Of a stretch of 64,000 bases of DNA, positions 1-64,000 are shown piece after piece (positions within the stretch are counted from its first letter, which is position 1; the number at the start of each line of letters is the position of its first letter). This DNA comes from a virus (taxonomy: Duplodnaviria; Caudoviricetes). Position numbers and translations under genes: made by a program. The notes beneath the pieces were generated by a model that was given only the letters and a program-made list of their open reading frames with translations, was not told where the DNA came from and made no database searches. Where the stretch lies: the IMG/VR virus record IMGVR_UViG_3300020727_000019, positions 761-64,760 of that record; one strand, 5' to 3'.

Positions 1-2
1 GT

Positions 3-338
3 GAAGAGGGGCAGGACATTGCAATCAGGTTGGTTATTGCCAATCTACAGATGGAAAAGTTAAATGAGGAAATGCGAGAGTACATGGTGTACCACGTTCC
101 TCCTGAGATGAAAGACTTGTACAGTCGTGTAAACAAAATGGTTGGCCACATTGCCAATCAGCAGGCATTAGCAAGAAAGGCAGAGCTAGACAAGAAACGG
201 AAAGCGGCATGGCTAAAACGTCAGCGTCAAGAAGAGATTCGAGACAAAACAATAGCTATAACGCTTACAGTTCTAATGATAGGGTGGATATGGATAATGA
301 TGATGGTGATCGCTCATTCTTCGTCATTGTTGTCGTAG
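3..338 (+). CDS. 5'-truncated coiled-coil protein with C-terminal TM helix (allele A of 61574..62293)
   Basis: EEGQDIAIRLVIANLQMEKLNEEMREY matches EEGNDIAIKLVIANLQMEKLNEEMREY of the right-end copy. Confidence 0.85.
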   Translation, partial: EEGQDIAIRLVIANLQMEKLNEEMREYMVYHVPPEMKDLYSRVNKMVGHIANQQALARKAELDKKRKAAWLKRQRQEEIRDKTIAITLTVLMIGWIWIMMMVIAHSSSLLS

Positions 339-451
339 CATTGATGGTGGTCATTCTGTTGTTTGTCCCGCTTTTATCTTGGATGTACATTGACATTAAA
401 ATGATGGAGATTAGAGTCAACAAAGCTCTTTCAAAGATTGAAAGCAAATGA
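290..451 (+). CDS. Small single-TM lysis-region protein (allele A)
   Basis: MDNDDGDRSFFVIVVVALMVVILLFVPLLSW; conserved in the allele at 62242..62400; ATGA-coupled to the next gene. Confidence 0.7.
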   Translation: MDNDDGDRSFFVIVVVALMVVILLFVPLLSWMYIDIKMMEIRVNKALSKIESK

Positions 452-672
452 AGTACTTGTTTTTACTATTATTGTTGACGGGCTGTGGCGATACCTACAG
501 GTATTATTGCCAAAACCCTGATAATTTCAGCTCTGCTCAATGCCAAAAACCTCGATGTGAGTTTGACCAAACCTGCCCTGAATATCTTGTAGCACCTGTT
601 TTGGAGAAGAAAATTGAAGGAACTGTTATTAGCCCTGTTCAACAGCCCCAAGGAACGCCTGTCTGCCGATGA
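448..672 (+). CDS. Cys-rich lipoprotein in lysis cassette (allele A)
   Basis: Signal peptide MKYLFLLLLLTG-C (lipobox LTGC) plus further conserved Cys; conserved at 62397..62621. Confidence 0.8.
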   Translation: MKYLFLLLLLTGCGDTYRYYCQNPDNFSSAQCQKPRCEFDQTCPEYLVAPVLEKKIEGTVISPVQQPQGTPVCR

Positions 673-1072
673 GATAGAAGTCCGTGTGCGGGCTTTTGTG
701 ATCATCATGGTGACGCTAATCTTTGCGTTCATCACCTTTGCGCTTCTATATTCAGTGACATTTGTCACTCAGCCTATCAAACAGATGGCTCCAATAGATC
801 AAGCCTATACCAAGATGCTTAATGATATAGTGTTACTTATCGTTGGCGGGATAGGGGGGATATTGACCAAGGGTCTAACCAACGAGGCAACCAACATGAT
901 GAATGCAGCAAAATCCAATAAGGATGCATATGTAGCCCCACCACCCCCTCCAGTTGTCATGGTATCTCAGCCATCAGGATGGACACCTCCTCCTGCTCCT
1001 ACAGCTCCTCCCGCCTTGGAAGATGACGCAGAACGTGAGAGAATGGCACATGCGAGGGCTAGTAATGCTTAG
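614..1072 (+). CDS. Two-TM membrane protein with Pro-rich tail, holin-like candidate (allele A)
   Basis: Two hydrophobic segments (AFVIIMVTLIFAFITFALLY; IVLLIVGGIGGIL); conserved at 62563..63024; start uncertain (TTG). Confidence 0.7.
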   Translation: MKELLLALFNSPKERLSADEIEVRVRAFVIIMVTLIFAFITFALLYSVTFVTQPIKQMAPIDQAYTKMLNDIVLLIVGGIGGILTKGLTNEATNMMNAAKSNKDAYVAPPPPPVVMVSQPSGWTPPPAPTAPPALEDDAERERMAHARASNA

Positions 1073-1532
1073 TTTCCTCAATCCTTGGTTCATCATAGGC
1101 GCTATATGCGCCGTCTTAGGAGTCTACTATGCAGGACATCATAACGGTTATCAAGAACGTGTTACAGAAGATCAAGTTGAAATTGCAAGGCTTAATGACG
1201 AAGCAAGAGCCAAAGAAGCCGAACTAAACAAGAAAGTCACGCAGACTGCGTATGCTTTACGGAAGGCCAAAGATGACATTGCGTTTAAACAGTCTACTAT
1301 TAACGAGCGTGTTCGTACTGGTGAATTGCGCCTCCCCGGCTGTCCCGTACAAACCACCGCAGATGCCGGAGCTACCCCCGGAGATCGGAACCCCGATGAT
1401 GGCCAATCTAACAGACAGGCTATTGAAGCTATTGTCGCCATCGCCGCAGACGGAGACCGTGCCATCACCCAGCTCAACGCCTGTATTGACACCTACCAAA
1501 AAGTAAGGGAGATGGTCAATGTTAAGCCCTGA
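1065..1532 (+). CDS. Rz: Rz-like inner-membrane spanin (allele A)
   Basis: N-terminal TM then coiled coil (EIARLNDEARAKEAEL) and C-terminal LNACIDTY; contains an embedded lipoprotein ORF; directly precedes the endolysin. Confidence 0.85.
   Translation: MLSFLNPWFIIGAICAVLGVYYAGHHNGYQERVTEDQVEIARLNDEARAKEAELNKKVTQTAYALRKAKDDIAFKQSTINERVRTGELRLPGCPVQTTADAGATPGDRNPDDGQSNRQAIEAIVAIAADGDRAITQLNACIDTYQKVREMVNVKP
1273..1506 (+). CDS. Rz1: Rz1-like outer-membrane spanin lipoprotein embedded in Rz (allele A)
   Basis: MTLRLNSLLLTSVFVLVN-C lipobox and Pro-rich mature part, in an alternate frame inside Rz; the ORF is preserved in the divergent allele 63333..63566. Confidence 0.85.
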   Translation: MTLRLNSLLLTSVFVLVNCASPAVPYKPPQMPELPPEIGTPMMANLTDRLLKLLSPSPQTETVPSPSSTPVLTPTKK

Positions 1533-2115
1533 GAAGCTCAACCAGCTCGGGATAGGTGCTGAATGGTCGGAACCATTGACTACGACTTTTACTACGTTTG
1601 GGATGAACGATGTCAAGAAGCAGGCAGCTTTTATCGGACAGTGCAGCCACGAGTGCAACCATTTCAAAACACTGGAAGAAAACCTCAACTATCGAGCCGA
1701 AACCCTACAAAAGCTCTTTGGACACAAGTTTCAACCCGATGAGTTTGCCCTTTACGCCCACCAGCCCGAGAAGATTGCCAACAGAATTTACGCCAATCGA
1801 ATGGGAAACCGTGATGAAAAATCAGGAGATGGTTGGCGGTTTCATGGTCGGGGCTGTATTCAGTTGACTGGACACGATAACTATTACCACTTTGGGCAGT
1901 CAGTCCAGAGAGATATGGTCAAAGACCCACAACTTGTTGCGACCCCTATGTATGCTGCTTTGTCTGCTGGGTGGTTCTGGAAGACCCACGGATGCAACGA
2001 TTTGGCCGAGGTGGAGAATTGGCTGGGCTTAACAAAACGCATAAATGGTGGTACATTTGGTCTTGATGAACGTATAAAATTAACCCAACACGCCCTTTCT
2101 GTTTTAGGCGGTTAA
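1519..2115 (+). CDS. Endolysin, glycoside hydrolase family 19
   Basis: GH19 motifs AAFIGQCSHEC, FHGRGCIQLTGHDNY, TKRINGG. Confidence 0.92.
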   Translation: MLSPEKLNQLGIGAEWSEPLTTTFTTFGMNDVKKQAAFIGQCSHECNHFKTLEENLNYRAETLQKLFGHKFQPDEFALYAHQPEKIANRIYANRMGNRDEKSGDGWRFHGRGCIQLTGHDNYYHFGQSVQRDMVKDPQLVATPMYAALSAGWFWKTHGCNDLAEVENWLGLTKRINGGTFGLDERIKLTQHALSVLGG

Positions 2116-2116
2116 C

Positions 2117-4216
2117 ATGCCATTTACTAAAATTGTACTTAAACCTGGCGTTAACAAAGAGAATACCCGCTACTACAATAAAGGCGGGTGGTATGAGAGC
2201 CAGTGGGTCAGATTCCGTCAAGGTAGTCCAGAGAAGATTGGTGGCTGGACGCAGTATTCTCCAAACACATTTTTAGGTGTTTGCCGTTCCCTCTGGAATT
2301 GGATCACACTTTCTGCACAAAATATAATCTCCGTAGGGACGAATTTAAAGTTTTACCTAACAACGGGCGACATTTACTACGATATCACCCCAATCCGGCT
2401 TACGCAAACACTGACCAACCCATTTTCCGCCTCGCTAGGTTCAACGCTTATAACAGTAACAGCATCCGCAAACGGAGCTCTAGCCAATGACTTTGTAACT
2501 TTTAGTGGGGCTACGGGTCTAGGGGGTAACATTACTTCGGCGGTGTTAAACCAGCAATACCAGATCGTAGCTATACTGACAGCCAATTCATTTACTTTTA
2601 ACGCAACCGCTACGGCCACTGCCGCCGATGTCTCAGGCTCACCCGGAGGCGGTACAGTTACTGCCGCCTATCAACTCAATACAGGCCCAGCTTATCAATT
2701 GCCGTCTAACGGATGGGGCGCAGGTAATTGGAACACAGGTACTTGGGGTTATGGTCAAACGGTTAAAAACAATCTCCAGTTGTGGAATGCGTATAACTTT
2801 GGCCAGAACCTGCTCTTTGGCCCACGCGGTGGCGGTATTTATTACTGGACGGCAACTACGCTAGGTACAGGCACCCCTAGAGGTGTGGCGCTTAACACCA
2901 CAGGCGGAACAATTACTATTACTATTGCCTCCCCTGCGGTAGTAACATCCAATGTTACGTTGCCCAATAACAGTTCTATTCAACTGGGCACAACTGGCGC
3001 GCTGCCAACTGGCTTAGCAACGAATACCACATATTATGTTGTCAATGTTTCAGGTACTACGTTTAATCTTGCCGCCACAGCCAACGGCACACCAATAAAC
3101 ACAAGTGGGTCACAGTCGGGCGTGCAGTCTATATCTCTATTGATGGATGTTCCTTTATACCAAAATTATTTGCAAGTCTCAGATGCATCTAATTTTGTCA
3201 TTGTATTTGGTACAAATGACTACGGCTCAAGCACGCTAGACCCCATGTTGATTCGTTGGTCTGACCAGCAAAATCCTTTGGTATGGTATCCAGATATTAC
3301 TAATCAAGCAGGTGATGTGCGCTTATCGCACGGCTCACAAATTGTGACTGCCATTCAAACCCGTCAAGAGATTGTAGTATTGACAGATGCGGCGGTTTAT
3401 TCATTGCAATACCTTGGCCCTCCCTATGTGTGGGGCACGCAATTACTAGGCGAAAACACCACTATTATTGGGCCAAATGCTGCGGCGCTTGCGTCTGGCG
3501 TTGTGTACTGGATGGGTATCGACAAGTTCTATATGTATAGTGGTGGCACTATACAAACACTTAATTGTGACCTGCGCCGATTTGTTTTCCAGAATTTAAA
3601 TTATCAACAGACCCAACAAGTTTATTGCAGTACTGTTGAAGGCTTTAATGAAGTATGGTGGTTCTATGTATCTGGTACAGGTACACAAATTAATAGTTAT
3701 GTGGTGTATAACTATCTTGAAAAGAATTGGTATTACGGCACAATCGGTAGAACTGCTTGGCTAGATACTACGCTTCAAAATAATCCTATTGGCGCAACCT
3801 ATAATGGCCATTTGCTTAACCAAGAGAGTGGGGTGGATGACAATGAAACGGGAACTCCTGCTGCTATTGACGCTTATATATCTTCTTCTGAGTTCGATAT
3901 TGGTGATGGGGATCACTTTGTATTTGTTGATAGGATATTGCCTGACCTTACTTTTTCAGGTTCTACCAGCAATAGCAATCCCGTCACTACAATGACTTTG
4001 TATGCTTTGACCGATTCAGGTTCAGGGGCAACTCAAACATATAACAACAACGTTAATTACACTGCTACATACAATATCACAGAAGAATTTACTGGACAAG
4101 TTTACACCCGCATACGTGGTCGCCAAATGATTCTTAAAATGGAGTCCAATAAGACTGGAACGACTTGGCAGTTAGGTGCTCCACGCTTTAATATTAGACA
4201 GGACGGACGCAGATAA
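2117..4216 (+). CDS. Tail nozzle / packaged-DNA stabilization protein (P22 gp10 / T7 gp12-like)
   Basis: 699 aa beta-rich; motifs LIRWSDQQNP, VYWMGIDKFYMY, NEVWWFY; located upstream of the ejection genes. Confidence 0.75.
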   Translation: MPFTKIVLKPGVNKENTRYYNKGGWYESQWVRFRQGSPEKIGGWTQYSPNTFLGVCRSLWNWITLSAQNIISVGTNLKFYLTTGDIYYDITPIRLTQTLTNPFSASLGSTLITVTASANGALANDFVTFSGATGLGGNITSAVLNQQYQIVAILTANSFTFNATATATAADVSGSPGGGTVTAAYQLNTGPAYQLPSNGWGAGNWNTGTWGYGQTVKNNLQLWNAYNFGQNLLFGPRGGGIYYWTATTLGTGTPRGVALNTTGGTITITIASPAVVTSNVTLPNNSSIQLGTTGALPTGLATNTTYYVVNVSGTTFNLAATANGTPINTSGSQSGVQSISLLMDVPLYQNYLQVSDASNFVIVFGTNDYGSSTLDPMLIRWSDQQNPLVWYPDITNQAGDVRLSHGSQIVTAIQTRQEIVVLTDAAVYSLQYLGPPYVWGTQLLGENTTIIGPNAAALASGVVYWMGIDKFYMYSGGTIQTLNCDLRRFVFQNLNYQQTQQVYCSTVEGFNEVWWFYVSGTGTQINSYVVYNYLEKNWYYGTIGRTAWLDTTLQNNPIGATYNGHLLNQESGVDDNETGTPAAIDAYISSSEFDIGDGDHFVFVDRILPDLTFSGSTSNSNPVTTMTLYALTDSGSGATQTYNNNVNYTATYNITEEFTGQVYTRIRGRQMILKMESNKTGTTWQLGAPRFNIRQDGRR

Positions 4217-4542
4217 TGGCTACAAAACCAATTAATCCGGCAGTACCGAATCTGCCTATAGCCCCAGATCAATACGATAAACAGTATGTAGATAGGCTAG
4301 CCAACGTTTTACGTTTGTTTTTTAATCAATTAAATGGCATTTTAAGTACGTTAACTAATGCATATATCACCAATACAGCTATAACCACAGTAGCCAGCCT
4401 TCCAACAGCATCCACAACCAATGCAGGAACTAGAACTTTTGTATCGGATGCAACGGCTACGACTTTTGGTTCAACCGTGGTAGGTGGCGGTACAAATACT
4501 GTGCCTGTTTACTCGACAGGTACTAGCTGGAAGATAGGTTAA
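4216..4542 (+). CDS. Small tail-associated protein (needle/plug candidate)
   Basis: Coiled-coil LANVLRLFFNQLNGIL, then a fibre-tip-like TVASLPTAS...VPVYSTGTSWKIG. Confidence 0.5.
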   Translation: MATKPINPAVPNLPIAPDQYDKQYVDRLANVLRLFFNQLNGILSTLTNAYITNTAITTVASLPTASTTNAGTRTFVSDATATTFGSTVVGGGTNTVPVYSTGTSWKIG

Positions 4543-4574
4543 ATGGTAAACTTGAACAAATTTAGGGGGTAATC

Positions 4575-5429
4575 ATGGCAGATGGCGGCATAGCAGAAAG
4601 CGCATTGTTAAGTTCGGTAATGACTGGTGCAGCAGTTGGCGGCGGCAGTGCTTTGCTTACAGGCGGTGATCCCCTTAAAGGTGCTTTAATGGGTGGCGTA
4701 ACTGGTGGGGCTATGAGTGGCATTATGCCAGGGGCTTCCGCCGTAACTGGAGATACTGCTGGTGTTGGGATGCCAGAAGCACCACCTAATCCTGATGTTA
4801 ATGTTCCTGCAACCACGCCACAAGGCGGAAATGCCGTATCCGCTGCTTTGCACAGTGATATGGGTTATGGCGCTGCCGCAAGCCCAGCCGAATTAAATGC
4901 TGCTGGGAGCGGTGCTGGCACGGGTATTGGTTCAGGTATTAGTGATATGTGGAACAGTTTATCCACACCTCAAAAAATGTTAGCAGGTGCTGGTGCAGGC
5001 ATTGGGGCAACCATGTATGCGGATCGCAAAAAATACGGCATTCCCACGCAGAAAAAATATACTGGTGCATTAAGCAAATTTTCTTATGACCCATCTACGT
5101 ATGTACCTTACACAATGGCAGAGGGTGGTATCGCTGCACTTGCTGGTGGTGGACATTTAGGTAGTTATTCAGATGGTGGGCATTTGCTTAAAGGCCCGGG
5201 AGATGGCATGTCTGATAATATTCCTGCGTCTATTGGTGAAAAACAACCTGCACGTTTGGCAGATGGAGAATTTGTTATACCTGCTGATGTTGTATCTCAC
5301 CTAGGTAATGGGTCTACAGATGCTGGTGCAAAACAGTTGTACCATATGATGAACAAGGTGCGTAAAGCCCGTACTGGTAATCCAAAGCAAGGCACACAGA
5401 TTAACCCACGCAAATACATGCCAGCATAA
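4575..5429 (+). CDS. Internal virion/ejection protein with conserved GPGDGMSDNIPA...LADGEFV domain
   Basis: Gly/Ala-rich helices typical of ejection proteins; MADGG/MAEGG/YSDGG motifs. Confidence 0.65.
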   Translation: MADGGIAESALLSSVMTGAAVGGGSALLTGGDPLKGALMGGVTGGAMSGIMPGASAVTGDTAGVGMPEAPPNPDVNVPATTPQGGNAVSAALHSDMGYGAAASPAELNAAGSGAGTGIGSGISDMWNSLSTPQKMLAGAGAGIGATMYADRKKYGIPTQKKYTGALSKFSYDPSTYVPYTMAEGGIAALAGGGHLGSYSDGGHLLKGPGDGMSDNIPASIGEKQPARLADGEFVIPADVVSHLGNGSTDAGAKQLYHMMNKVRKARTGNPKQGTQINPRKYMPA

Positions 5430-5438
5430 GGAGACCTT

Positions 5439-6644
5439 ATGGCAACCGCAGATCAAGTTAACGCAGCATTAGCAAGCATAAAACAAGACCCTGTAGCTAG
5501 TAATACGGGTATTGGTGCTAATCTTCAAGGGTTTACACCTAGTGCTTATGTGCCAACACGCTATCAACCAACCTACGATAACCCAATGGGGAATGGTATA
5601 GCCTCGCTATTCGGCAAAGGCTATAGCTCTATGTTTGGCCCTAGCAACCAAAATGGTGGCGCTGCTGGTGGTTATGGCGGTGGCTACAACAATAATGCTG
5701 GCATAACTACACCTGCGTCTAATAATAGCAGTGGTAATCCAAGCTCGTTGACATCTCAATTGGGCGCTGCGTTTAATGGCGGTGTTAATATTGACGCAGC
5801 TAAACTTAATAGCTTAATAAGCCAAAATAATTTAACTTCTAGCCAGATACAAGCTCTATTTCCTGGGTTTGATTTATCTTTACTTGCTAATACTGGTGTT
5901 AATCTTCCTGGTTATACACCCCCTGCGAATACAGGTACAACTACTACGCCCGGTATAAATACGCTAACTCCTACAAGATATTCATCTACAACTACGTCAT
6001 CAGTTCCTGTAGTAAATACACCCACTACTGTTTCTAAACCTATAACGCCTACACCCACTCCAACTCCTACGTCTACTGTGGTTAAGCCCGCAGGTACACC
6101 AACACCCACTCCAACGCCTACACCTACCCCAACTTCTACCACAACAGGTACAGACCCAATAATGGCTGCGTATCAAGCAGGTAACTATACGTTGGCGCAA
6201 CAATTAATTAATCAACAGCATTTAACCCCACAAGATGTTGTTACTAAATATGGACTAAGCCAAGCTGATGCAGCAACTGTAGCTAAAAACTTGGGAGGAA
6301 ATTACGATATGAGTAATGTCCAATACTATGTCCCACCAACTGCTACTCCAACACCTTCAAGTTCAGGTATCACAACACTACCTGGGGCAACCAATACAAA
6401 CTCATCTGTAGCGAGTGCGGTGACCCCAACACCTACTCCAACATCTAGCCCATCGTATACGCCATATACAGATCAAAATATTCAAAATTACATAGCTCAA
6501 TCAGGCATTAATATTAATGATCCTGCTGCTGTTGCAGCGGCTGTTGCGGCACAACATGCTGACCCTGCTGCTGTGGCTAATGTGATAACAAATATGCAGC
6601 AACAAGCTGCGGCTTCTTCAGGCTATGACACAGGTGGTGGCTAA
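5439..6644 (+). CDS. Low-complexity Pro/Thr-repeat virion protein
   Basis: 401 aa with several (PT)n linkers between small helical modules; preceded by AGGAG. Confidence 0.6.
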   Translation: MATADQVNAALASIKQDPVASNTGIGANLQGFTPSAYVPTRYQPTYDNPMGNGIASLFGKGYSSMFGPSNQNGGAAGGYGGGYNNNAGITTPASNNSSGNPSSLTSQLGAAFNGGVNIDAAKLNSLISQNNLTSSQIQALFPGFDLSLLANTGVNLPGYTPPANTGTTTTPGINTLTPTRYSSTTTSSVPVVNTPTTVSKPITPTPTPTPTSTVVKPAGTPTPTPTPTPTPTSTTTGTDPIMAAYQAGNYTLAQQLINQQHLTPQDVVTKYGLSQADAATVAKNLGGNYDMSNVQYYVPPTATPTPSSSGITTLPGATNTNSSVASAVTPTPTPTSSPSYTPYTDQNIQNYIAQSGININDPAAVAAAVAAQHADPAAVANVITNMQQQAAASSGYDTGGG

Positions 6645-7075
6645 TGAATTTAACTGTGCAATATGCGGATACCAACTACGTTCAGCAGCTTTGGCCTAAA
6701 GTAGAACCTTTTATTAGGGAAGCTTTGGACAAGGGTGGGGACTTCCCAGATTGGGCTGCATCGTATACAGTAGAACATGTCCAGTCATATTTAACTGCGG
6801 GTCAGTGGCTTTTGTTGGTTGCCGTAGATGATGCAGGTGAGATTCATGGTGCGGCAACCGTGTCGTTTATTAATTACCCATTGCACAGAGTTGCGTTTGT
6901 AACTTCTATTGGGGGCAAATTAATATCAAATGACAATACATTTGAGCAGTTAAAGCAAATCCTAAAACAACGTGGCGCAACAAAGATACAAGGATACGGC
7001 AGACCAGCTATCGTACGTCTTTGGAAGCGATACAATTTCGAACCTAGAAACACTTTAGTTGAGGTGCTATTATGA
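6644..7075 (+). CDS. GNAT-fold protein (P22 gp14-like position)
   Basis: 143 aa; WLLLVAVD...IHGAATV...GYGRPAIVRLWKRYNF resembles an acetyltransferase fold; lies immediately before the pilot protein. Confidence 0.6.
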   Translation: MNLTVQYADTNYVQQLWPKVEPFIREALDKGGDFPDWAASYTVEHVQSYLTAGQWLLLVAVDDAGEIHGAATVSFINYPLHRVAFVTSIGGKLISNDNTFEQLKQILKQRGATKIQGYGRPAIVRLWKRYNFEPRNTLVEVLL

Positions 7076-8148
7076 GCAGTGGCGGCGGTGGTACACCCAC
7101 ATCACAAACGATTACCCAGTCAAACATACCTGATTGGCTGCAACCACAAGTAGAAACTCTACTAGGTGGGGCTACACAACAACTATTTAATACAAATCCA
7201 AATACAACAACTGATGCAAGTGGTAATCAAGTTACTACACAAGATATAACTGGAGTAAAGCCATACAATCCGTATAGCCAAAATCCTTCAGACTATATTG
7301 CTGGGTTTAGCCCTTTGCAGCAAGCATCTCAGGCGGGTGCTGGGCAGCTTCAAGTACCTGGGCAAATTGGTACTGGTTCAGATATTACTGCGGCAAGCGC
7401 CGCTACTTCCGCTGATGTGGGACAACGTGGTCTAGGCTATGGGCAAAACGCAGCCGATGTGGGTGCTAATTATGCAGCTAGTGCTACTGATCCTAATGCC
7501 ATAGCGCAGTACATGAATCCGTATTTGCAGAATGCGCTATTACCACAGGAACAATTACTAGCACAACAACAAGCTACACAGGGCCAGCAACAACAAGCAC
7601 AGGCCGCACAAGCTGGTGCTTTGGGTGGGTCACGTTTTGGTGTCCAACAAGCCGCACAAAATCAAGCTAACCAATTAGCTATGAGTAATCTAGTCGGTCA
7701 AGGGTACTCTAATGCATATAACCAAGCTAACCAAAACCAACAATTTGGTGCTAACCTAAACCTACAAGGTAATCAGGCTGCATTGCAAGGGGTAAATACT
7801 GCACTGCAAGGTCTAAACCAAGCTGGTAGTATGGGTACACAGTTGGGTAACTTAGGTGGGCAAGAACTTGCAGCTCAAACAGGTATTCTTGGTTTGCAAA
7901 ATCAAATGGGTGCGCAACAACAAACCCAACAACAAAATATTATTAACCAAGGTATTCAGAATTACGCTAATGCGCAACAGTACCCAATGCAACAGCTTAA
8001 TGCCTACAACGCATTGTTGCGTGGTTATGCAATTCCTGGACAGACTGCAACTCAGTATCAAGCAGCTCCAAGTGCTGTTTCACAATTGGCTGGTTTGGGT
8101 ACGGCGGGTATTGGGGCGTTGGGTTTATATAACACCATGAGTAAATAA
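7072..8148 (+). CDS. DNA ejection/pilot protein
   Basis: Gln/Gly/Ala-rich; N-terminal MSSGGGG; C-terminal amphipathic VSQLAGLGTAGIGALGLY. Confidence 0.7.
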   Translation: MSSGGGGTPTSQTITQSNIPDWLQPQVETLLGGATQQLFNTNPNTTTDASGNQVTTQDITGVKPYNPYSQNPSDYIAGFSPLQQASQAGAGQLQVPGQIGTGSDITAASAATSADVGQRGLGYGQNAADVGANYAASATDPNAIAQYMNPYLQNALLPQEQLLAQQQATQGQQQQAQAAQAGALGGSRFGVQQAAQNQANQLAMSNLVGQGYSNAYNQANQNQQFGANLNLQGNQAALQGVNTALQGLNQAGSMGTQLGNLGGQELAAQTGILGLQNQMGAQQQTQQQNIINQGIQNYANAQQYPMQQLNAYNALLRGYAIPGQTATQYQAAPSAVSQLAGLGTAGIGALGLYNTMSK

Positions 8149-8150
8149 TC

Positions 8151-10082
8151 ATGTCTATAGTACAAAAATTACTTTATAAACCTGAAGCTTTTTCAATCCA
8201 AGAATTGCAAAAAGGTGTGCAAGATGGGTCTGTACCTGCGTATATTGGCATACCGCTAATTAAAGATAAATTGCAGCAGCAGAAACAAATGCAGGCAACG
8301 CAGACTGCTGGCGCTAATCCTAACCCTCCTACAGTTGCGCAAGGCATTTTGGCTGAAGCGGCTCAACCTGCGGGCATACCTGCACTACCAAGTAACTTAC
8401 CTGTTGCGACTGGCGCAGGTGGTGGCATTATTGCGTTTGCTGATGGTGGTGAGGCTGATGACGATGAAGAAGACGATGATAGTTCTGATTCTGGAATGAA
8501 CAAGGAAGAGCGTATGCTTTTCCAAAAACTTAGCGCACCCGCTCAAGAACAAGAAGCTCCTCAAATGGAAGCTGAAGAAGAACCCGAAGCTGAAGACGAA
8601 GAAGGTATAGAAAGTCTAGCGGGTATGGCAGGTGTTGCTGCAAAAAATGCACACCATGCGCTTAAAGAAGATATTAACAAGACACCTCCAGAGCAGCATG
8701 ATGCTTTGTTGCACCATGTGCTTTATAAAGAGAGTCGCGGGCAGCGTTACGACAAGAACGGCAATCTATTGACTTCAGAAAAAGGAGCAATGGGGGAAAT
8801 GCAAGTCATGCCAGGTACAGTAAAAAGTCCTGGGTTTGGCATAGAACCCGCACGCAGTAATTCTCCCGAAGAGTTTGCACGTGTTGGGCGTGAGTATTTG
8901 GGTGCATTGCATAACCGTTATGGTAACAATGAGTTGGCAGCAATTGCTTACAACTGGGGGCCTGGCAACACAGATAAGTGGTTAGCCTCTGGCGCAGACA
9001 TGTCCAAGCTACCCAAAGAAACCAAAGACTATATTAAAGGCATACCCGCAGGTAAAGCTGGTGGTGAAGTGCATTTTGATAAAGGCGGATTCCTTGACCG
9101 ACTAAGTAACTTTTTTATTCCTCCTTATCCTGCACCCCCCGCAGATAATGGTGGCTACCCAGCTAACGTAGACATATCTAAACCCTATATTGGCAATCCA
9201 CATATTGCGGCTCAAGGAGCAAAAGCTGGAGCAGTTCCCGCTAAACCAGTTGCACCTGTAATATCGCCAGCACAAACTAATAGAAATGCAGTATTTGCAC
9301 AAACACAAGATACTGAGGATCAAGAAGCTGGAATGCCACAGCAACAAAATACTCCAAATTATGATGCAACAACTGAAGCAGAAGATCAAGGGTTTGGGCC
9401 AATTCAAAATAACCCACCTGGCGCTAACATGGAAGTTAGTCCTGATGATGACTACGTTAAACAGTATGCAGACTATCTAAAGCAGCGCCAAGAAGGTGTT
9501 GAGAAAAACTACCAAAACGACAAGTACATGGCACTTCTACAAGCAGGTCTTGGTATGATGGGTGGCACATCTCCATATGCTGCGGCTAATATTGGTCAAG
9601 GTGCAAGCCAAGGCGTGTCCTATATGGCTAATGCTAATAGACAACGTAGTGCTGAAGAGAATGCTATATTGTCTGGTAAGCTTGGTCTTACCCGTGCAGA
9701 CTTGTATAAGAAAATGCATGAATCGCAATTAAAGCAACATGAGCAAGCTTTTAATGCGCAACAACAATACCGATATGATAATTTACGTGCTTTAGTTGGT
9801 GATAAAGAAGCTAGACGTATAATAGATCAACAAAAAGTTCAACAACAAAGTAGAGCCAATGATATAAAAGAAGCGCAAGCTAGGGCTAAAGCAGATGCGG
9901 CATTTGAAGGTTCACCTCAAGATATTGCGTTAAAGAAAGACTTAGAACGCCAAGGTGGAAAAAATTGGATGAACAATTTTGAGCTAAATGCAAGGTATCA
10001 ACAAGAAAGAAGAACACATGCAATTAACAATTCTTATTTGCATTACGATGACCCATCAATAAAGTCTTCTAGCGAGTATTAA
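8151..10082 (+). CDS. Ejection protein with lytic transglycosylase (SLT) domain
   Basis: SLT motifs YKESRG, SEKGAMGEMQVMPGT, AAIAYNWGPG; C-terminal ALLQAGLGMMGG ejection-type segment. Confidence 0.85.
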   Translation: MSIVQKLLYKPEAFSIQELQKGVQDGSVPAYIGIPLIKDKLQQQKQMQATQTAGANPNPPTVAQGILAEAAQPAGIPALPSNLPVATGAGGGIIAFADGGEADDDEEDDDSSDSGMNKEERMLFQKLSAPAQEQEAPQMEAEEEPEAEDEEGIESLAGMAGVAAKNAHHALKEDINKTPPEQHDALLHHVLYKESRGQRYDKNGNLLTSEKGAMGEMQVMPGTVKSPGFGIEPARSNSPEEFARVGREYLGALHNRYGNNELAAIAYNWGPGNTDKWLASGADMSKLPKETKDYIKGIPAGKAGGEVHFDKGGFLDRLSNFFIPPYPAPPADNGGYPANVDISKPYIGNPHIAAQGAKAGAVPAKPVAPVISPAQTNRNAVFAQTQDTEDQEAGMPQQQNTPNYDATTEAEDQGFGPIQNNPPGANMEVSPDDDYVKQYADYLKQRQEGVEKNYQNDKYMALLQAGLGMMGGTSPYAAANIGQGASQGVSYMANANRQRSAEENAILSGKLGLTRADLYKKMHESQLKQHEQAFNAQQQYRYDNLRALVGDKEARRIIDQQKVQQQSRANDIKEAQARAKADAAFEGSPQDIALKKDLERQGGKNWMNNFELNARYQQERRTHAINNSYLHYDDPSIKSSSEY

Positions 10083-10083
10083 C

Positions 10084-13000
10084 ATGATCCTTGATTTACC
10101 AAAACTTGGACAGGTTAGATTTGATGATAATTTAACTTCAGATCAATTAAGTTCTGAGTTAAATCGTCTAGCTAAAAAATATGATTTCGAATTACCTAAA
10201 CAGGAATTTACTACTGGCGAAGTATTAAAGCGTGGCGTTATGCGTGGCGCTAAACAGTTGGGGTCTACTCTAACTGATGTTATTCCTGCAATGGGTGCAA
10301 GTGCATTGGGCTTTAATGACTATGCCAAGCAACAAATGCAAGAAGCGCAAGATACGCAAAATGAGATAAACAAATACTACTCACCTCAGTACGGCAGTTT
10401 AAAAGATGTTAAGGGTATTAGTGACATACCTAAGTTTGTGCTTGAGAATGTCGCCGAGCAAGTGCCTAACATTGCAACATCTTTGATACCTGGGGGTATT
10501 GGGGCGGCAGTTGGTCGCCGTCTTGGTGTTGCTGCGGCTGGTCGTGCGGCTATGCCTCTTATTGAGTCAGGTGCTACTGCTTCTGAGTTAGCTCATGTGG
10601 CTGCTACTAAAGGTGCAGAGTATGCGGCACGTGGACAAAACGCAGGTATCTTTTTAGGTTCATACGCCCAGAACGCTCCTGAAGTATTCCAAAACATCTA
10701 TGACAAAACAGGCGAACTAGCTCCTGGGGCCGCTGCTTTGTTTGGTGCTGGGGCTGCCGCATTAGATTCTGTGCTACCTGCACATCTAATGAAGAACCTT
10801 ACTGGCCCTATGAAAATGGGCATAGTAGAAAAGGTATTGGAAAAGTCTGGCATGGACAAAGGATTGCTACGTTCTGTTGCATCCAACATGCTTGCGGCGG
10901 CGGGGGAAGAAGGCATTACCGAAGGTATGCAAGAAGCCATTAGCATTGCTGCTGAAAACTTTGTAGGTAAAAATCCTCAGATATTTGGTAGTCCTGAGTG
11001 GAACCGCATCATGGAGTCTAGTGTCCGTGGTGCAGTAGGTGGTGGTGCGTTTGGCGCAACTACTGGGGCAATTGAGCGTGGGCGTGCAGGTAGAGAGCGT
11101 GCCCAGCAATACGAGCAAGCTTTGCAAAAACGGGCAGGCCGTCAATTAACTGCGGAAGCAAATCGTCAAAGCGCAAACATAGACCAGTTTAACAATGAGC
11201 AACAACAGATGCAGTTGCCTGGTATGGAGATGGGGCCATACACAACTTTGTTGCCAGAAGGACAGTTTGCAAAACCACCTAAAGTTGTAGAGCCTAAAGA
11301 ACCCAAAGGCGTGCAAGGTAGTTTGTTTGACGAGCAGGGCGCACCCACCAAGCAAGCTGAAATGACTGTGGCTAAAGCTGACAAAGCTGCGGCTAATCGT
11401 GAGCGCCTAGAACAGCAACGCCAAGCTGCTGCAACCAAAGAAGCCGCCGCAAAACTTAAAGCTGCTATTGCTGAAATTGCACCAACCAAGATTGATTTGT
11501 TGTCGTTGGCTAGACAGCCATCACCTTTAGCACAAACTATTGCACAACAAAAAGCTGAGAATGAGAATCTAGCAGCCAAGCGGGGCCCCAAGCCTGTACT
11601 GCCCACACAACAACAAGTTGCACCTGCTGCTCCAACAGTTGCACCGCAACAAGCCGCCCCTACTGCGCCAGTGCAAGAACAACCTGCGCCGCCACAAGCT
11701 GCACCTGTAGAACAACAAGCTGCTGCACCTGTGGATCAAACTACCGCAGTAGCTCCAGAGCCTACCGTAGTCCAGAAGCCTACACAGCTAACACCACAAC
11801 AACTTCCCACAACCATAGACGACAATACGTTTAAGGGCCTGGGCATAGGACGTACCGCCACGTTTATTAGAAACAAGTTGATACATGGTAAGGACATCAG
11901 TAACCCGGCCGACGCCGCTGAAGTTAAGCGTGTGCTTGAAGCATATGCAGAAAAAACAACAAGTACAAAAGCACGTGAGAATGTAGAAGCATTCTTAGGT
12001 CGCCCAGAATTCCAAGGAGTTGAAGATGCTACAAGACCTGACACAACCACAACTGGAACAAGCAATGAGGTGGTTAGCGAACCCGCTGGAGGAGCCGCCG
12101 GAACAGTTGAACCAACTGAACGAGATGGAAATGTTCCTGCTGAACAGAATGCTCCAAGCGTTAATGCAGGAGAAGTCCGAAAGCCCGCTCCAATAGAAAA
12201 ACCACTTAGTAAAAAGGCGCAGAACGATAAAGCAAAAGCTGAAAAAGGTGCAGAAAAAGCAAAACAAGAACACGCAGAATTTATTGAAGAGAACGATAAA
12301 CGTGTGGATAACTTGCTGACTTCTAAAATTCATGAAGCTGCGGCAAATCAAAACATCGAAGCAAAATATGTAAAAATAAAATCGCATCGTGGTACAGATG
12401 TGCATAAGACATTGCGCTTGTCCGCTTTAATTAATGAGTATTTCACAATAAAAGACATTACTCAAAAAGCTCAAGAGCCATTGCAAAAAACTAAAAACGA
12501 ACAAACACTTAAATCACTACAGGAAGAAATTGCAAAAAATAGTCCAGATGGGGCTGCTTTATTGGCAAATCTAGAACAGCTACCAAATAATAAGCGTGCA
12601 GAATTTATGAATAACCTAAACAAATTAGGTATTCAAGAATCAGAGCAACTAGTAAAACAAAAAGTTGAAGAAGCTCGCAAACGCAAAGAAGATGCGGAAG
12701 CAGCTATGCCTAAAAAAGAAAAGCCCGTTGCTCGTAAAGGCCGTGGCGTTTCTGCAAAGGATAGGCAAAAGGAAGCAATCCAATACATTTACGACAATTG
12801 GTTGCCCGACCCAAAGAATAAAAAAACGTTTAAAGATTTGTTAAACAAAGGGCAAATACTAGGCGCTATGGATATGGCAATAGACTCATTGCCTAACAAA
12901 ATGACAAAGCTGCAACTTAAAGAAGAGTTGAAACAAATATTAGGTAAAGATATATTTTATGGCCCTGCTTATAAAGGCAAAAATTTAGATGCTACGGGTA

Positions 13001-16000
13001 TTGACCTAGTCAAAAAAGGCAATGTCAATAATATTCTTGACCATTTAATCAAGACCATTGATAACAATGAGATCAAGCAAGTATTGCGTAGATTCAAAGC
13101 ACTTGGGTTAAATCCCAAGATTGTTATTGGTGAAGTTGGTTTTGGCAAAGCTGGTTCTTATGATCCTGCTACCAACACAATTACGCTTGACCCCGAACAT
13201 GGGTTAAATGAGCATACTGCAATTCATGAGATTACACATGCTGCAATATCGCACGTACTTAATAACCGTAACCATCCGCTTACTAAACAATTCTTAAAGT
13301 TTTTTGACCAAATACAAAATCAATTAGGCGCTGCCTATGGTGCGCAGGACTTGCAGGAGTTTGCTTCTGAGTTAGTAGGTAACCCCAACTTCCAAGCAGT
13401 TCTTAAAACAATCAAAGCCCCTAAGAGCGGCAACTTGTTTGAAAGAATCATGCAGTCTATTGCTGAGTTCTTTGGATTCCGTAAAGGCCAATCTGCTTAT
13501 AATGCGGGTTTGAAATTTATTAATGATGCTATAGATGTTTCACGGGACGTGGAAGCAACGCCATCTGAAAAGATGTTTATGAGCACGGGACAAGCAGTTA
13601 ATGATGCTTTTCGCACAGTAGGCGAAATTGGCAAAAACATGCCCAACCTTACACGAGAAGCAGTTGATAAAGCTAGAAACACATTCTCAAACATTGCGGA
13701 TAAAAATAGCCCTATGTATGCAGGGCCATCCACAACTAAGTTAGCATTTGGGCTGTTGCGCCTTGATCACTTAAACACTATTTACAAGAAACAACTTCCT
13801 TCAATCCAACGATTGATAGATGCACTTGAGAAACGTAATGGTACGCAAGAGAGACGCATCAAGGAAATCAACAAAAACTACAAGCACTTCACTGATGTCT
13901 TTAAGAAACATAAAGCAGCGATGGAGCGCATGAATGACATGGCTTACGATGCTCGCTTGGCAGAAGTGGACATCCTTAATCCTAAATTCCCAACAACAAA
14001 AGAAAACTTATCAGAGTTTGCAAGACTAAGAACCATATACCATGCATTACCTACAGAAGTTCAAGACGTTTATAAGACTATACGCAAGTCATATGAAGAC
14101 TCAATCAATGAGTATGAAAAAATTCTATTAGCCAACGCTACGCCATCGCTTGCTGCTCGCATCAAAGCTGAGTTCCAAACTAAACGCCGTGTGCCTGGGT
14201 ATATACCATTCCTGCGCCGTGGTGATTTTTGGGTAGAGTATGCAGACCCTGCTACTGGTGAACGTGCTGCTTCAGCATTTGAGTCTATTCGTGAACGTGA
14301 TAAGTTCATTAAGGATGTGCTAAAAGGTGCACAGCATAAGTCCTATCAGAATCTACAAAACGCACAGTACCAACAAGGTCTAGTCCCACCAACATCTTTC
14401 TTGGGACAGATCATGCACGGACTACAACAAAACGGTGCAAGCCAAGAGCAACTCAATAATGTGTACCAATCGTACCTAGCATTGTTCCCTGCACAGTCTT
14501 TAGTTAAACAGTTCATGAAGTCTGAAAACGTACGTGGCATGGAGCGTGACATTGTGCGTGGTTACGGCGACACCATGATCAAGTGGGCAAGAAAACTTTC
14601 TGACTCTGCATATTCTCCAGAGATAGATAAAGCTATTGATGCTATTGGTGCAGAAGCTAGCAACACCAATACTCCTGATGTATACGCCGCAGCACAGAAT
14701 GTCTATGACCAACGTGGGTTTATGCACAACCCAACATATAGCGATCTAGTAAGTGGGGCAACCACACTAAGCTATATGGAATACATTGCAGGTAACGCTT
14801 CATCTGCACTGGTCAACGTGACCTCATTGCCCATGATGGTATGGCCTATATTGAGTGGCAAGTATGGGTTTGCAGGTGCTACAAGCGCCATGATGAATGC
14901 AAGCAAAATTGCTATCAACGGGCTAGACAAGAACGCACGCTATAAGAATTTGTACGAAGCTCTGATGGATCATGGTCAGCTTGAGCATACGATGGCACGT
15001 GAGGTACTGGAAGGTCGCAGACAAAGCACAAGTGAATTCACTGGGTTGAAAGCAAAGATGCTGGGTGCTTTGAGTATCCCATTTGCCGCAAGTGAAAAAT
15101 ACAATCGTGCCGTTACCGCCGTGGCTGCTTATGACTTAGCCAAACAAAAAGGCAAGAGCGAAGCACAAGCTATCCGTGAAGCTATTGATACTGTTAAAGA
15201 TGCACATACATCAGGTATGTCCGTCACTGCGCCAAAGTGGATGCAACACCCACTAGGCAGGGTAGCATTTACATTTAAATCTTTTGCTTGGAATAGTGCA
15301 TTCGTTATTGGTCGTGCGTTCCATCAAGCATTTAAAGGTGAAACTCCTGTAGTGCGTAAAGCTGCTATGCGTCAACTTATTGGTACATATGGCATGGGCA
15401 TGGCATTTGCTGGTGCTAAAGGATTACCTTTTTACGGAGCAGCTTCAACTTTAGCCAGCATTATCAACGCATTGTTCGGTGACGATGATGAACCTTTTGA
15501 CTTCAATGAAGAGATGCGTGATTTCTTTGGTGAGTTTGCGTACAAAGGCCCAGTTAACTATCTAACTAATTTAGAGATATCTAATCGTGTTGGTCTTGCA
15601 ACCGATCTAATCTATCGTGATGACCCACGTAGCGTAGCAGATCATGGCCTAACATTAACCATCATTCAACAAGCTCTTGGCCCTGCCGCATCGTATGCAG
15701 TCAACGCAGAAAACGCCGCCAAGATGATGGCTGAAGGACATACCAAACGTGCATTTGAAGCCTTGGCTCCTAGCTTTGTGCGTAATGGTATGAAAGGGTT
15801 TAGGTACATGACTGAGGGTGCGCAGACTCTCAAGGGTGACCCAATTGAATCAGACATCAATACATACAATGGCCTGATGCAGATAGCGGGCTTTGCACCT
15901 GCTGATCTATCTAATATGTACGAAATGTCTAGCGCACGTACCCAGTTCCAAAAAGAAGTGCTGGCACGCAAGACTAAGTTGCTCAATCTTTATGACTTAG

Positions 16001-16209
16001 CAAGAACGGCTGGTGATACAGATTTGATGAGTAGTACCCAAGACAAGATCACTTCATTCAATGAAGCACATCCGGGTGAGCGTATTACATCAGCTACTTT
16101 GCAGAAATCTGAGACTGCACGCAAAGCCAATGAGAAAAACATGATTGACGGAATTGTTTACAACAAGAAGTTGTTGCCCGAAATCAGAGAGAAGTTTTCT
16201 GAAGATTGA
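10084..16209 (+). CDS. Giant internal virion / polyvalent protein (2041 aa) with zincin-like HExxH and LPD38-like C-terminus
   Basis: HEITH motif (HTAIHEITHAA...QDLQEFASE); C-terminal LGRVAFTFKSF...GLPFYG...FAPADL region resembles large polyvalent protein domains. Confidence 0.75.
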   Translation: MILDLPKLGQVRFDDNLTSDQLSSELNRLAKKYDFELPKQEFTTGEVLKRGVMRGAKQLGSTLTDVIPAMGASALGFNDYAKQQMQEAQDTQNEINKYYSPQYGSLKDVKGISDIPKFVLENVAEQVPNIATSLIPGGIGAAVGRRLGVAAAGRAAMPLIESGATASELAHVAATKGAEYAARGQNAGIFLGSYAQNAPEVFQNIYDKTGELAPGAAALFGAGAAALDSVLPAHLMKNLTGPMKMGIVEKVLEKSGMDKGLLRSVASNMLAAAGEEGITEGMQEAISIAAENFVGKNPQIFGSPEWNRIMESSVRGAVGGGAFGATTGAIERGRAGRERAQQYEQALQKRAGRQLTAEANRQSANIDQFNNEQQQMQLPGMEMGPYTTLLPEGQFAKPPKVVEPKEPKGVQGSLFDEQGAPTKQAEMTVAKADKAAANRERLEQQRQAAATKEAAAKLKAAIAEIAPTKIDLLSLARQPSPLAQTIAQQKAENENLAAKRGPKPVLPTQQQVAPAAPTVAPQQAAPTAPVQEQPAPPQAAPVEQQAAAPVDQTTAVAPEPTVVQKPTQLTPQQLPTTIDDNTFKGLGIGRTATFIRNKLIHGKDISNPADAAEVKRVLEAYAEKTTSTKARENVEAFLGRPEFQGVEDATRPDTTTTGTSNEVVSEPAGGAAGTVEPTERDGNVPAEQNAPSVNAGEVRKPAPIEKPLSKKAQNDKAKAEKGAEKAKQEHAEFIEENDKRVDNLLTSKIHEAAANQNIEAKYVKIKSHRGTDVHKTLRLSALINEYFTIKDITQKAQEPLQKTKNEQTLKSLQEEIAKNSPDGAALLANLEQLPNNKRAEFMNNLNKLGIQESEQLVKQKVEEARKRKEDAEAAMPKKEKPVARKGRGVSAKDRQKEAIQYIYDNWLPDPKNKKTFKDLLNKGQILGAMDMAIDSLPNKMTKLQLKEELKQILGKDIFYGPAYKGKNLDATGIDLVKKGNVNNILDHLIKTIDNNEIKQVLRRFKALGLNPKIVIGEVGFGKAGSYDPATNTITLDPEHGLNEHTAIHEITHAAISHVLNNRNHPLTKQFLKFFDQIQNQLGAAYGAQDLQEFASELVGNPNFQAVLKTIKAPKSGNLFERIMQSIAEFFGFRKGQSAYNAGLKFINDAIDVSRDVEATPSEKMFMSTGQAVNDAFRTVGEIGKNMPNLTREAVDKARNTFSNIADKNSPMYAGPSTTKLAFGLLRLDHLNTIYKKQLPSIQRLIDALEKRNGTQERRIKEINKNYKHFTDVFKKHKAAMERMNDMAYDARLAEVDILNPKFPTTKENLSEFARLRTIYHALPTEVQDVYKTIRKSYEDSINEYEKILLANATPSLAARIKAEFQTKRRVPGYIPFLRRGDFWVEYADPATGERAASAFESIRERDKFIKDVLKGAQHKSYQNLQNAQYQQGLVPPTSFLGQIMHGLQQNGASQEQLNNVYQSYLALFPAQSLVKQFMKSENVRGMERDIVRGYGDTMIKWARKLSDSAYSPEIDKAIDAIGAEASNTNTPDVYAAAQNVYDQRGFMHNPTYSDLVSGATTLSYMEYIAGNASSALVNVTSLPMMVWPILSGKYGFAGATSAMMNASKIAINGLDKNARYKNLYEALMDHGQLEHTMAREVLEGRRQSTSEFTGLKAKMLGALSIPFAASEKYNRAVTAVAAYDLAKQKGKSEAQAIREAIDTVKDAHTSGMSVTAPKWMQHPLGRVAFTFKSFAWNSAFVIGRAFHQAFKGETPVVRKAAMRQLIGTYGMGMAFAGAKGLPFYGAASTLASIINALFGDDDEPFDFNEEMRDFFGEFAYKGPVNYLTNLEISNRVGLATDLIYRDDPRSVADHGLTLTIIQQALGPAASYAVNAENAAKMMAEGHTKRAFEALAPSFVRNGMKGFRYMTEGAQTLKGDPIESDINTYNGLMQIAGFAPADLSNMYEMSSARTQFQKEVLARKTKLLNLYDLARTAGDTDLMSSTQDKITSFNEAHPGERITSATLQKSETARKANEKNMIDGIVYNKKLLPEIREKFSED

Positions 16210-16235
16210 AAAAAAGCCCCCGACCAGCGGGGGCT
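16209..16235 (-). terminator. Rho-independent terminator at the convergence of the replication and structural operons
   Basis: AGCCCCCG-N5-CGGGGGCT stem (16215-16235) followed by a T tract on the - strand. Confidence 0.8.
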
Positions 16236-16267
16236 AAGTACTTCTAGGAAGTAGAGTGCAACTGACA

Positions 16268-16477
16268 CTAAATTGTATCTTCCTTTCTCCAAACGCGCAA
16301 GCCGTAAATATTGTTCTCTATAACTTGTTTACAGATCACGCTTAACCTATGGCGCCTGGCTTCCGCTTGTACGTACCTTTGAGTTGCCCTGCGATCTAGG
16401 CAAGGGATAAAGAAGGATGTGCCTCCTTTAAACTTGTCCCATTCAATCAGTATCGGTAGATTTAGAATCTTCAGCAT
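16268..16477 (-). CDS. Hypothetical protein
   Basis: 69 aa ORF overlapping the primase end; start uncertain. Confidence 0.55.
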   Translation of the reverse strand: MLKILNLPILIEWDKFKGGTSFFIPCLDRRATQRYVQAEARRHRLSVICKQVIENNIYGLRVWRKEDTI

Positions 16478-19289
16478 TTAGCAACACAGTCTCATTGAAG
16501 AAGTCTAGCTTAGTCGAATCAAAGCACAGTGCATTTACTGGGGCTTGCGTATTTGCAAGAGTACCTGCCGTCATGCGCTTTTTCTTCACGCCAAGTAATG
16601 ATTTGGATTTACGATACGGGGCTAAGGACTCCTCGTAGTTCATAAAATTCTTAGCGCAATCCTCCCTATATGTGCGGTTAACAATGTAAAGATTCTTGGT
16701 ATCAGGCTCATAGCGTGCAGTCAATGCACCCCTTGGCTCTTTGATCGGGCCATGCTCTAGCCCTGTGCGGTTATCCTTATTGCCGTTAATGACCAATATC
16801 TCAGAGAAGTGGCGTTGCAAGAACCCACCTAGGAAATCATCTCCGTCAAACATGTACTCACGTGTCTTGTTCCGTGTATTATTTATTAGGTCTATAGCGT
16901 AGTTAAAGACTGGTTTGATTGGTATGTCATGCAGTCCAAGGGTTTTAGCGATTGCCCCGCCTGTGATACTAAGGGATGCCATCAATGCCCAGTACCTCTC
17001 AGCGTTTTTAATATTGGCGGCTTGCTCAATACGCAACTGGACTTCTGCCAACTGTGCTTTGACCATTGGTAGTTGGGCAACCAATGCCTGTGCGTATGGT
17101 TGTATGGCATGTCCGTAGTTATCCATTAGTTTGCCAAAGTGTTGACGTGCCCATGTTGCGTCATCAAACGGATCGGGCTTAATGTTAATCTCCATTATGC
17201 GCTTCAACTCACCATCGGGAAAACCCTTAACAGATAGCAACGCATCGGCAATGACCCTGTTGGATGATGTGATCAAACCAGTTTGCCACTTGGTGTTATT
17301 CATGCGCTCTGCATTCTCATGCTGCTTGTAGCGGTTCTTGCCCCTACCTGATGTCACATCATAGGCTTGTTGCGACATTTGATCAGCGGGCATATTGGTA
17401 ATCTCATCCAATGTAACCGCAAAGTTTTGCATGACTCCCATCCTGCCCATGCGTGAGTTATACGTATCCTTGGGAGAAAGCAAGAGTTCTTTTGGTCTGC
17501 CGTAGATACTGTTGATCGCTTGCAGAATAGTGGTTTTCCCTGATCCTGATTCACGACTAAACAAGTTTAGCAAAAACCCATCAAGCGCCGTAAATTTCAT
17601 CAGCATAGTGCCAAAGCCCATAAAGAATGCAAAGGCTCTGTCCTCCATGCCTTCTTTGCCGTATACATTAATTGTATCTTTCCATACTTGGAAGTCGCCC
17701 TTGGCTTGGAAGAACGGCACATGCGGTAGCGTTGGGCTTGATGGCGGGCTATACACCACTTCTGTTGCACGTATCTCTCTATCGCCAACAATGATGCCTG
17801 ACTCGTCTTCAATCCATCCAAATTGCTTGTATGCTTTTTCTGCTTGCGAATTCATTTGTAATTCTTCCACCCATTTAGTTACATAATACATAAGCGCATC
17901 CTGCTTTTTGCCTAATGCAGTCACACCAAATGATGCAACTGTGCTGATGAATTTCTCTTTGGATAATACGCTGGCTAGCGTCATGATGAACTCACGTACA
18001 CCATCTTTTGGCAAGTGCAATCTCAGTAGCACTGTTTCACCCAATTCAGGGTCTTGCATACGCTTGACAACATAGAAGTCGTATGGGTACACAATGTCTT
18101 CTACTTCTTCACCATCTGCCGTCTTGACTCTTTGGTATATACCACCTACTTTGCCTCTAAAGAACGGATGTGGATACTTCGGTATCACAAACTCTTTTAG
18201 TTCTTTGGTCTCAGGTTCTAAGTCCATGACCTTATTGTCTTCTTCAGTAGCCTCAACAATCTCTTTGCCAATCTGAATTGGAGATGTAATCTTTAGTGTG
18301 CATCCCTCGCACCCACTTGGATTTAGTTTCTTAAACGTCTCACATGTGTAAGGCCCCTTCGTCTCGTTGGCCTTCTTCTCAGTAGTTGTTGCAGAGTAAT
18401 CAGGATGCTTGTGCGATATGATATGGATTGCTTTATCCCTATCTATACACTGGTGCGCAATACTTAGCCCCGCTCTCCACAACGGCTCATCAATGTCGTG
18501 TTGGTTATCGTAGATGCCAACAATCTGTTTACAGCCTGTGCCTTCGACAGATTTAATTAGAATAGTCTTAAACCTAGATTGGCTTGCACCCATCAACGCT
18601 AGCGTCACCGCATCCATTGGGCGTTTAAACTCAGCCCTTTCTAACACAGCCAACGCATCTTCGGATGGGGGCAGTAAGTCTTTAATGTTGCTTATGGTCG
18701 GAGCAACGTGCAGTACCTCAACCAAGATTGGATTGGTTGGGTCTTTCAAATGGTAAGTCTCAGGCACTCTAAGCACCCGTGCCGCTTCCCCTGTGACTGC
18801 GGGGTCAACATCAAACTTGTGTTCTACACATAACTCTTTCAGCCTCTCAGCATGGAGCTTCCATTGCTTCCTCGGCATTGCTTCATCAAGCACCCAGTAT
18901 ATGTGTGCGCCAAGCCCTGACTTCACAATAGTTGGGCGAGGCAGTTTTGTTTTCTTACAAAAATCTTTTAGGGCAACAAGCCCTTCACTCAAATCTGCAT
19001 AAGGCTTTCCAGGCCCGCAATCAAGATCAATGAAAAACGACTTTAGAGATATTGCGTTGTTTGTGGTACGCCCATTCTTCGGGTCACCATATTTAGCTAA
19101 AGCAAAGAAAGCATTAAAGTTATACTCAACAAAGTAGTTTGCTTTATAACTTAGTTCTTCAATACTATCTACAAACTTCTGATCAACTATATCTTTTTCA
19201 TTAACTGTTGCGATCCCGAAAGCGCAGTAATACTCATCAGCTTGTAATGGGGGGAGCACAAGCCTGAGAAACTCGTTTCTCGAAATCAT
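16443..19289 (-). CDS. Primase-helicase (RepB/AEP-like primase + Cys-containing primase C-terminal domain + DUF927-like SF3 helicase)
   Basis: SFFIDLDCG, IVKSGLGAHIYW, RVLRVPET (AEP-like); PYTCETF...C..C; Walker A ESGSGKTT; Walker B VTLDEIT. Confidence 0.85.
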   Translation of the reverse strand: MISRNEFLRLVLPPLQADEYYCAFGIATVNEKDIVDQKFVDSIEELSYKANYFVEYNFNAFFALAKYGDPKNGRTTNNAISLKSFFIDLDCGPGKPYADLSEGLVALKDFCKKTKLPRPTIVKSGLGAHIYWVLDEAMPRKQWKLHAERLKELCVEHKFDVDPAVTGEAARVLRVPETYHLKDPTNPILVEVLHVAPTISNIKDLLPPSEDALAVLERAEFKRPMDAVTLALMGASQSRFKTILIKSVEGTGCKQIVGIYDNQHDIDEPLWRAGLSIAHQCIDRDKAIHIISHKHPDYSATTTEKKANETKGPYTCETFKKLNPSGCEGCTLKITSPIQIGKEIVEATEEDNKVMDLEPETKELKEFVIPKYPHPFFRGKVGGIYQRVKTADGEEVEDIVYPYDFYVVKRMQDPELGETVLLRLHLPKDGVREFIMTLASVLSKEKFISTVASFGVTALGKKQDALMYYVTKWVEELQMNSQAEKAYKQFGWIEDESGIIVGDREIRATEVVYSPPSSPTLPHVPFFQAKGDFQVWKDTINVYGKEGMEDRAFAFFMGFGTMLMKFTALDGFLLNLFSRESGSGKTTILQAINSIYGRPKELLLSPKDTYNSRMGRMGVMQNFAVTLDEITNMPADQMSQQAYDVTSGRGKNRYKQHENAERMNNTKWQTGLITSSNRVIADALLSVKGFPDGELKRIMEINIKPDPFDDATWARQHFGKLMDNYGHAIQPYAQALVAQLPMVKAQLAEVQLRIEQAANIKNAERYWALMASLSITGGAIAKTLGLHDIPIKPVFNYAIDLINNTRNKTREYMFDGDDFLGGFLQRHFSEILVINGNKDNRTGLEHGPIKEPRGALTARYEPDTKNLYIVNRTYREDCAKNFMNYEESLAPYRKSKSLLGVKKKRMTAGTLANTQAPVNALCFDSTKLDFFNETVLLNAEDSKSTDTD

Positions 19290-19376
19290 ATCCGTCCTTG
19301 GTTCGTCTTTTAAATGAGTTGGGCAGGGATGAGACGGAGCACCCTTTTCGGTAGCTAGCCTAGCCCCCTCAAACCG

Positions 19377-19607
19377 TTACGCTAATTTTGTGATTAGCTT
19401 CTGCATTTTCTCTGCGTGTTTACCCGATACAACTACCTGCCCACGAAACCATGAGTAGATAGTTACACGGCTCACTCCAAAGAACTCTGCAACGTCTGTG
19501 ACTGGGATGTCTCGTTCAATGCAAATTTTACCCAGTTTTACACCAAGCAAATTTTGATTGGCTTCCTTAACTTCCTGCACTGTTAGAAGTGAATACCCTT
19601 TAGGCAT
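19377..19607 (-). CDS. Cro/XRE-like HTH protein
   Basis: VTDVAEFFGVSRVTIYSWFRG helix-turn-helix. Confidence 0.8.
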   Translation of the reverse strand: MPKGYSLLTVQEVKEANQNLLGVKLGKICIERDIPVTDVAEFFGVSRVTIYSWFRGQVVVSGKHAEKMQKLITKLA

Positions 19608-19609
19608 GA

Positions 19610-20500
19610 TTAGTCATCCCACTCTTCAAGAATCTTTGACAAGTCTTTCTTGGGTGCTGGCTCTTCTTCCTTCTTAGCAGAGCGTTTGACTGGCTCAACG
19701 TCTTCCACTTTAGCTTCAGCCTTTGGTTCTTTAGCCTTGGGTGCTTCCACAGGGGCTTCCAATTTAGGCAATTTAATACCATCAGCCTCAGCAACAGTCA
19801 TTGTAATAGCGTTCTTAGCTTCCAATGTTTTGCCTTGCTCAATCACAACTTGATGCTCATGAGTCTCAAGCACACGAACAGGTTTGAATGTAATGACAGG
19901 CGTTGCGCTATTAGTATCAAAACGCATCTCAGTTGCTACGGCCGTGACTGGTATACCTTTACTGCCTAACATCTTTGCATATGTTTGTAGAGGCCACTTC
20001 CCAGGCTCCCCCGCTCCGAAGATAGATTTAGATGGTAATGTGAGTTGCATGACATCGCCCTTGATATCATTAGCCAACACAACTGCAATACGTTGACTGA
20101 ATCTGCAAGCACGGCTATCACCTTGACCTGAACCTTTGACGTTTTGATCGCAGTCTATGCAACGCTTGGCTTGTGGAATAGAAGACTTTGCATCAGGCAC
20201 TTCACCATCAGCAGACCAACAATCAGGTGCAGCAGGCTCGCTACCTTCTGAGTAACTCTTCAAGTAAAAAGTTCTCGATACTTTTGGTGCGGCGGCAACG
20301 ATGACAACATTCATTGAACGATCTTCATTCTTTGAAATCTCTTTGCCATTTGCCATGAGTCTCCACACACCACCTTTGATGGAGATGCGCTTCATACCCA
20401 TACCACTTGTGCCACCCATTAGGGCTTTAGTGGTCTCGTCTAACTCAATCTCTTTTAAATAGTTTGGTAGTCCCAAATCTAACATGATGTCGTTGCTCAT
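19610..20500 (-). CDS. Phage single-stranded DNA-binding protein
   Basis: RISIKGGVW, APDCWSADG, C..C...GSG...RACR pattern; acidic aromatic tail EEWDD. Confidence 0.7.
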   Translation of the reverse strand: MSNDIMLDLGLPNYLKEIELDETTKALMGGTSGMGMKRISIKGGVWRLMANGKEISKNEDRSMNVVIVAAAPKVSRTFYLKSYSEGSEPAAPDCWSADGEVPDAKSSIPQAKRCIDCDQNVKGSGQGDSRACRFSQRIAVVLANDIKGDVMQLTLPSKSIFGAGEPGKWPLQTYAKMLGSKGIPVTAVATEMRFDTNSATPVITFKPVRVLETHEHQVVIEQGKTLEAKNAITMTVAEADGIKLPKLEAPVEAPKAKEPKAEAKVEDVEPVKRSAKKEEEPAPKKDLSKILEEWDD

Positions 20501-20509
20501 TTATAACTC

Positions 20510-20902
20510 CTAGCGTTTGATAATTACGATGGTTTGTGTTGTGTCCGCATTTAGACCCGGCGGAAGCACATCGGGGTTTTCAGAAAGAAATTGTGCCATG
20601 TTCGAGTTATTGATACGTTGTTGCATCAACGAAAAGGCATCGTTCTCTTTAATGAATTTGAAGAAAGATTCCCAATCACTAGTCCAGTAGTTCTTGGTTA
20701 CCCTTTTAGATATAGTGCCGTAAGCAGTGCGCATTGTGGTAACGCCTTGCTCTTTGCATAACTCAAGTAGTTCCTTGGCTATGACATCTTGTTTTTCTTT
20801 TAGCTCGCTAACTTCTTTTTCAAGCTCCTTGCGTTTATCTCTAATTTTAGTATAGATTTTTGCTAATCTCTCTGCTGTTGCTTCTTCAGTTACTTCAGTC
20901 AT
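20510..20902 (-). CDS. Conserved coiled-coil replication-region protein
   Basis: 130 aa with good RBS (GGAG); lies between helicase and SSB. Confidence 0.65.
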   Translation of the reverse strand: MTEVTEEATAERLAKIYTKIRDKRKELEKEVSELKEKQDVIAKELLELCKEQGVTTMRTAYGTISKRVTKNYWTSDWESFFKFIKENDAFSLMQQRINNSNMAQFLSENPDVLPPGLNADTTQTIVIIKR

Positions 20903-20932
20903 GGTGCACTCCTTTTTGTTTGTATCTCAAAT

Positions 20933-20958
20933 ATATAGGCATTACTTTACTTTGTCAA
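20933..20958 (-). promoter_or_regulatory. sigma70-type promoter for the SSB/primase genes
   Basis: TTGACA-17 nt-TATATT on the - strand, upstream of 20902. Confidence 0.7.
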
Positions 20959-22502
20959 GTATCTCCTAAAATATTTTTATATAAATCTATCAGCCTAGTA
21001 TGAATGTCTACTTTTTCTGATAACATTTTGTAAACTTTTTTCTCAACGGGACTTCCCTCTAGGTGAACGACAGTACATGGGTTACGTTGCCCAGCCCTAT
21101 GCACACGTGCATTAGCTTGTAGATAAGTCTCTATTGATGTGATTGGCCCCCACCATACAACAACATTAGCGGCGTGAAGTGTAACTCCATGCGCAGCGGC
21201 CTGTGGTTGAATGACAAGCACCTGTGGATTTTTTTCTGTTTGGAATTTTGAAAATATTTCTGTGCGTTTAGTTGCCGATACACCTCCATGAATTGTTTCG
21301 TTAGGGATTTGATTTTTGGTTAGTTCTTCTGCGATGATGTCGATAGCATGTTTAAATGGTGCAAAGATAATTACTTTGTGGCTTGCTTCTTCGATGACTT
21401 CGAGTAACGCACTCATGCGATTCTTTGCGTCAAACGCAACTGTTTCACCGCTATCGCTATATACTGCCCCGCATGATAGTTGCAATAATTTATTTAGATT
21501 AGCCGCCGCATTTACTGTGGTTATCTCCTCACCCGCCGCAACTGTGGTCATCTGTTTGCGTATGGCTTCGTAGTACTTCATCTGCTGTGTAGTCAAAGGT
21601 ACATGCCTAGTCACGTACGTCATTTCTGGTAAATCCAAGCACTCATCTTTTGTAAAACGTATTGCAGGTTGTAGCACATCATGAAGTATTTTTTCTGATG
21701 TAGGCTTGGGTATCCACTTGAACGTGGTTATCTTCATCATGACCATGTCTCTAAACGCACCATAAAATTTAGGCACACCTGATGGGTTAATAATTTTTGC
21801 CAACCCATACGCATCAGTAGGCGACTGAGATGCAGGAGTTCCTGTAAGCATCCACACCCATGTGTCAGGCTTGATGATTGAATTAAGAACCTTAAACCTC
21901 TTGGTACTTACATTCTTATAAGCGTTAGCCTCATCAATGACAATGAGATCAAACTGTTGGCTTATGACTTCGTCTTTGATAATCTCTAACCCATCATAGT
22001 TGCATATCACAAACTCAGCTTGACTGCGCACTGCCTCAATGCGTTTTTCTTTTGAGTAACTGTGAGCGATAGCACATGTGCGATGCATTGCAAACTTAAA
22101 GAGGTCAGCCTCCCATGCAGACTGCATGATGGATAATGGACACAACACAAGAACTTTCTTGATGACACCCTTGTTCATCAAGTAGTCCACCGCCCATATC
22201 ACAGACGATGTTTTACCTGTGCCTTGTTCGTTAAAACAAAATGCACGGCGATGTAACGTGAGGAAAGATGCTGTGGTCTTCTGATGGTCAAAGGGTTTAT
22301 ATATCCCTGTCCATTGGTAGTCCATTTCAATAGGCGATGGAACATTCTTGATACGCATGTTTTTTAATACTTGCGCCTCTTCCAACCCCCACTTCACTAG
22401 CACCTCGTTTTGCCCAACCACTTTTGATTTTGGTATCACCGCAGTTATGCGGTTAGGGTCACGTACTTTAATTAATAACGCTTTGTTGTCAATAATTTGC
22501 AC
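20955..22502 (-). CDS. SNF2-family (SF2) helicase
   Basis: NEQGTGKT, LIVIDEA, MLTGTP, QANARVHRAGQ motifs. Confidence 0.92.
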   Translation of the reverse strand: MQIIDNKALLIKVRDPNRITAVIPKSKVVGQNEVLVKWGLEEAQVLKNMRIKNVPSPIEMDYQWTGIYKPFDHQKTTASFLTLHRRAFCFNEQGTGKTSSVIWAVDYLMNKGVIKKVLVLCPLSIMQSAWEADLFKFAMHRTCAIAHSYSKEKRIEAVRSQAEFVICNYDGLEIIKDEVISQQFDLIVIDEANAYKNVSTKRFKVLNSIIKPDTWVWMLTGTPASQSPTDAYGLAKIINPSGVPKFYGAFRDMVMMKITTFKWIPKPTSEKILHDVLQPAIRFTKDECLDLPEMTYVTRHVPLTTQQMKYYEAIRKQMTTVAAGEEITTVNAAANLNKLLQLSCGAVYSDSGETVAFDAKNRMSALLEVIEEASHKVIIFAPFKHAIDIIAEELTKNQIPNETIHGGVSATKRTEIFSKFQTEKNPQVLVIQPQAAAHGVTLHAANVVVWWGPITSIETYLQANARVHRAGQRNPCTVVHLEGSPVEKKVYKMLSEKVDIHTRLIDLYKNILGDT

Positions 22503-22503
22503 T

Positions 22504-22806
22504 TTATTTTCTTTTCATCTTGCGTTCTTTAACGCTTATCTCCGACACTAAGTTGCCCTTTGAGTCCCGCTTGAACGAACGATTGCCAAACTCGCTTTGC
22601 ACAAATGCACCTTGCTTGTTGCTACCACCCTTGTCCAATGCAAGTTTATGAGCAACATCTTTTTTGTCACCCTTTTTGACTTTGCCTTCTTTCAAAAACT
22701 TATACCGCAACTTGTTGCGTTCTTCACGATGTTTAACTTGTTCCGGTGTGTCTTCGTATTGAGCTGCCTCAGCATATTTACGGCCTGTCTTTTTAGTTGT
22801 TCCCAT
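22504..22806 (-). CDS. Small HNH-like endonuclease
   Basis: KDVAHK...GGSN...NRSF pattern, a variant of D-V-D-H...N. Confidence 0.6.
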   Translation of the reverse strand: MGTTKKTGRKYAEAAQYEDTPEQVKHREERNKLRYKFLKEGKVKKGDKKDVAHKLALDKGGSNKQGAFVQSEFGNRSFKRDSKGNLVSEISVKERKMKRK

Positions 22807-22816
22807 GATTACCTCG

Positions 22817-23140
22817 TTAAGGTTTAATGATATCTACCATTTTCTCAGCTTCCAAGATCAATTGCAACATCTGCAAGAAGTCGCTATTCTCAATAGCACC
22901 TTTAATGGTTAGTTTTACTCCATTAAGGCTCTCTAGTTTGTGCACATCTTGTCTATAATTTTTTGTTTTATAGTCGAATACATTTAGTGTAATTTCAGCT
23001 TGTAAATCATTACCTGATTCATTTTTTATACTAAATGTCATTTCGTTTTGGTTACCATTATTTCGGTCATTGGTGTATCGCAAATCATGGAATATACCTG
23101 CACCTTCAATGCCTGAGTCACTCAGTTTTACATCAATCAT
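22817..23140 (-). CDS. Hypothetical protein
   Basis: 107 aa ORF, ATGA-coupled to its neighbour. Confidence 0.6.
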   Translation of the reverse strand: MIDVKLSDSGIEGAGIFHDLRYTNDRNNGNQNEMTFSIKNESGNDLQAEITLNVFDYKTKNYRQDVHKLESLNGVKLTIKGAIENSDFLQMLQLILEAEKMVDIIKP

Positions 23141-23826
23141 TTGTAGTACCCCTTGCCGTTATGTGCGCAATCTTTAACTGGACACCAACCTTTGCACGTA
23201 AAGTTAGGTCTTGGATTCCATACATTAAGTTCTATTGATTTTTCTAACCTGTTTGTATCCGTAATCCAGTTCTGCCAATAAATACCCGAATCTTTTACAT
23301 CGTAGTCCGCTTTGACAAAGTCATTTGCAATGACGAACAGCAACCCCGCCTTGATCTTCTTGACCTGTGGGTAATGCTTGAACACGGCAAGGGACATGAT
23401 CTCCAACTGCTTTGTGTCCGCATACTTGCTTGTACGACCAGTCTTGTAGTCCACCACAAAAGCACGATCATCTTGCAAGGTAATCAAGTCCACGATACCA
23501 CGCCACCAAACATCTTTTGAGAAGAAACTACATGGCTCCAGGCTGCGAGTCAATCCTAGCTTATTCTCACAAAGATGTTGTCCTGTCCTCTTACGGAGTA
23601 GCTCAAGAAGCTCACGTGTAAATTCAAAGCGTTGTGGCAACGGCTTGCCATCCCTGATGAACTCTTCAGCCGCCGTATGAAACTCAGTTCCATAGTTCTT
23701 CTGATCGCTTTCAGGGTCAACCACATCTTTCTTTACACGCAAGCGGTAGTACTTGTGCGGGCACTGCTTGTACAAGTCAAGGCTCGAATACGACCACGTG
23801 TACTTAATCTTTTGCTCTTCGCTCAT
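23137..23826 (-). CDS. PD-(D/E)XK exonuclease (RecB/Cas4-like)
   Basis: SYSSLDLYKQCP, GIVDLI, VVDYKTG, QLEIM, C-terminal CKGWCPVKDC. Confidence 0.88.
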   Translation of the reverse strand: MSEEQKIKYTWSYSSLDLYKQCPHKYYRLRVKKDVVDPESDQKNYGTEFHTAAEEFIRDGKPLPQRFEFTRELLELLRKRTGQHLCENKLGLTRSLEPCSFFSKDVWWRGIVDLITLQDDRAFVVDYKTGRTSKYADTKQLEIMSLAVFKHYPQVKKIKAGLLFVIANDFVKADYDVKDSGIYWQNWITDTNRLEKSIELNVWNPRPNFTCKGWCPVKDCAHNGKGYYK

Positions 23827-24007
23827 ATTTTCTTTTCGATGTTATAGACGCAATGCCATCATCCAAGTTCTTACGATAATCCATCATTGCATCTGCTAGG
23901 TCATAAGCGGTTTGCACAGTATTAGGGCGTTGCCCTTCGTGGGAGATTAGTCCACACATTGCAAACATCGCCATTAAATCTCTCATGTGTTCATCATTCT
24001 CATCCAT
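23804..24007 (-). CDS. Hypothetical protein
   Basis: RDLMAMFAMCGL...AYDLADAM, a small phage-type family. Confidence 0.65.
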   Translation of the reverse strand: MDENDEHMRDLMAMFAMCGLISHEGQRPNTVQTAYDLADAMMDYRKNLDDGIASITSKRKYERRAKD

Positions 24008-24178
24008 TCTTATTCTTTCTATTTTTACTCATGCGTTCTACTTTTTGTTGGTGCATCTTATCGTCAATGCAGATTTCTTGTGTAGTGAATCTATGTTCAT
24101 TGGCGCACTCTCTTCTGCGTACTGGTGTCTTAGTGTACTTTACAATACTCCATGCACCACATTTAGGACAATTCATTT
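24000..24178 (-). CDS. Zinc-ribbon protein (NrdR/Ogr-like N-terminus)
   Basis: MNCPKCG...RRRECANEHRFTTQE; start approximate. Confidence 0.65.
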
Positions 24179-24342
24179 TTCTCCGATAGTGCCCGTTCAA
24201 GGCGTTTCATTAAGATGTCTATGTCCTCGCGCATCTTGGCGCAGTTGGGACATTCCTTTGTGTGATCTTTCCAACGTGGGTGTTCAAGATACTCACGTTG
24301 TCTACGCGTGATGCGTTCAAACTCTTCGTCTTCTTCAGTCAT
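24163..24342 (-). CDS. Small hypothetical protein with CxxC (not in ORF track)
   Basis: Manual translation MTEEDEEFERITRRQREYLEHPRWKDHTKECPNCAKMREDIDILMKRLERALSEKNELS; AGGAG RBS supplied by the upstream repeat. Confidence 0.7.
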   Translation of the reverse strand: MTEEDEEFERITRRQREYLEHPRWKDHTKECPNCAKMREDIDILMKRLERALSEKNELS

Positions 24343-24521
24343 GTGTTCTTCTCCTTAATTGGCTCTAATGTTTTTGCAAGGTATGCTTCTGTTTTTTGTT
24401 TTGTTTTTCTCATGTGAATGAGCATTTTTTCAACATCTTCTATGGAATACAAACCTTCGGGTATATGAAATCTTGCCGTGTCATATGTTTTGTATTCATA
24501 ACCATTGTCTTTTTTGCTCAT
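24339..24521 (-). CDS. Mini-gene cassette ending KEKNT
   Basis: MSKKDNGYEY...LEPIKEKNT; ATGA coupling at both ends. Confidence 0.7.
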   Translation of the reverse strand: MSKKDNGYEYKTYDTARFHIPEGLYSIEDVEKMLIHMRKTKQKTEAYLAKTLEPIKEKNT

Positions 24522-24700
24522 GTGTTCTTCTCCTTGAGCTTGGCTTCTATGTCTCTGGCAAAGTCGTCCATCCATGCGCCATAAACAATTCGCCATTCAT
24601 CACATATTGGCTTTAAATCTTCTTCTGTCAGTCCTACCCATTCTTTTTTGCAAAAGCCACCATAGTTAGAACATAATTCACTGCGTTCTTGTTCACTCAT
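24518..24700 (-). CDS. Mini-gene cassette (WVGLT...EAKLKEKNT family)
   Basis: Shared C-terminal module. Confidence 0.75.
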   Translation of the reverse strand: MSEQERSELCSNYGGFCKKEWVGLTEEDLKPICDEWRIVYGAWMDDFARDIEAKLKEKNT

Positions 24701-24942
24701 GTGTTCTTCTCCTTCAGCTTGGCTTCAATGGCTTGACATAGTTCGTATGACATTCCAAATGGCAACACCCCGCATTGAATAAGTTCCGCTTGTGTTAGTC
24801 CAACCCATTCACGCTCAGGCTTTTCCATTTGAACAATCAATGAGGATTCTTTAATCATCTGCCCCTTGAGCAATCGGTCAACATCATCCTTGTTGAGATA
24901 CAAGTTGTCGTACCCTGCGTTGAAAGTTCGTGTTAGTCTCAT
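24697..24942 (-). CDS. Mini-gene cassette (WVGLT...EAKLKEKNT family)
   Basis: Shared C-terminal module. Confidence 0.75.
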   Translation of the reverse strand: MRLTRTFNAGYDNLYLNKDDVDRLLKGQMIKESSLIVQMEKPEREWVGLTQAELIQCGVLPFGMSYELCQAIEAKLKEKNT

Positions 24943-25340
24943 GTGTTGCGCTCCTTCAGCTTGGCTTCAACTAGATAAACAATTTCTTCTACACAAGCGC
25001 CCATCATCAGTAAATCTGAGCGAGTAAATCCTGCATCATTAATTAGTTTCTCAAATTCTTCTTGAGTCAGTCCTACCCATGTGCGCTGTGGTGCGACATA
25101 ATTTGGCCCCGCCATGTGTTCGTGGAATTGCTCCCACGCCACAGGCGCATCTTTTGTTTCTACTTGTTCTTTATAGGTAGATTCAGATGCCATATTCTGC
25201 ATATCTTTTGTCAATCCTTCGTACTCAAGGATTGCTCTAGCAAACAATACAGGAAAGTCAGCCGTGCCAGTCGCTTCAACCAACCCTTCTGCTTTGCCAC
25301 TCATGTGCAAATAAATGTTGTGTATTTCTTCGTCAGTCAT
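24939..25340 (-). CDS. Mini-gene cassette, apparent fusion (ETKD-PVAW + PQRTWVGLT modules)
   Basis: Start placed at MTDEEIHNIY (ATGA-type overlap with the upstream gene); ends EAKLKERNT. Confidence 0.7.
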   Translation of the reverse strand: MTDEEIHNIYLHMSGKAEGLVEATGTADFPVLFARAILEYEGLTKDMQNMASESTYKEQVETKDAPVAWEQFHEHMAGPNYVAPQRTWVGLTQEEFEKLINDAGFTRSDLLMMGACVEEIVYLVEAKLKERNT

Positions 25341-25704
25341 TCTTGTCCTTAATCTTGGTTTCAATGCGTCTTGCGTACACATCAATCGTCTGTGTTGGCA
25401 AACCTTGCAAACACTCTTGTATTTCCTCATCAGTCAGTCCTACCCATGTGCGTTGTGGTGTGGTGTAGAGAGGAATGTGGTCATGTTGAAAACAACCATC
25501 AACTTGTTTGCTTGTGTAAACAGTATGTTCATCTTCACTCATCCACGCCACAGGCTCATCTTTTGTTTCTAGTGCTTCTTTAATAGCTCTTATGGCTTTG
25601 TCATACAATTCTATAGCCTCATCGGTTGGAGAAAATGTACCAACGTGATACCAAGTTTCTTTTAACGCCTCTAATGCAAGGCGTAATGCTTCGTCTTTGG
25701 TCAT
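25333..25704 (-). CDS. Mini-gene cassette (MTKDEAL...ETKDEPVAW...PQRTWVGLT)
   Basis: Contains all three shared modules. Confidence 0.75.
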   Translation of the reverse strand: MTKDEALRLALEALKETWYHVGTFSPTDEAIELYDKAIRAIKEALETKDEPVAWMSEDEHTVYTSKQVDGCFQHDHIPLYTTPQRTWVGLTDEEIQECLQGLPTQTIDVYARRIETKIKDKND

Positions 25705-25922
25705 GTGTTTTTCTCCTCATTAGGCCATTGCGCCCAAACTATTGGTCTACCAATTAAGCATTCTTTCTCGTAAACAATTTCAACAAACTCGAATGGGGAT
25801 ACTTGCACGGGTCTATCTTTTGTTTCTAGTGCTTCTTTGATAATTTCAATAGCCTTGATGCGTTTGTCGTAGTCAAAATCAGTCAGAGCTTCTAATGCGA
25901 TTTGTAGTGCTTCTTTAGTCAT
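25701..25922 (-). CDS. Mini-gene cassette (MTKEAL...ETKD...EEKNT)
   Basis: Shares its N-module with 25333..25704. Confidence 0.7.
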   Translation of the reverse strand: MTKEALQIALEALTDFDYDKRIKAIEIIKEALETKDRPVQVSPFEFVEIVYEKECLIGRPIVWAQWPNEEKNT

Positions 25923-26092
25923 TTCGCATCCTCCCAAATCCATCCCAACAATTCAGTTGTGTTTTTGATTTGTTTATCCGTTGGTTTTTGAAACATTGCA
26001 AATTTTGTTGTAGGCCCACCACCATACAAACACCAATAACCAACTGGTTCAGGAGGTTTGTAAAAAGTAATTTTAGTTTCTGTGTTAGTCAT
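25919..26092 (-). CDS. Small hypothetical protein (not in ORF track)
   Basis: Manual translation MTNTETKITFYKPPEPVGYWCLYGGGPTTKFAMFQKPTDKQIKNTTELLGWIWEDAK. Confidence 0.65.
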   Translation of the reverse strand: MTNTETKITFYKPPEPVGYWCLYGGGPTTKFAMFQKPTDKQIKNTTELLGWIWEDAK

Positions 26093-26249
26093 TCTTGTCC
26101 TCCATCTCTCTTAACATATTGTTTAAAGCAAACAGTTTCTTTGTGATTTCTGTCTGTTGTTCATGCAAAAGAAATGCCGTTTCGCTCAACGCTTGCGTAG
26201 CACCATACAACTCAATTATTTCGTCTTTAATCTCTTCTTTGGTTTTCAT
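26085..26249 (-). CDS. Small coiled-coil protein (not in ORF track)
   Basis: Manual translation MKTKEEIKDEIIELYGATQALSETAFLLHEQQTEITKKLFALNNMLREMEDKND. Confidence 0.65.
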   Translation of the reverse strand: MKTKEEIKDEIIELYGATQALSETAFLLHEQQTEITKKLFALNNMLREMEDKND

Positions 26250-26485
26250 TCTTCTATCCTTTCATATGTCATTTTAAAGATGTCAGGCTTGCATGGATAA
26301 TGTTCGCCCTTCACGCCAGTAATAATCCAATCGCCTTCGGTAACCTCATGGCTTCCTTCGAGGGTGTCGATCCTATATCCTGTTGGGCTTGTACTATCCT
26401 TGTATACGCCTTGAGGCCATCCATCAGGAGTGTTGATCCAAAATTGCGTAGCATCAATCACTACAGGCTTTTTTCTAAACTTCAT
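26246..26485 (-). CDS. Conserved phage protein (MKFRKKPVVIDA...TLEG...GDWII.GVKGE.YPCKPDIF family)
   Basis: Recognisable widespread small phage family motif; start approximate. Confidence 0.8.
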   Translation of the reverse strand: MKFRKKPVVIDATQFWINTPDGWPQGVYKDSTSPTGYRIDTLEGSHEVTEGDWIITGVKGEHYPCKPDIFKMTYERIEE

Positions 26486-26705
26486 TTTTTTCCCTTGCTC
26501 GGATTTTGTCCGCAATGATTTCAGAGTAATTACGCTCTAACCCATCTGCATATGAGTCAGCAATCTTTGCACACTCTTCACGTTCTTTTAGTATTGCTTT
26601 ATTTACTAATCGCAAAACTTCTTCATCGCAATCTAGTAAGCGTTTAAACGCAACAAGATTTAATTGTTCTTTGTGAAATAATTTGATGTATTCTTCTCTA
26701 GTCAT
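26475..26705 (-). CDS. Hypothetical protein (KEREECAKIAD family)
   Basis: 76 aa ORF with a common phage motif. Confidence 0.7.
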   Translation of the reverse strand: MTREEYIKLFHKEQLNLVAFKRLLDCDEEVLRLVNKAILKEREECAKIADSYADGLERNYSEIIADKIRAREKNEV

Positions 26706-26805
26706 CTTTATGCTCCTGAATGAACATCCACGCCAACACCATAGCGTACAACACTACGGCAATAACTGCACCAAATGCTAGTGCCCAAACTAATGCATCA
26801 GTCAT
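26698..26805 (-). CDS. Small membrane peptide (not in ORF track)
   Basis: MTDALVWALAFGAVIAVVVYAMVLAWMFIQEHKDD; fills the gap with overlaps. Confidence 0.55.
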   Translation of the reverse strand: MTDALVWALAFGAVIAVVLYAMVLAWMFIQEHKDD

Positions 26806-26986
26806 TCCAATACTCCTCAATCCAATGGTCGTACATTACATAGCAAAACAAATAGTGCCATGATAGATTCTGAACTGTTTTTATATTCATCTCAGCAAAT
26901 CTTTTAGCCAAGAACAAACATAACTCCCGTGATGGCGGTTTTTTATGGACTTGTTTAGTCATGCTCATAAAGTTATACATCAACAC
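26798..26986 (-). CDS. Hypothetical protein
   Basis: 62 aa ORF overlapping the polymerase stop. Confidence 0.55.
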   Translation of the reverse strand: MLMYNFMSMTKQVHKKPPSRELCLFLAKRFAEMNIKTVQNLSWHYLFCYVMYDHWIEEYWND

Positions 26987-28806
26987 TCTCCATAGTTCTT
27001 ACCCATACCTGACTCGCAGTTCAAAGGTAGGGCCTTCGCCCAATCAGGTCTCCAACGCATACATGTTTCTACGTACGCTCTAGCTTCATCAGCTTCTGCT
27101 TGTGGTGCGATGCAAGCCACCGCATCGTGCACAGTCAACACAACCTTGTATTTCTTGGCGATCATCAACATCTGTTCGGCAATAACACATCGTGCAACTG
27201 CTTGGCATATGTTCTCTACGACTTTACCCCCATAGATTTTGACCATACCCTTGCGTGTCTTATATTGGTACTGCTCTTTGCCATCAGCATCAAATGTCTT
27301 TTCGAGAGTATCGTATCGTTGCCACAGTCCACTAGGCAGTAGAAACCCTTTCTCTATTGGGTCAAACTTAACCGCATCAACTGCACCAAATGTACTTGCA
27401 TTACCCGACACGATAGCGTTCAGACACTTCTGCGACTCTCGCCAAAGATCGACAATTTTAGGGTACGTTTTGCGATACGTCTCGATAATATGCTTTGACT
27501 CCTGTTCCCCAATGTCTGTGCCAAAATTTTTAAGTTGCGCACTAAACTTAACCGCTCCCATCCCGTACCCCGCACCGAGGATTGTTGTCTTACCAACGAA
27601 CCGCTCTTCTTTTGTGACATCTTCTGCTTTCTTATTGTAGATAGCCGATGCCATGATCTTGTAAACATCCTCGCCATTTTCAAATGCCTCCACTAAATCA
27701 TCTTGCCCCGCCAACCACGCCAATGTGCGTGCTTCGATCTGAGCAGAATCACAATCAATAATCACATACCCATCAGGTGCTTCAATGGACATCTTCAACT
27801 TGCCCGCATTGTTGCCACGACTAGGAAGATTTTGTAGGTTGATCTTATCGTCACCACCCCACCGACCTGTGTGCGCCGCATAATACTTTATGGGTACTGG
27901 TAACTTGCCCCTGTAAGCAATCTCAATGAATCGTTGTGTGCGTGTTTCTTCTAGCGTAGTCTTTAGACCAAGCCGTGCGGACACCAACGCTTGCACCCTT
28001 GGATCAGGATGCTCAAGCAACTCTTTAAACTCCTCGTCAGTCTTAGCAAATGCCCATGCTTCTTTGCCTGTGCGTGCGCTAATCTTTTTGGGCGGGTCAA
28101 CCTTCAGCATCGTCAACAACTCAGCAAACTTGTCGTTGCTCATCAATGAATCTTTATCAGCATCCACCGCCTGTAACAACTGCGCTTTCTTATCCTTGAC
28201 ACTCTCTAAATGAGATTCAAGCATTGGTAAGTTTAGCTCCAGAGTCGGTTCAATGAACATACGTAAAGTTGTATCAATGACTTTTAACTCCTTCGCCGGG
28301 AAAGTCTTCATGAACACATCGAACAACTTCTTTGTCAGTTCCACGTCATTAATGCAATATCGACCATATGCATGGAGATCATCAGCATTAAAATGATTGC
28401 GTCTTTTTCCGAGGGCACTAACAACCTCTGTCCCCTTTGCGCCCAACGAATATTTTTCCACAAGAAACGCAAGACTACCACCGACCTCGACCCCATGCGT
28501 TGCACGTGCCATGCACAATGTGTCAAGCCAAGCCTTCGGTTTAATATTAAACCTCCAAGTGAGAATAGCGCCGTCAAACTGAGCGTTATGGGCAAGTACA
28601 AAAGAATTGCTCCAATCATAGTGACCAAGAAACTCAGCAATCTCAGCATCATCGCCAGTAAACCAAATAGCGTCATCATCATTCTCCTTGACGGATACCC
28701 CGATAACTTCAAAGTCATCATGTCGCACATACTCTTCAGTCGTCATCTTGGATAGACTAAACTCTTTAGAGTAGTACGTTTCAAAATCTATGGTTATTAG
28801 ATTCAT
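26980..28806 (-). CDS. polA: Family A DNA polymerase with 3'-5' exonuclease
   Basis: ExoI TIDFETY, ExoII AHNAQFD, ExoIII YCINDV; motif A DCDSAQIEAR, motif B RFVGKTTILGAGYG, motif C VHDAV. Confidence 0.95.
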   Translation of the reverse strand: MNLITIDFETYYSKEFSLSKMTTEEYVRHDDFEVIGVSVKENDDDAIWFTGDDAEIAEFLGHYDWSNSFVLAHNAQFDGAILTWRFNIKPKAWLDTLCMARATHGVEVGGSLAFLVEKYSLGAKGTEVVSALGKRRNHFNADDLHAYGRYCINDVELTKKLFDVFMKTFPAKELKVIDTTLRMFIEPTLELNLPMLESHLESVKDKKAQLLQAVDADKDSLMSNDKFAELLTMLKVDPPKKISARTGKEAWAFAKTDEEFKELLEHPDPRVQALVSARLGLKTTLEETRTQRFIEIAYRGKLPVPIKYYAAHTGRWGGDDKINLQNLPSRGNNAGKLKMSIEAPDGYVIIDCDSAQIEARTLAWLAGQDDLVEAFENGEDVYKIMASAIYNKKAEDVTKEERFVGKTTILGAGYGMGAVKFSAQLKNFGTDIGEQESKHIIETYRKTYPKIVDLWRESQKCLNAIVSGNASTFGAVDAVKFDPIEKGFLLPSGLWQRYDTLEKTFDADGKEQYQYKTRKGMVKIYGGKVVENICQAVARCVIAEQMLMIAKKYKVVLTVHDAVACIAPQAEADEARAYVETCMRWRPDWAKALPLNCESGMGKNYGEC

Positions 28807-29303
28807 TTTTTCACCATCTTATTCAATGCGCCATTGATTCGTTGTGCAATAGATAAAGTTTGTATTTGGTTTATGCCGTTCTCGCTTGCACTCACTCGTA
28901 TTAAGTCTTCTTGTCGCCGTAACAAGTCTTCACGTTGTCCGTATAACGACCTTGGATCAACCCAAGGGGTTGCTTGATAGCTACCTTGTGCTTTGTTTTT
29001 CACATTAGAGGGTTTGTGTCCCTGAATTGCAGACTCTTGCCTATCCCCAAGTAGCGTCTCCATGCAAGAGTTTTCAAAACGGTTTCGGCAAAGATCACGG
29101 TACGCATCAACCAGTATTTGCTTTTCGGTATCGTTAAGAAACCAATAATATTTTAGATTGGGGTCAGCAATCATGTCAGAGATTGATTGTGCAATATCAT
29201 AAAATTTAGGAGTATGAGTGCCAATTTCATGAATAAAGTCTTCGGGATTCGTGCGCATACGCTCGGCGAGCATTGTCACCATTTGAGATATTTCTGTTTT
29301 CAT
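28803..29303 (-). CDS. Hypothetical protein
   Basis: 166 aa; N-terminus resembles the neighbouring 29300..29641 (V..L..RM...PE.F), a possible paralog. Confidence 0.65.
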   Translation of the reverse strand: MKTEISQMVTMLAERMRTNPEDFIHEIGTHTPKFYDIAQSISDMIADPNLKYYWFLNDTEKQILVDAYRDLCRNRFENSCMETLLGDRQESAIQGHKPSNVKNKAQGSYQATPWVDPRSLYGQREDLLRRQEDLIRVSASENGINQIQTLSIAQRINGALNKMVKK

Positions 29304-29641
29304 TTTTGACCTAGCCTTTTAGCCACATAATCTGCGGGCAACCTTAAATCATCAATGTTAACTTGTTGACCTTCTCCATGAGCGATAGCCTTACCATACG
29401 ACATGTAATTGATTTTGTTCTCTTCCTTGAATATCTGTTGCACAATCAACGATTCAAACTCTTTCCTACGAACTTCTTTTAGAGCGGTGTGAATCATGGC
29501 TTTTTCAGGCTCGGACAAAACATCTCTAAATGTGTCTTTATAAATGAATGACCATCTTTCGTTCTTGGTTGGGTCAAAGAACTCTTCGGGGTAATCATTC
29601 ATGCGGTTCACTAACGCTTGTACACCATTAGATATTTCCAT
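29300..29641 (-). CDS. Hypothetical protein
   Basis: 113 aa; VQALVNRMNDYPEEF. Confidence 0.65.
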   Translation of the reverse strand: MEISNGVQALVNRMNDYPEEFFDPTKNERWSFIYKDTFRDVLSEPEKAMIHTALKEVRRKEFESLIVQQIFKEENKINYMSYGKAIAHGEGQQVNIDDLRLPADYVAKRLGQK

Positions 29642-29642
29642 G

Positions 29643-29945
29643 TCAAACCTCCATCAAGTGTGCGTGCAACTCTGTAAACCTTTTGCCTGTGGCTAGAAAC
29701 TTAACCCGACCGCTATCTTCTGAACCAACCTTCTCAAGCAATTTCTTTGTACATAATTTTTTGATGCGTCTATGCGTGTTGGCTGGCGATGTTCTGCGGA
29801 AGTTATCCACAAAATTCATGATAGTTAATTTATTACCCGCCTTTCGTTCACGCTCCACACTACCAATGATAATTAAATCCACATCATCAATACCAAATGT
29901 TTTATTAACAGATGTTAATAAGTCAGCAACTCTATCTACTTTCAT
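29643..29945 (-). CDS. MarR-like winged-helix protein
   Basis: SPANTHRRIKKLCTKKLLEKVGSEDSGRVKFLATGKR wHTH pattern. Confidence 0.65.
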   Translation of the reverse strand: MKVDRVADLLTSVNKTFGIDDVDLIIIGSVERERKAGNKLTIMNFVDNFRRTSPANTHRRIKKLCTKKLLEKVGSEDSGRVKFLATGKRFTELHAHLMEV

Positions 29946-30154
29946 TTATTTCTCCTGATTGAATAATAGTTGTATCGTCTTTGTCGATACCTCAAAAAAA
30001 TAATACCTTCTGCTTGCAAGCGACTGATGTATCGCTCTGCATGTCGATCACTTATACCAAGTAACCTAGCAACATCTTTAACAGACACTGCGTACTTCCC
30101 CTGCAACTTAGCAGTCAGTCTACGTGCAGTGCCATCTGTGGGCTTCGATCTCAT
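29942..30154 (-). CDS. Winged HTH protein
   Basis: SVKDVARLLGISDRHAERYISRLQAEGII. Confidence 0.75.
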   Translation of the reverse strand: MRSKPTDGTARRLTAKLQGKYAVSVKDVARLLGISDRHAERYISRLQAEGIIFLRYRQRRYNYYSIRRNK

Positions 30155-30477
30155 TTGAGTAATGTGATCACCATACCACCAATGTGTTTAGGGTCAAGGT
30201 GCATTAAGAACATCTCCAGCTCCTCGTACCCCGACTCATCAATCGTTATGGCTATACCGCCCGACTTACTAACATCAAGCATGTTCTTTATCTGCAATCC
30301 TGTCGGCTTATTACCATTAGCTTTACACTCAACAGCAATAAATTTACCATGTAAACAAGCAACGATGTCAGCAACACCTGATGCACCATACCCATGAGTA
30401 GCGGGCATAAAATAATATGCACCTCTATCTTTGAGCATGGCTTTCACTTTATCTTTTACTTTCTTTTCGGGGGTCAT
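30151..30477 (-). CDS. VRR-NUC family nuclease (Holliday-junction-resolvase-like)
   Basis: MTPEKKVK...GVADIVAC..GKFIAVECKA...PT.LQ. Confidence 0.88.
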   Translation of the reverse strand: MTPEKKVKDKVKAMLKDRGAYYFMPATHGYGASGVADIVACLHGKFIAVECKANGNKPTGLQIKNMLDVSKSGGIAITIDESGYEELEMFLMHLDPKHIGGMVITLLK

Positions 30478-30478
30478 G

Positions 30479-30766
30479 TCATTGTGCACTCCTTGATATT
30501 TTCTTTAACTCAACAAACTCATCGTGAGTAAGATAAAGCACCATCATGTTATGCTTGATGCGTCTACCTATTAACTCATCTTCATCTTCATTATTATTTT
30601 TAGGCTCGCACAGTTTTAACAAAGCGATGCGCTCGTTAATGTAGTGGGGCACATCTCTACGCATAACTTGAAAGGTTTCATCGTTGCGATTGTTCATCAC
30701 ATTGATGTTGTGCCAGTCGTTTATGTCTAAGAGAGATGCCACGTATGGATTCTTAATCATATCCAT
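30479..30766 (-). CDS. Hypothetical protein
   Basis: 95 aa ORF just downstream of a sigma70 promoter; may start at the second ATG (30760). Confidence 0.65.
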   Translation of the reverse strand: MDMIKNPYVASLLDINDWHNINVMNNRNDETFQVMRRDVPHYINERIALLKLCEPKNNNEDEDELIGRRIKHNMMVLYLTHDEFVELKKISRSAQ

Positions 30767-30794
30767 AGTATAGTGTCGCTTCGCAATTTGTCAA
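30767..30794 (-). promoter_or_regulatory. sigma70-type promoter
   Basis: TTGACA-16 nt-TATACT on the - strand. Confidence 0.65.
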
Positions 30795-30819
30795 GGGTTA
30801 TAAATAATATTTTTATTAT

Positions 30820-31692
30820 TTATTCGCTATCTGTGTGAGTCTCAATCCAAAACTCAACCTTGCTAGATCGCATACCGACTTGAGGTATAAAGTTATCACC
30901 TTCCAACATGCGCAACAACGTGACATTTTGTTGTATGATACTTGGGCACTCCGCTAGGCTCTCGTATGTAGTAGTGTTGCTTTTACTCTCATCATCTTTT
31001 ATTGTGATCACCACAGACTCATCTGGATTAATGAATACATGAGTACGTGAGAACTTCTTTTTCTTACGCTCTAACCAATCCTCATACGCATTCATAGCAT
31101 CACCCATGTACTTCTTGAATGTATTGGTGACTGGTTCTAGCCCCGCTTGTTTCATTGCATATAGTTCTTGCATGATGTCAGACTTACTGCTACTCACTAG
31201 ATCATGGACTAGATTCTTTGGTTGATCAATCCAAAACTCAACTTTGCTCTCAGCCATGTATACTGTTTTATCTATAATCTCGTCAATGCTAAACGGCTTT
31301 AAGTAGTCACGCATCCACTTAGATACTTTCTTATCATCCACAGTCTGCCTTGAATAATAATTTATATTGTAGTCACTGTATTTTTCGTTGTTAATTAGCC
31401 GACTGTCAATCCGTATGTACTGCCTGTTCTTATCATCAAGGCCGTCAAGTTTCAACTCACCAATAATGTTTTCTATCTTGGTGCTTTGTGCGTACGACAC
31501 TCTGCTATCAAAGAACCTGATTAGATACTCGCTCTCTATCTTTGCATTGATTGGAAACCTACTGACTTGCTTGCGCTTGAAGTCTGTCAGCAGAGCAGAA
31601 AGTTTTGGGTTCAATACTATGTTGTTTGGGTTGATTATGTTAATCATTTGCACTATCTCCTTTAAGACCATTGACTTGTTCTTTATGAACAT
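30820..31692 (-). CDS. Hypothetical protein
   Basis: About 290 aa ORF; start uncertain. Confidence 0.7.
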   Translation of the reverse strand: MFIKNKSMVLKEIVQMINIINPNNIVLNPKLSALLTDFKRKQVSRFPINAKIESEYLIRFFDSRVSYAQSTKIENIIGELKLDGLDDKNRQYIRIDSRLINNEKYSDYNINYYSRQTVDDKKVSKWMRDYLKPFSIDEIIDKTVYMAESKVEFWIDQPKNLVHDLVSSSKSDIMQELYAMKQAGLEPVTNTFKKYMGDAMNAYEDWLERKKKKFSRTHVFINPDESVVITIKDDESKSNTTTYESLAECPSIIQQNVTLLRMLEGDNFIPQVGMRSSKVEFWIETHTDSE

Positions 31693-31891
31693 CTGTTAAT
31701 AATTTGGCAATTGCGGGTTCTACTTTGGTTAACGAATTGGTTTTGTAACTACGGCAATGAAACTCATCACCCCAAAAATACAAATACACATGAGGGTTGT
31801 CCTTCTTAAACGCAAGGTCTTCAAACGCTACATACCCAATTCGATTACTCTTTGTAAGTACCCAATCGCCTTCCTCGATACTACTCATCAA
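31640..31891 (-). CDS. Hypothetical protein (SH3-like beta pattern)
   Basis: IEEGDWVLTKSNRIGYV... Confidence 0.6.
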   Translation of the reverse strand: MMSSIEEGDWVLTKSNRIGYVAFEDLAFKKDNPHVYLYFWGDEFHCRSYKTNSLTKVEPAIAKLLTDVHKEQVNGLKGDSAND

Positions 31892-32721
31892 AACATACCT
31901 AAGATCTCATCGACCTTGGCTTTCACGTCAAGACGCAGATCATCGTCCTTGCGTAACTCGCTGGCCGTGACACCTACAAGCGCACTCTCCAACTTCTTTC
32001 TAGCAAACTCTAATTTAGAGTCACCAGTCACGTTCAACTTAGTAAGCAACTCGCATAGGTCTGATGCATTATTCACCAATGAGTCTCTGAATATCTGCTT
32101 ATCCTCGCCCGCCAACTTTGTGCTCATGCGTGTCAGGCAATCGTGCAATCTATCCCATGCATCTTTCATAGCATCTGCCAACTTGTTGTTGTAGAACTCT
32201 TCATACTGGGCCTTCAGCTCTTCCTTGTGGGCATCATTTACCTCAATCCTAAAGTCACCTACATCAGGCACTGGCAAGAACACATACTTAAACTTAAACT
32301 TGCTTTTCAAACTCTCAGCAGTAGGATACTCTTCCGAGTCAAACAAATCACCCAACTGGAAAGCCGCCGCCGTTACTAGCGTGTCGTACTCTTGCAAGAA
32401 CATCTGTACCTCACCTTCCAACTGACGCTCAAAGTCTCCAAGCGTAGCCTTGTAGTCAAAGAAGTTTTTCATTGGTAGTAAGCGAGACCCGCCATCCGAC
32501 CAAGGCAAGGTCTGCTCGTAGTGCCACGTACGAATCTTAGTAACAAGTTTCTGCAACTCATCCAACCGATCTGTACCTGCCAACAACTTTTTGTGATAGT
32601 TGCCAGCCCGAGACTTTGTACCCTTGCTCGCATCAATCTCCTCGGATACTTTCTTATCCATCTTGCGACCTGTCCATACACTGATGTTCAAGTCAACTAG
32701 CATTGCACTGTTCTGAATCAT
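31888..32721 (-). CDS. DUF3150-like helical protein associated with the AAA/vWA module
   Basis: AMLVDLNISVWTGRKMDK...TLPWSDGGSRLLP...FKFKYVFLPVP; start at MIQN with AGGAG. Confidence 0.65.
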   Translation of the reverse strand: MIQNSAMLVDLNISVWTGRKMDKKVSEEIDASKGTKSRAGNYHKKLLAGTDRLDELQKLVTKIRTWHYEQTLPWSDGGSRLLPMKNFFDYKATLGDFERQLEGEVQMFLQEYDTLVTAAAFQLGDLFDSEEYPTAESLKSKFKFKYVFLPVPDVGDFRIEVNDAHKEELKAQYEEFYNNKLADAMKDAWDRLHDCLTRMSTKLAGEDKQIFRDSLVNNASDLCELLTKLNVTGDSKLEFARKKLESALVGVTASELRKDDDLRLDVKAKVDEILGMF

Positions 32722-32756
32722 TTGCACTCTCCTTTTTGTTAACACCTGTTAATAAA

Positions 32757-33962
32757 TTACGCTTCGATGTGAATAGTCTTACCAACATCTGAAGTAACCT
32801 CACTTGTGATACCCCATAGTGTTGGACAATCCCACACACCCCAGTCCCCACCTAAATAACCATCGGTTAAGATAACCGAACACTCAGCCTTGATCCTATG
32901 CTCTCGCATATAGATAGGCACGCACGCTACATCAGTACCGCCCCCACCCTTGGGCTTAGTACTGGACAACAAGTTGTCAAGTTGATCTTGCTCGTACTTC
33001 TCATGCGAGCACACCTCGGTATCCCAATAGATCAAGTCGATACCTTCGGGTCTAACAGTCTCGCATATCTTGCGCACCTCACCAAGGAACTGCCCGATCT
33101 CCTCGCTACCAATCGACCCTGACATATCAATAGCTACCACGATACGCCCGACCGACTCACCGATCAATGATGGCATGTAAACATCTTGGTCTATCCACCT
33201 ACGATTTGGTCTACGCCATGTGCTCTCATCCTTATCCATACAGAACGATGTGACAAACTCACGCATAGCCTCACGCCAATCGACCTTGGCTTTTAGTTCA
33301 TCGGTCACTTCCCTAGGTACGTTGGCACTCATCTTGCCCGCAAGGATCGCACCCTGACGCAACGCTTGGTCAATGTCTCGTGCTAGTTTATTCTGCTCTT
33401 CCTTGGTCATATCCTTCGCACCATCCCAGTCATGCTCATCAAAGCCACCATACCCCGACTCGTTGTCAACTGGTATATCCTTGCCTTGTGGATTGCCGAC
33501 TGTCTTCACATGCACCGACCCACCCTGTGCTTGTTGCATCAAGTCCTTGTACACCGACCCAGCATCCCATCCCCGATACTTCGGATCAAGCAACGCCATA
33601 TCAGGCAACCTAACGAACGACCCATTCATATCAGAATCTTCGATCATTATGTTGATAACAAAGTCACACGCCATGTTAGCCAACTGTGCATGTTCGTCAT
33701 AGAGATGTCTCCATGTAGTAGTGTGTCGGAAAGCCTTGTGTAGATTCTCATGCAAGATAACTGCACGCAGTCCCTTGTCATCCATCTTCTCAACGAACGC
33801 TCTACCATACATAGTGTTGCGACCATCGGTACAAGCAGTTGGGACATCATCCTTCACGCTTGTTTCACCGACCATAAAGATACCCGAATACCAACAGTAC
33901 TTGGGGTCTTTCATCAAGGCAACGTGTGCCTTCTGTACTCTTTGTTCTGCACTTAATGTCAT
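32757..33962 (-). CDS. vWA domain + DUF2201-like metallopeptidase
   Basis: PTACTDG, HENLH (HExxH), MIDAS DMSGS, GGGTD, ILTDG. Confidence 0.88.
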   Translation of the reverse strand: MTLSAEQRVQKAHVALMKDPKYCWYSGIFMVGETSVKDDVPTACTDGRNTMYGRAFVEKMDDKGLRAVILHENLHKAFRHTTTWRHLYDEHAQLANMACDFVINIMIEDSDMNGSFVRLPDMALLDPKYRGWDAGSVYKDLMQQAQGGSVHVKTVGNPQGKDIPVDNESGYGGFDEHDWDGAKDMTKEEQNKLARDIDQALRQGAILAGKMSANVPREVTDELKAKVDWREAMREFVTSFCMDKDESTWRRPNRRWIDQDVYMPSLIGESVGRIVVAIDMSGSIGSEEIGQFLGEVRKICETVRPEGIDLIYWDTEVCSHEKYEQDQLDNLLSSTKPKGGGGTDVACVPIYMREHRIKAECSVILTDGYLGGDWGVWDCPTLWGITSEVTSDVGKTIHIEA

Positions 33963-33984
33963 TTTATGAACTCCTGTTAATAAA

Positions 33985-35067
33985 TTAGAACAACCATTGA
34001 TTGTTCAACGCCCAGTCCTTGAAGTCTTTCTGCAACACGCAGAACGCTTGCTTGCTTGGAGACTTCATCACACTCGTAGCAAACAACGCTTGCCACTCCT
34101 TGTCCATACGTTGTACGTAGGACATCCACTTGCTTAGAGTATCTTTCTCTACTCTACTGATTGCACTAAACACTAGTATGCATTTAGCTACTGCATCTGT
34201 CGGTAGCTTTGCAGTCAACGGACTAGCCATGATCGCATCCCATGTAGGTAACTTGTCCACCACAGTAAAGAACGATTGCATATCCCTCGATGCACTCTCA
34301 CCGATAGTGCCTGTCAGCATACTAATTGTCAGCGCATCACCCAACTGGTCACGTTGCTTTGCAATGTAACTAGCCTTCTCCAAACTTCTTGGTGTAACCA
34401 CCGCACCCATACCAGCACGCTGTGGATTGAAGATATAGGGATTATCTTTCTGCCCACCATCGGTGTAACTTGCCAACGCATGTGGGAACTGCTTAACCCA
34501 TGCGATCACCTCGGGTGCAATGTTATTACCCAATGCCCACTCAATCCACTCATCTGCATCGGGCTTGCGCACAGTTACAAAACACACACGATTCCTTGCA
34601 TGTGCTTCGAGCATGTCACCGACACCATCTGTCAACAGATTAGTTGTACCGAACACAATCGAACCTTCAGGCAAGTAGTTGTCACCGATCCTATGCTCTA
34701 GCATAAGAGTCAATAGCACATTCTTAACCGCCTTCATTGCCTTGCCGATCTCGTCAAGCATAACAATAACGGGCTTGTTCATATGCATCTTGAACCTAGC
34801 ATTGGGCGCAAACTTAGTTACACGCATACCAAACTCACTGTCCACCACCTCGGTGTAGGGCAAAGCAAAGTCGCCGAGGTCAAGCAAGGTGCAGTCGATG
34901 TACGCCAACTCATAATTGGGATACTGCGCACCAAGAACTTTTAGCATGGCGCTCTTGCCAATCCCAGGTTCACCCTGTCCGATCACAGTTACCTTCTCGC
35001 CCACAATGCCGATGCTTTGAGCAAACTCTTTCAATGATACAGAACTACCAAAATTAATTGCACTCAT
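33985..35067 (-). CDS. MoxR-like AAA+ ATPase
   Basis: Walker A GEPGIGKS, Walker B VMLDEIGK, sensor GTTN, arginine finger ARNRV, TPRSLE. Confidence 0.9.
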   Translation of the reverse strand: MSAINFGSSVSLKEFAQSIGIVGEKVTVIGQGEPGIGKSAMLKVLGAQYPNYELAYIDCTLLDLGDFALPYTEVVDSEFGMRVTKFAPNARFKMHMNKPVIVMLDEIGKAMKAVKNVLLTLMLEHRIGDNYLPEGSIVFGTTNLLTDGVGDMLEAHARNRVCFVTVRKPDADEWIEWALGNNIAPEVIAWVKQFPHALASYTDGGQKDNPYIFNPQRAGMGAVVTPRSLEKASYIAKQRDQLGDALTISMLTGTIGESASRDMQSFFTVVDKLPTWDAIMASPLTAKLPTDAVAKCILVFSAISRVEKDTLSKWMSYVQRMDKEWQALFATSVMKSPSKQAFCVLQKDFKDWALNNQWLF

Positions 35068-35136
35068 TTGTTTTTCCTTTTATTAACAGTTGTTAACCTA
35101 ACACAATTACTAACCACTTCGACAACTGTTACACCT

Positions 35137-35165
35137 ATTATAACAGATGTCATACCCCTTGTCAA
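35137..35165 (-). promoter_or_regulatory. Perfect-consensus sigma70 promoter for the AAA/vWA operon, overlapped by a degenerate operator
   Basis: TTGACA-17 nt-TATAAT on the - strand; ATAACAGATGTCAT at 35140-35153. Confidence 0.85.
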
Positions 35166-35181
35166 GTATTTGAGAACTTGA

Positions 35182-36078
35182 TTAAACGACATTGGTCATG
35201 GCCTTGCCTGACGCAATCACCTCCTTTGTAGTGTATATATCATTCGCACCCTCAACGACTGTATAAACTCTACGCTTGAGCGTCTCGAATTTAAACTGCT
35301 TGTCGTACATATGTATCCTGTGCATACCCCATTGCATCTTCTCCTCATGGGTTTCTGCAATATTCTTTTTGATCGGCTCATCGGTACGCAACAGATACGC
35401 CATCATAAATATATATCTGTCTTCCTTTGTTTGCATCTGCTCGTACAAATCTGGCGAACTAAAATAGCCCCAGTTAATTTGCCCATTAATAATCTCCACA
35501 TGTTCTTTAACAGTACTGTGCATCACCCACCCATCCGACATGGCAAGGAACAACTTAGCAAAGTTTAAGAATGGCTCTACAACTGCGCGGGCTGCCTTTG
35601 CCTTCGCACGATCTACAACACGTTTGGTGATAGCGACATCTCCAACGGGTTTATACATCACACCATGCACATGTTGTCCATTTTGATACTCACCCTCATA
35701 CTGCAACGTCAACTCTCCGTTGACTGGGTACGACACACCACGCTCATGATTACTTGACTCATCCACAAAGTTAACCCACACTTTGTTGTATTGTTTCCAA
35801 CACTTGAATGGGCTGTATGTATAGATAAAGTCAGCAGTCAATGGCGTAACCCATCCGCCAGTACGCACCACGATGTCACCATTTGGAAAGTACTCAACGC
35901 ACTCGGTGTTGTGGAACTTCAACGCATACGATGTCTCACCGCTCAACAATTTCTTGGCAATGATAGTTTTATGCGTGTGTCTGCGATCATGGATCGGTCT
36001 GCAATCAGGTCGCCCACGAATGGGCTTGATCTTCTCATACTGATTCTTGAAATACTCATAGTCTCTGATGCGTGTCAT
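35182..36078 (-). CDS. Early hypothetical protein
   Basis: 298 aa; AGGAG RBS lies inside the operator-like repeat. Confidence 0.75.
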   Translation of the reverse strand: MTRIRDYEYFKNQYEKIKPIRGRPDCRPIHDRRHTHKTIIAKKLLSGETSYALKFHNTECVEYFPNGDIVVRTGGWVTPLTADFIYTYSPFKCWKQYNKVWVNFVDESSNHERGVSYPVNGELTLQYEGEYQNGQHVHGVMYKPVGDVAITKRVVDRAKAKAARAVVEPFLNFAKLFLAMSDGWVMHSTVKEHVEIINGQINWGYFSSPDLYEQMQTKEDRYIFMMAYLLRTDEPIKKNIAETHEEKMQWGMHRIHMYDKQFKFETLKRRVYTVVEGANDIYTTKEVIASGKAMTNVV

Positions 36079-36188
36079 TTATGAACTCCTGTTAATAAAT
36101 ACAAAATTGCCACCGCCAATATGACGATGATCGTTTTTCTACGAATCGCACGTAGGTCTTCCTCAGTCAACTGATCTTTGCGTATCAT
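36075..36188 (-). CDS. Small membrane peptide
   Basis: MIRKDQLTEEDLRAIRRKTIIVILAVAILYLLTGVHK. Confidence 0.55.
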   Translation of the reverse strand: MIRKDQLTEEDLRAIRRKTIIVILAVAILYLLTGVHK

Positions 36189-36336
36189 CCGCAATCCCTC
36201 CGTTAATGATCCAGTTGTGTAGCAACTGTGCCTGTGCATAGTAGAACTGGTTATCCCTAGCATCCAGTAGCACATAGTCCACGATGTCGTTTAACGCATT
36301 AATCTCTTGTTGTGTCATCTCAAGTATGATTTTCAT
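36163..36336 (-). CDS. Small early protein (not in ORF track)
   Basis: MKIILEMTQQEINALNDIVDYVLLDARD...; AGGAGTTCATAAATG RBS repeat. Confidence 0.65.
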   Translation of the reverse strand: MKIILEMTQQEINALNDIVDYVLLDARDNQFYYAQAQLLHNWIINGGIADDTQRSVD

Positions 36337-36347
36337 TTATGAACTCC

Positions 36348-36482
36348 TCAAATGATTGAAAAGCAACCCACCCACTCTTGGTAGTGGTGTTGCTCGAATA
36401 GGCGCAAAGCCTCGGGTTTGCCGTTAAACAACCTTATCACGCAGATTGTTCCTCTATCGTAGTTCTTCCAAACTATCTCCAT
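36348..36482 (-). CDS. Small early protein (not in ORF track)
   Basis: MEIVWKNYDRGTICVIRLFNGKPEALRLFEQHHYQEWVGCFSII; same RBS repeat. Confidence 0.6.
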   Translation of the reverse strand: MEIVWKNYDRGTICVIRLFNGKPEALRLFEQHHYQEWVGCFSII

Positions 36483-36543
36483 TTATGAACTCCTGTTAAT
36501 AAGTTTTGCTGTGTGCTCGTACACTTACTCTGCATCTGCACTC

Positions 36544-36744
36544 TCATACCATCACCTCATCCAGTTGCAAACTCGCAAGCGTCATGTTTAGATATACATA
36601 TCTATCTCGCTCTAACTTGCGCACCCAAACGCCCCTTGGCGTGAAGTCCATGACCTCATACCTGTGGCGAAAACCCTTGTAATCCTTTCGCATTACAATG
36701 TCACCGATCTCAACTGGTTTACCAGTCTTACGATCAATTACCAT
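36544..36744 (-). CDS. Small early protein (KOW/SH3-like)
   Basis: VIDRKTGKPVEIGDIV...; start approximate. Confidence 0.6.
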   Translation of the reverse strand: MVIDRKTGKPVEIGDIVMRKDYKGFRHRYEVMDFTPRGVWVRKLERDRYVYLNMTLASLQLDEVMV

Positions 36745-36830
36745 ACAAGCACCATCAAGATGCAAACTGCCATGATGGTCACCATTTGTGCAGTCAAAAC
36801 TAGCACCGAGTCAATGTGTTCTGTTTTCAT
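36738..36830 (-). CDS. Small membrane peptide (not in ORF track)
   Basis: MKTEHIDSVLVLTAQMVTIMAVCILMVLVW with AGGAG RBS. Confidence 0.5.
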   Translation of the reverse strand: MKTEHIDSVLVLTAQMVTIMAVCILMVLVW

Positions 36831-36840
36831 ATCTACTCCT

Positions 36841-37050
36841 TTAAATATAGTTGATTGGGTCTTCACGCTCTGAAACTTCTTGTACTGTGCTTAGTTCCTT
36901 GTACTCCAAGAACAACTCGTAAAAGATAAGTGCAAGCAACAAGCCTGTAAATATCAGCAAACCCTTGTTGATTAACGCATCGCCATTAAGACCAAAACGC
37001 ATGGTCTGCATGGATAGCAAACTAATGATTACCAAATTCATCTTACTCAT
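36841..37050 (-). CDS. Small membrane protein
   Basis: Hydrophobic GLLIFTGLLLALIFYELF. Confidence 0.55.
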   Translation of the reverse strand: MSKMNLVIISLLSMQTMRFGLNGDALINKGLLIFTGLLLALIFYELFLEYKELSTVQEVSEREDPINYI

Positions 37051-37253
37051 TTGACGTTTCCTCCTTTGTTATTAACACCTGTTAACATGTTGTAGTCTGT
37101 TACAACAATATAGTTTGATTTGTGCATGGGCACGATTGTGTGCTTGCGCTTTTTGGCTTCAGATTGTCCACAGTCCATGCAGAGCTTGAAACCGAGTGCC
37201 CAGCGTTTTGGTGCGACATCTGCACCGCAACACCTACAAAATGCTTTTAGCAT
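37047..37253 (-). CDS. Zinc-finger protein (CxxC-x-CxxC)
   Basis: CRCCG...RWALGFKLCMDCG...HTIVPMHKSNY. Confidence 0.75.
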   Translation of the reverse strand: MLKAFCRCCGADVAPKRWALGFKLCMDCGQSEAKKRKHTIVPMHKSNYIVVTDYNMLTGVNNKGGNVK

Positions 37254-37280
37254 GATTTACTCCATTGTAAAGTGGTGAAA

Positions 37281-37605
37281 TGTTCCGTTTGTTCCGCATG
37301 TTCCAAATCGGCAAAATGAAAAAAAGTTATTTAAAATCATAGGCTTAGGCGCTTCGTTGTCGCCCTGTTCCAATGTTCCAGTGATATAACGACCTTTCCA
37401 AGACCGCCCAAAAGCGGAACAAGCCACATACTTAACATTGTAAAGTAGTGTAGCAACTTGGAGAGTGTTCTTATATATATGGAACATTGGAACATTATAT
37501 AAAAAAAGCCGATTTTCCCTTTAAAATCAATGACTTGCCGTGTTCCAGTCGAACGGAACATTGCGGAACATGCGGAACAGAGCCAAACTTATTAACATGT
37601 GTTAA
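37281..37605. repeat. Origin-like locus: nested 15-bp inverted repeats of TGTTCC/GGAACA units with IHF-like sites
   Basis: TGTTCCGCATGTTCC 37290-37304 / GGAACATGCGGAACA 37565-37579; TGTTCCAATGTTCCA 37366-37380 / TGGAACATTGGAACA 37480-37494; AATCAATGACTTG 37525-37537. Confidence 0.7.
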
Positions 37606-37675
37606 CAAATTGGTGTGCATCATCATCATCTTGTGCAACTATCATGAAATGATTCGGGACACAAAATTTGAGGCG

Positions 37676-37701
37676 AAGAAAAAGCCCGCCGAAGCGGGCT
37701 T
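37676..37701 (-). terminator. Rho-independent terminator after the first early gene
   Basis: AAGCCCGC-TTCG-GCGGGCTT then TTTCTT on the - strand. Confidence 0.85.
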
Positions 37702-37718
37702 GATTTGAACGGTGTCGA

Positions 37719-38249
37719 TTAGACTGGCTTGCTCATTGTGGTGCGTGCATTGTGCAAGTGGAAAAGTACATCAGTAATCAAGTAAGGGCGGGACTCGGCT
37801 TTTTCCAAGCGCTTGATTAGAGCGTTAAGCATTTCAAGGTCTTTTGTCTCATCGCTCGCTTTGGGTTCGTTGCTCTCATCTTTTACTTTAGGGAAAGCAT
37901 AAGACAACACACGGGCAAAGTAAGTGCCACACGTTGAGCGTGCATCTTTTTTGGCTTGATTCACGTCTTCCCATTGTGCTTTTTCGGCATCGCTCAACTC
38001 ATTGTACTCTTTAGAACCCTTGCGAGGTAGTTCGGTGTTGAGTGCTTTAGCGTGCTTTGTGGGTAAAGCGGGGAGAATAGCATCGGCGATGAATTGGGCC
38101 TTCACACCTTCAAGAGCGCTCGCTGTACCGAAAAATTCGGCATTGGCTTTGCCACAGTTAACCCATTTTGACGTTGTCGATGTATCGGCCTTGATAGCGT
38201 CTTGAGTGGCTTTAATAACTTCGGTGTATCCAGTTGTTGCATTAGTCAT
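37719..38249 (-). CDS. First early gene, hypothetical helical protein
   Basis: Start at MTNATT with GGAG RBS; has its own promoter and terminator. Confidence 0.75.
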   Translation of the reverse strand: MTNATTGYTEVIKATQDAIKADTSTTSKWVNCGKANAEFFGTASALEGVKAQFIADAILPALPTKHAKALNTELPRKGSKEYNELSDAEKAQWEDVNQAKKDARSTCGTYFARVLSYAFPKVKDESNEPKASDETKDLEMLNALIKRLEKAESRPYLITDVLFHLHNARTTMSKPV

Positions 38250-38320
38250 GTTAAAACTCCAATTTATGAACAGTTGATAATAAGTTGTTTCCAGTAAATT
38301 AATTAACTTACTGAACCTAT

Positions 38321-38349
38321 AGTATAAGCGATAATGGTCTTTTATACAA
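38321..38349 (-). promoter_or_regulatory. sigma70-type early promoter flanked by operator-like boxes
   Basis: TTGTAT-17 nt-TATACT on the - strand; boxes at 38267 and 38368. Confidence 0.55.
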
Positions 38350-38610
38350 GTATTTTTAATAAACATATGAACAGGTGTTAATATTTTCGGGCGGGCCAAG
38401 TGACCCCCCACCCCCCAAAATAGCTTTGGGACTCCGACCATGCTACCTACTTACTAATCTGCACAACCAATCACACACTTTTAAAATCTGTTATAACTAA
38501 AGTATTACATAGGAACACCCCCCGTCATCAATTTAAATCAAACACCCCCGGGGGGTATATATTTTTTAAAAAAAGTTATACAATGCCCGAAAGGAGCCAC
38601 AAAAAGTTCT

Positions 38611-39204
38611 ATGCCAATCTTAGCTACACCAGAAGTTGGGATACCATTTCCCTTCGACACTACACCGGAAGAAATAGAAGACTTCCGTTCTAAAGCCCAT
38701 GCTTACTTTGAAACAATACAGGAACTAATTAAGCAGGGCGCAGATGTAAGCATTACAGCCCAAGATAAGGCTGCATCCCATCAGATCATGGCAGAAGGCA
38801 AACTGCCACCAGTAAAAGATCTAACACCTGGCACGATAATTAATTTAGAAGCAATACTCAGTGAGTGGGATCATGAAGTATTAGATGTTTCAAGGCGGCT
38901 ACGCAACTACATCACAAACAAGTTGATAGCTGAATCCGTAGACCCAGATCCACGCCAGCGTATGAAGGCATTGGAAAACCTAGGCAAAATTTCAAGTGTT
39001 GGTTTGTTTTCAGAACGAATTGACGTCACAGTCACGCACCGCACAGTAGAAGATATTGAGACAGAGCTTATTAAGACTCTAGAGCTATATGGTTCAGATG
39101 TGGTAGATGTTGAAGCAAAAAGCAAGCCAAAAAGTATTGGCGACATGGACTTGGATGAAGAACTAGGGATGGTAAATGGATCCGAGCCTGCTTCTGAAAG
39201 CTGA
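38611..39204 (+). CDS. Terminase small subunit (probable)
   Basis: Directly upstream of and overlapping terL; helical; RMKALENLGKI..VGLFSERI. Confidence 0.6.
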   Translation: MPILATPEVGIPFPFDTTPEEIEDFRSKAHAYFETIQELIKQGADVSITAQDKAASHQIMAEGKLPPVKDLTPGTIINLEAILSEWDHEVLDVSRRLRNYITNKLIAESVDPDPRQRMKALENLGKISSVGLFSERIDVTVTHRTVEDIETELIKTLELYGSDVVDVEAKSKPKSIGDMDLDEELGMVNGSEPASES

Positions 39205-40687
39205 AAAAGTTTTACCCAATTTACCACCCGCTGCACAGCAGAAGGTTGGCGCACTGCTCGCTGAGATTAGGCGTTCCAAAACCAAACAGTTAGCTGCCAA
39301 TGATTTCATGGCATTTGTGAAATACATGTGGCCTGGGTTCATCCACGGCAGACATCATGAGCGCATGGCAAGAGCCTTTGAAGAAGTTGCCCAAGGCAAG
39401 GTCAAACGGCTTATTATTAATATGCCACCACGACATACCAAGTCAGAGTTTGCTTCTTATCTACTGCCAGCTTGGTTTCTAGGGTTATTCCCAGGTAAGA
39501 AAATTATTCAGACTAGTCACACAGCGGAGTTGGCTGTGGGGTTTGGTAGGAAGGTAAGGAACTTAGTCGATGCTGACCACTATAAAGACATATTTCCGGA
39601 AGTCGCTCTACAAGCTGACTCTAAAGCTGCTGGCAGGTGGGCCACTAACTATTCAGGAGAATATTTTGCGATTGGTGTGGGTGGCGCAGTTACGGGTAAA
39701 GGCGCTGACCTCCTCATCATTGATGACCCGCATTCGGAACAAGAAGCTACCTTGGCGGAAGTGAACCCTGAGATATATGATAAGACGTATGAGTGGTACA
39801 CATCAGGGCCACGTCAGCGTCTGCAACCGGGCGGAGCTATTGTGATCGTGATGACACGTTGGTCTAAGAAAGATTTGACGGGTCAAGTACTCAAAGCGGC
39901 TGCTCAAAGGTCAGGGGAAGAGTGGAAAGTGATCGAATTTCCTGCACTTTTACCCTCTGGAAACCCACTTTGGCCCCAATTTTGGTCATTAAAAGAGCTA
40001 GAAGCGCTAAAAACGGAGCTTCCAAACGCAAAATGGATGGCTCAGTACCAGCAACAGCCCACTTCAGACGTGTCTGCCATCATAAAACGGGAGTGGTGGA
40101 GGGTTTGGGAGGAAGATAGTCCCCCATATTGCGAGTTTATTATCCAGTCTTGGGATACTGCCTTCCTAAAAACGGAGCGTAGCGACTATTCTGCGTGTAC
40201 AACGTGGGGAGTTTTCTATTTGCCGGACGATAGGGGCATAAATCAGGCCAATATTATTTTGCTCAATGCGTTTAAACAGCGTATGGAGTTTCCAGAACTA
40301 AAGCAAAGAGCGTATAGGGAATATAAAGAGTGGGAACCCGATACTATTATTGTTGAAGCTAAGGCAGCAGGGTCGCCGTTGATCTTTGAGTTGCGTGCGA
40401 TGGGAATACCTGTGCAAGATTTTACGCCGACTAAAGGTAATGATAAGATAGCTAGGCTGAATTCTGTATCTGACTTGTTTGCAAGTGGGATGGTGTGGGT
40501 TCCTAATACAAGTTGGGCAGAAGAGTTGGTCGAAGAGGTGGCAAGTTTTCCATCAGGAGAGCATGACGATATGGTTGACTCTATGTCTCAAGCTTTAATT
40601 CGTTACAGACGGGGCGGGTTTATTAGATTAGATTCTGATGAACCAGATGAAGTTAAATACTTCCGCCGTAAAAGAGAATACTATTAA
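39176..40687 (+). CDS. terL: Terminase large subunit
   Basis: IINMPPRHTKS (Walker A), LIIDDPH (Walker B), VMTRW, QSWDTA and HDDMVD nuclease motifs. Confidence 0.95.
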   Translation: MDPSLLLKAEKVLPNLPPAAQQKVGALLAEIRRSKTKQLAANDFMAFVKYMWPGFIHGRHHERMARAFEEVAQGKVKRLIINMPPRHTKSEFASYLLPAWFLGLFPGKKIIQTSHTAELAVGFGRKVRNLVDADHYKDIFPEVALQADSKAAGRWATNYSGEYFAIGVGGAVTGKGADLLIIDDPHSEQEATLAEVNPEIYDKTYEWYTSGPRQRLQPGGAIVIVMTRWSKKDLTGQVLKAAAQRSGEEWKVIEFPALLPSGNPLWPQFWSLKELEALKTELPNAKWMAQYQQQPTSDVSAIIKREWWRVWEEDSPPYCEFIIQSWDTAFLKTERSDYSACTTWGVFYLPDDRGINQANIILLNAFKQRMEFPELKQRAYREYKEWEPDTIIVEAKAAGSPLIFELRAMGIPVQDFTPTKGNDKIARLNSVSDLFASGMVWVPNTSWAEELVEEVASFPSGEHDDMVDSMSQALIRYRRGGFIRLDSDEPDEVKYFRRKREYY

Positions 40688-40695
40688 GGATTATT

Positions 40696-43284
40696 ATGGC
40701 TATCCATAAAGCATTGTATGAAGCACCCAAAGGTATTGAAGCTTTGGCTCAAAACGAAGAACCGCTTGAGATTGAAATTGAGAACCCTGATGCGGTGCAT
40801 ATTCATACCGATGGTGTGGATATCAGCATGGAGAAAGGTGTAGATGCCGATGAGTTTAATAGAAACTTGGCAGAAGAAATACCAGAATCATTACTTCAGT
40901 CTATAGCAAGTGAGCTGATCAGCGACTATGAAGAAGATGTGCATTCACGCAAAGACTGGATGCAGACTTACGTTGACGGCCTAGAACTTCTTGGTATGAA
41001 AATGGAAGAGCGCACAGATCCTTGGCTTGGCGCTTGTGGCTTGTACCATCCGTTGCTAACTGAGGCGTTGGTTAAGTTTCAGTCTGAGACTATGATGAGT
41101 ACATTCCCAGCAGCGGGGCCAGTACGTACCCAGATCATAGGCAAAGAAACCCCAGCCAAGAAAGCTGCGGCAGTCCGTGTGCAAGATGATATGAATTATC
41201 AGTTGACGGATGTGATGACCGAGTACCGCACCGAGCATGAGCGCATGTTGTGGGGTTTGGGGTTGTCGGGCAATGCATTCAAGAAAGTGTATTTTGACCC
41301 GCACTTAGACAGGCAAGTATCCATATTTGTCCCCGCAGAAGACATCGTTGTCCCATACGGCGCAAGTAATTTGGAGTCTGCTGAGAGGGTTACGCACGTG
41401 ATGCGTAAGACCGAAAACGAGCTGCGCAGGTTGCAGGTGGCTGGGTTCTACCTAGACATTGACCTAGGTGAGCCAAACAATACGCTCGATGAGGTTGAGA
41501 AAAAGATAGCGGAGAAGATGGGCTTTAGGGCTACAACAGATAGCCGCTATAAGATACTTGAGATTAATGTTGACCTTGACTTGGAAGGTTACGAGCACGA
41601 GGATGAGGAAGGCAACCAGACTGGGATCAAGCTGCCCTATATTGTGACTGTTGAGAAGGGCAGTCAGAAGGTGTTGGCGATACGGCGCAACTGGGAGCCA
41701 GACGATGAGCAGTGCACTAAGCGCAGTCACTATGTCCACTACCCTTACATCCCTGGGTTTGGGTTCTATGCATTTGGGTTGATCCACTTGGTTGGAGCGT
41801 TCGCTAAAGCTGGTACAAGCTTGACTCGTCAGTTGGTAGATGCGGGTACGCTAGCTAACTTGCCCGGTGGCTTCAAGGCCAGAGGCTTGCGTGTCAAGAA
41901 TGATGACACGCCTATCGCTCCAGGTGAGTGGAGGGATGTGGATATCCCTGGTGGCACTATTAAAGATAACTTGTTGCCGCTCCCATACAAGGAGCCAAGC
42001 CAGACTTTAATGACTCTACTACAAGCCATTGTGGAAGAAGGTAGAAGGTTCGCTAATACGGCTGACTTGCAGATTAGTGATATGTCAAGCCAAGCGCCTG
42101 TAGGTACTACGCTGGCTATCCTTGAGCGCACTCTAAAAACTATGAGTGCAGTGCAGGCCCGCATTCACTTTGCGATGAAGCAAGAGTTGGGGCTACTCAA
42201 GAATATTATTGCGGCGTATACCCCAGAAGACTATTCTTATGAGCCTGAGAATGGTAGCCGCAAGGCCAAGCGGTCTGACTATGATGACGTGGATGTGATA
42301 CCTGTTAGCGATCCAAACGCCTCGACAATGGCGCAGAAGATTGTGCAGTATCAAGCTGTGCTTCAGTTGGCACAACAGTCTCCCCAGTTATATAACCTGC
42401 CGCTCTTACATCGTCAGATGTTGGAGGTGTTGGGCATTAAGAATGCTGAGAAGTTGGTTCCGATGGATGAGGATCAGAAGCCTACAGATCCAGTATCCGA
42501 GAACCAGAATGTGCTCAAGGGCAAGCCCGTCAAAGCGTTTGCTTATCAAGATCACAAGTCACATATCGTGGTTCATATGTCTGCTATGCAAGACCCGCAA
42601 GTCATGCAGTTGTTGCAGAACAATCCTAATGCACAGGCTCTACAAGCAGCAATGCAGGCTCATATCAGTGAGCACTTAGGCTTTGAGTATCGTGTACAGA
42701 TTGAGCAGCAGCTTGGTATGTCTCTACCTCCACAACAGGATGAGAGTGGCGAAGAAATCCATATGGATCCCCAAGTGGAAGCTAGGTTGGCTCCGCTACT
42801 TGCACAGGCCGCACAACAGCTATTGCAACAGCATCAAGGTCAAGCTGCTCAACAACAAGCACAGCAACAAGCACAAGACCCGTTGGTACAGATGCAAATG
42901 CAAGAGTTGCAGATTAAGCAGCAAGAGCAAGCACGCAAGGCTCAGAAAGACCAAACGGATGCTATGTTCAAAGCACAACAGATAAAAGTGGATGCACTTA
43001 AAACTGTGATGCAGTCTCGCAACCAGAAACAACTTGGGCTATTGCAAACTGGTGCTGATGTTATAAAGACTATTTCAGAACAAGTTCATCAGAAAAATAC
43101 CCAGATTGCTGACCAAAACCATGACCGTGGGCGCACTGAGTTTCAAACTTTAGCTCGCAATGAGCATGAGAGAAAGAAACAAATTGCGGAACAAAACCAC
43201 GACAAAGGTAGGACAGAAGCTAATATTGAGGCACAAAAACTCAGAAATGCTATGCCTAAACCACCAACAGGAGGTAATGAGTAA
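40696..43284 (+). CDS. Portal protein (P22-like, long Gln-rich barrel tail)
   Basis: 862 aa after terL; GNAFKKVYFD, GFGFYAFGLIH, QAPVGTTLA; C-terminal Q-rich coiled coil. Confidence 0.88.
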   Translation: MAIHKALYEAPKGIEALAQNEEPLEIEIENPDAVHIHTDGVDISMEKGVDADEFNRNLAEEIPESLLQSIASELISDYEEDVHSRKDWMQTYVDGLELLGMKMEERTDPWLGACGLYHPLLTEALVKFQSETMMSTFPAAGPVRTQIIGKETPAKKAAAVRVQDDMNYQLTDVMTEYRTEHERMLWGLGLSGNAFKKVYFDPHLDRQVSIFVPAEDIVVPYGASNLESAERVTHVMRKTENELRRLQVAGFYLDIDLGEPNNTLDEVEKKIAEKMGFRATTDSRYKILEINVDLDLEGYEHEDEEGNQTGIKLPYIVTVEKGSQKVLAIRRNWEPDDEQCTKRSHYVHYPYIPGFGFYAFGLIHLVGAFAKAGTSLTRQLVDAGTLANLPGGFKARGLRVKNDDTPIAPGEWRDVDIPGGTIKDNLLPLPYKEPSQTLMTLLQAIVEEGRRFANTADLQISDMSSQAPVGTTLAILERTLKTMSAVQARIHFAMKQELGLLKNIIAAYTPEDYSYEPENGSRKAKRSDYDDVDVIPVSDPNASTMAQKIVQYQAVLQLAQQSPQLYNLPLLHRQMLEVLGIKNAEKLVPMDEDQKPTDPVSENQNVLKGKPVKAFAYQDHKSHIVVHMSAMQDPQVMQLLQNNPNAQALQAAMQAHISEHLGFEYRVQIEQQLGMSLPPQQDESGEEIHMDPQVEARLAPLLAQAAQQLLQQHQGQAAQQQAQQQAQDPLVQMQMQELQIKQQEQARKAQKDQTDAMFKAQQIKVDALKTVMQSRNQKQLGLLQTGADVIKTISEQVHQKNTQIADQNHDRGRTEFQTLARNEHERKKQIAEQNHDKGRTEANIEAQKLRNAMPKPPTGGNE

Positions 43285-43472
43285 TGGATGTCTTCAGTAC
43301 TTTAATTAAAGAATTTGACGAAAGAGTTTCTCAGATTAAAGACTACATGGCCGAAGGGCGTGTGGAGAATTTTGAGGACTATAAAAAACTTTGTGGGGAG
43401 ATCAAGGGTCTGCTCTTTGCAAGGGGATACACATTAGACCTGCAACGAAATTTAGAGGAATCAGATGAATAA
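43284..43472 (+). CDS. Small conserved protein between portal and GroES
   Basis: G...FEDYKKLCGEIKGL motif. Confidence 0.7.
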   Translation: MDVFSTLIKEFDERVSQIKDYMAEGRVENFEDYKKLCGEIKGLLFARGYTLDLQRNLEESDE

Positions 43473-43881
43473 AATTCTATTGGGTACAAACCCCGATAAT
43501 CCGGTAGTAGTTGGCGCATACAACTATGAGGCGACAGAAGCCGAAAAAGCAAAGCAACTCCCAAGGCCATCAGGCTACAAGATTCTTTGTGCGATTCCCG
43601 AAGTAGAAAAGGAATTTGAAAACGGTATAGCTAAATCTGACGAGACAATTAGAAACGAAGAAGTCTTAACGACTATTTTGTTTGTGGTTGCGATGGGGCC
43701 AGATTGTTATAGCGATAAAAACAAATTTCCCACAGGCCCGTGGTGCAAAGAAGGTGACTTTATTTTGGTTCGGCCAAATGCTGGAGCAAGATTAGTTATC
43801 CACGGCAGAGAATTTAGGATTATTTATGACGACACAGTAGATGCTGTTGTAGATGATCCACGTGGTATTAGACGTAAATAA
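43465..43881 (+). CDS. groES: Phage GroES-like co-chaperonin
   Basis: LPRPSGYKIL, mobile loop ENGIAK, VVAMGPD, KEGDFIL, GREFRIIYDDTVDAVV. Confidence 0.85.
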   Translation: MNKILLGTNPDNPVVVGAYNYEATEAEKAKQLPRPSGYKILCAIPEVEKEFENGIAKSDETIRNEEVLTTILFVVAMGPDCYSDKNKFPTGPWCKEGDFILVRPNAGARLVIHGREFRIIYDDTVDAVVDDPRGIRRK

Positions 43882-43892
43882 AGGAGTACAAA

Positions 43893-44819
43893 ATGCCTGA
43901 ATTTGAAAAACAAGAATTTAAATTTCCCGATGAAGTTGAAGATAGTCCTGAAAACGATATCAGTATTGAAATCGAAGACGATACCCCAACCGAAGATCGT
44001 GGAAAGACACCACTACCAAGACCTCTAGTTGAAGAGCTAGAGAAAGACGAACTTGATTCTTATGATGAGAATGTCAAGGTCAAACTCAAACAAATGCGTA
44101 AGGTTTGGCACGATGAGCGCCGTGAAAAAGAATCTGCATTACGTGAGCAACAAGAGGCTTTAACACTGGCTAGACGTTTGCTAGATGAAAATAAACGAAT
44201 GAAAGGTTTATTGTCGTCAGGCGAGAAAGAATACGTCTCAACTGTGCAAAATGCGGCAAATATGGAGCTGGAAATGGCGAAAAAGGCTTATAAAGAAGCC
44301 TATGACGCTGGTGATACAGATGCCATTATTGAAGCCCAACAAGCCATGCAAGTCGCTAATTTGCGCATAATGCAGGCAAAAAACTACAAACCTACTTTAC
44401 AAGAACCTGAAATTGAAGTACAACCTCAACAACAGCAGGTTCAACAACCTCCTAAACCAGACCAAAGAGCGATGGCGTGGCAAGAACGCAATCAATGGTT
44501 TGGACAAGATGAGGAGATGACTGCCGCTGCTTTAGGCTTACACGAAAAGCTCAAACGCAATGGTGTGGTAGTTGGATCTGATGAATACTATGCGACATTA
44601 GACAAAACAATGCGCAAAAGGTTTGCGGAAAACTTCGAAGAAGAAAAACCCGAACCGACCCGTGCTAAACCTAGCACTGTAGTTGCTCCTGCGGTTAGAA
44701 GCACATCTTCAAACAAGATAAAGCTTAGAACTAGTCAAGTAAGCATTGCTAAAAAACTAGGCTTAACCCCCGAACAATATGCTAGAGAAGCACTAAAACT
44801 GGAGTCCCAAAATGGCTGA
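43893..44819 (+). CDS. Capsid scaffolding protein
   Basis: Acidic coiled coil; C-terminal QVSIAKKLGLTPEQYA; lies before the capsid genes. Confidence 0.75.
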   Translation: MPEFEKQEFKFPDEVEDSPENDISIEIEDDTPTEDRGKTPLPRPLVEELEKDELDSYDENVKVKLKQMRKVWHDERREKESALREQQEALTLARRLLDENKRMKGLLSSGEKEYVSTVQNAANMELEMAKKAYKEAYDAGDTDAIIEAQQAMQVANLRIMQAKNYKPTLQEPEIEVQPQQQQVQQPPKPDQRAMAWQERNQWFGQDEEMTAAALGLHEKLKRNGVVVGSDEYYATLDKTMRKRFAENFEEEKPEPTRAKPSTVVAPAVRSTSSNKIKLRTSQVSIAKKLGLTPEQYAREALKLESQNG

Positions 44820-45261
44820 AAATAGATTGACAAGAGAACTAGAAACACGTGCGGTTGTGGAGCGTCCAAAGCAGTGGTCGCAGCCCGAATTGCTACCCGA
44901 GCCAGACAAGCAGCCCGGATTTGCATACCGTTGGATTCGTGTCTCAACGCTTAATACTTCTGATCCTCGTAATCTTTCTTCAAAGATTCGTGAAGGTTGG
45001 GAGCCTGTTGCGCTTGAGGAACAACCCAAATTTAGACTGTTAGCCGACCCTCAAAGTCGTTATAAAGACAACATTGAAATAGGCGGATTGTTACTTTGCA
45101 AAACTCCTGAAGAGTTTATTGAGCAGCGTGATGAATATTACGCTAAACAAACACAAGCTCAGACGGAAGCTGTAGATAACAATTTAATGCGTCAAAGTGA
45201 CCCAAGAATGCCTATCTTTAAAGAGAGAAAGTCTTCTACGTCCTTTGGAAAAGGTATTTAA
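44812..45261 (+). CDS. Conserved head-region protein
   Basis: YRWIRVST...EGWEPV...GGLLLCKTP. Confidence 0.65.
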   Translation: MAENRLTRELETRAVVERPKQWSQPELLPEPDKQPGFAYRWIRVSTLNTSDPRNLSSKIREGWEPVALEEQPKFRLLADPQSRYKDNIEIGGLLLCKTPEEFIEQRDEYYAKQTQAQTEAVDNNLMRQSDPRMPIFKERKSSTSFGKGI

Positions 45262-45280
45262 ATTTAATCAGGAGTCCTAA

Positions 45281-46147
45281 ATGGCTTATCCAATCATTCC
45301 CGCACCTTACGGGTTTAAGCCTGTCAGTGAGTTCGGTGGATTGCCCTACGCAGGGTCAACCCGCATGTATCCCATTGCCAGTGCCTATAGCACGTCTTTG
45401 TTCAATGGTGACATTGTTCAACTCTCTGGTGGTACTATTGTTACCACTACCATGTCTGCTGCCTCTTCTCCTGGAACTGCTGTTGCAGGTACATTAGGCA
45501 TTTTCCTTGGCGCTGAATATACCAATTCATCCAGCCAAATCGTTCGTGGTCAATACTGGCCTGCCAATACTGTGTCTAACTACGCAGTTGGTTATGTCGT
45601 TGATGATCCACGTACAGTGTTTAAAGCAGTGATGGTTGCCCAAGGTACATCTTTGAGCAATACAGCTTCTACAGTTGGCTATGCTAACGCAACCTTTATT
45701 GGTTCTAACCTCTATGCCGTCACAGGTACAGCAGGTAACACCACTACTGGTGACTCAGCAATGGCTGTCTCTGGTGCTGTTATTAGCTCTGGTACTTCTG
45801 GTAATACTCGTATTGCTTCAGCACTACCCTTCCGTTGCGTTGGTATCGTTCCTGATACAGCCGTTAGCGTTTCAGCCACTGCTTCTACTTCTGGTTCAAG
45901 CACAACTGTGACATTGACTGCTTCAAACTCTGCAATCCAACCTGGTATGCAGTTGATTGCCCCCACAGGCACAGGTTCAGCACAAGGTAACTATATTTCT
46001 GTTACTAACGTGAATGGTACAACCGTGACTGTAAGCAGCGCTGTTACTCTTGCTTCTGGCACAGCAGTAACTTTCATTGGCTATCCCGAAGTTTTGGTTA
46101 CATGGAATGCAACATTCCAAGGTATGACCAATACTGCTGGCGTTTAA
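45281..46147 (+). CDS. Capsid decoration/cement-like protein with inserted beta domain
   Basis: PYGFKPV...LFNGDIV...VVDDP; lies directly upstream of the MCP. Confidence 0.6.
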   Translation: MAYPIIPAPYGFKPVSEFGGLPYAGSTRMYPIASAYSTSLFNGDIVQLSGGTIVTTTMSAASSPGTAVAGTLGIFLGAEYTNSSSQIVRGQYWPANTVSNYAVGYVVDDPRTVFKAVMVAQGTSLSNTASTVGYANATFIGSNLYAVTGTAGNTTTGDSAMAVSGAVISSGTSGNTRIASALPFRCVGIVPDTAVSVSATASTSGSSTTVTLTASNSAIQPGMQLIAPTGTGSAQGNYISVTNVNGTTVTVSSAVTLASGTAVTFIGYPEVLVTWNATFQGMTNTAGV

Positions 46148-46162
46148 TTAAGGAGCTAACAA

Positions 46163-47065
46163 ATGGCTATTTCACGCGCACAACTATTGAAAGAGTTGCT
46201 CCCAGGTTTGAACGCTTTGTTCGGTCTAGAGTACGCTCGCTACGGCGAAGAACACAAAGAAATCTATGAGACAGAGACTTCTGAGCGTTCTTTTGAAGAA
46301 GAAACCAAATTGTCTGGCTTCTCAGCAGCACCAGTTAAGGGTGAGGGCACTGCCATCTCCTACGACAATGCGCAGGAAGCATGGACAGCTCGCTATAACC
46401 ACGAGACTATCGCTCTTGGCTTTAGCTTGACAGAAGAGGCTATTGAGGACAACCTCTATGACTCTCTATCTGCTCGCTATACCAAAGGCTTGGCCCGTGC
46501 TATGGCTTACACCAAGCAAGTTAAAGCAGCGGCTGTTTTAAATAACGGCTTTAATGCTACTATTGTTGGTGGTGACGGCGTGTCTTTGTTCTCTACGGCT
46601 CACCCCCTAGTGAACGGCGGTACAAATGCTAATACTCCTTCTACCCCTGCTGATTTGAATGAAACTGCGTTGGAAAATGCTGTTATTCAGATCGCTGCTT
46701 GGACAGACGAGCGTGGCCTTTTGATCGCTGCTAGACCCAAGAAGTTGATTGTTCCTCCAGCATTGATGTTCGTTGCAACCCGTTTGCTCGATACAGAATT
46801 GCGTGTTGGTACAAACAACAATGACATTAACGCTCTAAAGAACAATGGTTCAGTGCCTGAAGGCTATACTGTCAACCACTTCTTGACAGCACCTAATGCA
46901 TGGTTCTTGACTACTGACGTACCAAATGGTATGAAACACTTCGAGCGTACACCATTGCAAAACTCAATGGATGGAGATTTTGATACAGGTAACGTACGTT
47001 ATAAAGCTCGTGAGCGTTACAGCTTTGGCTATTCCGATCCTCTCGGAATCTACGGTTCTTACTAA
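46163..47065 (+). CDS. Major capsid protein (Mu gpT-like, HK97 fold)
   Basis: MAISRAQLLKELLPGLNALFG, ETSERSFEEE, KKLIVPPAL, GDFDTGNVRYKARERYSFG. Confidence 0.92.
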   Translation: MAISRAQLLKELLPGLNALFGLEYARYGEEHKEIYETETSERSFEEETKLSGFSAAPVKGEGTAISYDNAQEAWTARYNHETIALGFSLTEEAIEDNLYDSLSARYTKGLARAMAYTKQVKAAAVLNNGFNATIVGGDGVSLFSTAHPLVNGGTNANTPSTPADLNETALENAVIQIAAWTDERGLLIAARPKKLIVPPALMFVATRLLDTELRVGTNNNDINALKNNGSVPEGYTVNHFLTAPNAWFLTTDVPNGMKHFERTPLQNSMDGDFDTGNVRYKARERYSFGYSDPLGIYGSY

Positions 47066-47087
47066 TTTAGTATTAGTTTTAACCTTT

Positions 47088-47112
47088 AAAAAGGCCTTTC
47101 GGGGCCTTTTTT
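47088..47112 (+). terminator. Rho-independent terminator after the MCP
   Basis: AAAAAGGCCT-TTCG-GGGCCTTTTTT. Confidence 0.85.
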
Positions 47113-47192
47113 ATTGGGCGTATTGTACTTATTATCTCGTTATGCGTTACCCGTATCGTAACTTGTTTTCGAAAAGTATTTAGAAAATATAT

Positions 47193-47221
47193 TTGACAAT
47201 CGTCATCCATTGATATATAGT
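47193..47221 (+). promoter_or_regulatory. sigma70 promoter of the inserted endonuclease gene
   Basis: TTGACA-17 nt-TATAGT; AAGGAG RBS before 47246. Confidence 0.75.
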
Positions 47222-47245
47222 TAAGGCTTCTAAAAGGAGTTAACT

Positions 47246-47986
47246 ATGTTTTATGTTTATGTTTATCGTGATCCCCGCCCTCTTAAACTAGGCCAGCCTG
47301 TATACGTAGGTAAAGGTACAGGAGATCGTGACTTATCGCATTGGTCTAGGGGGTCTCATAACAAACCATTTCAAGACTTTATTTCACATTTAAAGCAACG
47401 CAACTTTGTCGCTGTTTGTGAGCGCGTATTTGAAACTGAAAACGAAGAAGAAGCTTTTGCCAAAGAAATGGAGCTTATCAAACTGTACGGGCGGCGAGAT
47501 TTAAAAACAGGAACACTATTTAATTTAACTGATGGTGGCGAAGGCCCAAGCGGGTATATTAAAAGTGATGCAGAAAAAGAAGTTGATAGGCATGGAACAC
47601 TTATAAATTGGCAAAACCCAGAATATCGTGCCAAAGTAATTGCGGCACAAACTAAAGCGCAAAATACCCCAAAAGCGCTTGAATCCAAGTCAATCAACTC
47701 TAAAAAGATGTGGGAAACACAAGGGGACACATTGGCTAAAAATATCAAGGAAGCCCGCAATACAGAAGAGTCCAAAGCTAAAACCAGTGCGCAAGCTAAA
47801 GCTCAGTGGGCTGACCCTGATTATGCTGCTAAACAAACTGCGAACAACAAAGAAATTGCTAACCGTGAAGAGGTTAAAGCCGCTAAGAAAGCCGCAGCTA
47901 AAGCACTATGGGCTAACCCAGTTTGGAAGGCAAAAATGATGGCCGCAAGAAATAACAAAAAACTTCTTGACACGCCCAAGGAATAG
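47246..47986 (+). mobile_element. Free-standing GIY-YIG (Seg-like) homing endonuclease
   Basis: FYVYVY...PVYVGKG..R...H GIY-YIG variant; LFNLTDGGEG; W-x-[DN]-P-x-Y helical repeats; has its own promoter. Confidence 0.8.
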
Positions 47987-47994
47987 TGTATATT
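47967..47994 (+). promoter_or_regulatory. sigma70-type promoter for downstream structural genes
   Basis: TTGACA-16 nt-TATATT. Confidence 0.55.
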
Positions 47995-48002
47995 GAAGGC
48001 TG

Positions 48003-48075
48003 TCTGGGATTTTTTCTCTTGTTGCCAGCCCGCCCAGGGGTCACGATGCAACGATTAACAAGAGACTTTTGCATA
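48003..48075 (+). ncRNA. Candidate pseudoknotted structured RNA (possibly Mu-gpT-DE-like)
   Basis: Three crossing complementary pairs: 48004-08/48033-37, 48015-23/48057-65, 48046-51/48069-74. Confidence 0.45.
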
Positions 48076-48085
48076 AGGAATTATC

Positions 48086-48805
48086 ATGGGACGTAGTACT
48101 TTTGAAGGGCCAATCATATCTGGTGACCAGCGTTTTGGCCCCCTTCGTGATATTGGATATACAGTTTTAGAGCAAGACTGTTATATTGATTTATCAAACA
48201 CAACTCTTGGTACTGCTGGCTACAGCGGTGGTTCAGGACAGTTTGTTTCTTCCAATACCATCCCCAATTTGAACGGTGTTGTCTATACACCCAACTCTAC
48301 TTTTCTAACTACTGGCCCAACAGTACAGACTCTACCTGCTGATACATCTACTCAAGTGTATCGTGGCGTGGTAATGTACTTGCCTATTAATAGCCAAATC
48401 ATCGACATCACTGTTGATTACATTTTGGCTATTACAGGCGAAAGCGGTGCAACACTCAGCAATACCAGCGTGTTTGTGTCTAACAACTATACTGCTGGTG
48501 GCGGCACACCTATTTATGGTACTGCTGTAATCTCATCTAGTACTGGTGTAGGTACTGCTGGGCGTTTGTCCAATACTTTTACTGGTACAAACTTGTTGAA
48601 CATGACTTCTACCACTTCGGATATTCAAAACCCCCAAGTTGGTACACAGCCTAGCTTTTTCTCTCAAGTTGTGTTCACATTGTCCATTACTGGTACAAGT
48701 GTTGCGGCTCCTACTGGCGGCAAATTGAATTTCACTTTGCGCTATGCACAGAACGATCCCAATATCGGTAACTTGACAACTTACCCCTACGGTAACTTTG
48801 ACTGA
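48086..48805 (+). CDS. Structural protein (head fibre/decoration candidate)
   Basis: Beta-rich and Thr/Ser/Gly-rich; N-terminal MGRSTFEGPI. Confidence 0.6.
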   Translation: MGRSTFEGPIISGDQRFGPLRDIGYTVLEQDCYIDLSNTTLGTAGYSGGSGQFVSSNTIPNLNGVVYTPNSTFLTTGPTVQTLPADTSTQVYRGVVMYLPINSQIIDITVDYILAITGESGATLSNTSVFVSNNYTAGGGTPIYGTAVISSSTGVGTAGRLSNTFTGTNLLNMTSTTSDIQNPQVGTQPSFFSQVVFTLSITGTSVAAPTGGKLNFTLRYAQNDPNIGNLTTYPYGNFD

Positions 48806-48811
48806 TCTTCT

Positions 48812-48827
48812 GGGGGCTTCGGCCCCC
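48812..48827 (+). terminator. C(UUCG)G hairpin, weak terminator or RNA stabiliser
   Basis: GGGGGC-TTCG-GCCCCC followed by GTCTTT. Confidence 0.5.
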
Positions 48828-48850
48828 GTCTTTAATTAAGGAGATTATTC

Positions 48851-49627
48851 ATGGCACAAAGTCCAAATGGTGTACCCAGCACGGGCAACATCGTTAATTC
48901 AATTACAAGACAAGCGCTTTACGAACCGTTTGATTTACAGGTTGCGCGTGGCCAAATTTACGGACATAGTGTCCTGAACATTTATGGCTATCAATCAGCA
49001 GTAGGCACATCGTTTGTTCCTGTGTGGGAAGGCAATACCGCCTACACTTTTCCATCGTCTGCAATTCAAATGCACGTTGCTAGTTCTGTTAACAGTGGCG
49101 ATGACAAAACAAATACGTTTGTTCTTATCAATGGGCTGGATGCAAACTACAACCAAATTTCTGAAACTATAAAGTTGAACGGTACAACCGCTGTAACTAC
49201 AGTGAAATATTATTTCCGTATCAACAGCATGGCAGTAACGGCCGGTGCACCTACAGGAAACATCACGCTAAAAGATACAACTGACACTACGTTGTATGCA
49301 GAAATTTTAGCTGGCAATGGCCGCACTTTGATGGGCATCTATACCGTCCCTGCGGGCTATACGTTTTATTTAAGCCGTATTGACATCAATACTAGCTTGA
49401 ATGCTAACCCTGCTGGTTACGCAACGTATCAAAATTACCAAACAACTAACACTGGTGTATCCACTGTTACGATCATTGCTCCGTTTACAAACAACTACCA
49501 TACGCAACGGGTCATGCCCAGAGCTGTGGCGGAAAAAACGGACATCCAATTGCAAGCAAAAGCCAGTACCGGTACTGCGGCCTTAACGGTTTCGCAAGAG
49601 GGCTATTTAATTGCAAACGGTAGTTAA
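48851..49627 (+). CDS. Structural protein, beta-rich
   Basis: LQVARGQI.GH...VWEG...GLDANY...RIN. Confidence 0.6.
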   Translation: MAQSPNGVPSTGNIVNSITRQALYEPFDLQVARGQIYGHSVLNIYGYQSAVGTSFVPVWEGNTAYTFPSSAIQMHVASSVNSGDDKTNTFVLINGLDANYNQISETIKLNGTTAVTTVKYYFRINSMAVTAGAPTGNITLKDTTDTTLYAEILAGNGRTLMGIYTVPAGYTFYLSRIDINTSLNANPAGYATYQNYQTTNTGVSTVTIIAPFTNNYHTQRVMPRAVAEKTDIQLQAKASTGTAALTVSQEGYLIANGS

Positions 49628-49629
49628 TC

Positions 49630-49917
49630 ATGAGTACTCCAGCATGGCAACGCAAAGAAGGGAAGAATCCGAAAGGCGGCTTAAACGCCAAGGGTCGGGC
49701 ATCCGCAAAGAAGGAGGGGATGAATTTAAAGCCTCCACAACCCGAGGGAGGCTCACGCAGAAATTCTTTTTGCGCACGAATGTCGGGGATGAAGAAAAAG
49801 TTGACCTCATCAAAGACAGCAAACGATCCAAACAGTCGGATTAACAAAAGCCTACGGGCTTGGAATTGTGCTGATGGATGCGCAATTCGTGGACTGACTA
49901 AGGGAAAGATGGTTTAA
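49630..49917 (+). CDS. Small basic protein (DUF6321-like)
   Basis: TPAWQRKEGKNPKGGLNAKGRAS...RRNSFCARM...DPNSRINKSLRAWNC. Confidence 0.75.
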   Translation: MSTPAWQRKEGKNPKGGLNAKGRASAKKEGMNLKPPQPEGGSRRNSFCARMSGMKKKLTSSKTANDPNSRINKSLRAWNCADGCAIRGLTKGKMV

Positions 49918-49918
49918 T

Positions 49919-50467
49919 ATGCCAAGTACTAGCAAGAAACAGCACAACTTTATGGAAGCAATTGCCCATAACAAGGCGTTTGCAAAGAAGGTAGGGGTTC
50001 CACAAAAAGTGGGACAAGATTTTAGCAACGCCGATAAAGGCAAACATTTTTCAAGAGGTGGAGATATGGCACACGATAAACACGCACATCATATGAAGAT
50101 GGCTCATCATCATTTAAAAATGGCGATGGGTGGTATGGCCGAGAATTTGATTCCTGTGCCAAAAGAACCAAAAACAGGTAAGCCAACAGGAGGCGGTATT
50201 AAGCATGGCGGCCATATTAAAAAGATGGCTTCTGGCGGTCTTACTGGCAAACATGGCGTTGAAGAAAAACGTGGCATGACCACAGCTAAGATGGGTTCTG
50301 TCAAAGAAGGCGGAATTAAAAAGCATGGCGAACATAGTGTTCAAGAGCGTGGTCATACCAAAGCCATGATGCCCAAAATGAAGGGTAACGACATTGGTAA
50401 TGGCGGTTTATATAACGTCAAAGGCCCAGCCATGAAACGTGGTGGTATGGCTCGTCATAAGAAATAA
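49919..50467 (+). CDS. Basic Lys/His/Met-rich protein with repeated xxxGG motifs
   Basis: MPSTSKKQHNFM start; six GG-motif copies. Confidence 0.75.
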   Translation: MPSTSKKQHNFMEAIAHNKAFAKKVGVPQKVGQDFSNADKGKHFSRGGDMAHDKHAHHMKMAHHHLKMAMGGMAENLIPVPKEPKTGKPTGGGIKHGGHIKKMASGGLTGKHGVEEKRGMTTAKMGSVKEGGIKKHGEHSVQERGHTKAMMPKMKGNDIGNGGLYNVKGPAMKRGGMARHKK

Positions 50468-50477
50468 GGAGTTAGTC

Positions 50478-50681
50478 ATGAAACACCCAGAGCACGAAAA
50501 GCATATTCATCCCGCTGGACATGAGCATCCCCATGAGCATAAACATCACGTTCACCACATGAAAGAACATCATGCAGGCGGACATGTTCATCACCACCAT
50601 CACTATGGTAAACATGCTGCTGGACACCACAAGCACCATGAAATCGTAGAACATTTGCACAAGCATCAAGAATCCAAATAA
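50478..50681 (+). CDS. Histidine-rich small protein (28 His of 67 aa)
   Basis: AAGGAG RBS before the ATG at 50478; in the operon frame with tight spacing. Confidence 0.7.
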   Translation: MKHPEHEKHIHPAGHEHPHEHKHHVHHMKEHHAGGHVHHHHHYGKHAAGHHKHHEIVEHLHKHQESK

Positions 50682-50691
50682 GGAAACTATC

Positions 50692-51084
50692 ATGGCAAAG
50701 CATAAAAAAGCCAAACGATACGAGGAAGGCGGTGACGTTGACAACGAATCGTATATGCACGATACGGAACAACGCAATGTAACAGATGAAGCTCCACAAA
50801 AAATGGAAGCCGCTCCTGTTAAAAAGAAAGCCCCGATTGTTACCAAAGAACAATTAGCTAAATCTGGTTTAAGCTTGCGTGATTACATGAACAAGCAACA
50901 AGGCTTGGATCGTAAACAACCCGCTAACTGGAAGAAAAATGGATTCTATGGTTCCGAAACTGGCGGTGATGCTGCCGTTATGTACCGTAAATCTATGGCT
51001 AAAGGTGGCGTGGCTAAGAGTTCTGCCTCTTCAAGAGCAGATGGTTGCTGCGAGCGTGGTCACACTAAAGGACATATGAGATGA
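50692..51084 (+). CDS. Small basic protein with YEEGG/MAKGG and RADGxxxRGxTKG motifs
   Basis: AAGGAA RBS; shared motifs with neighbours. Confidence 0.75.
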   Translation: MAKHKKAKRYEEGGDVDNESYMHDTEQRNVTDEAPQKMEAAPVKKKAPIVTKEQLAKSGLSLRDYMNKQQGLDRKQPANWKKNGFYGSETGGDAAVMYRKSMAKGGVAKSSASSRADGCCERGHTKGHMR

Positions 51085-51368
51085 TGTCCAGTCGTGGTAT
51101 GGGCGACATCAACCCGTCTAAGATGCCGGGTAAAAAGGTTATTAAACGAAAAGATAACCCTAATGATGTCGCCATGTACAAAAAAGGCGGCAAGGTCAAA
51201 TCAAAAGTAAATGAAGCAAATGCATATACCAAACCCGGTATGCGCAAGTCTTTGTTTGAGTCCATCAAGTCTAGAGCCGTGCAAGGCACAGGAGCTGGTC
51301 AATGGTCTGCTCGTAAAGCACAACTGCTGGCTAAATCTTATAAGGCTAAAGGTGGGGGCTATAAATGA
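51081..51368 (+). CDS. Small basic protein (DUF5872-like)
   Basis: YTKPGMRK...GQWSARKAQLLAKSYKAKGGGY. Confidence 0.75.
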   Translation: MMSSRGMGDINPSKMPGKKVIKRKDNPNDVAMYKKGGKVKSKVNEANAYTKPGMRKSLFESIKSRAVQGTGAGQWSARKAQLLAKSYKAKGGGYK

Positions 51369-51598
51369 AAAACCCGCAACAATCTTTAAAAGATTGGGGT
51401 GATCAAAAATGGCGCACCAAAAGTGGAAAACCATCGAGTAAGACTGGTGAGCGGTATCTTCCTGAGAAAGCAATCAAGTCGTTGACTCCAGCAGAATATG
51501 CTGCAACGACAAAAGCAAAGCGTAAAGGTAAAGCGGCTGGCAAACAGTTTGTTGCCCAGCCAAAAACAATTGCAAAGAAAACCGCAGGGTTTAGATAA
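51365..51598 (+). CDS. Small basic protein (DUF5872-like)
   Basis: QQSLKDWGDQKWRTKSGKPSSKTGERYLPEKAI. Confidence 0.75.
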   Translation: MKNPQQSLKDWGDQKWRTKSGKPSSKTGERYLPEKAIKSLTPAEYAATTKAKRKGKAAGKQFVAQPKTIAKKTAGFR

Positions 51599-52548
51599 TG
51601 GCACAGACATCTGGAGTTTCAGGGTTCAATCTAGACCTCACCGAAATAGTCGAGGAGGCGTATGAGCGCTGCGGTTCAGAATCTAGATCAGGATACAACA
51701 TAAAGACTGCTAGACGGTCTTTAAATTTGTTGTTTGCTGATTGGGCTAATCGTGGCATTAATATGTGGACATTTGAGCAAGACTATATTCCTCTTGTTCA
51801 AGGTCAGAATACCTATGCATTGCCAGACGATACGGTTGATTTGCTTGAGCATGTGGTTCGCACAAATGCTAACTCCGTAAGCAACCAATCCGATCTAACT
51901 ATTACTCGTATTAGTGTTTCTACCTATGCGACTATTCCAAACAAATTAGCCCAAGCAAGGCCAATTCAAGTTTGGGTTCAAAGATTAACAGCCCAAGATT
52001 CCTTAACAGGTAGTTATTTGTATGCAGCTATTGGCGCAACAGATACTACAATCCCAGTAACTTCACTTGTTGGTATACCAAATGCTGGGTTTATTACAAT
52101 TGATTCAGAGCTAATTGGGTTCAATGAAGTTCAAGTAGCTGCTAATGGTAACCCCGCTTATTTGCTAAATTGCAACCGTGGGCAACGGAATACCACTGCG
52201 GCATCCCATAACATAGCCTCCCCTATAACTCTTTCCCAAAAGCCTTGTATAACCGTTTGGCCAACACCTGACGGGTCTACTACCTATCAATTTGTTTACT
52301 GGCGTATGCGCCGTATGCAAGATGCTGGGGGCGGTGTAAATGTTATGGACATACCATTCAGATTTATTACTTGCATGGTAGCTGGATTAGCCTATTACAT
52401 GGCATTAAAACTACCAAATGCAATGGACAGATTACCTGTCCTAAAACAACAATATGATGAAGCTTGGACATTAGCCGCCCAAGAAGATCATGATAAATCC
52501 GCTATTCGATTTGTACCTAGACATATGTACATTGGGGGTGGGATTTAA
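51598..52548 (+). CDS. Head-to-tail adaptor (P22 gp4-like) with inserted beta domain
   Basis: EIVEEAYERCG...ARRSLNLLFADWANRGINMW...WPTPD...IPFRF. Confidence 0.7.
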   Translation: MAQTSGVSGFNLDLTEIVEEAYERCGSESRSGYNIKTARRSLNLLFADWANRGINMWTFEQDYIPLVQGQNTYALPDDTVDLLEHVVRTNANSVSNQSDLTITRISVSTYATIPNKLAQARPIQVWVQRLTAQDSLTGSYLYAAIGATDTTIPVTSLVGIPNAGFITIDSELIGFNEVQVAANGNPAYLLNCNRGQRNTTAASHNIASPITLSQKPCITVWPTPDGSTTYQFVYWRMRRMQDAGGGVNVMDIPFRFITCMVAGLAYYMALKLPNAMDRLPVLKQQYDEAWTLAAQEDHDKSAIRFVPRHMYIGGGI

Positions 52549-52937
52549 TGGCAAATAGGTTCGCATCGGGTAAAAACTCGATTGCCGAGTGTGATCGTTG
52601 TGGGCAAAGGTACATGCTCAAACAATTGAAGATGGAGATCATTAAGACCAAAATCTATCAATTAAAGGTATGTCCTGAATGTTGGGATCCAGATCAGCCC
52701 CAATTGCAATTGGGTATGTATCCAATTGATGATCCACAAGCGGTTATGCAACCTAGGCCAGATTTGAGCTATACCCAATCAGGAGTTACTGCAACAGGGT
52801 CAATTGGCGAAGGTAGCAGAGTATTTCAGTGGGGCTGGAATCCTGTCGGCGGGGCAAGATTATTTGATACGGCTTTAACTGAAAATGATTTGATTTTGCA
52901 AGTACAAGTTGGTACAGTTACAATAGTTACAACGTAG
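52548..52937 (+). CDS. Zinc-finger protein
   Basis: AECDRCG...VCPECWDPDQPQ. Confidence 0.7.
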   Translation: MANRFASGKNSIAECDRCGQRYMLKQLKMEIIKTKIYQLKVCPECWDPDQPQLQLGMYPIDDPQAVMQPRPDLSYTQSGVTATGSIGEGSRVFQWGWNPVGGARLFDTALTENDLILQVQVGTVTIVTT

Positions 52938-52946
52938 GAGTTTAGA

Positions 52947-53165
52947 ATGAAGCACGATGATATCAAAGAGGACAAAAAGCTGATTAAGAAGGCTTTTTCT
53001 ATGCACGATAAACAGGAACATCCCGGCAAGCACACCAACCTATCCAATCTTAAAAAGGGCGGCAAGGTTCACAAAATGAAACAGGGTGGCCCAACAGGTA
53101 AAGATATGCGTGCAGTAGGCCGCAATTTAGCCCGTGCCCATAATCAAAAACCTGGGAGCAAATAA
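52947..53165 (+). CDS. Small basic protein with LKKGG/MKQGG motifs
   Basis: GGAG RBS; HDKQEHPGK. Confidence 0.7.
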   Translation: MKHDDIKEDKKLIKKAFSMHDKQEHPGKHTNLSNLKKGGKVHKMKQGGPTGKDMRAVGRNLARAHNQKPGSK

Positions 53166-53440
53166 TGAAACCAACTAAAAAAGATAGCCCTGCTATTCAA
53201 CGTGGCGCTAATCGAGATAATCGCCCTGCTGATGAATATGCAGCACCTCATGACATGAAAGGTAGATCTGTAAACATTGCAGATGCTGGTACAGCGCCTG
53301 AGTTCGAAAAGAAAAAGAACTGGGTTCCTTTGATGGGCGTGTCCATTACGATGGATGATCGTGTTGAGACAGATGGTATTAAGATTCGTGGTACAGGTGC
53401 AGCCACTAAAGGTGTGATGGCAAGAGGCCCAATGGCATGA
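53165..53440 (+). CDS. Small protein with GIKIRGTGAATKG motif
   Basis: Translationally coupled. Confidence 0.7.
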   Translation: MKPTKKDSPAIQRGANRDNRPADEYAAPHDMKGRSVNIADAGTAPEFEKKKNWVPLMGVSITMDDRVETDGIKIRGTGAATKGVMARGPMA

Positions 53441-54306
53441 ATTACACTCAGCTTAAACAACTGATACAGGATTACACACAGAATTACGAAACTACTTTCG
53501 TAAATGATATTCCTACGTTTGTTGAACAAGCTGAACAACGCATCTATAACACAGTTCAATTCCCATCATTACGCAAAAATGTAACGGGAACTATTACTCC
53601 TTACAACCAATATTTGTCTTCTCCTAACGATTTTTTGGCCTCATATTCATTGGCTGTATATACAACCGCTTCCACAACAGCCACAGGTTCTGCTGGTACG
53701 TTGCTTATTACGGTGGCCAGCAATTCAGGGATTGTTTTGGGTCAGTTGGCACAAGGCACAGGAATTGCCCCTAATTCCTATGTAATTAATATTTCTGGAA
53801 CAAGTATTACTTTATCAGTTCCAAATACTGGCACTGTGTCGGGAACTGTGACGTTCCAAGGGCAGTTTCAATATTTGCTGAATAAAGATGTTAACTACAT
53901 TCGTGAAGCATATGGATTTCCTAACTCCTACGGAACGCCAAAATACTATGCTTTGTTCGGGCCAACAGTAGCGAGCGGGGCAATCACCAATGAATTGTCT
54001 TTCATACTGGGCCCCACTCCTGACACTGCTTATACCGCTGAGTTGCATTATTACTATTACCCAGTTTCGATCTCTGATACCGTTAACAACCCAAGTGGTA
54101 CTTCTTGGCTTGGGGACAACTTTGATACCGTGCTTTTGTATGGCTCTCTTGTTGAGGCTTATACCTTTATGAAAGGTGAAGCTGATATGGTAGCCTTATA
54201 TGAGAAAAGATATACAGAAGCATTAGCTCTAGCTAAACGTCTTGGCGATGGTATGGAGCGTCAAGATGCGTACCGTTCTGGTCAATTTAGACAGGCGGTC
54301 ACATGA
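53437..54306 (+). CDS. Tail tubular/adaptor protein (T7 gp11 / P22 gp4-like) with inserted beta domain
   Basis: MNYTQLKQLIQDY...FVEQAEQRIY...GPTPD..Y..ELHYYY...LLYGSLVEAY. Confidence 0.75.
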   Translation: MNYTQLKQLIQDYTQNYETTFVNDIPTFVEQAEQRIYNTVQFPSLRKNVTGTITPYNQYLSSPNDFLASYSLAVYTTASTTATGSAGTLLITVASNSGIVLGQLAQGTGIAPNSYVINISGTSITLSVPNTGTVSGTVTFQGQFQYLLNKDVNYIREAYGFPNSYGTPKYYALFGPTVASGAITNELSFILGPTPDTAYTAELHYYYYPVSISDTVNNPSGTSWLGDNFDTVLLYGSLVEAYTFMKGEADMVALYEKRYTEALALAKRLGDGMERQDAYRSGQFRQAVT

Positions 54307-54746
54307 GCTTAGTTCAAACGGCTACTACCAGTTTCAAAGTTCAACTGGCTCAAGGTTTGCACAACTTTGGGCCTACTAGTCCCAATACGTTTTATATTGC
54401 ATTGTTCAACTCTACCGCTAGTCTCAATGCGGCTACAACACAGTACTCAACAGCTTTAGTTGGAGAAGTTCCAACTGGCAACGGTTATACACAAGGCGGG
54501 CAAATACTGACCATCACACAGACGCCAACTTCTGGTACATCAGGAACCACGGCGTATTGGTCATTTGCTAATGTTGTTTGGAACCCAGCCTCGTTTACAG
54601 CTCGTGGCGCTCTGATTTACAATTCTAGTCAAAATAACGCATCTGTTGCGGTATTAGATTTTGGTGCAGACAAAACCTGTGTTAATTCTTTCACGATTCA
54701 ATTCCCAACATCCACTAACACAACCGCAATACTGAGGATAGCATGA
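54303..54746 (+). CDS. Tail structural protein (paralog of 54945..55430)
   Basis: TSFK..L..G.HNF...FYIALF...GYTQGG...ARGALIYN...AVLDFG. Confidence 0.7.
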   Translation: MSLVQTATTSFKVQLAQGLHNFGPTSPNTFYIALFNSTASLNAATTQYSTALVGEVPTGNGYTQGGQILTITQTPTSGTSGTTAYWSFANVVWNPASFTARGALIYNSSQNNASVAVLDFGADKTCVNSFTIQFPTSTNTTAILRIA

Positions 54747-54934
54747 TTATCACGACTACCAAAGGCGAAATGGATGACTCTCTTCTTGTGAAGAAAGAGG
54801 GTACTGTTGACGATGAAAACGAATACACGACTTGGGTTGAGTACTATTTAAATGATGAATTGGTACACCGCTCGGCTCATGTAACTTTGAAAAAATCCCC
54901 CTTCTCTGATTTATTTGCTGCCTCTTTAGGCTAA
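54743..54934 (+). CDS. Small conserved protein
   Basis: IITTTKGEMDDSLLVKKEG...WVEYYL..ELVHRS. Confidence 0.7.
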   Translation: MIITTTKGEMDDSLLVKKEGTVDDENEYTTWVEYYLNDELVHRSAHVTLKKSPFSDLFAASLG

Positions 54935-54944
54935 AGGAACCAAA

Positions 54945-55430
54945 ATGAGTAACTCCCAAAGCATGTGCACTTCTTTCTTGGGCGAGTTGTTGAGCGCTAC
55001 GCACAACTTTAGTTCTTCTAATCCCGCCCATACAGCAAACACCGCCGATACATTCAAGGCAGCTTTGTATACAACAACTGCAAGCCCCGCATTAAATGCG
55101 GCAACTACTGCATATTCTTCTTCTGGAGAAGTATCTGGTACAGGCTATACGGCAGGCGGTATTGCGGTCACGAATGCAACCAACCCAACATCTTCAAACA
55201 GCTCATCAACTGCTGGCGTAGGGTATTGGACACCTTCTGGTAACTTGGTTTACTCCACAGTGACTCTAACCACTGCTTTTGATACTGTTTTGATCTATAA
55301 CTCAACACAGAGCAATAAGGCAGTTTCAGTTCATACTTTTGGTTCACAGACCATCACGGCTGGTACATTCACTTTGACAATGCCTTCAAACACAACGACA
55401 ACTGCTTTATTGCGTTTGTCTACCACCTAA
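54945..55430 (+). CDS. Tail structural protein (paralog of 54303..54746)
   Basis: TSF..ELL...HNF...FKAALY...GYTAGG...LIYNS. Confidence 0.7.
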   Translation: MSNSQSMCTSFLGELLSATHNFSSSNPAHTANTADTFKAALYTTTASPALNAATTAYSSSGEVSGTGYTAGGIAVTNATNPTSSNSSSTAGVGYWTPSGNLVYSTVTLTTAFDTVLIYNSTQSNKAVSVHTFGSQTITAGTFTLTMPSNTTTTALLRLSTT

Positions 55431-55440
55431 TAGGTGAGTT

Positions 55441-56265
55441 ATGGCTCTGAGTTGGGGCAGTGGTAATTGGGGTGATGGAGCTTGGAGCGGTTCATTACCG
55501 CTTACAGGAGATGCTGCTTCAGGCGCAGTTGGTTCCACATCCGCCAATATAACCATTGCTTTAACTGGAGTTGGTACAACAGGTTCGGTTCAAGCTCCAA
55601 CAGTCAATATCACAATCGCCCTATCTGGTGTAGGAGCAAGTGGTAGCGTAGGATCGGTTCTTGTCAGCAACACTGCGGCGTTGTCTGGAGTTCTGGCAAG
55701 CGGGTTTGTAGGTACTGTTTCTGGTGCTAAATCGGTCAGTATTTCTGGTGTTCAGGGCGCAGGTGCAGTTGGTACAGTGGTAGCCAATAATACCGATGGG
55801 GATATTGGTAACGTAGCGATTGGGGCTCCCGGTTCAGTAGCGGCCAATTTGACGATTGCCATTTCGGGTGTTGGTGCTTCTGGTGCGGTTGGATCGGTTA
55901 CGGCAAACCCAAGTCAGGCTTTGTCTGGCAATAATGCCACTGGAGCTGTAGGAGCCATGTCAGTCCCGCTTGGGGCTGTAACGGCAAAAGGAAATGTCGG
56001 ATCGGTTGGGCCTAATATTACGATTGCTTTGACAGGTGTTGGGGCGAGTGGCTTGGTGGGTTCCGTGACGATGGGAGCAAGGACGGCTCAGTTGGTTGGG
56101 GTGAATGCAACGGGTCAAGTGGGTAATATGTTTGCAGTTTACTGGAGTTTAATTGATGACAGCCAGACTCCTTCGTGGCAAAATATAGGGGACGCACAGA
56201 CTCCCGGCTGGTCTACAATTGATGACAGTGAAACGCCGAATTGGACAGTGATTACAACAGGATAA
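55441..56265 (+). CDS. Beta-solenoid repeat structural protein
   Basis: About 20-aa repeats I.L[ST]GV.A.G.VG.V; W-rich ends. Confidence 0.7.
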   Translation: MALSWGSGNWGDGAWSGSLPLTGDAASGAVGSTSANITIALTGVGTTGSVQAPTVNITIALSGVGASGSVGSVLVSNTAALSGVLASGFVGTVSGAKSVSISGVQGAGAVGTVVANNTDGDIGNVAIGAPGSVAANLTIAISGVGASGAVGSVTANPSQALSGNNATGAVGAMSVPLGAVTAKGNVGSVGPNITIALTGVGASGLVGSVTMGARTAQLVGVNATGQVGNMFAVYWSLIDDSQTPSWQNIGDAQTPGWSTIDDSETPNWTVITTG

Positions 56266-56269
56266 AATT

Positions 56270-57502
56270 ATGGCAGTTAATAACACAACACTACTAGGTT
56301 TAGCCCAGCCAGTCACAGGGCAGGAATCCGGTATTTGGGGCGATGATGTAAACAACGGATTTACAATTCTTGTTGATATATCTGTTGCGGGCACTAATAA
56401 TATCACCCAAGACTCAGACATCACTTTAGCAGTATCCAACGGTAGTAACAGCTCTTCGTTTACCTCAACAGCTACAAACTCTACAGTAGCGCAGTACTAT
56501 GTATTAAATTGCACGGGCGCGCGGACGGCCAACAGAAATATTATTGCCCCAGCAAGCAGTAAAACATACTATGTCATTAACTCCACTACAACGGCTACTA
56601 CGCCGTTCACAATCACTATCAAAAAGTCTGGCGGTACAGGAGTTACGATACCCCCAGGGGCTGCTGCTTTAGTTGCTTATAACGGTACAGACTTTCAAGC
56701 TATCAACGCTATTACTGGCGTGTTAGGTTTTTCTGATACAAACATTGTGATGTCTGCACAAGCAAGTGCTAATACATATGTACAGGGAATTATCCAAAAT
56801 AGCAACTCTGGCACATCCGCATCAGCCGACTTTATTGTTGCTAATAACCTTAGTACTGCCACAACGTACTACGGCGACTTTGGTATCAACTCATCGACAT
56901 TCTCTGGTACAGGTTCACTAAGTGCAGCAAACGCAACGTACGTCACAGCAACAAGTGGTGATCTGGCTCTTGGTACAACAACATCAAACGCAATCCATTT
57001 TGTAGTCAACAGTGGCGCAACGGATGCCATGACGATTGCTTCGGGCGGTGGAGTATCATTCCCAACAACAGGCGCAATCACTCTACCTGTAGGAACTACA
57101 GGACAACAGCCCGGATCACCCGCATCAGGAATGTTGAGGTTTAATTCCACAACAGTTCAGTTTGAAGGCTATAACGGTTCTGCATGGGCATCGGTTGGCG
57201 GTGCGGCAATCAGCAATGACACAACAACCTCAACGGCTGAGTATCCTTTGTTCGCATCGGCGACAAGTGGTACGGCTTTGACTGTTTACACATCGAATGC
57301 AAAGTTGCTGTATAAACCCAGTACAGGGGATTACACTTCGTCTCAGTTCATTGCGGGTAACGGATTGTTTTTAAACAACCAAACCATCAACACAAGTTAT
57401 TCAATACCTGCAACGCAGAGTGCAATGTCAACAGGGCCAATTACGCTTGCGAGTTCTGTGTCAGTTACATTGGCATCAGGCGCTCGTTGGGTTGTACTTT
57501 AA
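56270..57502 (+). CDS. Tail fibre / fibre-adaptor protein
   Basis: N-terminal LGL..PVTG.ESG.WG; GMLRFNST..FEGYNGSAW; C-terminal AMSTGPITL.SSVSVT..SGARWVVL. Confidence 0.75.
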   Translation: MAVNNTTLLGLAQPVTGQESGIWGDDVNNGFTILVDISVAGTNNITQDSDITLAVSNGSNSSSFTSTATNSTVAQYYVLNCTGARTANRNIIAPASSKTYYVINSTTTATTPFTITIKKSGGTGVTIPPGAAALVAYNGTDFQAINAITGVLGFSDTNIVMSAQASANTYVQGIIQNSNSGTSASADFIVANNLSTATTYYGDFGINSSTFSGTGSLSAANATYVTATSGDLALGTTTSNAIHFVVNSGATDAMTIASGGGVSFPTTGAITLPVGTTGQQPGSPASGMLRFNSTTVQFEGYNGSAWASVGGAAISNDTTTSTAEYPLFASATSGTALTVYTSNAKLLYKPSTGDYTSSQFIAGNGLFLNNQTINTSYSIPATQSAMSTGPITLASSVSVTLASGARWVVL

Positions 57503-57512
57503 AGGATAAATC

Positions 57513-58487
57513 ATGGGATCATTAGTATTAAATGGCGCAACAAGTGGAGCAACCACAATTCAACCAACAGATGCAGTAACGGTAACTTGTACGCTACCTT
57601 CTACTGGAGGTACTCTACAGACATCAGGAGCAGGGTTCACAACGAATGGCGTGGCATACGCTACAAGTACAAGTGCTTTGGCTACTGGGTCTGCGTTACA
57701 GTTTGATGGCGCAAACTTAGGATTAGGAGCAGCTCCAGCCGCAAGTTTATATGCAGGGTCAAATATAAATATTGGTAGTTCAAGTTATTTGCAAGGAACT
57801 TCAAACACCTATGGCTTAATCATTGCAAACAATATTTTGTTAAATGGCTCTACATCTTGGAAATATATTAACTCAGCCCCAGGGACTCAATATAGTCAAC
57901 AAGCGGGGGTTCATTATTGGTATAACACGCCAACAGGAACAGTGGGAAATACAGCTACCCTGATTCAGGCAATGACACTAGATAATAGTGGCAACCTATT
58001 GGTGGGTTCAACATCGGTAATTGCAAACGCAAATAATTTTGTGTACAGCCCTGGAAACGCATGGGGCATATTTGGTCATGTTAATGGAACCGCATCGGGA
58101 ATTGACTTTACAAAGTTTTATTACAACGGCGCACAAATTGGTTCCATTTCTCAATCAGGAACAACAGCAGTTCTTTACAACACATCATCAGACCAACGCC
58201 TAAAAACAAACATTGTTGACGCTCCTGATGGAAACATTGATCAAATTAAGATTCGTTCATTTGATTGGAAAGCTGATGGCACACACAATACTTATGGTGT
58301 TATTGCTCAAGAACTATTAGAAGTAGCACCATACGCAGTCCATGTCCCCGCAAACCCTGATGAAATGATGGGTGTGGATTATTCCAAACTTGTCCCAATG
58401 ATGATTAAAGCCATTCAAGAACTCAACACCCTTGTCACAACCCAATCCGCTGAGATAGCGGCACTAAAAGCTAAAGTAGGAGCGTAA
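57513..58487 (+). CDS. Tail fibre/RBP 1 with C-terminal intramolecular chaperone (peptidase S74-like)
   Basis: TSSDQRLKTNI...YGVIAQEL...VDYSKLVPMMIKAIQEL. Confidence 0.88.
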   Translation: MGSLVLNGATSGATTIQPTDAVTVTCTLPSTGGTLQTSGAGFTTNGVAYATSTSALATGSALQFDGANLGLGAAPAASLYAGSNINIGSSSYLQGTSNTYGLIIANNILLNGSTSWKYINSAPGTQYSQQAGVHYWYNTPTGTVGNTATLIQAMTLDNSGNLLVGSTSVIANANNFVYSPGNAWGIFGHVNGTASGIDFTKFYYNGAQIGSISQSGTTAVLYNTSSDQRLKTNIVDAPDGNIDQIKIRSFDWKADGTHNTYGVIAQELLEVAPYAVHVPANPDEMMGVDYSKLVPMMIKAIQELNTLVTTQSAEIAALKAKVGA

Positions 58488-58488
58488 G

Positions 58489-59718
58489 ATGACTGCGAGC
58501 ATAAACGCATCAACATCAGCAGGAGTAGTTGTTACTTCTGACACAAGTGGTTCATTAGCACTACAGACTGCTAATACAACTGCTATGACGATTAACTCTA
58601 GCCAACAAGTGGGGATTGGTAATAGTAGTCCTAGTTATGTATTAGATTTATCTGGAAGTGCAAGTCCAATTTGCAATATTAATTCAACCAACACAAATGG
58701 TTGTGGTATGAAGTTGGGAAATTCTGGAACAACTTTTGGATATATTGGAAGTGCAAAATGGGTATTATCTGGCAATTTAGCAGACTTATGTCTTGATGCA
58801 ACTGGATCAAACAATCTTATTTTTGCTACAAATGATACAGAACGTGCTCGTATTGACTCTAGTAGTAACTTGCTGGTGGGGGGCACATCGCAAAGCGGAA
58901 CTGCTAATCGGGTTGCTGTATTTAGCGCAAACAAATTTGGTTTGTCAGTTATTGATACAACTGCACAGGCTACTGGTGTTGGCGGGGCATTAAATCTTGG
59001 AGGTAACTATCGTTCTGCTGGAGATGCACAAGCTTTTGCCCGTGTCTCAGCTGTAAAGCAAAATAGTACGGATGGAGATTATGGCTACGGAATGGCATTT
59101 TCTGTAACGCCTAATGGTGGTACTTTTACTGAAGCGGGACGTTTTGACTCTAGTGGTAACTTGTTAGTGGGGACTACTTCATTTGCTCCTACATCCAATC
59201 AAGGAATATCACTACAACCACCACAAAATGGCGGTTATGGGATAACTGTAACAAGTTCAGTTAGCACAGTATCTTCTGGTGGTCTACAAATGTATTCAAC
59301 TGGTGCAGGTGCATATAGATTTTATGTTGATTTTAGTGGAACAATTCACGCCACAAATACCAGTATCACAGCAATTTCTGACCAATCTTTAAAAACAAAC
59401 ATTAAGCCATTAGAAACAGGTTTAACGCAAATACTTGCACTACAACCCCGTAGATTTGATTGGACAGAAGAATCTAAAAATGAAGCAAAAAACGTAGCAG
59501 GATTTATTGCACAAGAAGTAGAACAAGTGTTGCCTGACCTTGTCGCACCATTTAGATACAACGATACAGAAACAAAATTGGGTTTAAAAATGGGGGACAT
59601 GATTCCCACAATGGTTAAAGCCATTCAAGAACTGAACACTCTTGTAACAACACAAGCACAAACAATAACATCTATGCAATCAACAATTACTGCATTACAA
59701 ACTAAAGTAGGAGCATAA
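58489..59718 (+). CDS. Tail fibre/RBP 2 with C-terminal intramolecular chaperone
   Basis: ISDQSLKTNI...GFIAQEVEQVLP...IPTMVKAIQEL. Confidence 0.88.
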   Translation: MTASINASTSAGVVVTSDTSGSLALQTANTTAMTINSSQQVGIGNSSPSYVLDLSGSASPICNINSTNTNGCGMKLGNSGTTFGYIGSAKWVLSGNLADLCLDATGSNNLIFATNDTERARIDSSSNLLVGGTSQSGTANRVAVFSANKFGLSVIDTTAQATGVGGALNLGGNYRSAGDAQAFARVSAVKQNSTDGDYGYGMAFSVTPNGGTFTEAGRFDSSGNLLVGTTSFAPTSNQGISLQPPQNGGYGITVTSSVSTVSSGGLQMYSTGAGAYRFYVDFSGTIHATNTSITAISDQSLKTNIKPLETGLTQILALQPRRFDWTEESKNEAKNVAGFIAQEVEQVLPDLVAPFRYNDTETKLGLKMGDMIPTMVKAIQELNTLVTTQAQTITSMQSTITALQTKVGA

Positions 59719-59719
59719 A

Positions 59720-60898
59720 ATGTCCACTGTGATTAACGGCTCTTCACCGAGCATAACATTTTCAGACGGCACTACCCAGTCCACTGCGGCTAACATTAGT
59801 TCACCCTATACCGCCAATGGTGTGGTGTATGCGTCTAGTACAAGTGCTTTGGCTACTGGGTCTGGCATTACTTACAACGGAACAACATTCAGCACGACTA
59901 ATGATGCATCTATTCATGGATTGACTGTTGGTCAAGGTGCAGGGTCGGTATCGACTAATACTGCGGTGGGTGCAAGTGCTTTGGCGGGTAATACGACAGG
60001 GGCTACTTCAGTTGCCGTAGGTAATTTGGCGGCTCAAACAAATTCCACAGGAGCAAATATTACTGCGGTTGGATATAAAGCATTGAATTTAACAACTACT
60101 GACAACAATACTGCTGTCGGTATGCAAGCCGGTCGAGACACATCGTCAGGCACTAACAACGTATTCATGGGAAAAAACTCTGCTGTATTGAATTCAACAG
60201 GCGGTTCTTTAGTTGCCATTGGAGTGGATGCTCTGTTCAATAACACCACAGCATCTAACAACACAGCAGTAGGTTATCAAGCGGGTTATAACGCAACTGG
60301 TTCAGCAAACACTTTTGTTGGGCAAAATGCTGGTTCAGCAGTAACTAGCGGAACAAACAATACAATTTTAGGAGCCTCTGGCGCACAAACACTTACTACT
60401 GGTTCATATAATTTAAGTCTTGGATATGCAACAAGGTTTAGTTCTTCTTCAATTTCTAGCGCAATTATTATTGGCTCTGGAAACCTTGAAAACAACGACA
60501 AAGGCAGTAGCACTGGATATATCAACCCCAATGGTGGTGGTATGTATCAAGGCAACAATTCAGCCGCATGGTCAGTTACATCAGATCAAAGATTAAAGAA
60601 AAACATTGTTGATAATAATGTTGGGTTAAGTGCAATTACAGCAATCCAAGTTCGTAACTTTGAATACCGCACAGAAGATGAAGTAACTGATTTGCCAAAA
60701 CATTCAGCTATTGCCAAACAAGGCGTTCAATTGGGTGTCATTGCCCAAGAATTACAACAAGTATTGCCTGATTGTGTAAAACAAGAATCAACTGGTGTTT
60801 TAGCAGTAGATTCAACAGACATCATGTATCACATGATTAACGCAATCAAAGAACTCAACGCAAAAATAACCGCTTTAGAAGCTAAATTAGGAGCATAA
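59720..60898 (+). CDS. Tail fibre/RBP 3 with beta-roll repeats and C-terminal chaperone
   Basis: NTAVG..A.. repeats (YadA-like beta-roll); TSDQRLKKNI...GVIAQELQQVLP...INAIKEL. Confidence 0.88.
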   Translation: MSTVINGSSPSITFSDGTTQSTAANISSPYTANGVVYASSTSALATGSGITYNGTTFSTTNDASIHGLTVGQGAGSVSTNTAVGASALAGNTTGATSVAVGNLAAQTNSTGANITAVGYKALNLTTTDNNTAVGMQAGRDTSSGTNNVFMGKNSAVLNSTGGSLVAIGVDALFNNTTASNNTAVGYQAGYNATGSANTFVGQNAGSAVTSGTNNTILGASGAQTLTTGSYNLSLGYATRFSSSSISSAIIIGSGNLENNDKGSSTGYINPNGGGMYQGNNSAAWSVTSDQRLKKNIVDNNVGLSAITAIQVRNFEYRTEDEVTDLPKHSAIAKQGVQLGVIAQELQQVLPDCVKQESTGVLAVDSTDIMYHMINAIKELNAKITALEAKLGA

Positions 60899-60899
60899 C

Positions 60900-61241
60900 A
60901 TGGCACAAGTAAACACATGGACATGGACAATCAACTCAATGCAACAATGGCCTAGCGGTACAAACGCAGGTTATGTTGTCAACGTCAACTGGACTCTAAC
61001 AGGCACAGACGGCACTCATACAGCAAGTATTGGTGGAAACACTCAGTACCCCGTATCTGATGCTCAGGCAGGCTTTGCACCCTACGCTCAACTTACACAA
61101 GCACAAGTGATTGGCTGGGTGCAAGCATCTTTGGGTGAGCAAGGTGTTGCTAACTTTGAAGCCAACGTGCAAGGCCAAATCAATAGTCTTGAGAATCCCC
61201 CAGTATCTCCAACAACACAACCACTCCCTTGGACAGCATAA
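60900..61241 (+). CDS. Tail-fibre-associated protein
   Basis: TWTWTIN.M...VVNVNWTL.G...F.PYAQLT...V.GWV...LPW. Confidence 0.65.
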   Translation: MAQVNTWTWTINSMQQWPSGTNAGYVVNVNWTLTGTDGTHTASIGGNTQYPVSDAQAGFAPYAQLTQAQVIGWVQASLGEQGVANFEANVQGQINSLENPPVSPTTQPLPWTA

Positions 61242-61384
61242 TGGAAAAGATTACTCTCTCAACACCTCTTGTGAACAACATCATGGCTTACCTTGGAACA
61301 CGTCCATTCCAAGAAGTGTTCCAATTGATTCAAGAAGTGCAAAAAGAAGCACAGGCACAAACTCCTGAGACACCAAATGTCTGA
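61241..61384 (+). CDS. Small protein (not in ORF track)
   Basis: MEKITLSTPLVNNIMAYLGTRPFQEVFQLIQEVQKEAQAQTPETPNV; coupled to both neighbours. Confidence 0.7.
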   Translation: MEKITLSTPLVNNIMAYLGTRPFQEVFQLIQEVQKEAQAQTPETPNV

Positions 61385-61571
61385 TACCGAAAAAGACCTT
61401 GCCGTTCACGTTGCAGTCTGTGATGAGCGCTATAGGCAGATCGCAGATATGCTCAAAGAAGGCGATAGACGCATGACCAAGATTGAGTATTTGATCTATG
61501 GCGTGATGCTCCTAGTCCTGCTCGGCCCCAATGTGGCAGGGCAGTTCTTCCACAAGTTCTTTGGGTTGTAA
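61377..61571 (+). CDS. XhlA-like/holin-like protein
   Basis: H.AVCDERY coiled coil plus C-terminal TM IEYLIYGVMLLVLLG. Confidence 0.65.
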   Translation: MSDTEKDLAVHVAVCDERYRQIADMLKEGDRRMTKIEYLIYGVMLLVLLGPNVAGQFFHKFFGL

Positions 61572-61573
61572 AA

Positions 61574-62293
61574 ATTGATCCATTCACCCTTGTCGCTCTG
61601 GCTTCCTCAGCATTTAAGTTGGTCAAAGAATCCTGTGAAATGTACAAGGAGGGGCGGCAGTTTGTCGTTGATGCCAAGAAAGAGATTGACGGAGTTGTGG
61701 GGGATATCAAGGGTATCCAAAATGACGCAAAAGGGATATTTGGGTTTTTCTCTAAACTCTTCGGTGGTAAAGAAAAGCCACAAGCCACGATTAACCAAAC
61801 TCCTGTTAAAGCTAAACCGAAAAAGAGGGTTGAATTTGATGAGAACCAAATCTATGCACAAGTCGCAGATGCCCTCACCAAGTTCTTCCACGCATACAAC
61901 GGCTTAAAGGCTTACACAAAAGAACAAGAAGAGTTGGCGCTGACTGCCAACAACGAAGAAGGAAACGACATTGCGATCAAGTTGGTCATCGCCAATTTGC
62001 AGATGGAAAAGTTGAATGAAGAGATGAGGGAGTACATGGTCTACCATGTGCCTCCTGAGATGAAGGACTTGTACAGTCGGGTGAATAAAATGATTGGGCA
62101 TATTGCCAATCAGCAGGCATTAGCTAGAAAGGCGGAGCTAGACAAGAAACGGAAAGCGGCATGGCTAAAGCGTCAAAGGGCGGAGGAAATCCAAGACAAA
62201 GCAATAGCTACAGTAATAACGTTTCTAATGATAGCGTGGATATGGCTGATGCTGATGATCGTTCGTTCTTCGTCATTGTTATCGTGGTCTTGA
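61574..62293 (+). CDS. Coiled-coil protein with N-terminal amphipathic helix and C-terminal TM (allele B); probable ATT start
   Basis: The in-frame IDPFTLVALASSAFKLVKE begins 3 nt after the upstream stop; the ORF track starts at 61619. Confidence 0.7.
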   Translation: MDPFTLVALASSAFKLVKESCEMYKEGRQFVVDAKKEIDGVVGDIKGIQNDAKGIFGFFSKLFGGKEKPQATINQTPVKAKPKKRVEFDENQIYAQVADALTKFFHAYNGLKAYTKEQEELALTANNEEGNDIAIKLVIANLQMEKLNEEMREYMVYHVPPEMKDLYSRVNKMIGHIANQQALARKAELDKKRKAAWLKRQRAEEIQDKAIATVITFLMIAWIWLMLMIVRSSSLLSWS

Positions 62294-62400
62294 TGGTGGT
62301 GATTCTCCTATTCATACCACTGCTTTCGTGGATGTACATAGACATCAAGATGATGGAGATTCGTGTAAACAAGGCTTTGGCTAGGATTGAAGGCAAATGA
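62242..62400 (+). CDS. Small single-TM protein (allele B)
   Basis: Homologous to 290..451. Confidence 0.7.
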   Translation: MADADDRSFFVIVIVVLMVVILLFIPLLSWMYIDIKMMEIRVNKALARIEGK

Positions 62401-62621
62401 AATACCTTTGGGTTTTATTACTGTTGACTAGCTGTGGTGATAACTACAGGTACTTTTGCCAGAATCCTGACAACTTTGGTGCGGCTCAGTGCCAAAAGCC
62501 CCGATGTGAGTTTGACCAAGACTGTCCTGAATATCTTGTAGCCCCCATACTGGAGAAGAAAATTGAAGGAACTATTGCTGGCACTGTTCAACAGCCCCAA
62601 GGAACGCCTGTCTGCCGATGA
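62397..62621 (+). CDS. Cys-rich lipoprotein (allele B)
   Basis: Lipobox LTSC; homologous to 448..672. Confidence 0.8.
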   Translation: MKYLWVLLLLTSCGDNYRYFCQNPDNFGAAQCQKPRCEFDQDCPEYLVAPILEKKIEGTIAGTVQQPQGTPVCR

Positions 62622-63024
62622 GATAGAAGTCCGTGTCAGGGCGTTTGTCATCATTATGGTGACTTTAATCTTTGCCTTTATTACCTTGGCGCTTCTCTAT
62701 TCGGTAACCTTTGTGACCCAGCCAATCAAGGCTATGGCTCCCATTGATCAAGCATACACCAAGATGCTTAATGATATCGTGTTACTGATCGTGGGCGGGA
62801 TAGGCGGTATTTTGACCAAGGGTTTAACCAATGAGGCAACCAATATGATGAATGCAGCCAAGGCCAACAAGGATGCTTACGTTGCTCCTCCTCCCCCTCC
62901 TGTGGTTATGATGTCTTCTCCGTCTGGCTGGACTCCACCCCCTCCACCCATGTCTCACCCCACCTTGGAAGATGACGCAGAACGTGAGAGAATGGCTCAT
63001 GCGAGGGCCAGTGTAAATGCTTAG
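62563..63024 (+). CDS. Two-TM holin-like protein (allele B)
   Basis: Homologous to 614..1072. Confidence 0.7.
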   Translation: MKELLLALFNSPKERLSADEIEVRVRAFVIIMVTLIFAFITLALLYSVTFVTQPIKAMAPIDQAYTKMLNDIVLLIVGGIGGILTKGLTNEATNMMNAAKANKDAYVAPPPPPVVMMSSPSGWTPPPPPMSHPTLEDDAERERMAHARASVNA

Positions 63025-63592
63025 TTGGCTCTTTGGTGACATCTTGTACTACCTTGCACTGCTGTCGTTGGCAGTAGGAATAGGGTTGTATTTGGTAAGT
63101 CACCTGGTCAAGTTTCTGCCCATGCTTAAGCCACAGGCTTTTGTCATGCAAATTGGCGGTATTGTGTTAGTTATTTTAGGAGGTTACTATGTCGCAGATC
63201 ATCATGGTTATCAAAGGCGTGTTGCTGAAGATCAAGCAGAAATTGACAGACTTAATGCAGAAGCAAGAGCCAAAGAAGCCGAGCTGAACAAAAAGCTGGT
63301 TGGGGTAAATAGTGCATTGAGAAAGGCAAAAGATGATGTTAAAGCGAAACAAGATAATCTTACTGCTCTCGTGGACAGTAACAAGTTGCGCCTCCCCTCC
63401 AGTTGTCCCGTTCAAGCCAGTACAGATGCCGGAGCTACCAGCGGAAATACAACCGATGCAGGCCAATCTGAGCGAGAGACTATTAAAGCTCTTGCAAGTA
63501 TCGCAGCAGACGGGGACATCGCCATCACCCAGCTCAACGCCTGTATCGACACCTATCAAAAAGTAAGGGAGATGGTCAATGTTAAGCCCTGA
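63017..63592 (+). CDS. Rz: Rz-like i-spanin (allele B, longer two-TM N-terminus)
   Basis: C-terminal two-thirds homologous to 1065..1532; different N-terminus. Confidence 0.85.
   Translation: MLSWLFGDILYYLALLSLAVGIGLYLVSHLVKFLPMLKPQAFVMQIGGIVLVILGGYYVADHHGYQRRVAEDQAEIDRLNAEARAKEAELNKKLVGVNSALRKAKDDVKAKQDNLTALVDSNKLRLPSSCPVQASTDAGATSGNTTDAGQSERETIKALASIAADGDIAITQLNACIDTYQKVREMVNVKP
63333..63566 (+). CDS. Rz1: Rz1-like embedded o-spanin (allele B)
   Basis: MMLKRNKIILLLSWTVTS-C lipobox; Pro-rich. Confidence 0.85.
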   Translation: MMLKRNKIILLLSWTVTSCASPPVVPFKPVQMPELPAEIQPMQANLSERLLKLLQVSQQTGTSPSPSSTPVSTPIKK

Positions 63593-64000
63593 GAAGCTCA
63601 ATCAGCTCGGGATAGGTGCTGAATGGTCGGAACCATTGACTACGACTTTTACTACGTTTGGGATGAACGATGTCAAGAAGCAGGCAGCTTTTATCGGACA
63701 GTGCAGCCACGAGTGCAACCATTTCAAAACACTGGAAGAAAACCTCAACTATCGAGCCGAAACCCTACAAAAGCTCTTTGGACACAAGTTTCAACCCGAT
63801 GAGTTTGCCCTTTACGCCCACCAGCCCGAGAAGATTGCCAACAGAATTTACGCCAATCGAATGGGAAACCGTGATGAAAAATCAGGAGATGGTTGGCGGT
63901 TTCATGGTCGGGGCTGTATTCAGTTGACTGGACACGATAACTATTACCACTTTGGGCAGTCAGTCCAGAGAGATATGGTCAAAGACCCACAACTTGTTGC
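63579..64000 (+). CDS. GH19 endolysin, 3'-truncated second copy
   Basis: Identical to 1519..1940 except for one silent base. Confidence 0.92.
   Translation, partial: MLSPEKLNQLGIGAEWSEPLTTTFTTFGMNDVKKQAAFIGQCSHECNHFKTLEENLNYRAETLQKLFGHKFQPDEFALYAHQPEKIANRIYANRMGNRDEKSGDGWRFHGRGCIQLTGHDNYYHFGQSVQRDMVKDPQLV

Follow-up and report, generated by a model that had tools for sequence, protein, structure and literature searches.

Outside T4, little is known about how tailed phages choose the proteins that enter their heads, and this applies above all to the ejection proteins of short-tailed phages, which are disordered. The question is raised again by a 64,000-nt stretch of the IMG/VR record IMGVR_UViG_3300020727_000019 (the window analysed here, taken from a complete 64.8-kb genome), where a short hydrophobic-x-x-G-G peptide recurs in a cluster of small basic proteins and in distant proteins of the ejection module. 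What keeps such a peptide in place in these proteins? A preliminary description of this DNA had seen in it a code that either sorts core and ejection proteins into the procapsid or marks them for cleavage, and all the open reading frames and motif instances that it had listed were found where it had placed them. The genes concerned, named below by their start coordinate, are the following:

4575..5429, + strand: family J, Gly-rich internal/ejection-module protein, a role suggested by gene position
8151..10082, + strand: family K, putative internal virion protein that contains a lytic transglycosylase domain (Pfam SLT, E=4e-13)
46163..47065, + strand: major capsid protein, HK97-like, Mu gpT-like (phrog_371)
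49630..49917, + strand: family A, small basic DUF6321 protein (Pfam DUF6321, E=2.4e-19, residues 11-78)
49919..50467, + strand: family B, three-helix N-terminal domain (phrog_16759, residues 1-42) and disordered tail
50478..50681, + strand: family C, His-rich 67-residue protein, a weak member of the set
50692..51084, + strand: family D, variable N-terminal part followed by a full bipartite unit (tag profile)
51081..51368, + strand: family E, linker and phrog_17747 domain (residues 34-95)
51365..51598, + strand: family F, small basic protein with neither motif nor tag (phrog_14910)
51598..52548, + strand: head-to-tail adaptor of the SU10 adaptor family (Pfam SU10_adaptor, E=5e-11)
52947..53165, + strand: family G, basic protein of 72 residues that carries the motif twice, at 53049-53063 and 53076-53090
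53165..53440, + strand: family H, 91-residue protein with a tag variant at 53372-53413
53437..54306, + strand: second SU10-adaptor-like protein (Pfam SU10_adaptor, E=6.1e-18)

The motif and its conservation

At least 15 copies of [MFYL]-x-x-G-G had initially been reported in seven proteins. Applied strictly, this pattern gives 16 instances, in agreement with that count, in six proteins (four in 49919, two in 50692, one in 51081, two in 52947, five in 4575 and two in 8151); the seventh, 50478, holds only a near-match with H at the hydrophobic position (50568-50582), and the I-, V- and H-first instances that had been listed fall outside the pattern given for them. Glycine content does not account for the copies of the small-protein cluster, where [MFYLIV]-x-x-G-G was observed 12 times against 2.1 expected, a number reached in none of 3000 within-protein shuffles, and where G-G runs numbered 18 against the 9.5 expected from shuffling. 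Nor is the motif equally enriched elsewhere, another point on which the earlier idea could have failed: the other 78 proteins contain 33 instances against 30 expected, which is not significant, and early-strand genes show no excess over shuffling. For the two ejection proteins of this phage alone (4575 and 8151) the figures were 7 observed and 3.5 expected (P=0.056), a weak excess that becomes strong once homologues are included.

Comparison of ~200 related IMG/VR loci revealed that four families of small proteins and three of the ejection module retain the motif, whose flanks, copy number and position turn over. The enrichment over shuffled sequences was 7.6-9.6x in families B, D, E and G and 4-4.8x in J and K, within a range of 4-9.6x for the seven families together, with z-scores that overstate significance because homologous sequences are not independent. 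Of eight control families from the neighbourhood, seven (A, F, H, 48851, 4216, 6644 and 53437) did not exceed expectation in their motif counts, and a marginal excess was seen in the remaining one, 52548 (1.7x, z=2.1). The consensus that emerges is [MFY]-[A/K]-x-G-G-x-[T/V/A/I], with 1 to ~12 copies per protein. The logos of the small proteins and of family J agree in an Ala at +1 and in a hydrophobic residue or Thr/Ala after the G-G, which indicates that basic and non-basic carriers have the same motif. The codon of the first motif Gly was GGC or GGT in 97% of cases, GGA and GGG being avoided and synonymous variation otherwise free, a pattern that points to selection at the level of the peptide rather than of a Shine-Dalgarno-like RNA signal. 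Moreover, in alignments with a mean column identity of 14-32%, the motif glycines and the core of the tag described below were the only invariant positions.

Among the small proteins, family B has seven copies in the tail of 49919 (starting at 50048, 50120, 50198, 50225, 50300, 50393 and 50432) and 2-6 in each of 60 homologues, 9.6x the shuffle expectation. Many of them lie 2-8 residues from the C-terminus, and the invariant residues of the tail are G137, G145, T147, G175 and G176. Family E carries a single motif in the linker before its domain (51177-51191), whose G-G was conserved at ~99% in 70 homologues and whose [MFY] match was kept in 94%. In family G (7.6x) the second copy was kept across 74 homologues at a median identity of ~42%, the first copy being optional, and in the relatives of 50478 a true [MFY] match occurred in 39%. 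Family F, without a motif in 15 homologues, serves as a control inside the cluster.

With regard to the ejection module, the motifs of 4575 start at 4575, 5115, 5139 and 5166, with an extra L-type match at 4653; one occupies residues 1-5 of the protein, and the last three form a tandem array immediately preceding the C-terminal domain, which is invariant. In its 28 homologues, which are 290-770 residues long, [YMF]-A-x-G-G-[IVL]-[AT] occurs 1-10 times within a hypervariable part of the protein (enrichment 4.8x), and G184, G185, Y198, G201 and G202 are invariant. In 8151 the copies are at 8436-8450 and 9075-9089, and relatives of this protein that are 30-44% identical to it retain two motifs in tandem within residues 85-120 (enrichment 4x). 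A poly-acidic run follows the motif of 8151, which argues against DNA binding by the motif itself.

AlphaFold models gave a pLDDT of ~50 or lower over all the motif-bearing regions of 49919 (>82 for residues 1-40, ~50 beyond) and of 4575 (mostly <50), and no folded or high-confidence state for either motif or tag. Excess over composition in unrelated proteins, predicted disorder and turnover of copy number and position among homologues are the operational attributes of a short linear motif, a stretch of 3-10 residues in which a few positions are fixed, and all three were found here.

A C-terminal tag unit and its genomic setting

A second motif had been noticed as the ending of both 49630 and 50692, with a degenerate copy in 49919 and a variant form in 53165, and is present in each of them as described. 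It is the C-terminal half of a fixed unit of ~30 residues, which reads [MFY]-[AK]-K-G-G, a 9-residue gap and R-A-D-G-[CI]-A-x-[RK]-G-[KH]-T-[KR]-G. The complete unit ends 50692, where the motif (50995-51009) is followed by the tag (51040-51072), three residues and the stop codon; another motif stands in the N-terminal part of this protein (50719-50733). When the phage's own genome is searched with the tag profile, this protein gives the top match (E=4.9e-16), and in the alignment of family D, whose N-termini could not be aligned, M1, G105, G106, R115, D117, G118, G123 and T125 were the sole invariants. The last 15 residues of 49630 are an appended copy of the tag (tag half at 49873-49905; E=1.4e-5 within the same genome) without any hydrophobic-x-x-G-G motif, an extension found in only some relatives of family A, and 49919 contains a degenerate tag core at 50345-50362. 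A homologous module of ~30 residues is common to 49919 and 50692, the end of 49630 being the same module, so that the carriers, initially taken as otherwise unrelated, are not so in these three cases. Family H, also without the motif, was present in 78 of 80 loci; its last 24 residues, which include the tag variant, are nearly invariant, and in 76 homologues the C-terminus was at least 90% conserved while the remainder varied. Families J, K and the 7072 family have the motif only and no tag.

In the databases, more than 6,500 protein clusters contain the tag, and none of them has a Pfam domain or a name. Considering the best 120 matches, the distance between G-G and D-G was 9 residues in 93 of the 118 with an upstream motif, and exactly 3 residues remained between the tag and the end of the protein in 54 of the 120, as in 174 of 260 ORFs from the loci. 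The N-terminal parts of 243 tagged proteins formed 106 clusters with no links between them, of which 79 had a single member, and a phage can have 1-6 tagged genes. These payloads are small and of low complexity, and the 12 longest forms, too, lack any known domain; to call them 'cargo' may be an overstatement, and the tag itself could be the functional part. No sequence relative was found in the PDB, where a loop of 3,4-dihydroxy-2-butanone-4-phosphate synthase matched the tag core at chance level (E=0.4, non-significant). The tag is basic, and the sole tag-like stretch modelled (residues 128-150 of 49919) was of low confidence and had no helices.

The tagged genes also keep a fixed setting. 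An adaptor homologue adjoined them in 75 of the 79 loci found with the tag profile, the tagged genes being directly upstream, and they were downstream of the capsid gene wherever the contig reached it; in the present phage, families G and H sit between the two adaptor paralogues (51598 and 53437). The same signal and gene arrangement were observed in a cultured cyanophage, Synechococcus phage MinM2. The tag system is limited to a single phage lineage; A, E and F, basic families without the tag, occur by contrast across unrelated marine phages.

It could be argued that none of this is a dedicated signal, and that a low-complexity module was duplicated and shuffled among neighbours and kept for flexibility or turn formation. 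The module shared by B and D, the half acquired by A and the tandem duplications of the whole unit are what such a process would leave, and Gly-rich disordered proteins do evolve through repeat expansion. Neutral relics, however, would decay, and yet it is the glycines of the motif and the core of the tag that do not vary here. The motif is moreover kept in seven families that otherwise cannot be aligned and is missing from seven of eight control families of the same operons, and the peptide is fixed while synonymous codons vary. We regard this explanation as very unlikely.

Cleavage, self-association or loading

The second half of the original proposal was maturation cleavage, in which a phage or host protease would cut after the G-G to yield small basic peptides and released domains. 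Gly-Gly cleavage is known in adenovirus core proteins, in ASFV polyproteins and in double-glycine leaders: adenain cuts core proteins at (M/I/L)-X-G-G↓X, and C39 peptidases remove leaders in which a hydrophobic residue at -4 precedes the terminal G-G. The motif resembles these sites in having a hydrophobic residue ahead of Gly-Gly, here in small basic and putatively DNA-associated proteins, and in family J a copy is always found immediately ahead of the invariant C-terminal domain, a natural place for its release. A candidate enzyme is also encoded, a putative metallopeptidase with a DUF2201_N fused to a VWA-like domain beside a MoxR ATPase, which is conserved in MinM2, but its gene belongs to an early operon on the opposite strand. 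The adenovirus analogy, put forward at the outset, fails on spacing, since two residues stand between the hydrophobic position and the G-G in the logos of both protein sets, and not one as in adenain or ubiquitin-type L-x-G-G sites. Besides, no match was detected in the complete genome to the prohead protease families Peptidase_S78, Mu-like_Pro, S49 and ClpP, in a search that distant or novel proteases might escape, or, at E<=1, to the cysteine proteases C5 (adenain), C39 and C48. The capsid protein has no delta domain to be removed, its Pfam match (Phage_capsid_4, E=4.5e-15) spanning residues 30-297 of 300. Finally, cuts at copies near protein ends or in 8-residue tandems would give useless fragments, and the positions after the G-G are also conserved. 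Altogether, cleavage appears quite unlikely.

On the other hand, the motifs might be self-association or nucleic-acid-binding elements, multivalent 'stickers' made of an aromatic residue or Met with Gly-Gly, that together with a basic, DNA-phosphate-binding tag would condense the proteins with one another or with the genome, in the head or in the infected cell. The small carriers are indeed very basic (B, D, E and G have a K+R content of 19-26%), and they are multivalent, with up to ~12 copies, and predicted to be disordered; the His-rich and Lys-rich neighbours would fit charge neutralisation, and the synthase loop mentioned above might bind substrate phosphate, although its match to the tag is no better than chance. 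Nevertheless, the motif also occurs in non-basic and even acidic contexts of the ejection proteins, and general DNA binding would not require a place exactly 3 residues from the C-terminus, nor a limitation to one lineage with a fixed synteny when the untagged A, E and F spread widely. This explanation seems unlikely, if less so than cleavage.

The reading that best fits the evidence is the loading half of the original proposal, namely that the two linked peptides act as a docking or loading signal for the virus head, which we advance tentatively as having a little under an even chance of being correct. It is favoured over cleavage because no recognisable prohead or Gly-Gly protease was found and many motifs lie at protein ends, and its support comes from the fixed C-terminal tag, the hypervariable N-termini, the presence of the motif in ejection proteins, the synteny and the restriction to one lineage. 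According to this proposal, the carriers would be virion or procapsid components, and motif and tag would dock disordered late proteins to a common partner in the assembling head, for which the candidates are the scaffold, the portal and the inside of the capsid shell. Once there, the small proteins might stay in the mature head, be ejected or depart as a scaffold does. Several copies of the motif would permit multivalent binding, the tag would be a constant address on a variable payload of unrelated N-terminal sequences, and the motif would recruit the ejection-module proteins J, K and the 7072 family to the same place. In this regard, the N-arm of the capsid protein is very acidic, which would be compatible with an electrostatic contact to the basic tag.

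A bolder formulation, which we consider possible but somewhat more doubtful, is that of a two-part address code in which the tag and the multivalent [MFY]-A/K-x-G-G load hypervariable disordered proteins and the ejection machinery into the procapsid with no proteolysis, used by an abundant freshwater and marine lineage of short-tailed phages with a Mu gpT-like capsid and an SU10-like adaptor, MinM2 included. No description of such a signal was found in a literature search. Were this code real, the hypervariable payloads would constitute a pool of injected proteins under diversifying selection. A loading tag would likewise explain the block of 'tiny basic ORFs' that recurs in environmental phage genomes and would offer a portable signal for packaging foreign proteins in HK97-fold capsids; if it is not one, its conservation still demands another explanation. 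In either case, a defined sequence signal is directly testable, and the cultured relative MinM2 makes the experiments feasible.

Comparison with known systems

The capsid-targeting sequence (CTS) of T4 is a short N-terminal peptide of ~10 residues that brings unrelated, fast-diverging small proteins (IPI-III, Alt and others) to the prohead, where it is removed by the gp21 prohead protease at L/I-x-E, and the internal proteins are co-packaged with the DNA and ejected (PMC7697877, PMC8954989). The likeness lies in a short peptide on unrelated diverging small proteins, several of them encoded in tandem. The present tag, however, is C-terminal, has ~30 residues and no sequence similarity to the CTS, the phage has no detectable prohead protease that would remove it, and its multicopy internal motif is without a T4 counterpart.

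In P22, the scaffolding protein binds the coat through a basic C-terminal element folded as a helix-turn-helix, and incorporation of the ejection proteins gp7, gp16 and gp20 depends on the scaffold (PMC7697877, PMC8954989). Here too a basic C-terminal element is borne by proteins predicted to be disordered, but it is Gly-rich and, judging from the tag-like stretch of 49919, probably disordered itself, whereas that of P22 is folded. Moreover, this phage has a separate scaffold candidate of conventional appearance, acidic and helical, upstream of the capsid gene (43893-44819), which does not carry the tag.

A parallel in architecture is the proposed addressing of diverse proteins, with 106 N-terminal clusters, by one C-terminal peptide, from genes downstream of that of an HK97-like capsid protein. 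Encapsulins do so with a C-terminal cargo-loading peptide that binds the interior of their HK97-fold shell, the cargo genes adjoining the shell gene. Gly, Ser, Leu and Ile abound in their peptides, which are not basic and have a consensus of the G-S-L-x-I-G-S-L-K type unlike the tag, and their cargo consists of folded enzymes, in contrast to the small, disordered and domain-free N-terminal parts of the phage proteins. The shell would be here the capsid protein of a complete tailed-phage genome, and binding to it is proposed by analogy.

A last observation, which in part weighs against the loading proposal, concerns family E, whose homologues in phages HMO-2011 and CRP-603 also have the motif in the linker; in HMO-2011-type phages, these motif-bearing homologues are found near the lysis and terminase genes and not between capsid and adaptor.

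Genome layout and excess of the motif in this phage

The window comprises nearly all of a 64,760-bp IMG/VR virus record, rated as complete by CheckV, in which the late genes follow one another in the order listed here.

Gene layout (numbers are gene starts in the window)
39176, + strand, large terminase
40696, + strand, portal
43893, + strand, scaffold candidate, acidic and helical
46163, + strand, capsid protein, HK97-like and Mu-gpT-like, 300 residues, without delta domain
47246, + strand, free-standing homing endonuclease, then two beta-rich proteins without known identity
49630-51598, + strand, block of small proteins
51598 onwards, + strand, SU10-type adaptor (51598), zinc-ribbon protein, two small proteins (52947 and 53165), second SU10-adaptor paralogue (53437), then tail and fibre genes
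Past the record ends, late genes continued: endolysin, virion protein, ejection-type module (4575, 5439, 7072, SLT protein 8151, 2041-residue protein)
Early genes, - strand

The homing-endonuclease-like gene (47246-47986) lies directly 3' of an intact capsid gene and is probably a recent insertion, since just 3 of 79 related loci contain it. Both SU10-adaptor-like paralogues (51598-52548 and 53437-54306) are 900 bp apart and enclose a four-Cys zinc-ribbon-like protein (52548) plus the small proteins of families G (52947) and H (53165). A 138-residue protein (43465-43881) located between portal and scaffold candidate is GroES-like by eye, with no match in Pfam or PHROG.

The preliminary description had reported a motif, [MFYL]-x-x-G-G, recurring in seven late proteins. 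All the listed instances were found where it had placed them, and the strict pattern occurs 16 times, but in six proteins instead of seven, the variants starting with I, V or H being near-matches. When each protein was shuffled separately, and its glycine content thus kept (3000 shuffles), the eight small proteins starting between 49630 and 53165 showed 18 G-G runs against 9.5 expected and 12 copies of the broader motif [MFYLIV]-x-x-G-G against 2.1 expected, a number reached by none of the shuffles. For the two ejection proteins alone the excess was marginal (7 versus 3.5 expected, P=0.056), and the other 78 proteins of the genome had none (33 versus 30 expected). Moreover, a hydrophobic residue occupies the motif position in just 7 of 26 G-G sites of early-strand genes, which is below background, so that neither glycine content nor an equal frequency in non-virion proteins, both considered in the preliminary description, explains the motif. 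A compositional artefact is therefore ruled out, the excess being also absent from most control families described below. In the 2041-residue protein (10084-16209), located after the SLT protein, with an LPD39 domain (E=6.6e-12) and a counterpart of 2803 residues in cyanophage MinM2, just three G-G sites are found and the motif is not in excess. The adaptor C-terminus (52510-52548), with the pattern V-P-R-x-x-[YF]-I-G-[GS]-x-x conserved in 76 homologues, was discarded as an extra copy: it resembles the motif only where Met precedes [YF], and [YF]-I-G-[GS] has a different register.

Conservation of the motif in related loci

Relatives were collected as three sets of IMG/VR loci, comprising 80 obtained with the adaptor, 38 with the 7072 protein and, with a family D (50692) profile as query, another 79 not yet included. 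In families G, E (51081), D and B (49919), with median identities of 42-62%, the motif is kept while its flanks diverge; in this line, family B homologues keep an N-terminal domain of 42 residues followed by 2-6 motif copies at unalignable positions. The 28 distinct homologues of the ejection protein 4575 (family J, 290-770 residues) each carry 1-10 copies of [YMF]-A-x-G-G-[IVL]-[AT], often in tandem with a spacing of 8 residues, within a hypervariable low-complexity stretch, and their invariant C-terminal domain of ~85 residues is always abutted by one copy. The SLT protein family (8151, family K) retains a tandem pair at residues 85-120 even at 30-44% identity, and proteins of the 7072 family often end in one. 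Enrichment over shuffles was 7.6- to 9.6-fold for families B, D, E and G, and 4- to 4.8-fold for J and K. Of eight families of the same operons taken as controls, seven (A, F, H, 48851, 4216, 6644 and 53437) did not exceed expectation, and the remaining one (52548) did so marginally, by 1.7 times. As z-scores ignore the kinship of homologues, which are not independent, weight was put on the fold enrichment and the number of families. Basic and non-basic carriers share a single motif: their logos agree beyond G-G, with Ala at +1 in 45% and 60% of copies and a hydrophobic residue, Thr or Ala after G-G.

The codons of K-G-G can spell a Shine-Dalgarno-like sequence. At the first motif glycine, 97% of copies use GGC or GGT, compared with about 80% at other glycines; these two codons interchange freely, and both GGA and GGG are avoided. 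An RNA-level signal of this kind is thus ruled out, and selection acts on the peptide. In AlphaFold models built with family alignments, the three-helix N-terminal domain of 49919 reached a pLDDT above 82 and its tail about 50, while 4575 had a mean of 45, with all its motif regions below 50. Given such low values, motif and tag are predicted to lie in disordered regions, where any folding would need a partner.

A bipartite unit of motif and tag

The second motif noted in the preliminary description is, according to the alignments, half of a larger unit of ~30 residues, formed by the motif, a 9-residue gap and a tag, R-A-D-G-[CI]-A-x-[RK]-G-[KH]-T-[KR]-G. It had been located at the ends of 49630 and 50692, where we indeed find a half unit appended to the DUF6321 protein 49630 (family A), an extension missing from many relatives, and a full terminal unit on 50692. 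Its supposed echoes also hold, as a degenerate copy inside 49919 and as a nearly invariant terminal variant in 53165. In the family D alignment, only the start Met, the two motif glycines and the R, D, G, G and T of the tag are invariant, the N-terminal parts being wholly unalignable. A profile search with this alignment recovered more than 6,526 clusters, with the limit of 8,000 scored candidates saturated, all of small, metagenomic proteins, nearly all unnamed or hypothetical and none with a Pfam domain. Of the best 120 tag hits, 118 have an upstream motif, and in 93 of these G-G is separated from the D-G of the tag by 9 residues; in 54 of the 120 the tag ends exactly three residues from the C-terminus, and most others are shortly extended, with one further motif-like copy in the extension. 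Variants of the tag include a C-C/H/H type and an I-A/K type.

Across the loci, 359 distinct tagged ORFs were found, 74 on the family B N-terminal domain, 25 on DUF6321 and 260 elsewhere; the N-terminal parts of the latter fall into 106 unlinked clusters (79 singletons). The tag precedes the stop by three residues in 174 of the 260. Each locus holds 1-6 tagged genes, and these adjoin an adaptor homologue in 75 of 79 loci. Tagged proteins longer than 400 residues are rare (12), with up to about 12 motif copies, and a fusion of the tag to an enzyme or known domain was sought among them without any Pfam domain being found.

Other short conserved stretches occur in the same block. The last 24 residues of family H (53372-53440), a single-copy gene present in 78 of 80 loci between both adaptor paralogues, are almost invariant in 76 homologues, while its N-terminal two thirds vary freely. 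In family E, the first 16 residues (51081-51130; M-M-x-S-R-G-M-G-x-I-x-P-S-K-M-P), N-terminal to the motif, are more than 90% conserved in 70 homologues, better than the remaining protein, and may represent another short signal. Family C (50478-50681; 67 residues, about 40% His) is conserved in 18 of 80 related loci, its remoter versions having lost most His but not the G-G and a central A-A-G-H.

Cultured relatives and possible function

The family J C-terminal domain matched the freshwater cyanophages MinM2, Pag-Yong1 and Pra-JY27 (65,014 bp each) as well as Caulobacter phages with genomes of ~62 kb. It was through this domain that MinM2 was detected, and not through the tag: a tblastn search of cultured phages with the tag (40 residues) had no hit, probably owing to the shortness and low complexity of the query. 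The genome of MinM2 (OQ594354) follows the same plan, encoding a Mu-gpT-like capsid protein, a giant internal protein and, as early module, MoxR/VWA/DUF3150. Immediately upstream of the adaptor lies a gene (2274-3200) for a 308-residue Pro/Ala/Arg-rich protein, at whose end two copies of the motif and the tag are found; the next gene (3211-3462) encodes an 83-residue Gly-rich protein with the motif, and both the J homologue (12429-13313) and the protein after it contain the motif. In the J homologue of Caulobacter phage RW, one copy precedes the conserved domain and another lies at the extreme C-terminus. In the marine phages HMO-2011 and CRP-603, whose small genes sit near lysis and terminase genes, family E homologues carry the motif in a linker. 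The early module of the window (31888-35067, - strand), encoding a MoxR-type AAA+ ATPase, a DUF2201_N putative metallopeptidase-VWA-like fusion and DUF3150, is conserved in MinM2. The untagged small basic families A, E and F (49636-49869 and 51207-51602) show 66-75% nucleotide identity to genes of unrelated marine phages (Pelagibacter phages, Puniceispirillum HMO-2011, Roseobacter CRP phages and Synechococcus myoviruses), which suggests that these tiny genes spread horizontally.

Altogether, motif and tag form a peptide code that is real and conserved and has apparently not been described before. With a little less than an even chance, this code would serve to dock or load its carriers onto a lineage-specific protein partner, which fits the strict C-terminal placement, the confinement to a single lineage whose synteny is fixed and the different behaviour of families A, E and F, which are untagged. 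The capsid protein has a strikingly acidic N-arm, and we infer by analogy that this arm might be comparable to the coat-scaffold contact of P22. Sequences of 43893, 45281 and 4575 had no match among PDB sequences.

The preliminary description had also considered that the motif might mark a maturation cleavage, a reading that several results make improbable. The sole peptidase-like gene of the genome, which could be invoked for it, is the early DUF2201_N/VWA protein beside the MoxR ATPase, but the complete genome lacks matches to Peptidase_S78, Mu-like_Pro, S49, ClpP, adenain C5, C39 and C48 in searches that controls show to work, and Pfam gave no match in the genes located between portal and capsid. 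Moreover, the capsid protein has no part to remove, and the motif sites are ill-suited to cutting, as they include residues 1-5 of 4575, the last 6-9 residues of most family B proteins and tandem copies 8 residues apart, where cleavage makes little sense; their register is also unlike adenain, ubiquitin-type and double-glycine sites. Self-association or DNA binding, with a somewhat higher chance, is unlikely as well: the basic tag could bind DNA, but the motif on its own hardly would, because a long acidic run follows it in 8151. There is only a slim chance that these peptides are a relic.

In function, three known systems come nearest, namely the capsid-targeting sequence of T4, the cargo-loading peptides of encapsulins and the element by which the C-terminus of P22 scaffolding protein binds the coat. 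In the defining features that could be compared (position, consensus, protease dependence) the unit differs from them, so that it would belong to none of these families, although it may work similarly. No model in Pfam or PHROG covers it, literature on the motif strings, DUF6321 and the cyanophage names yielded nothing relevant and no paper describing the unit, and a review of ejection proteins mentions no such motif. The tag profile had just a chance-level match among PDB sequences (E=0.4), to a loop of DHBP synthase, which is a lead only, and in the ESM Atlas all matches were unnamed viral clusters, apart from a lead below threshold (0.85) to a cargo-protein domain of a crassvirus.
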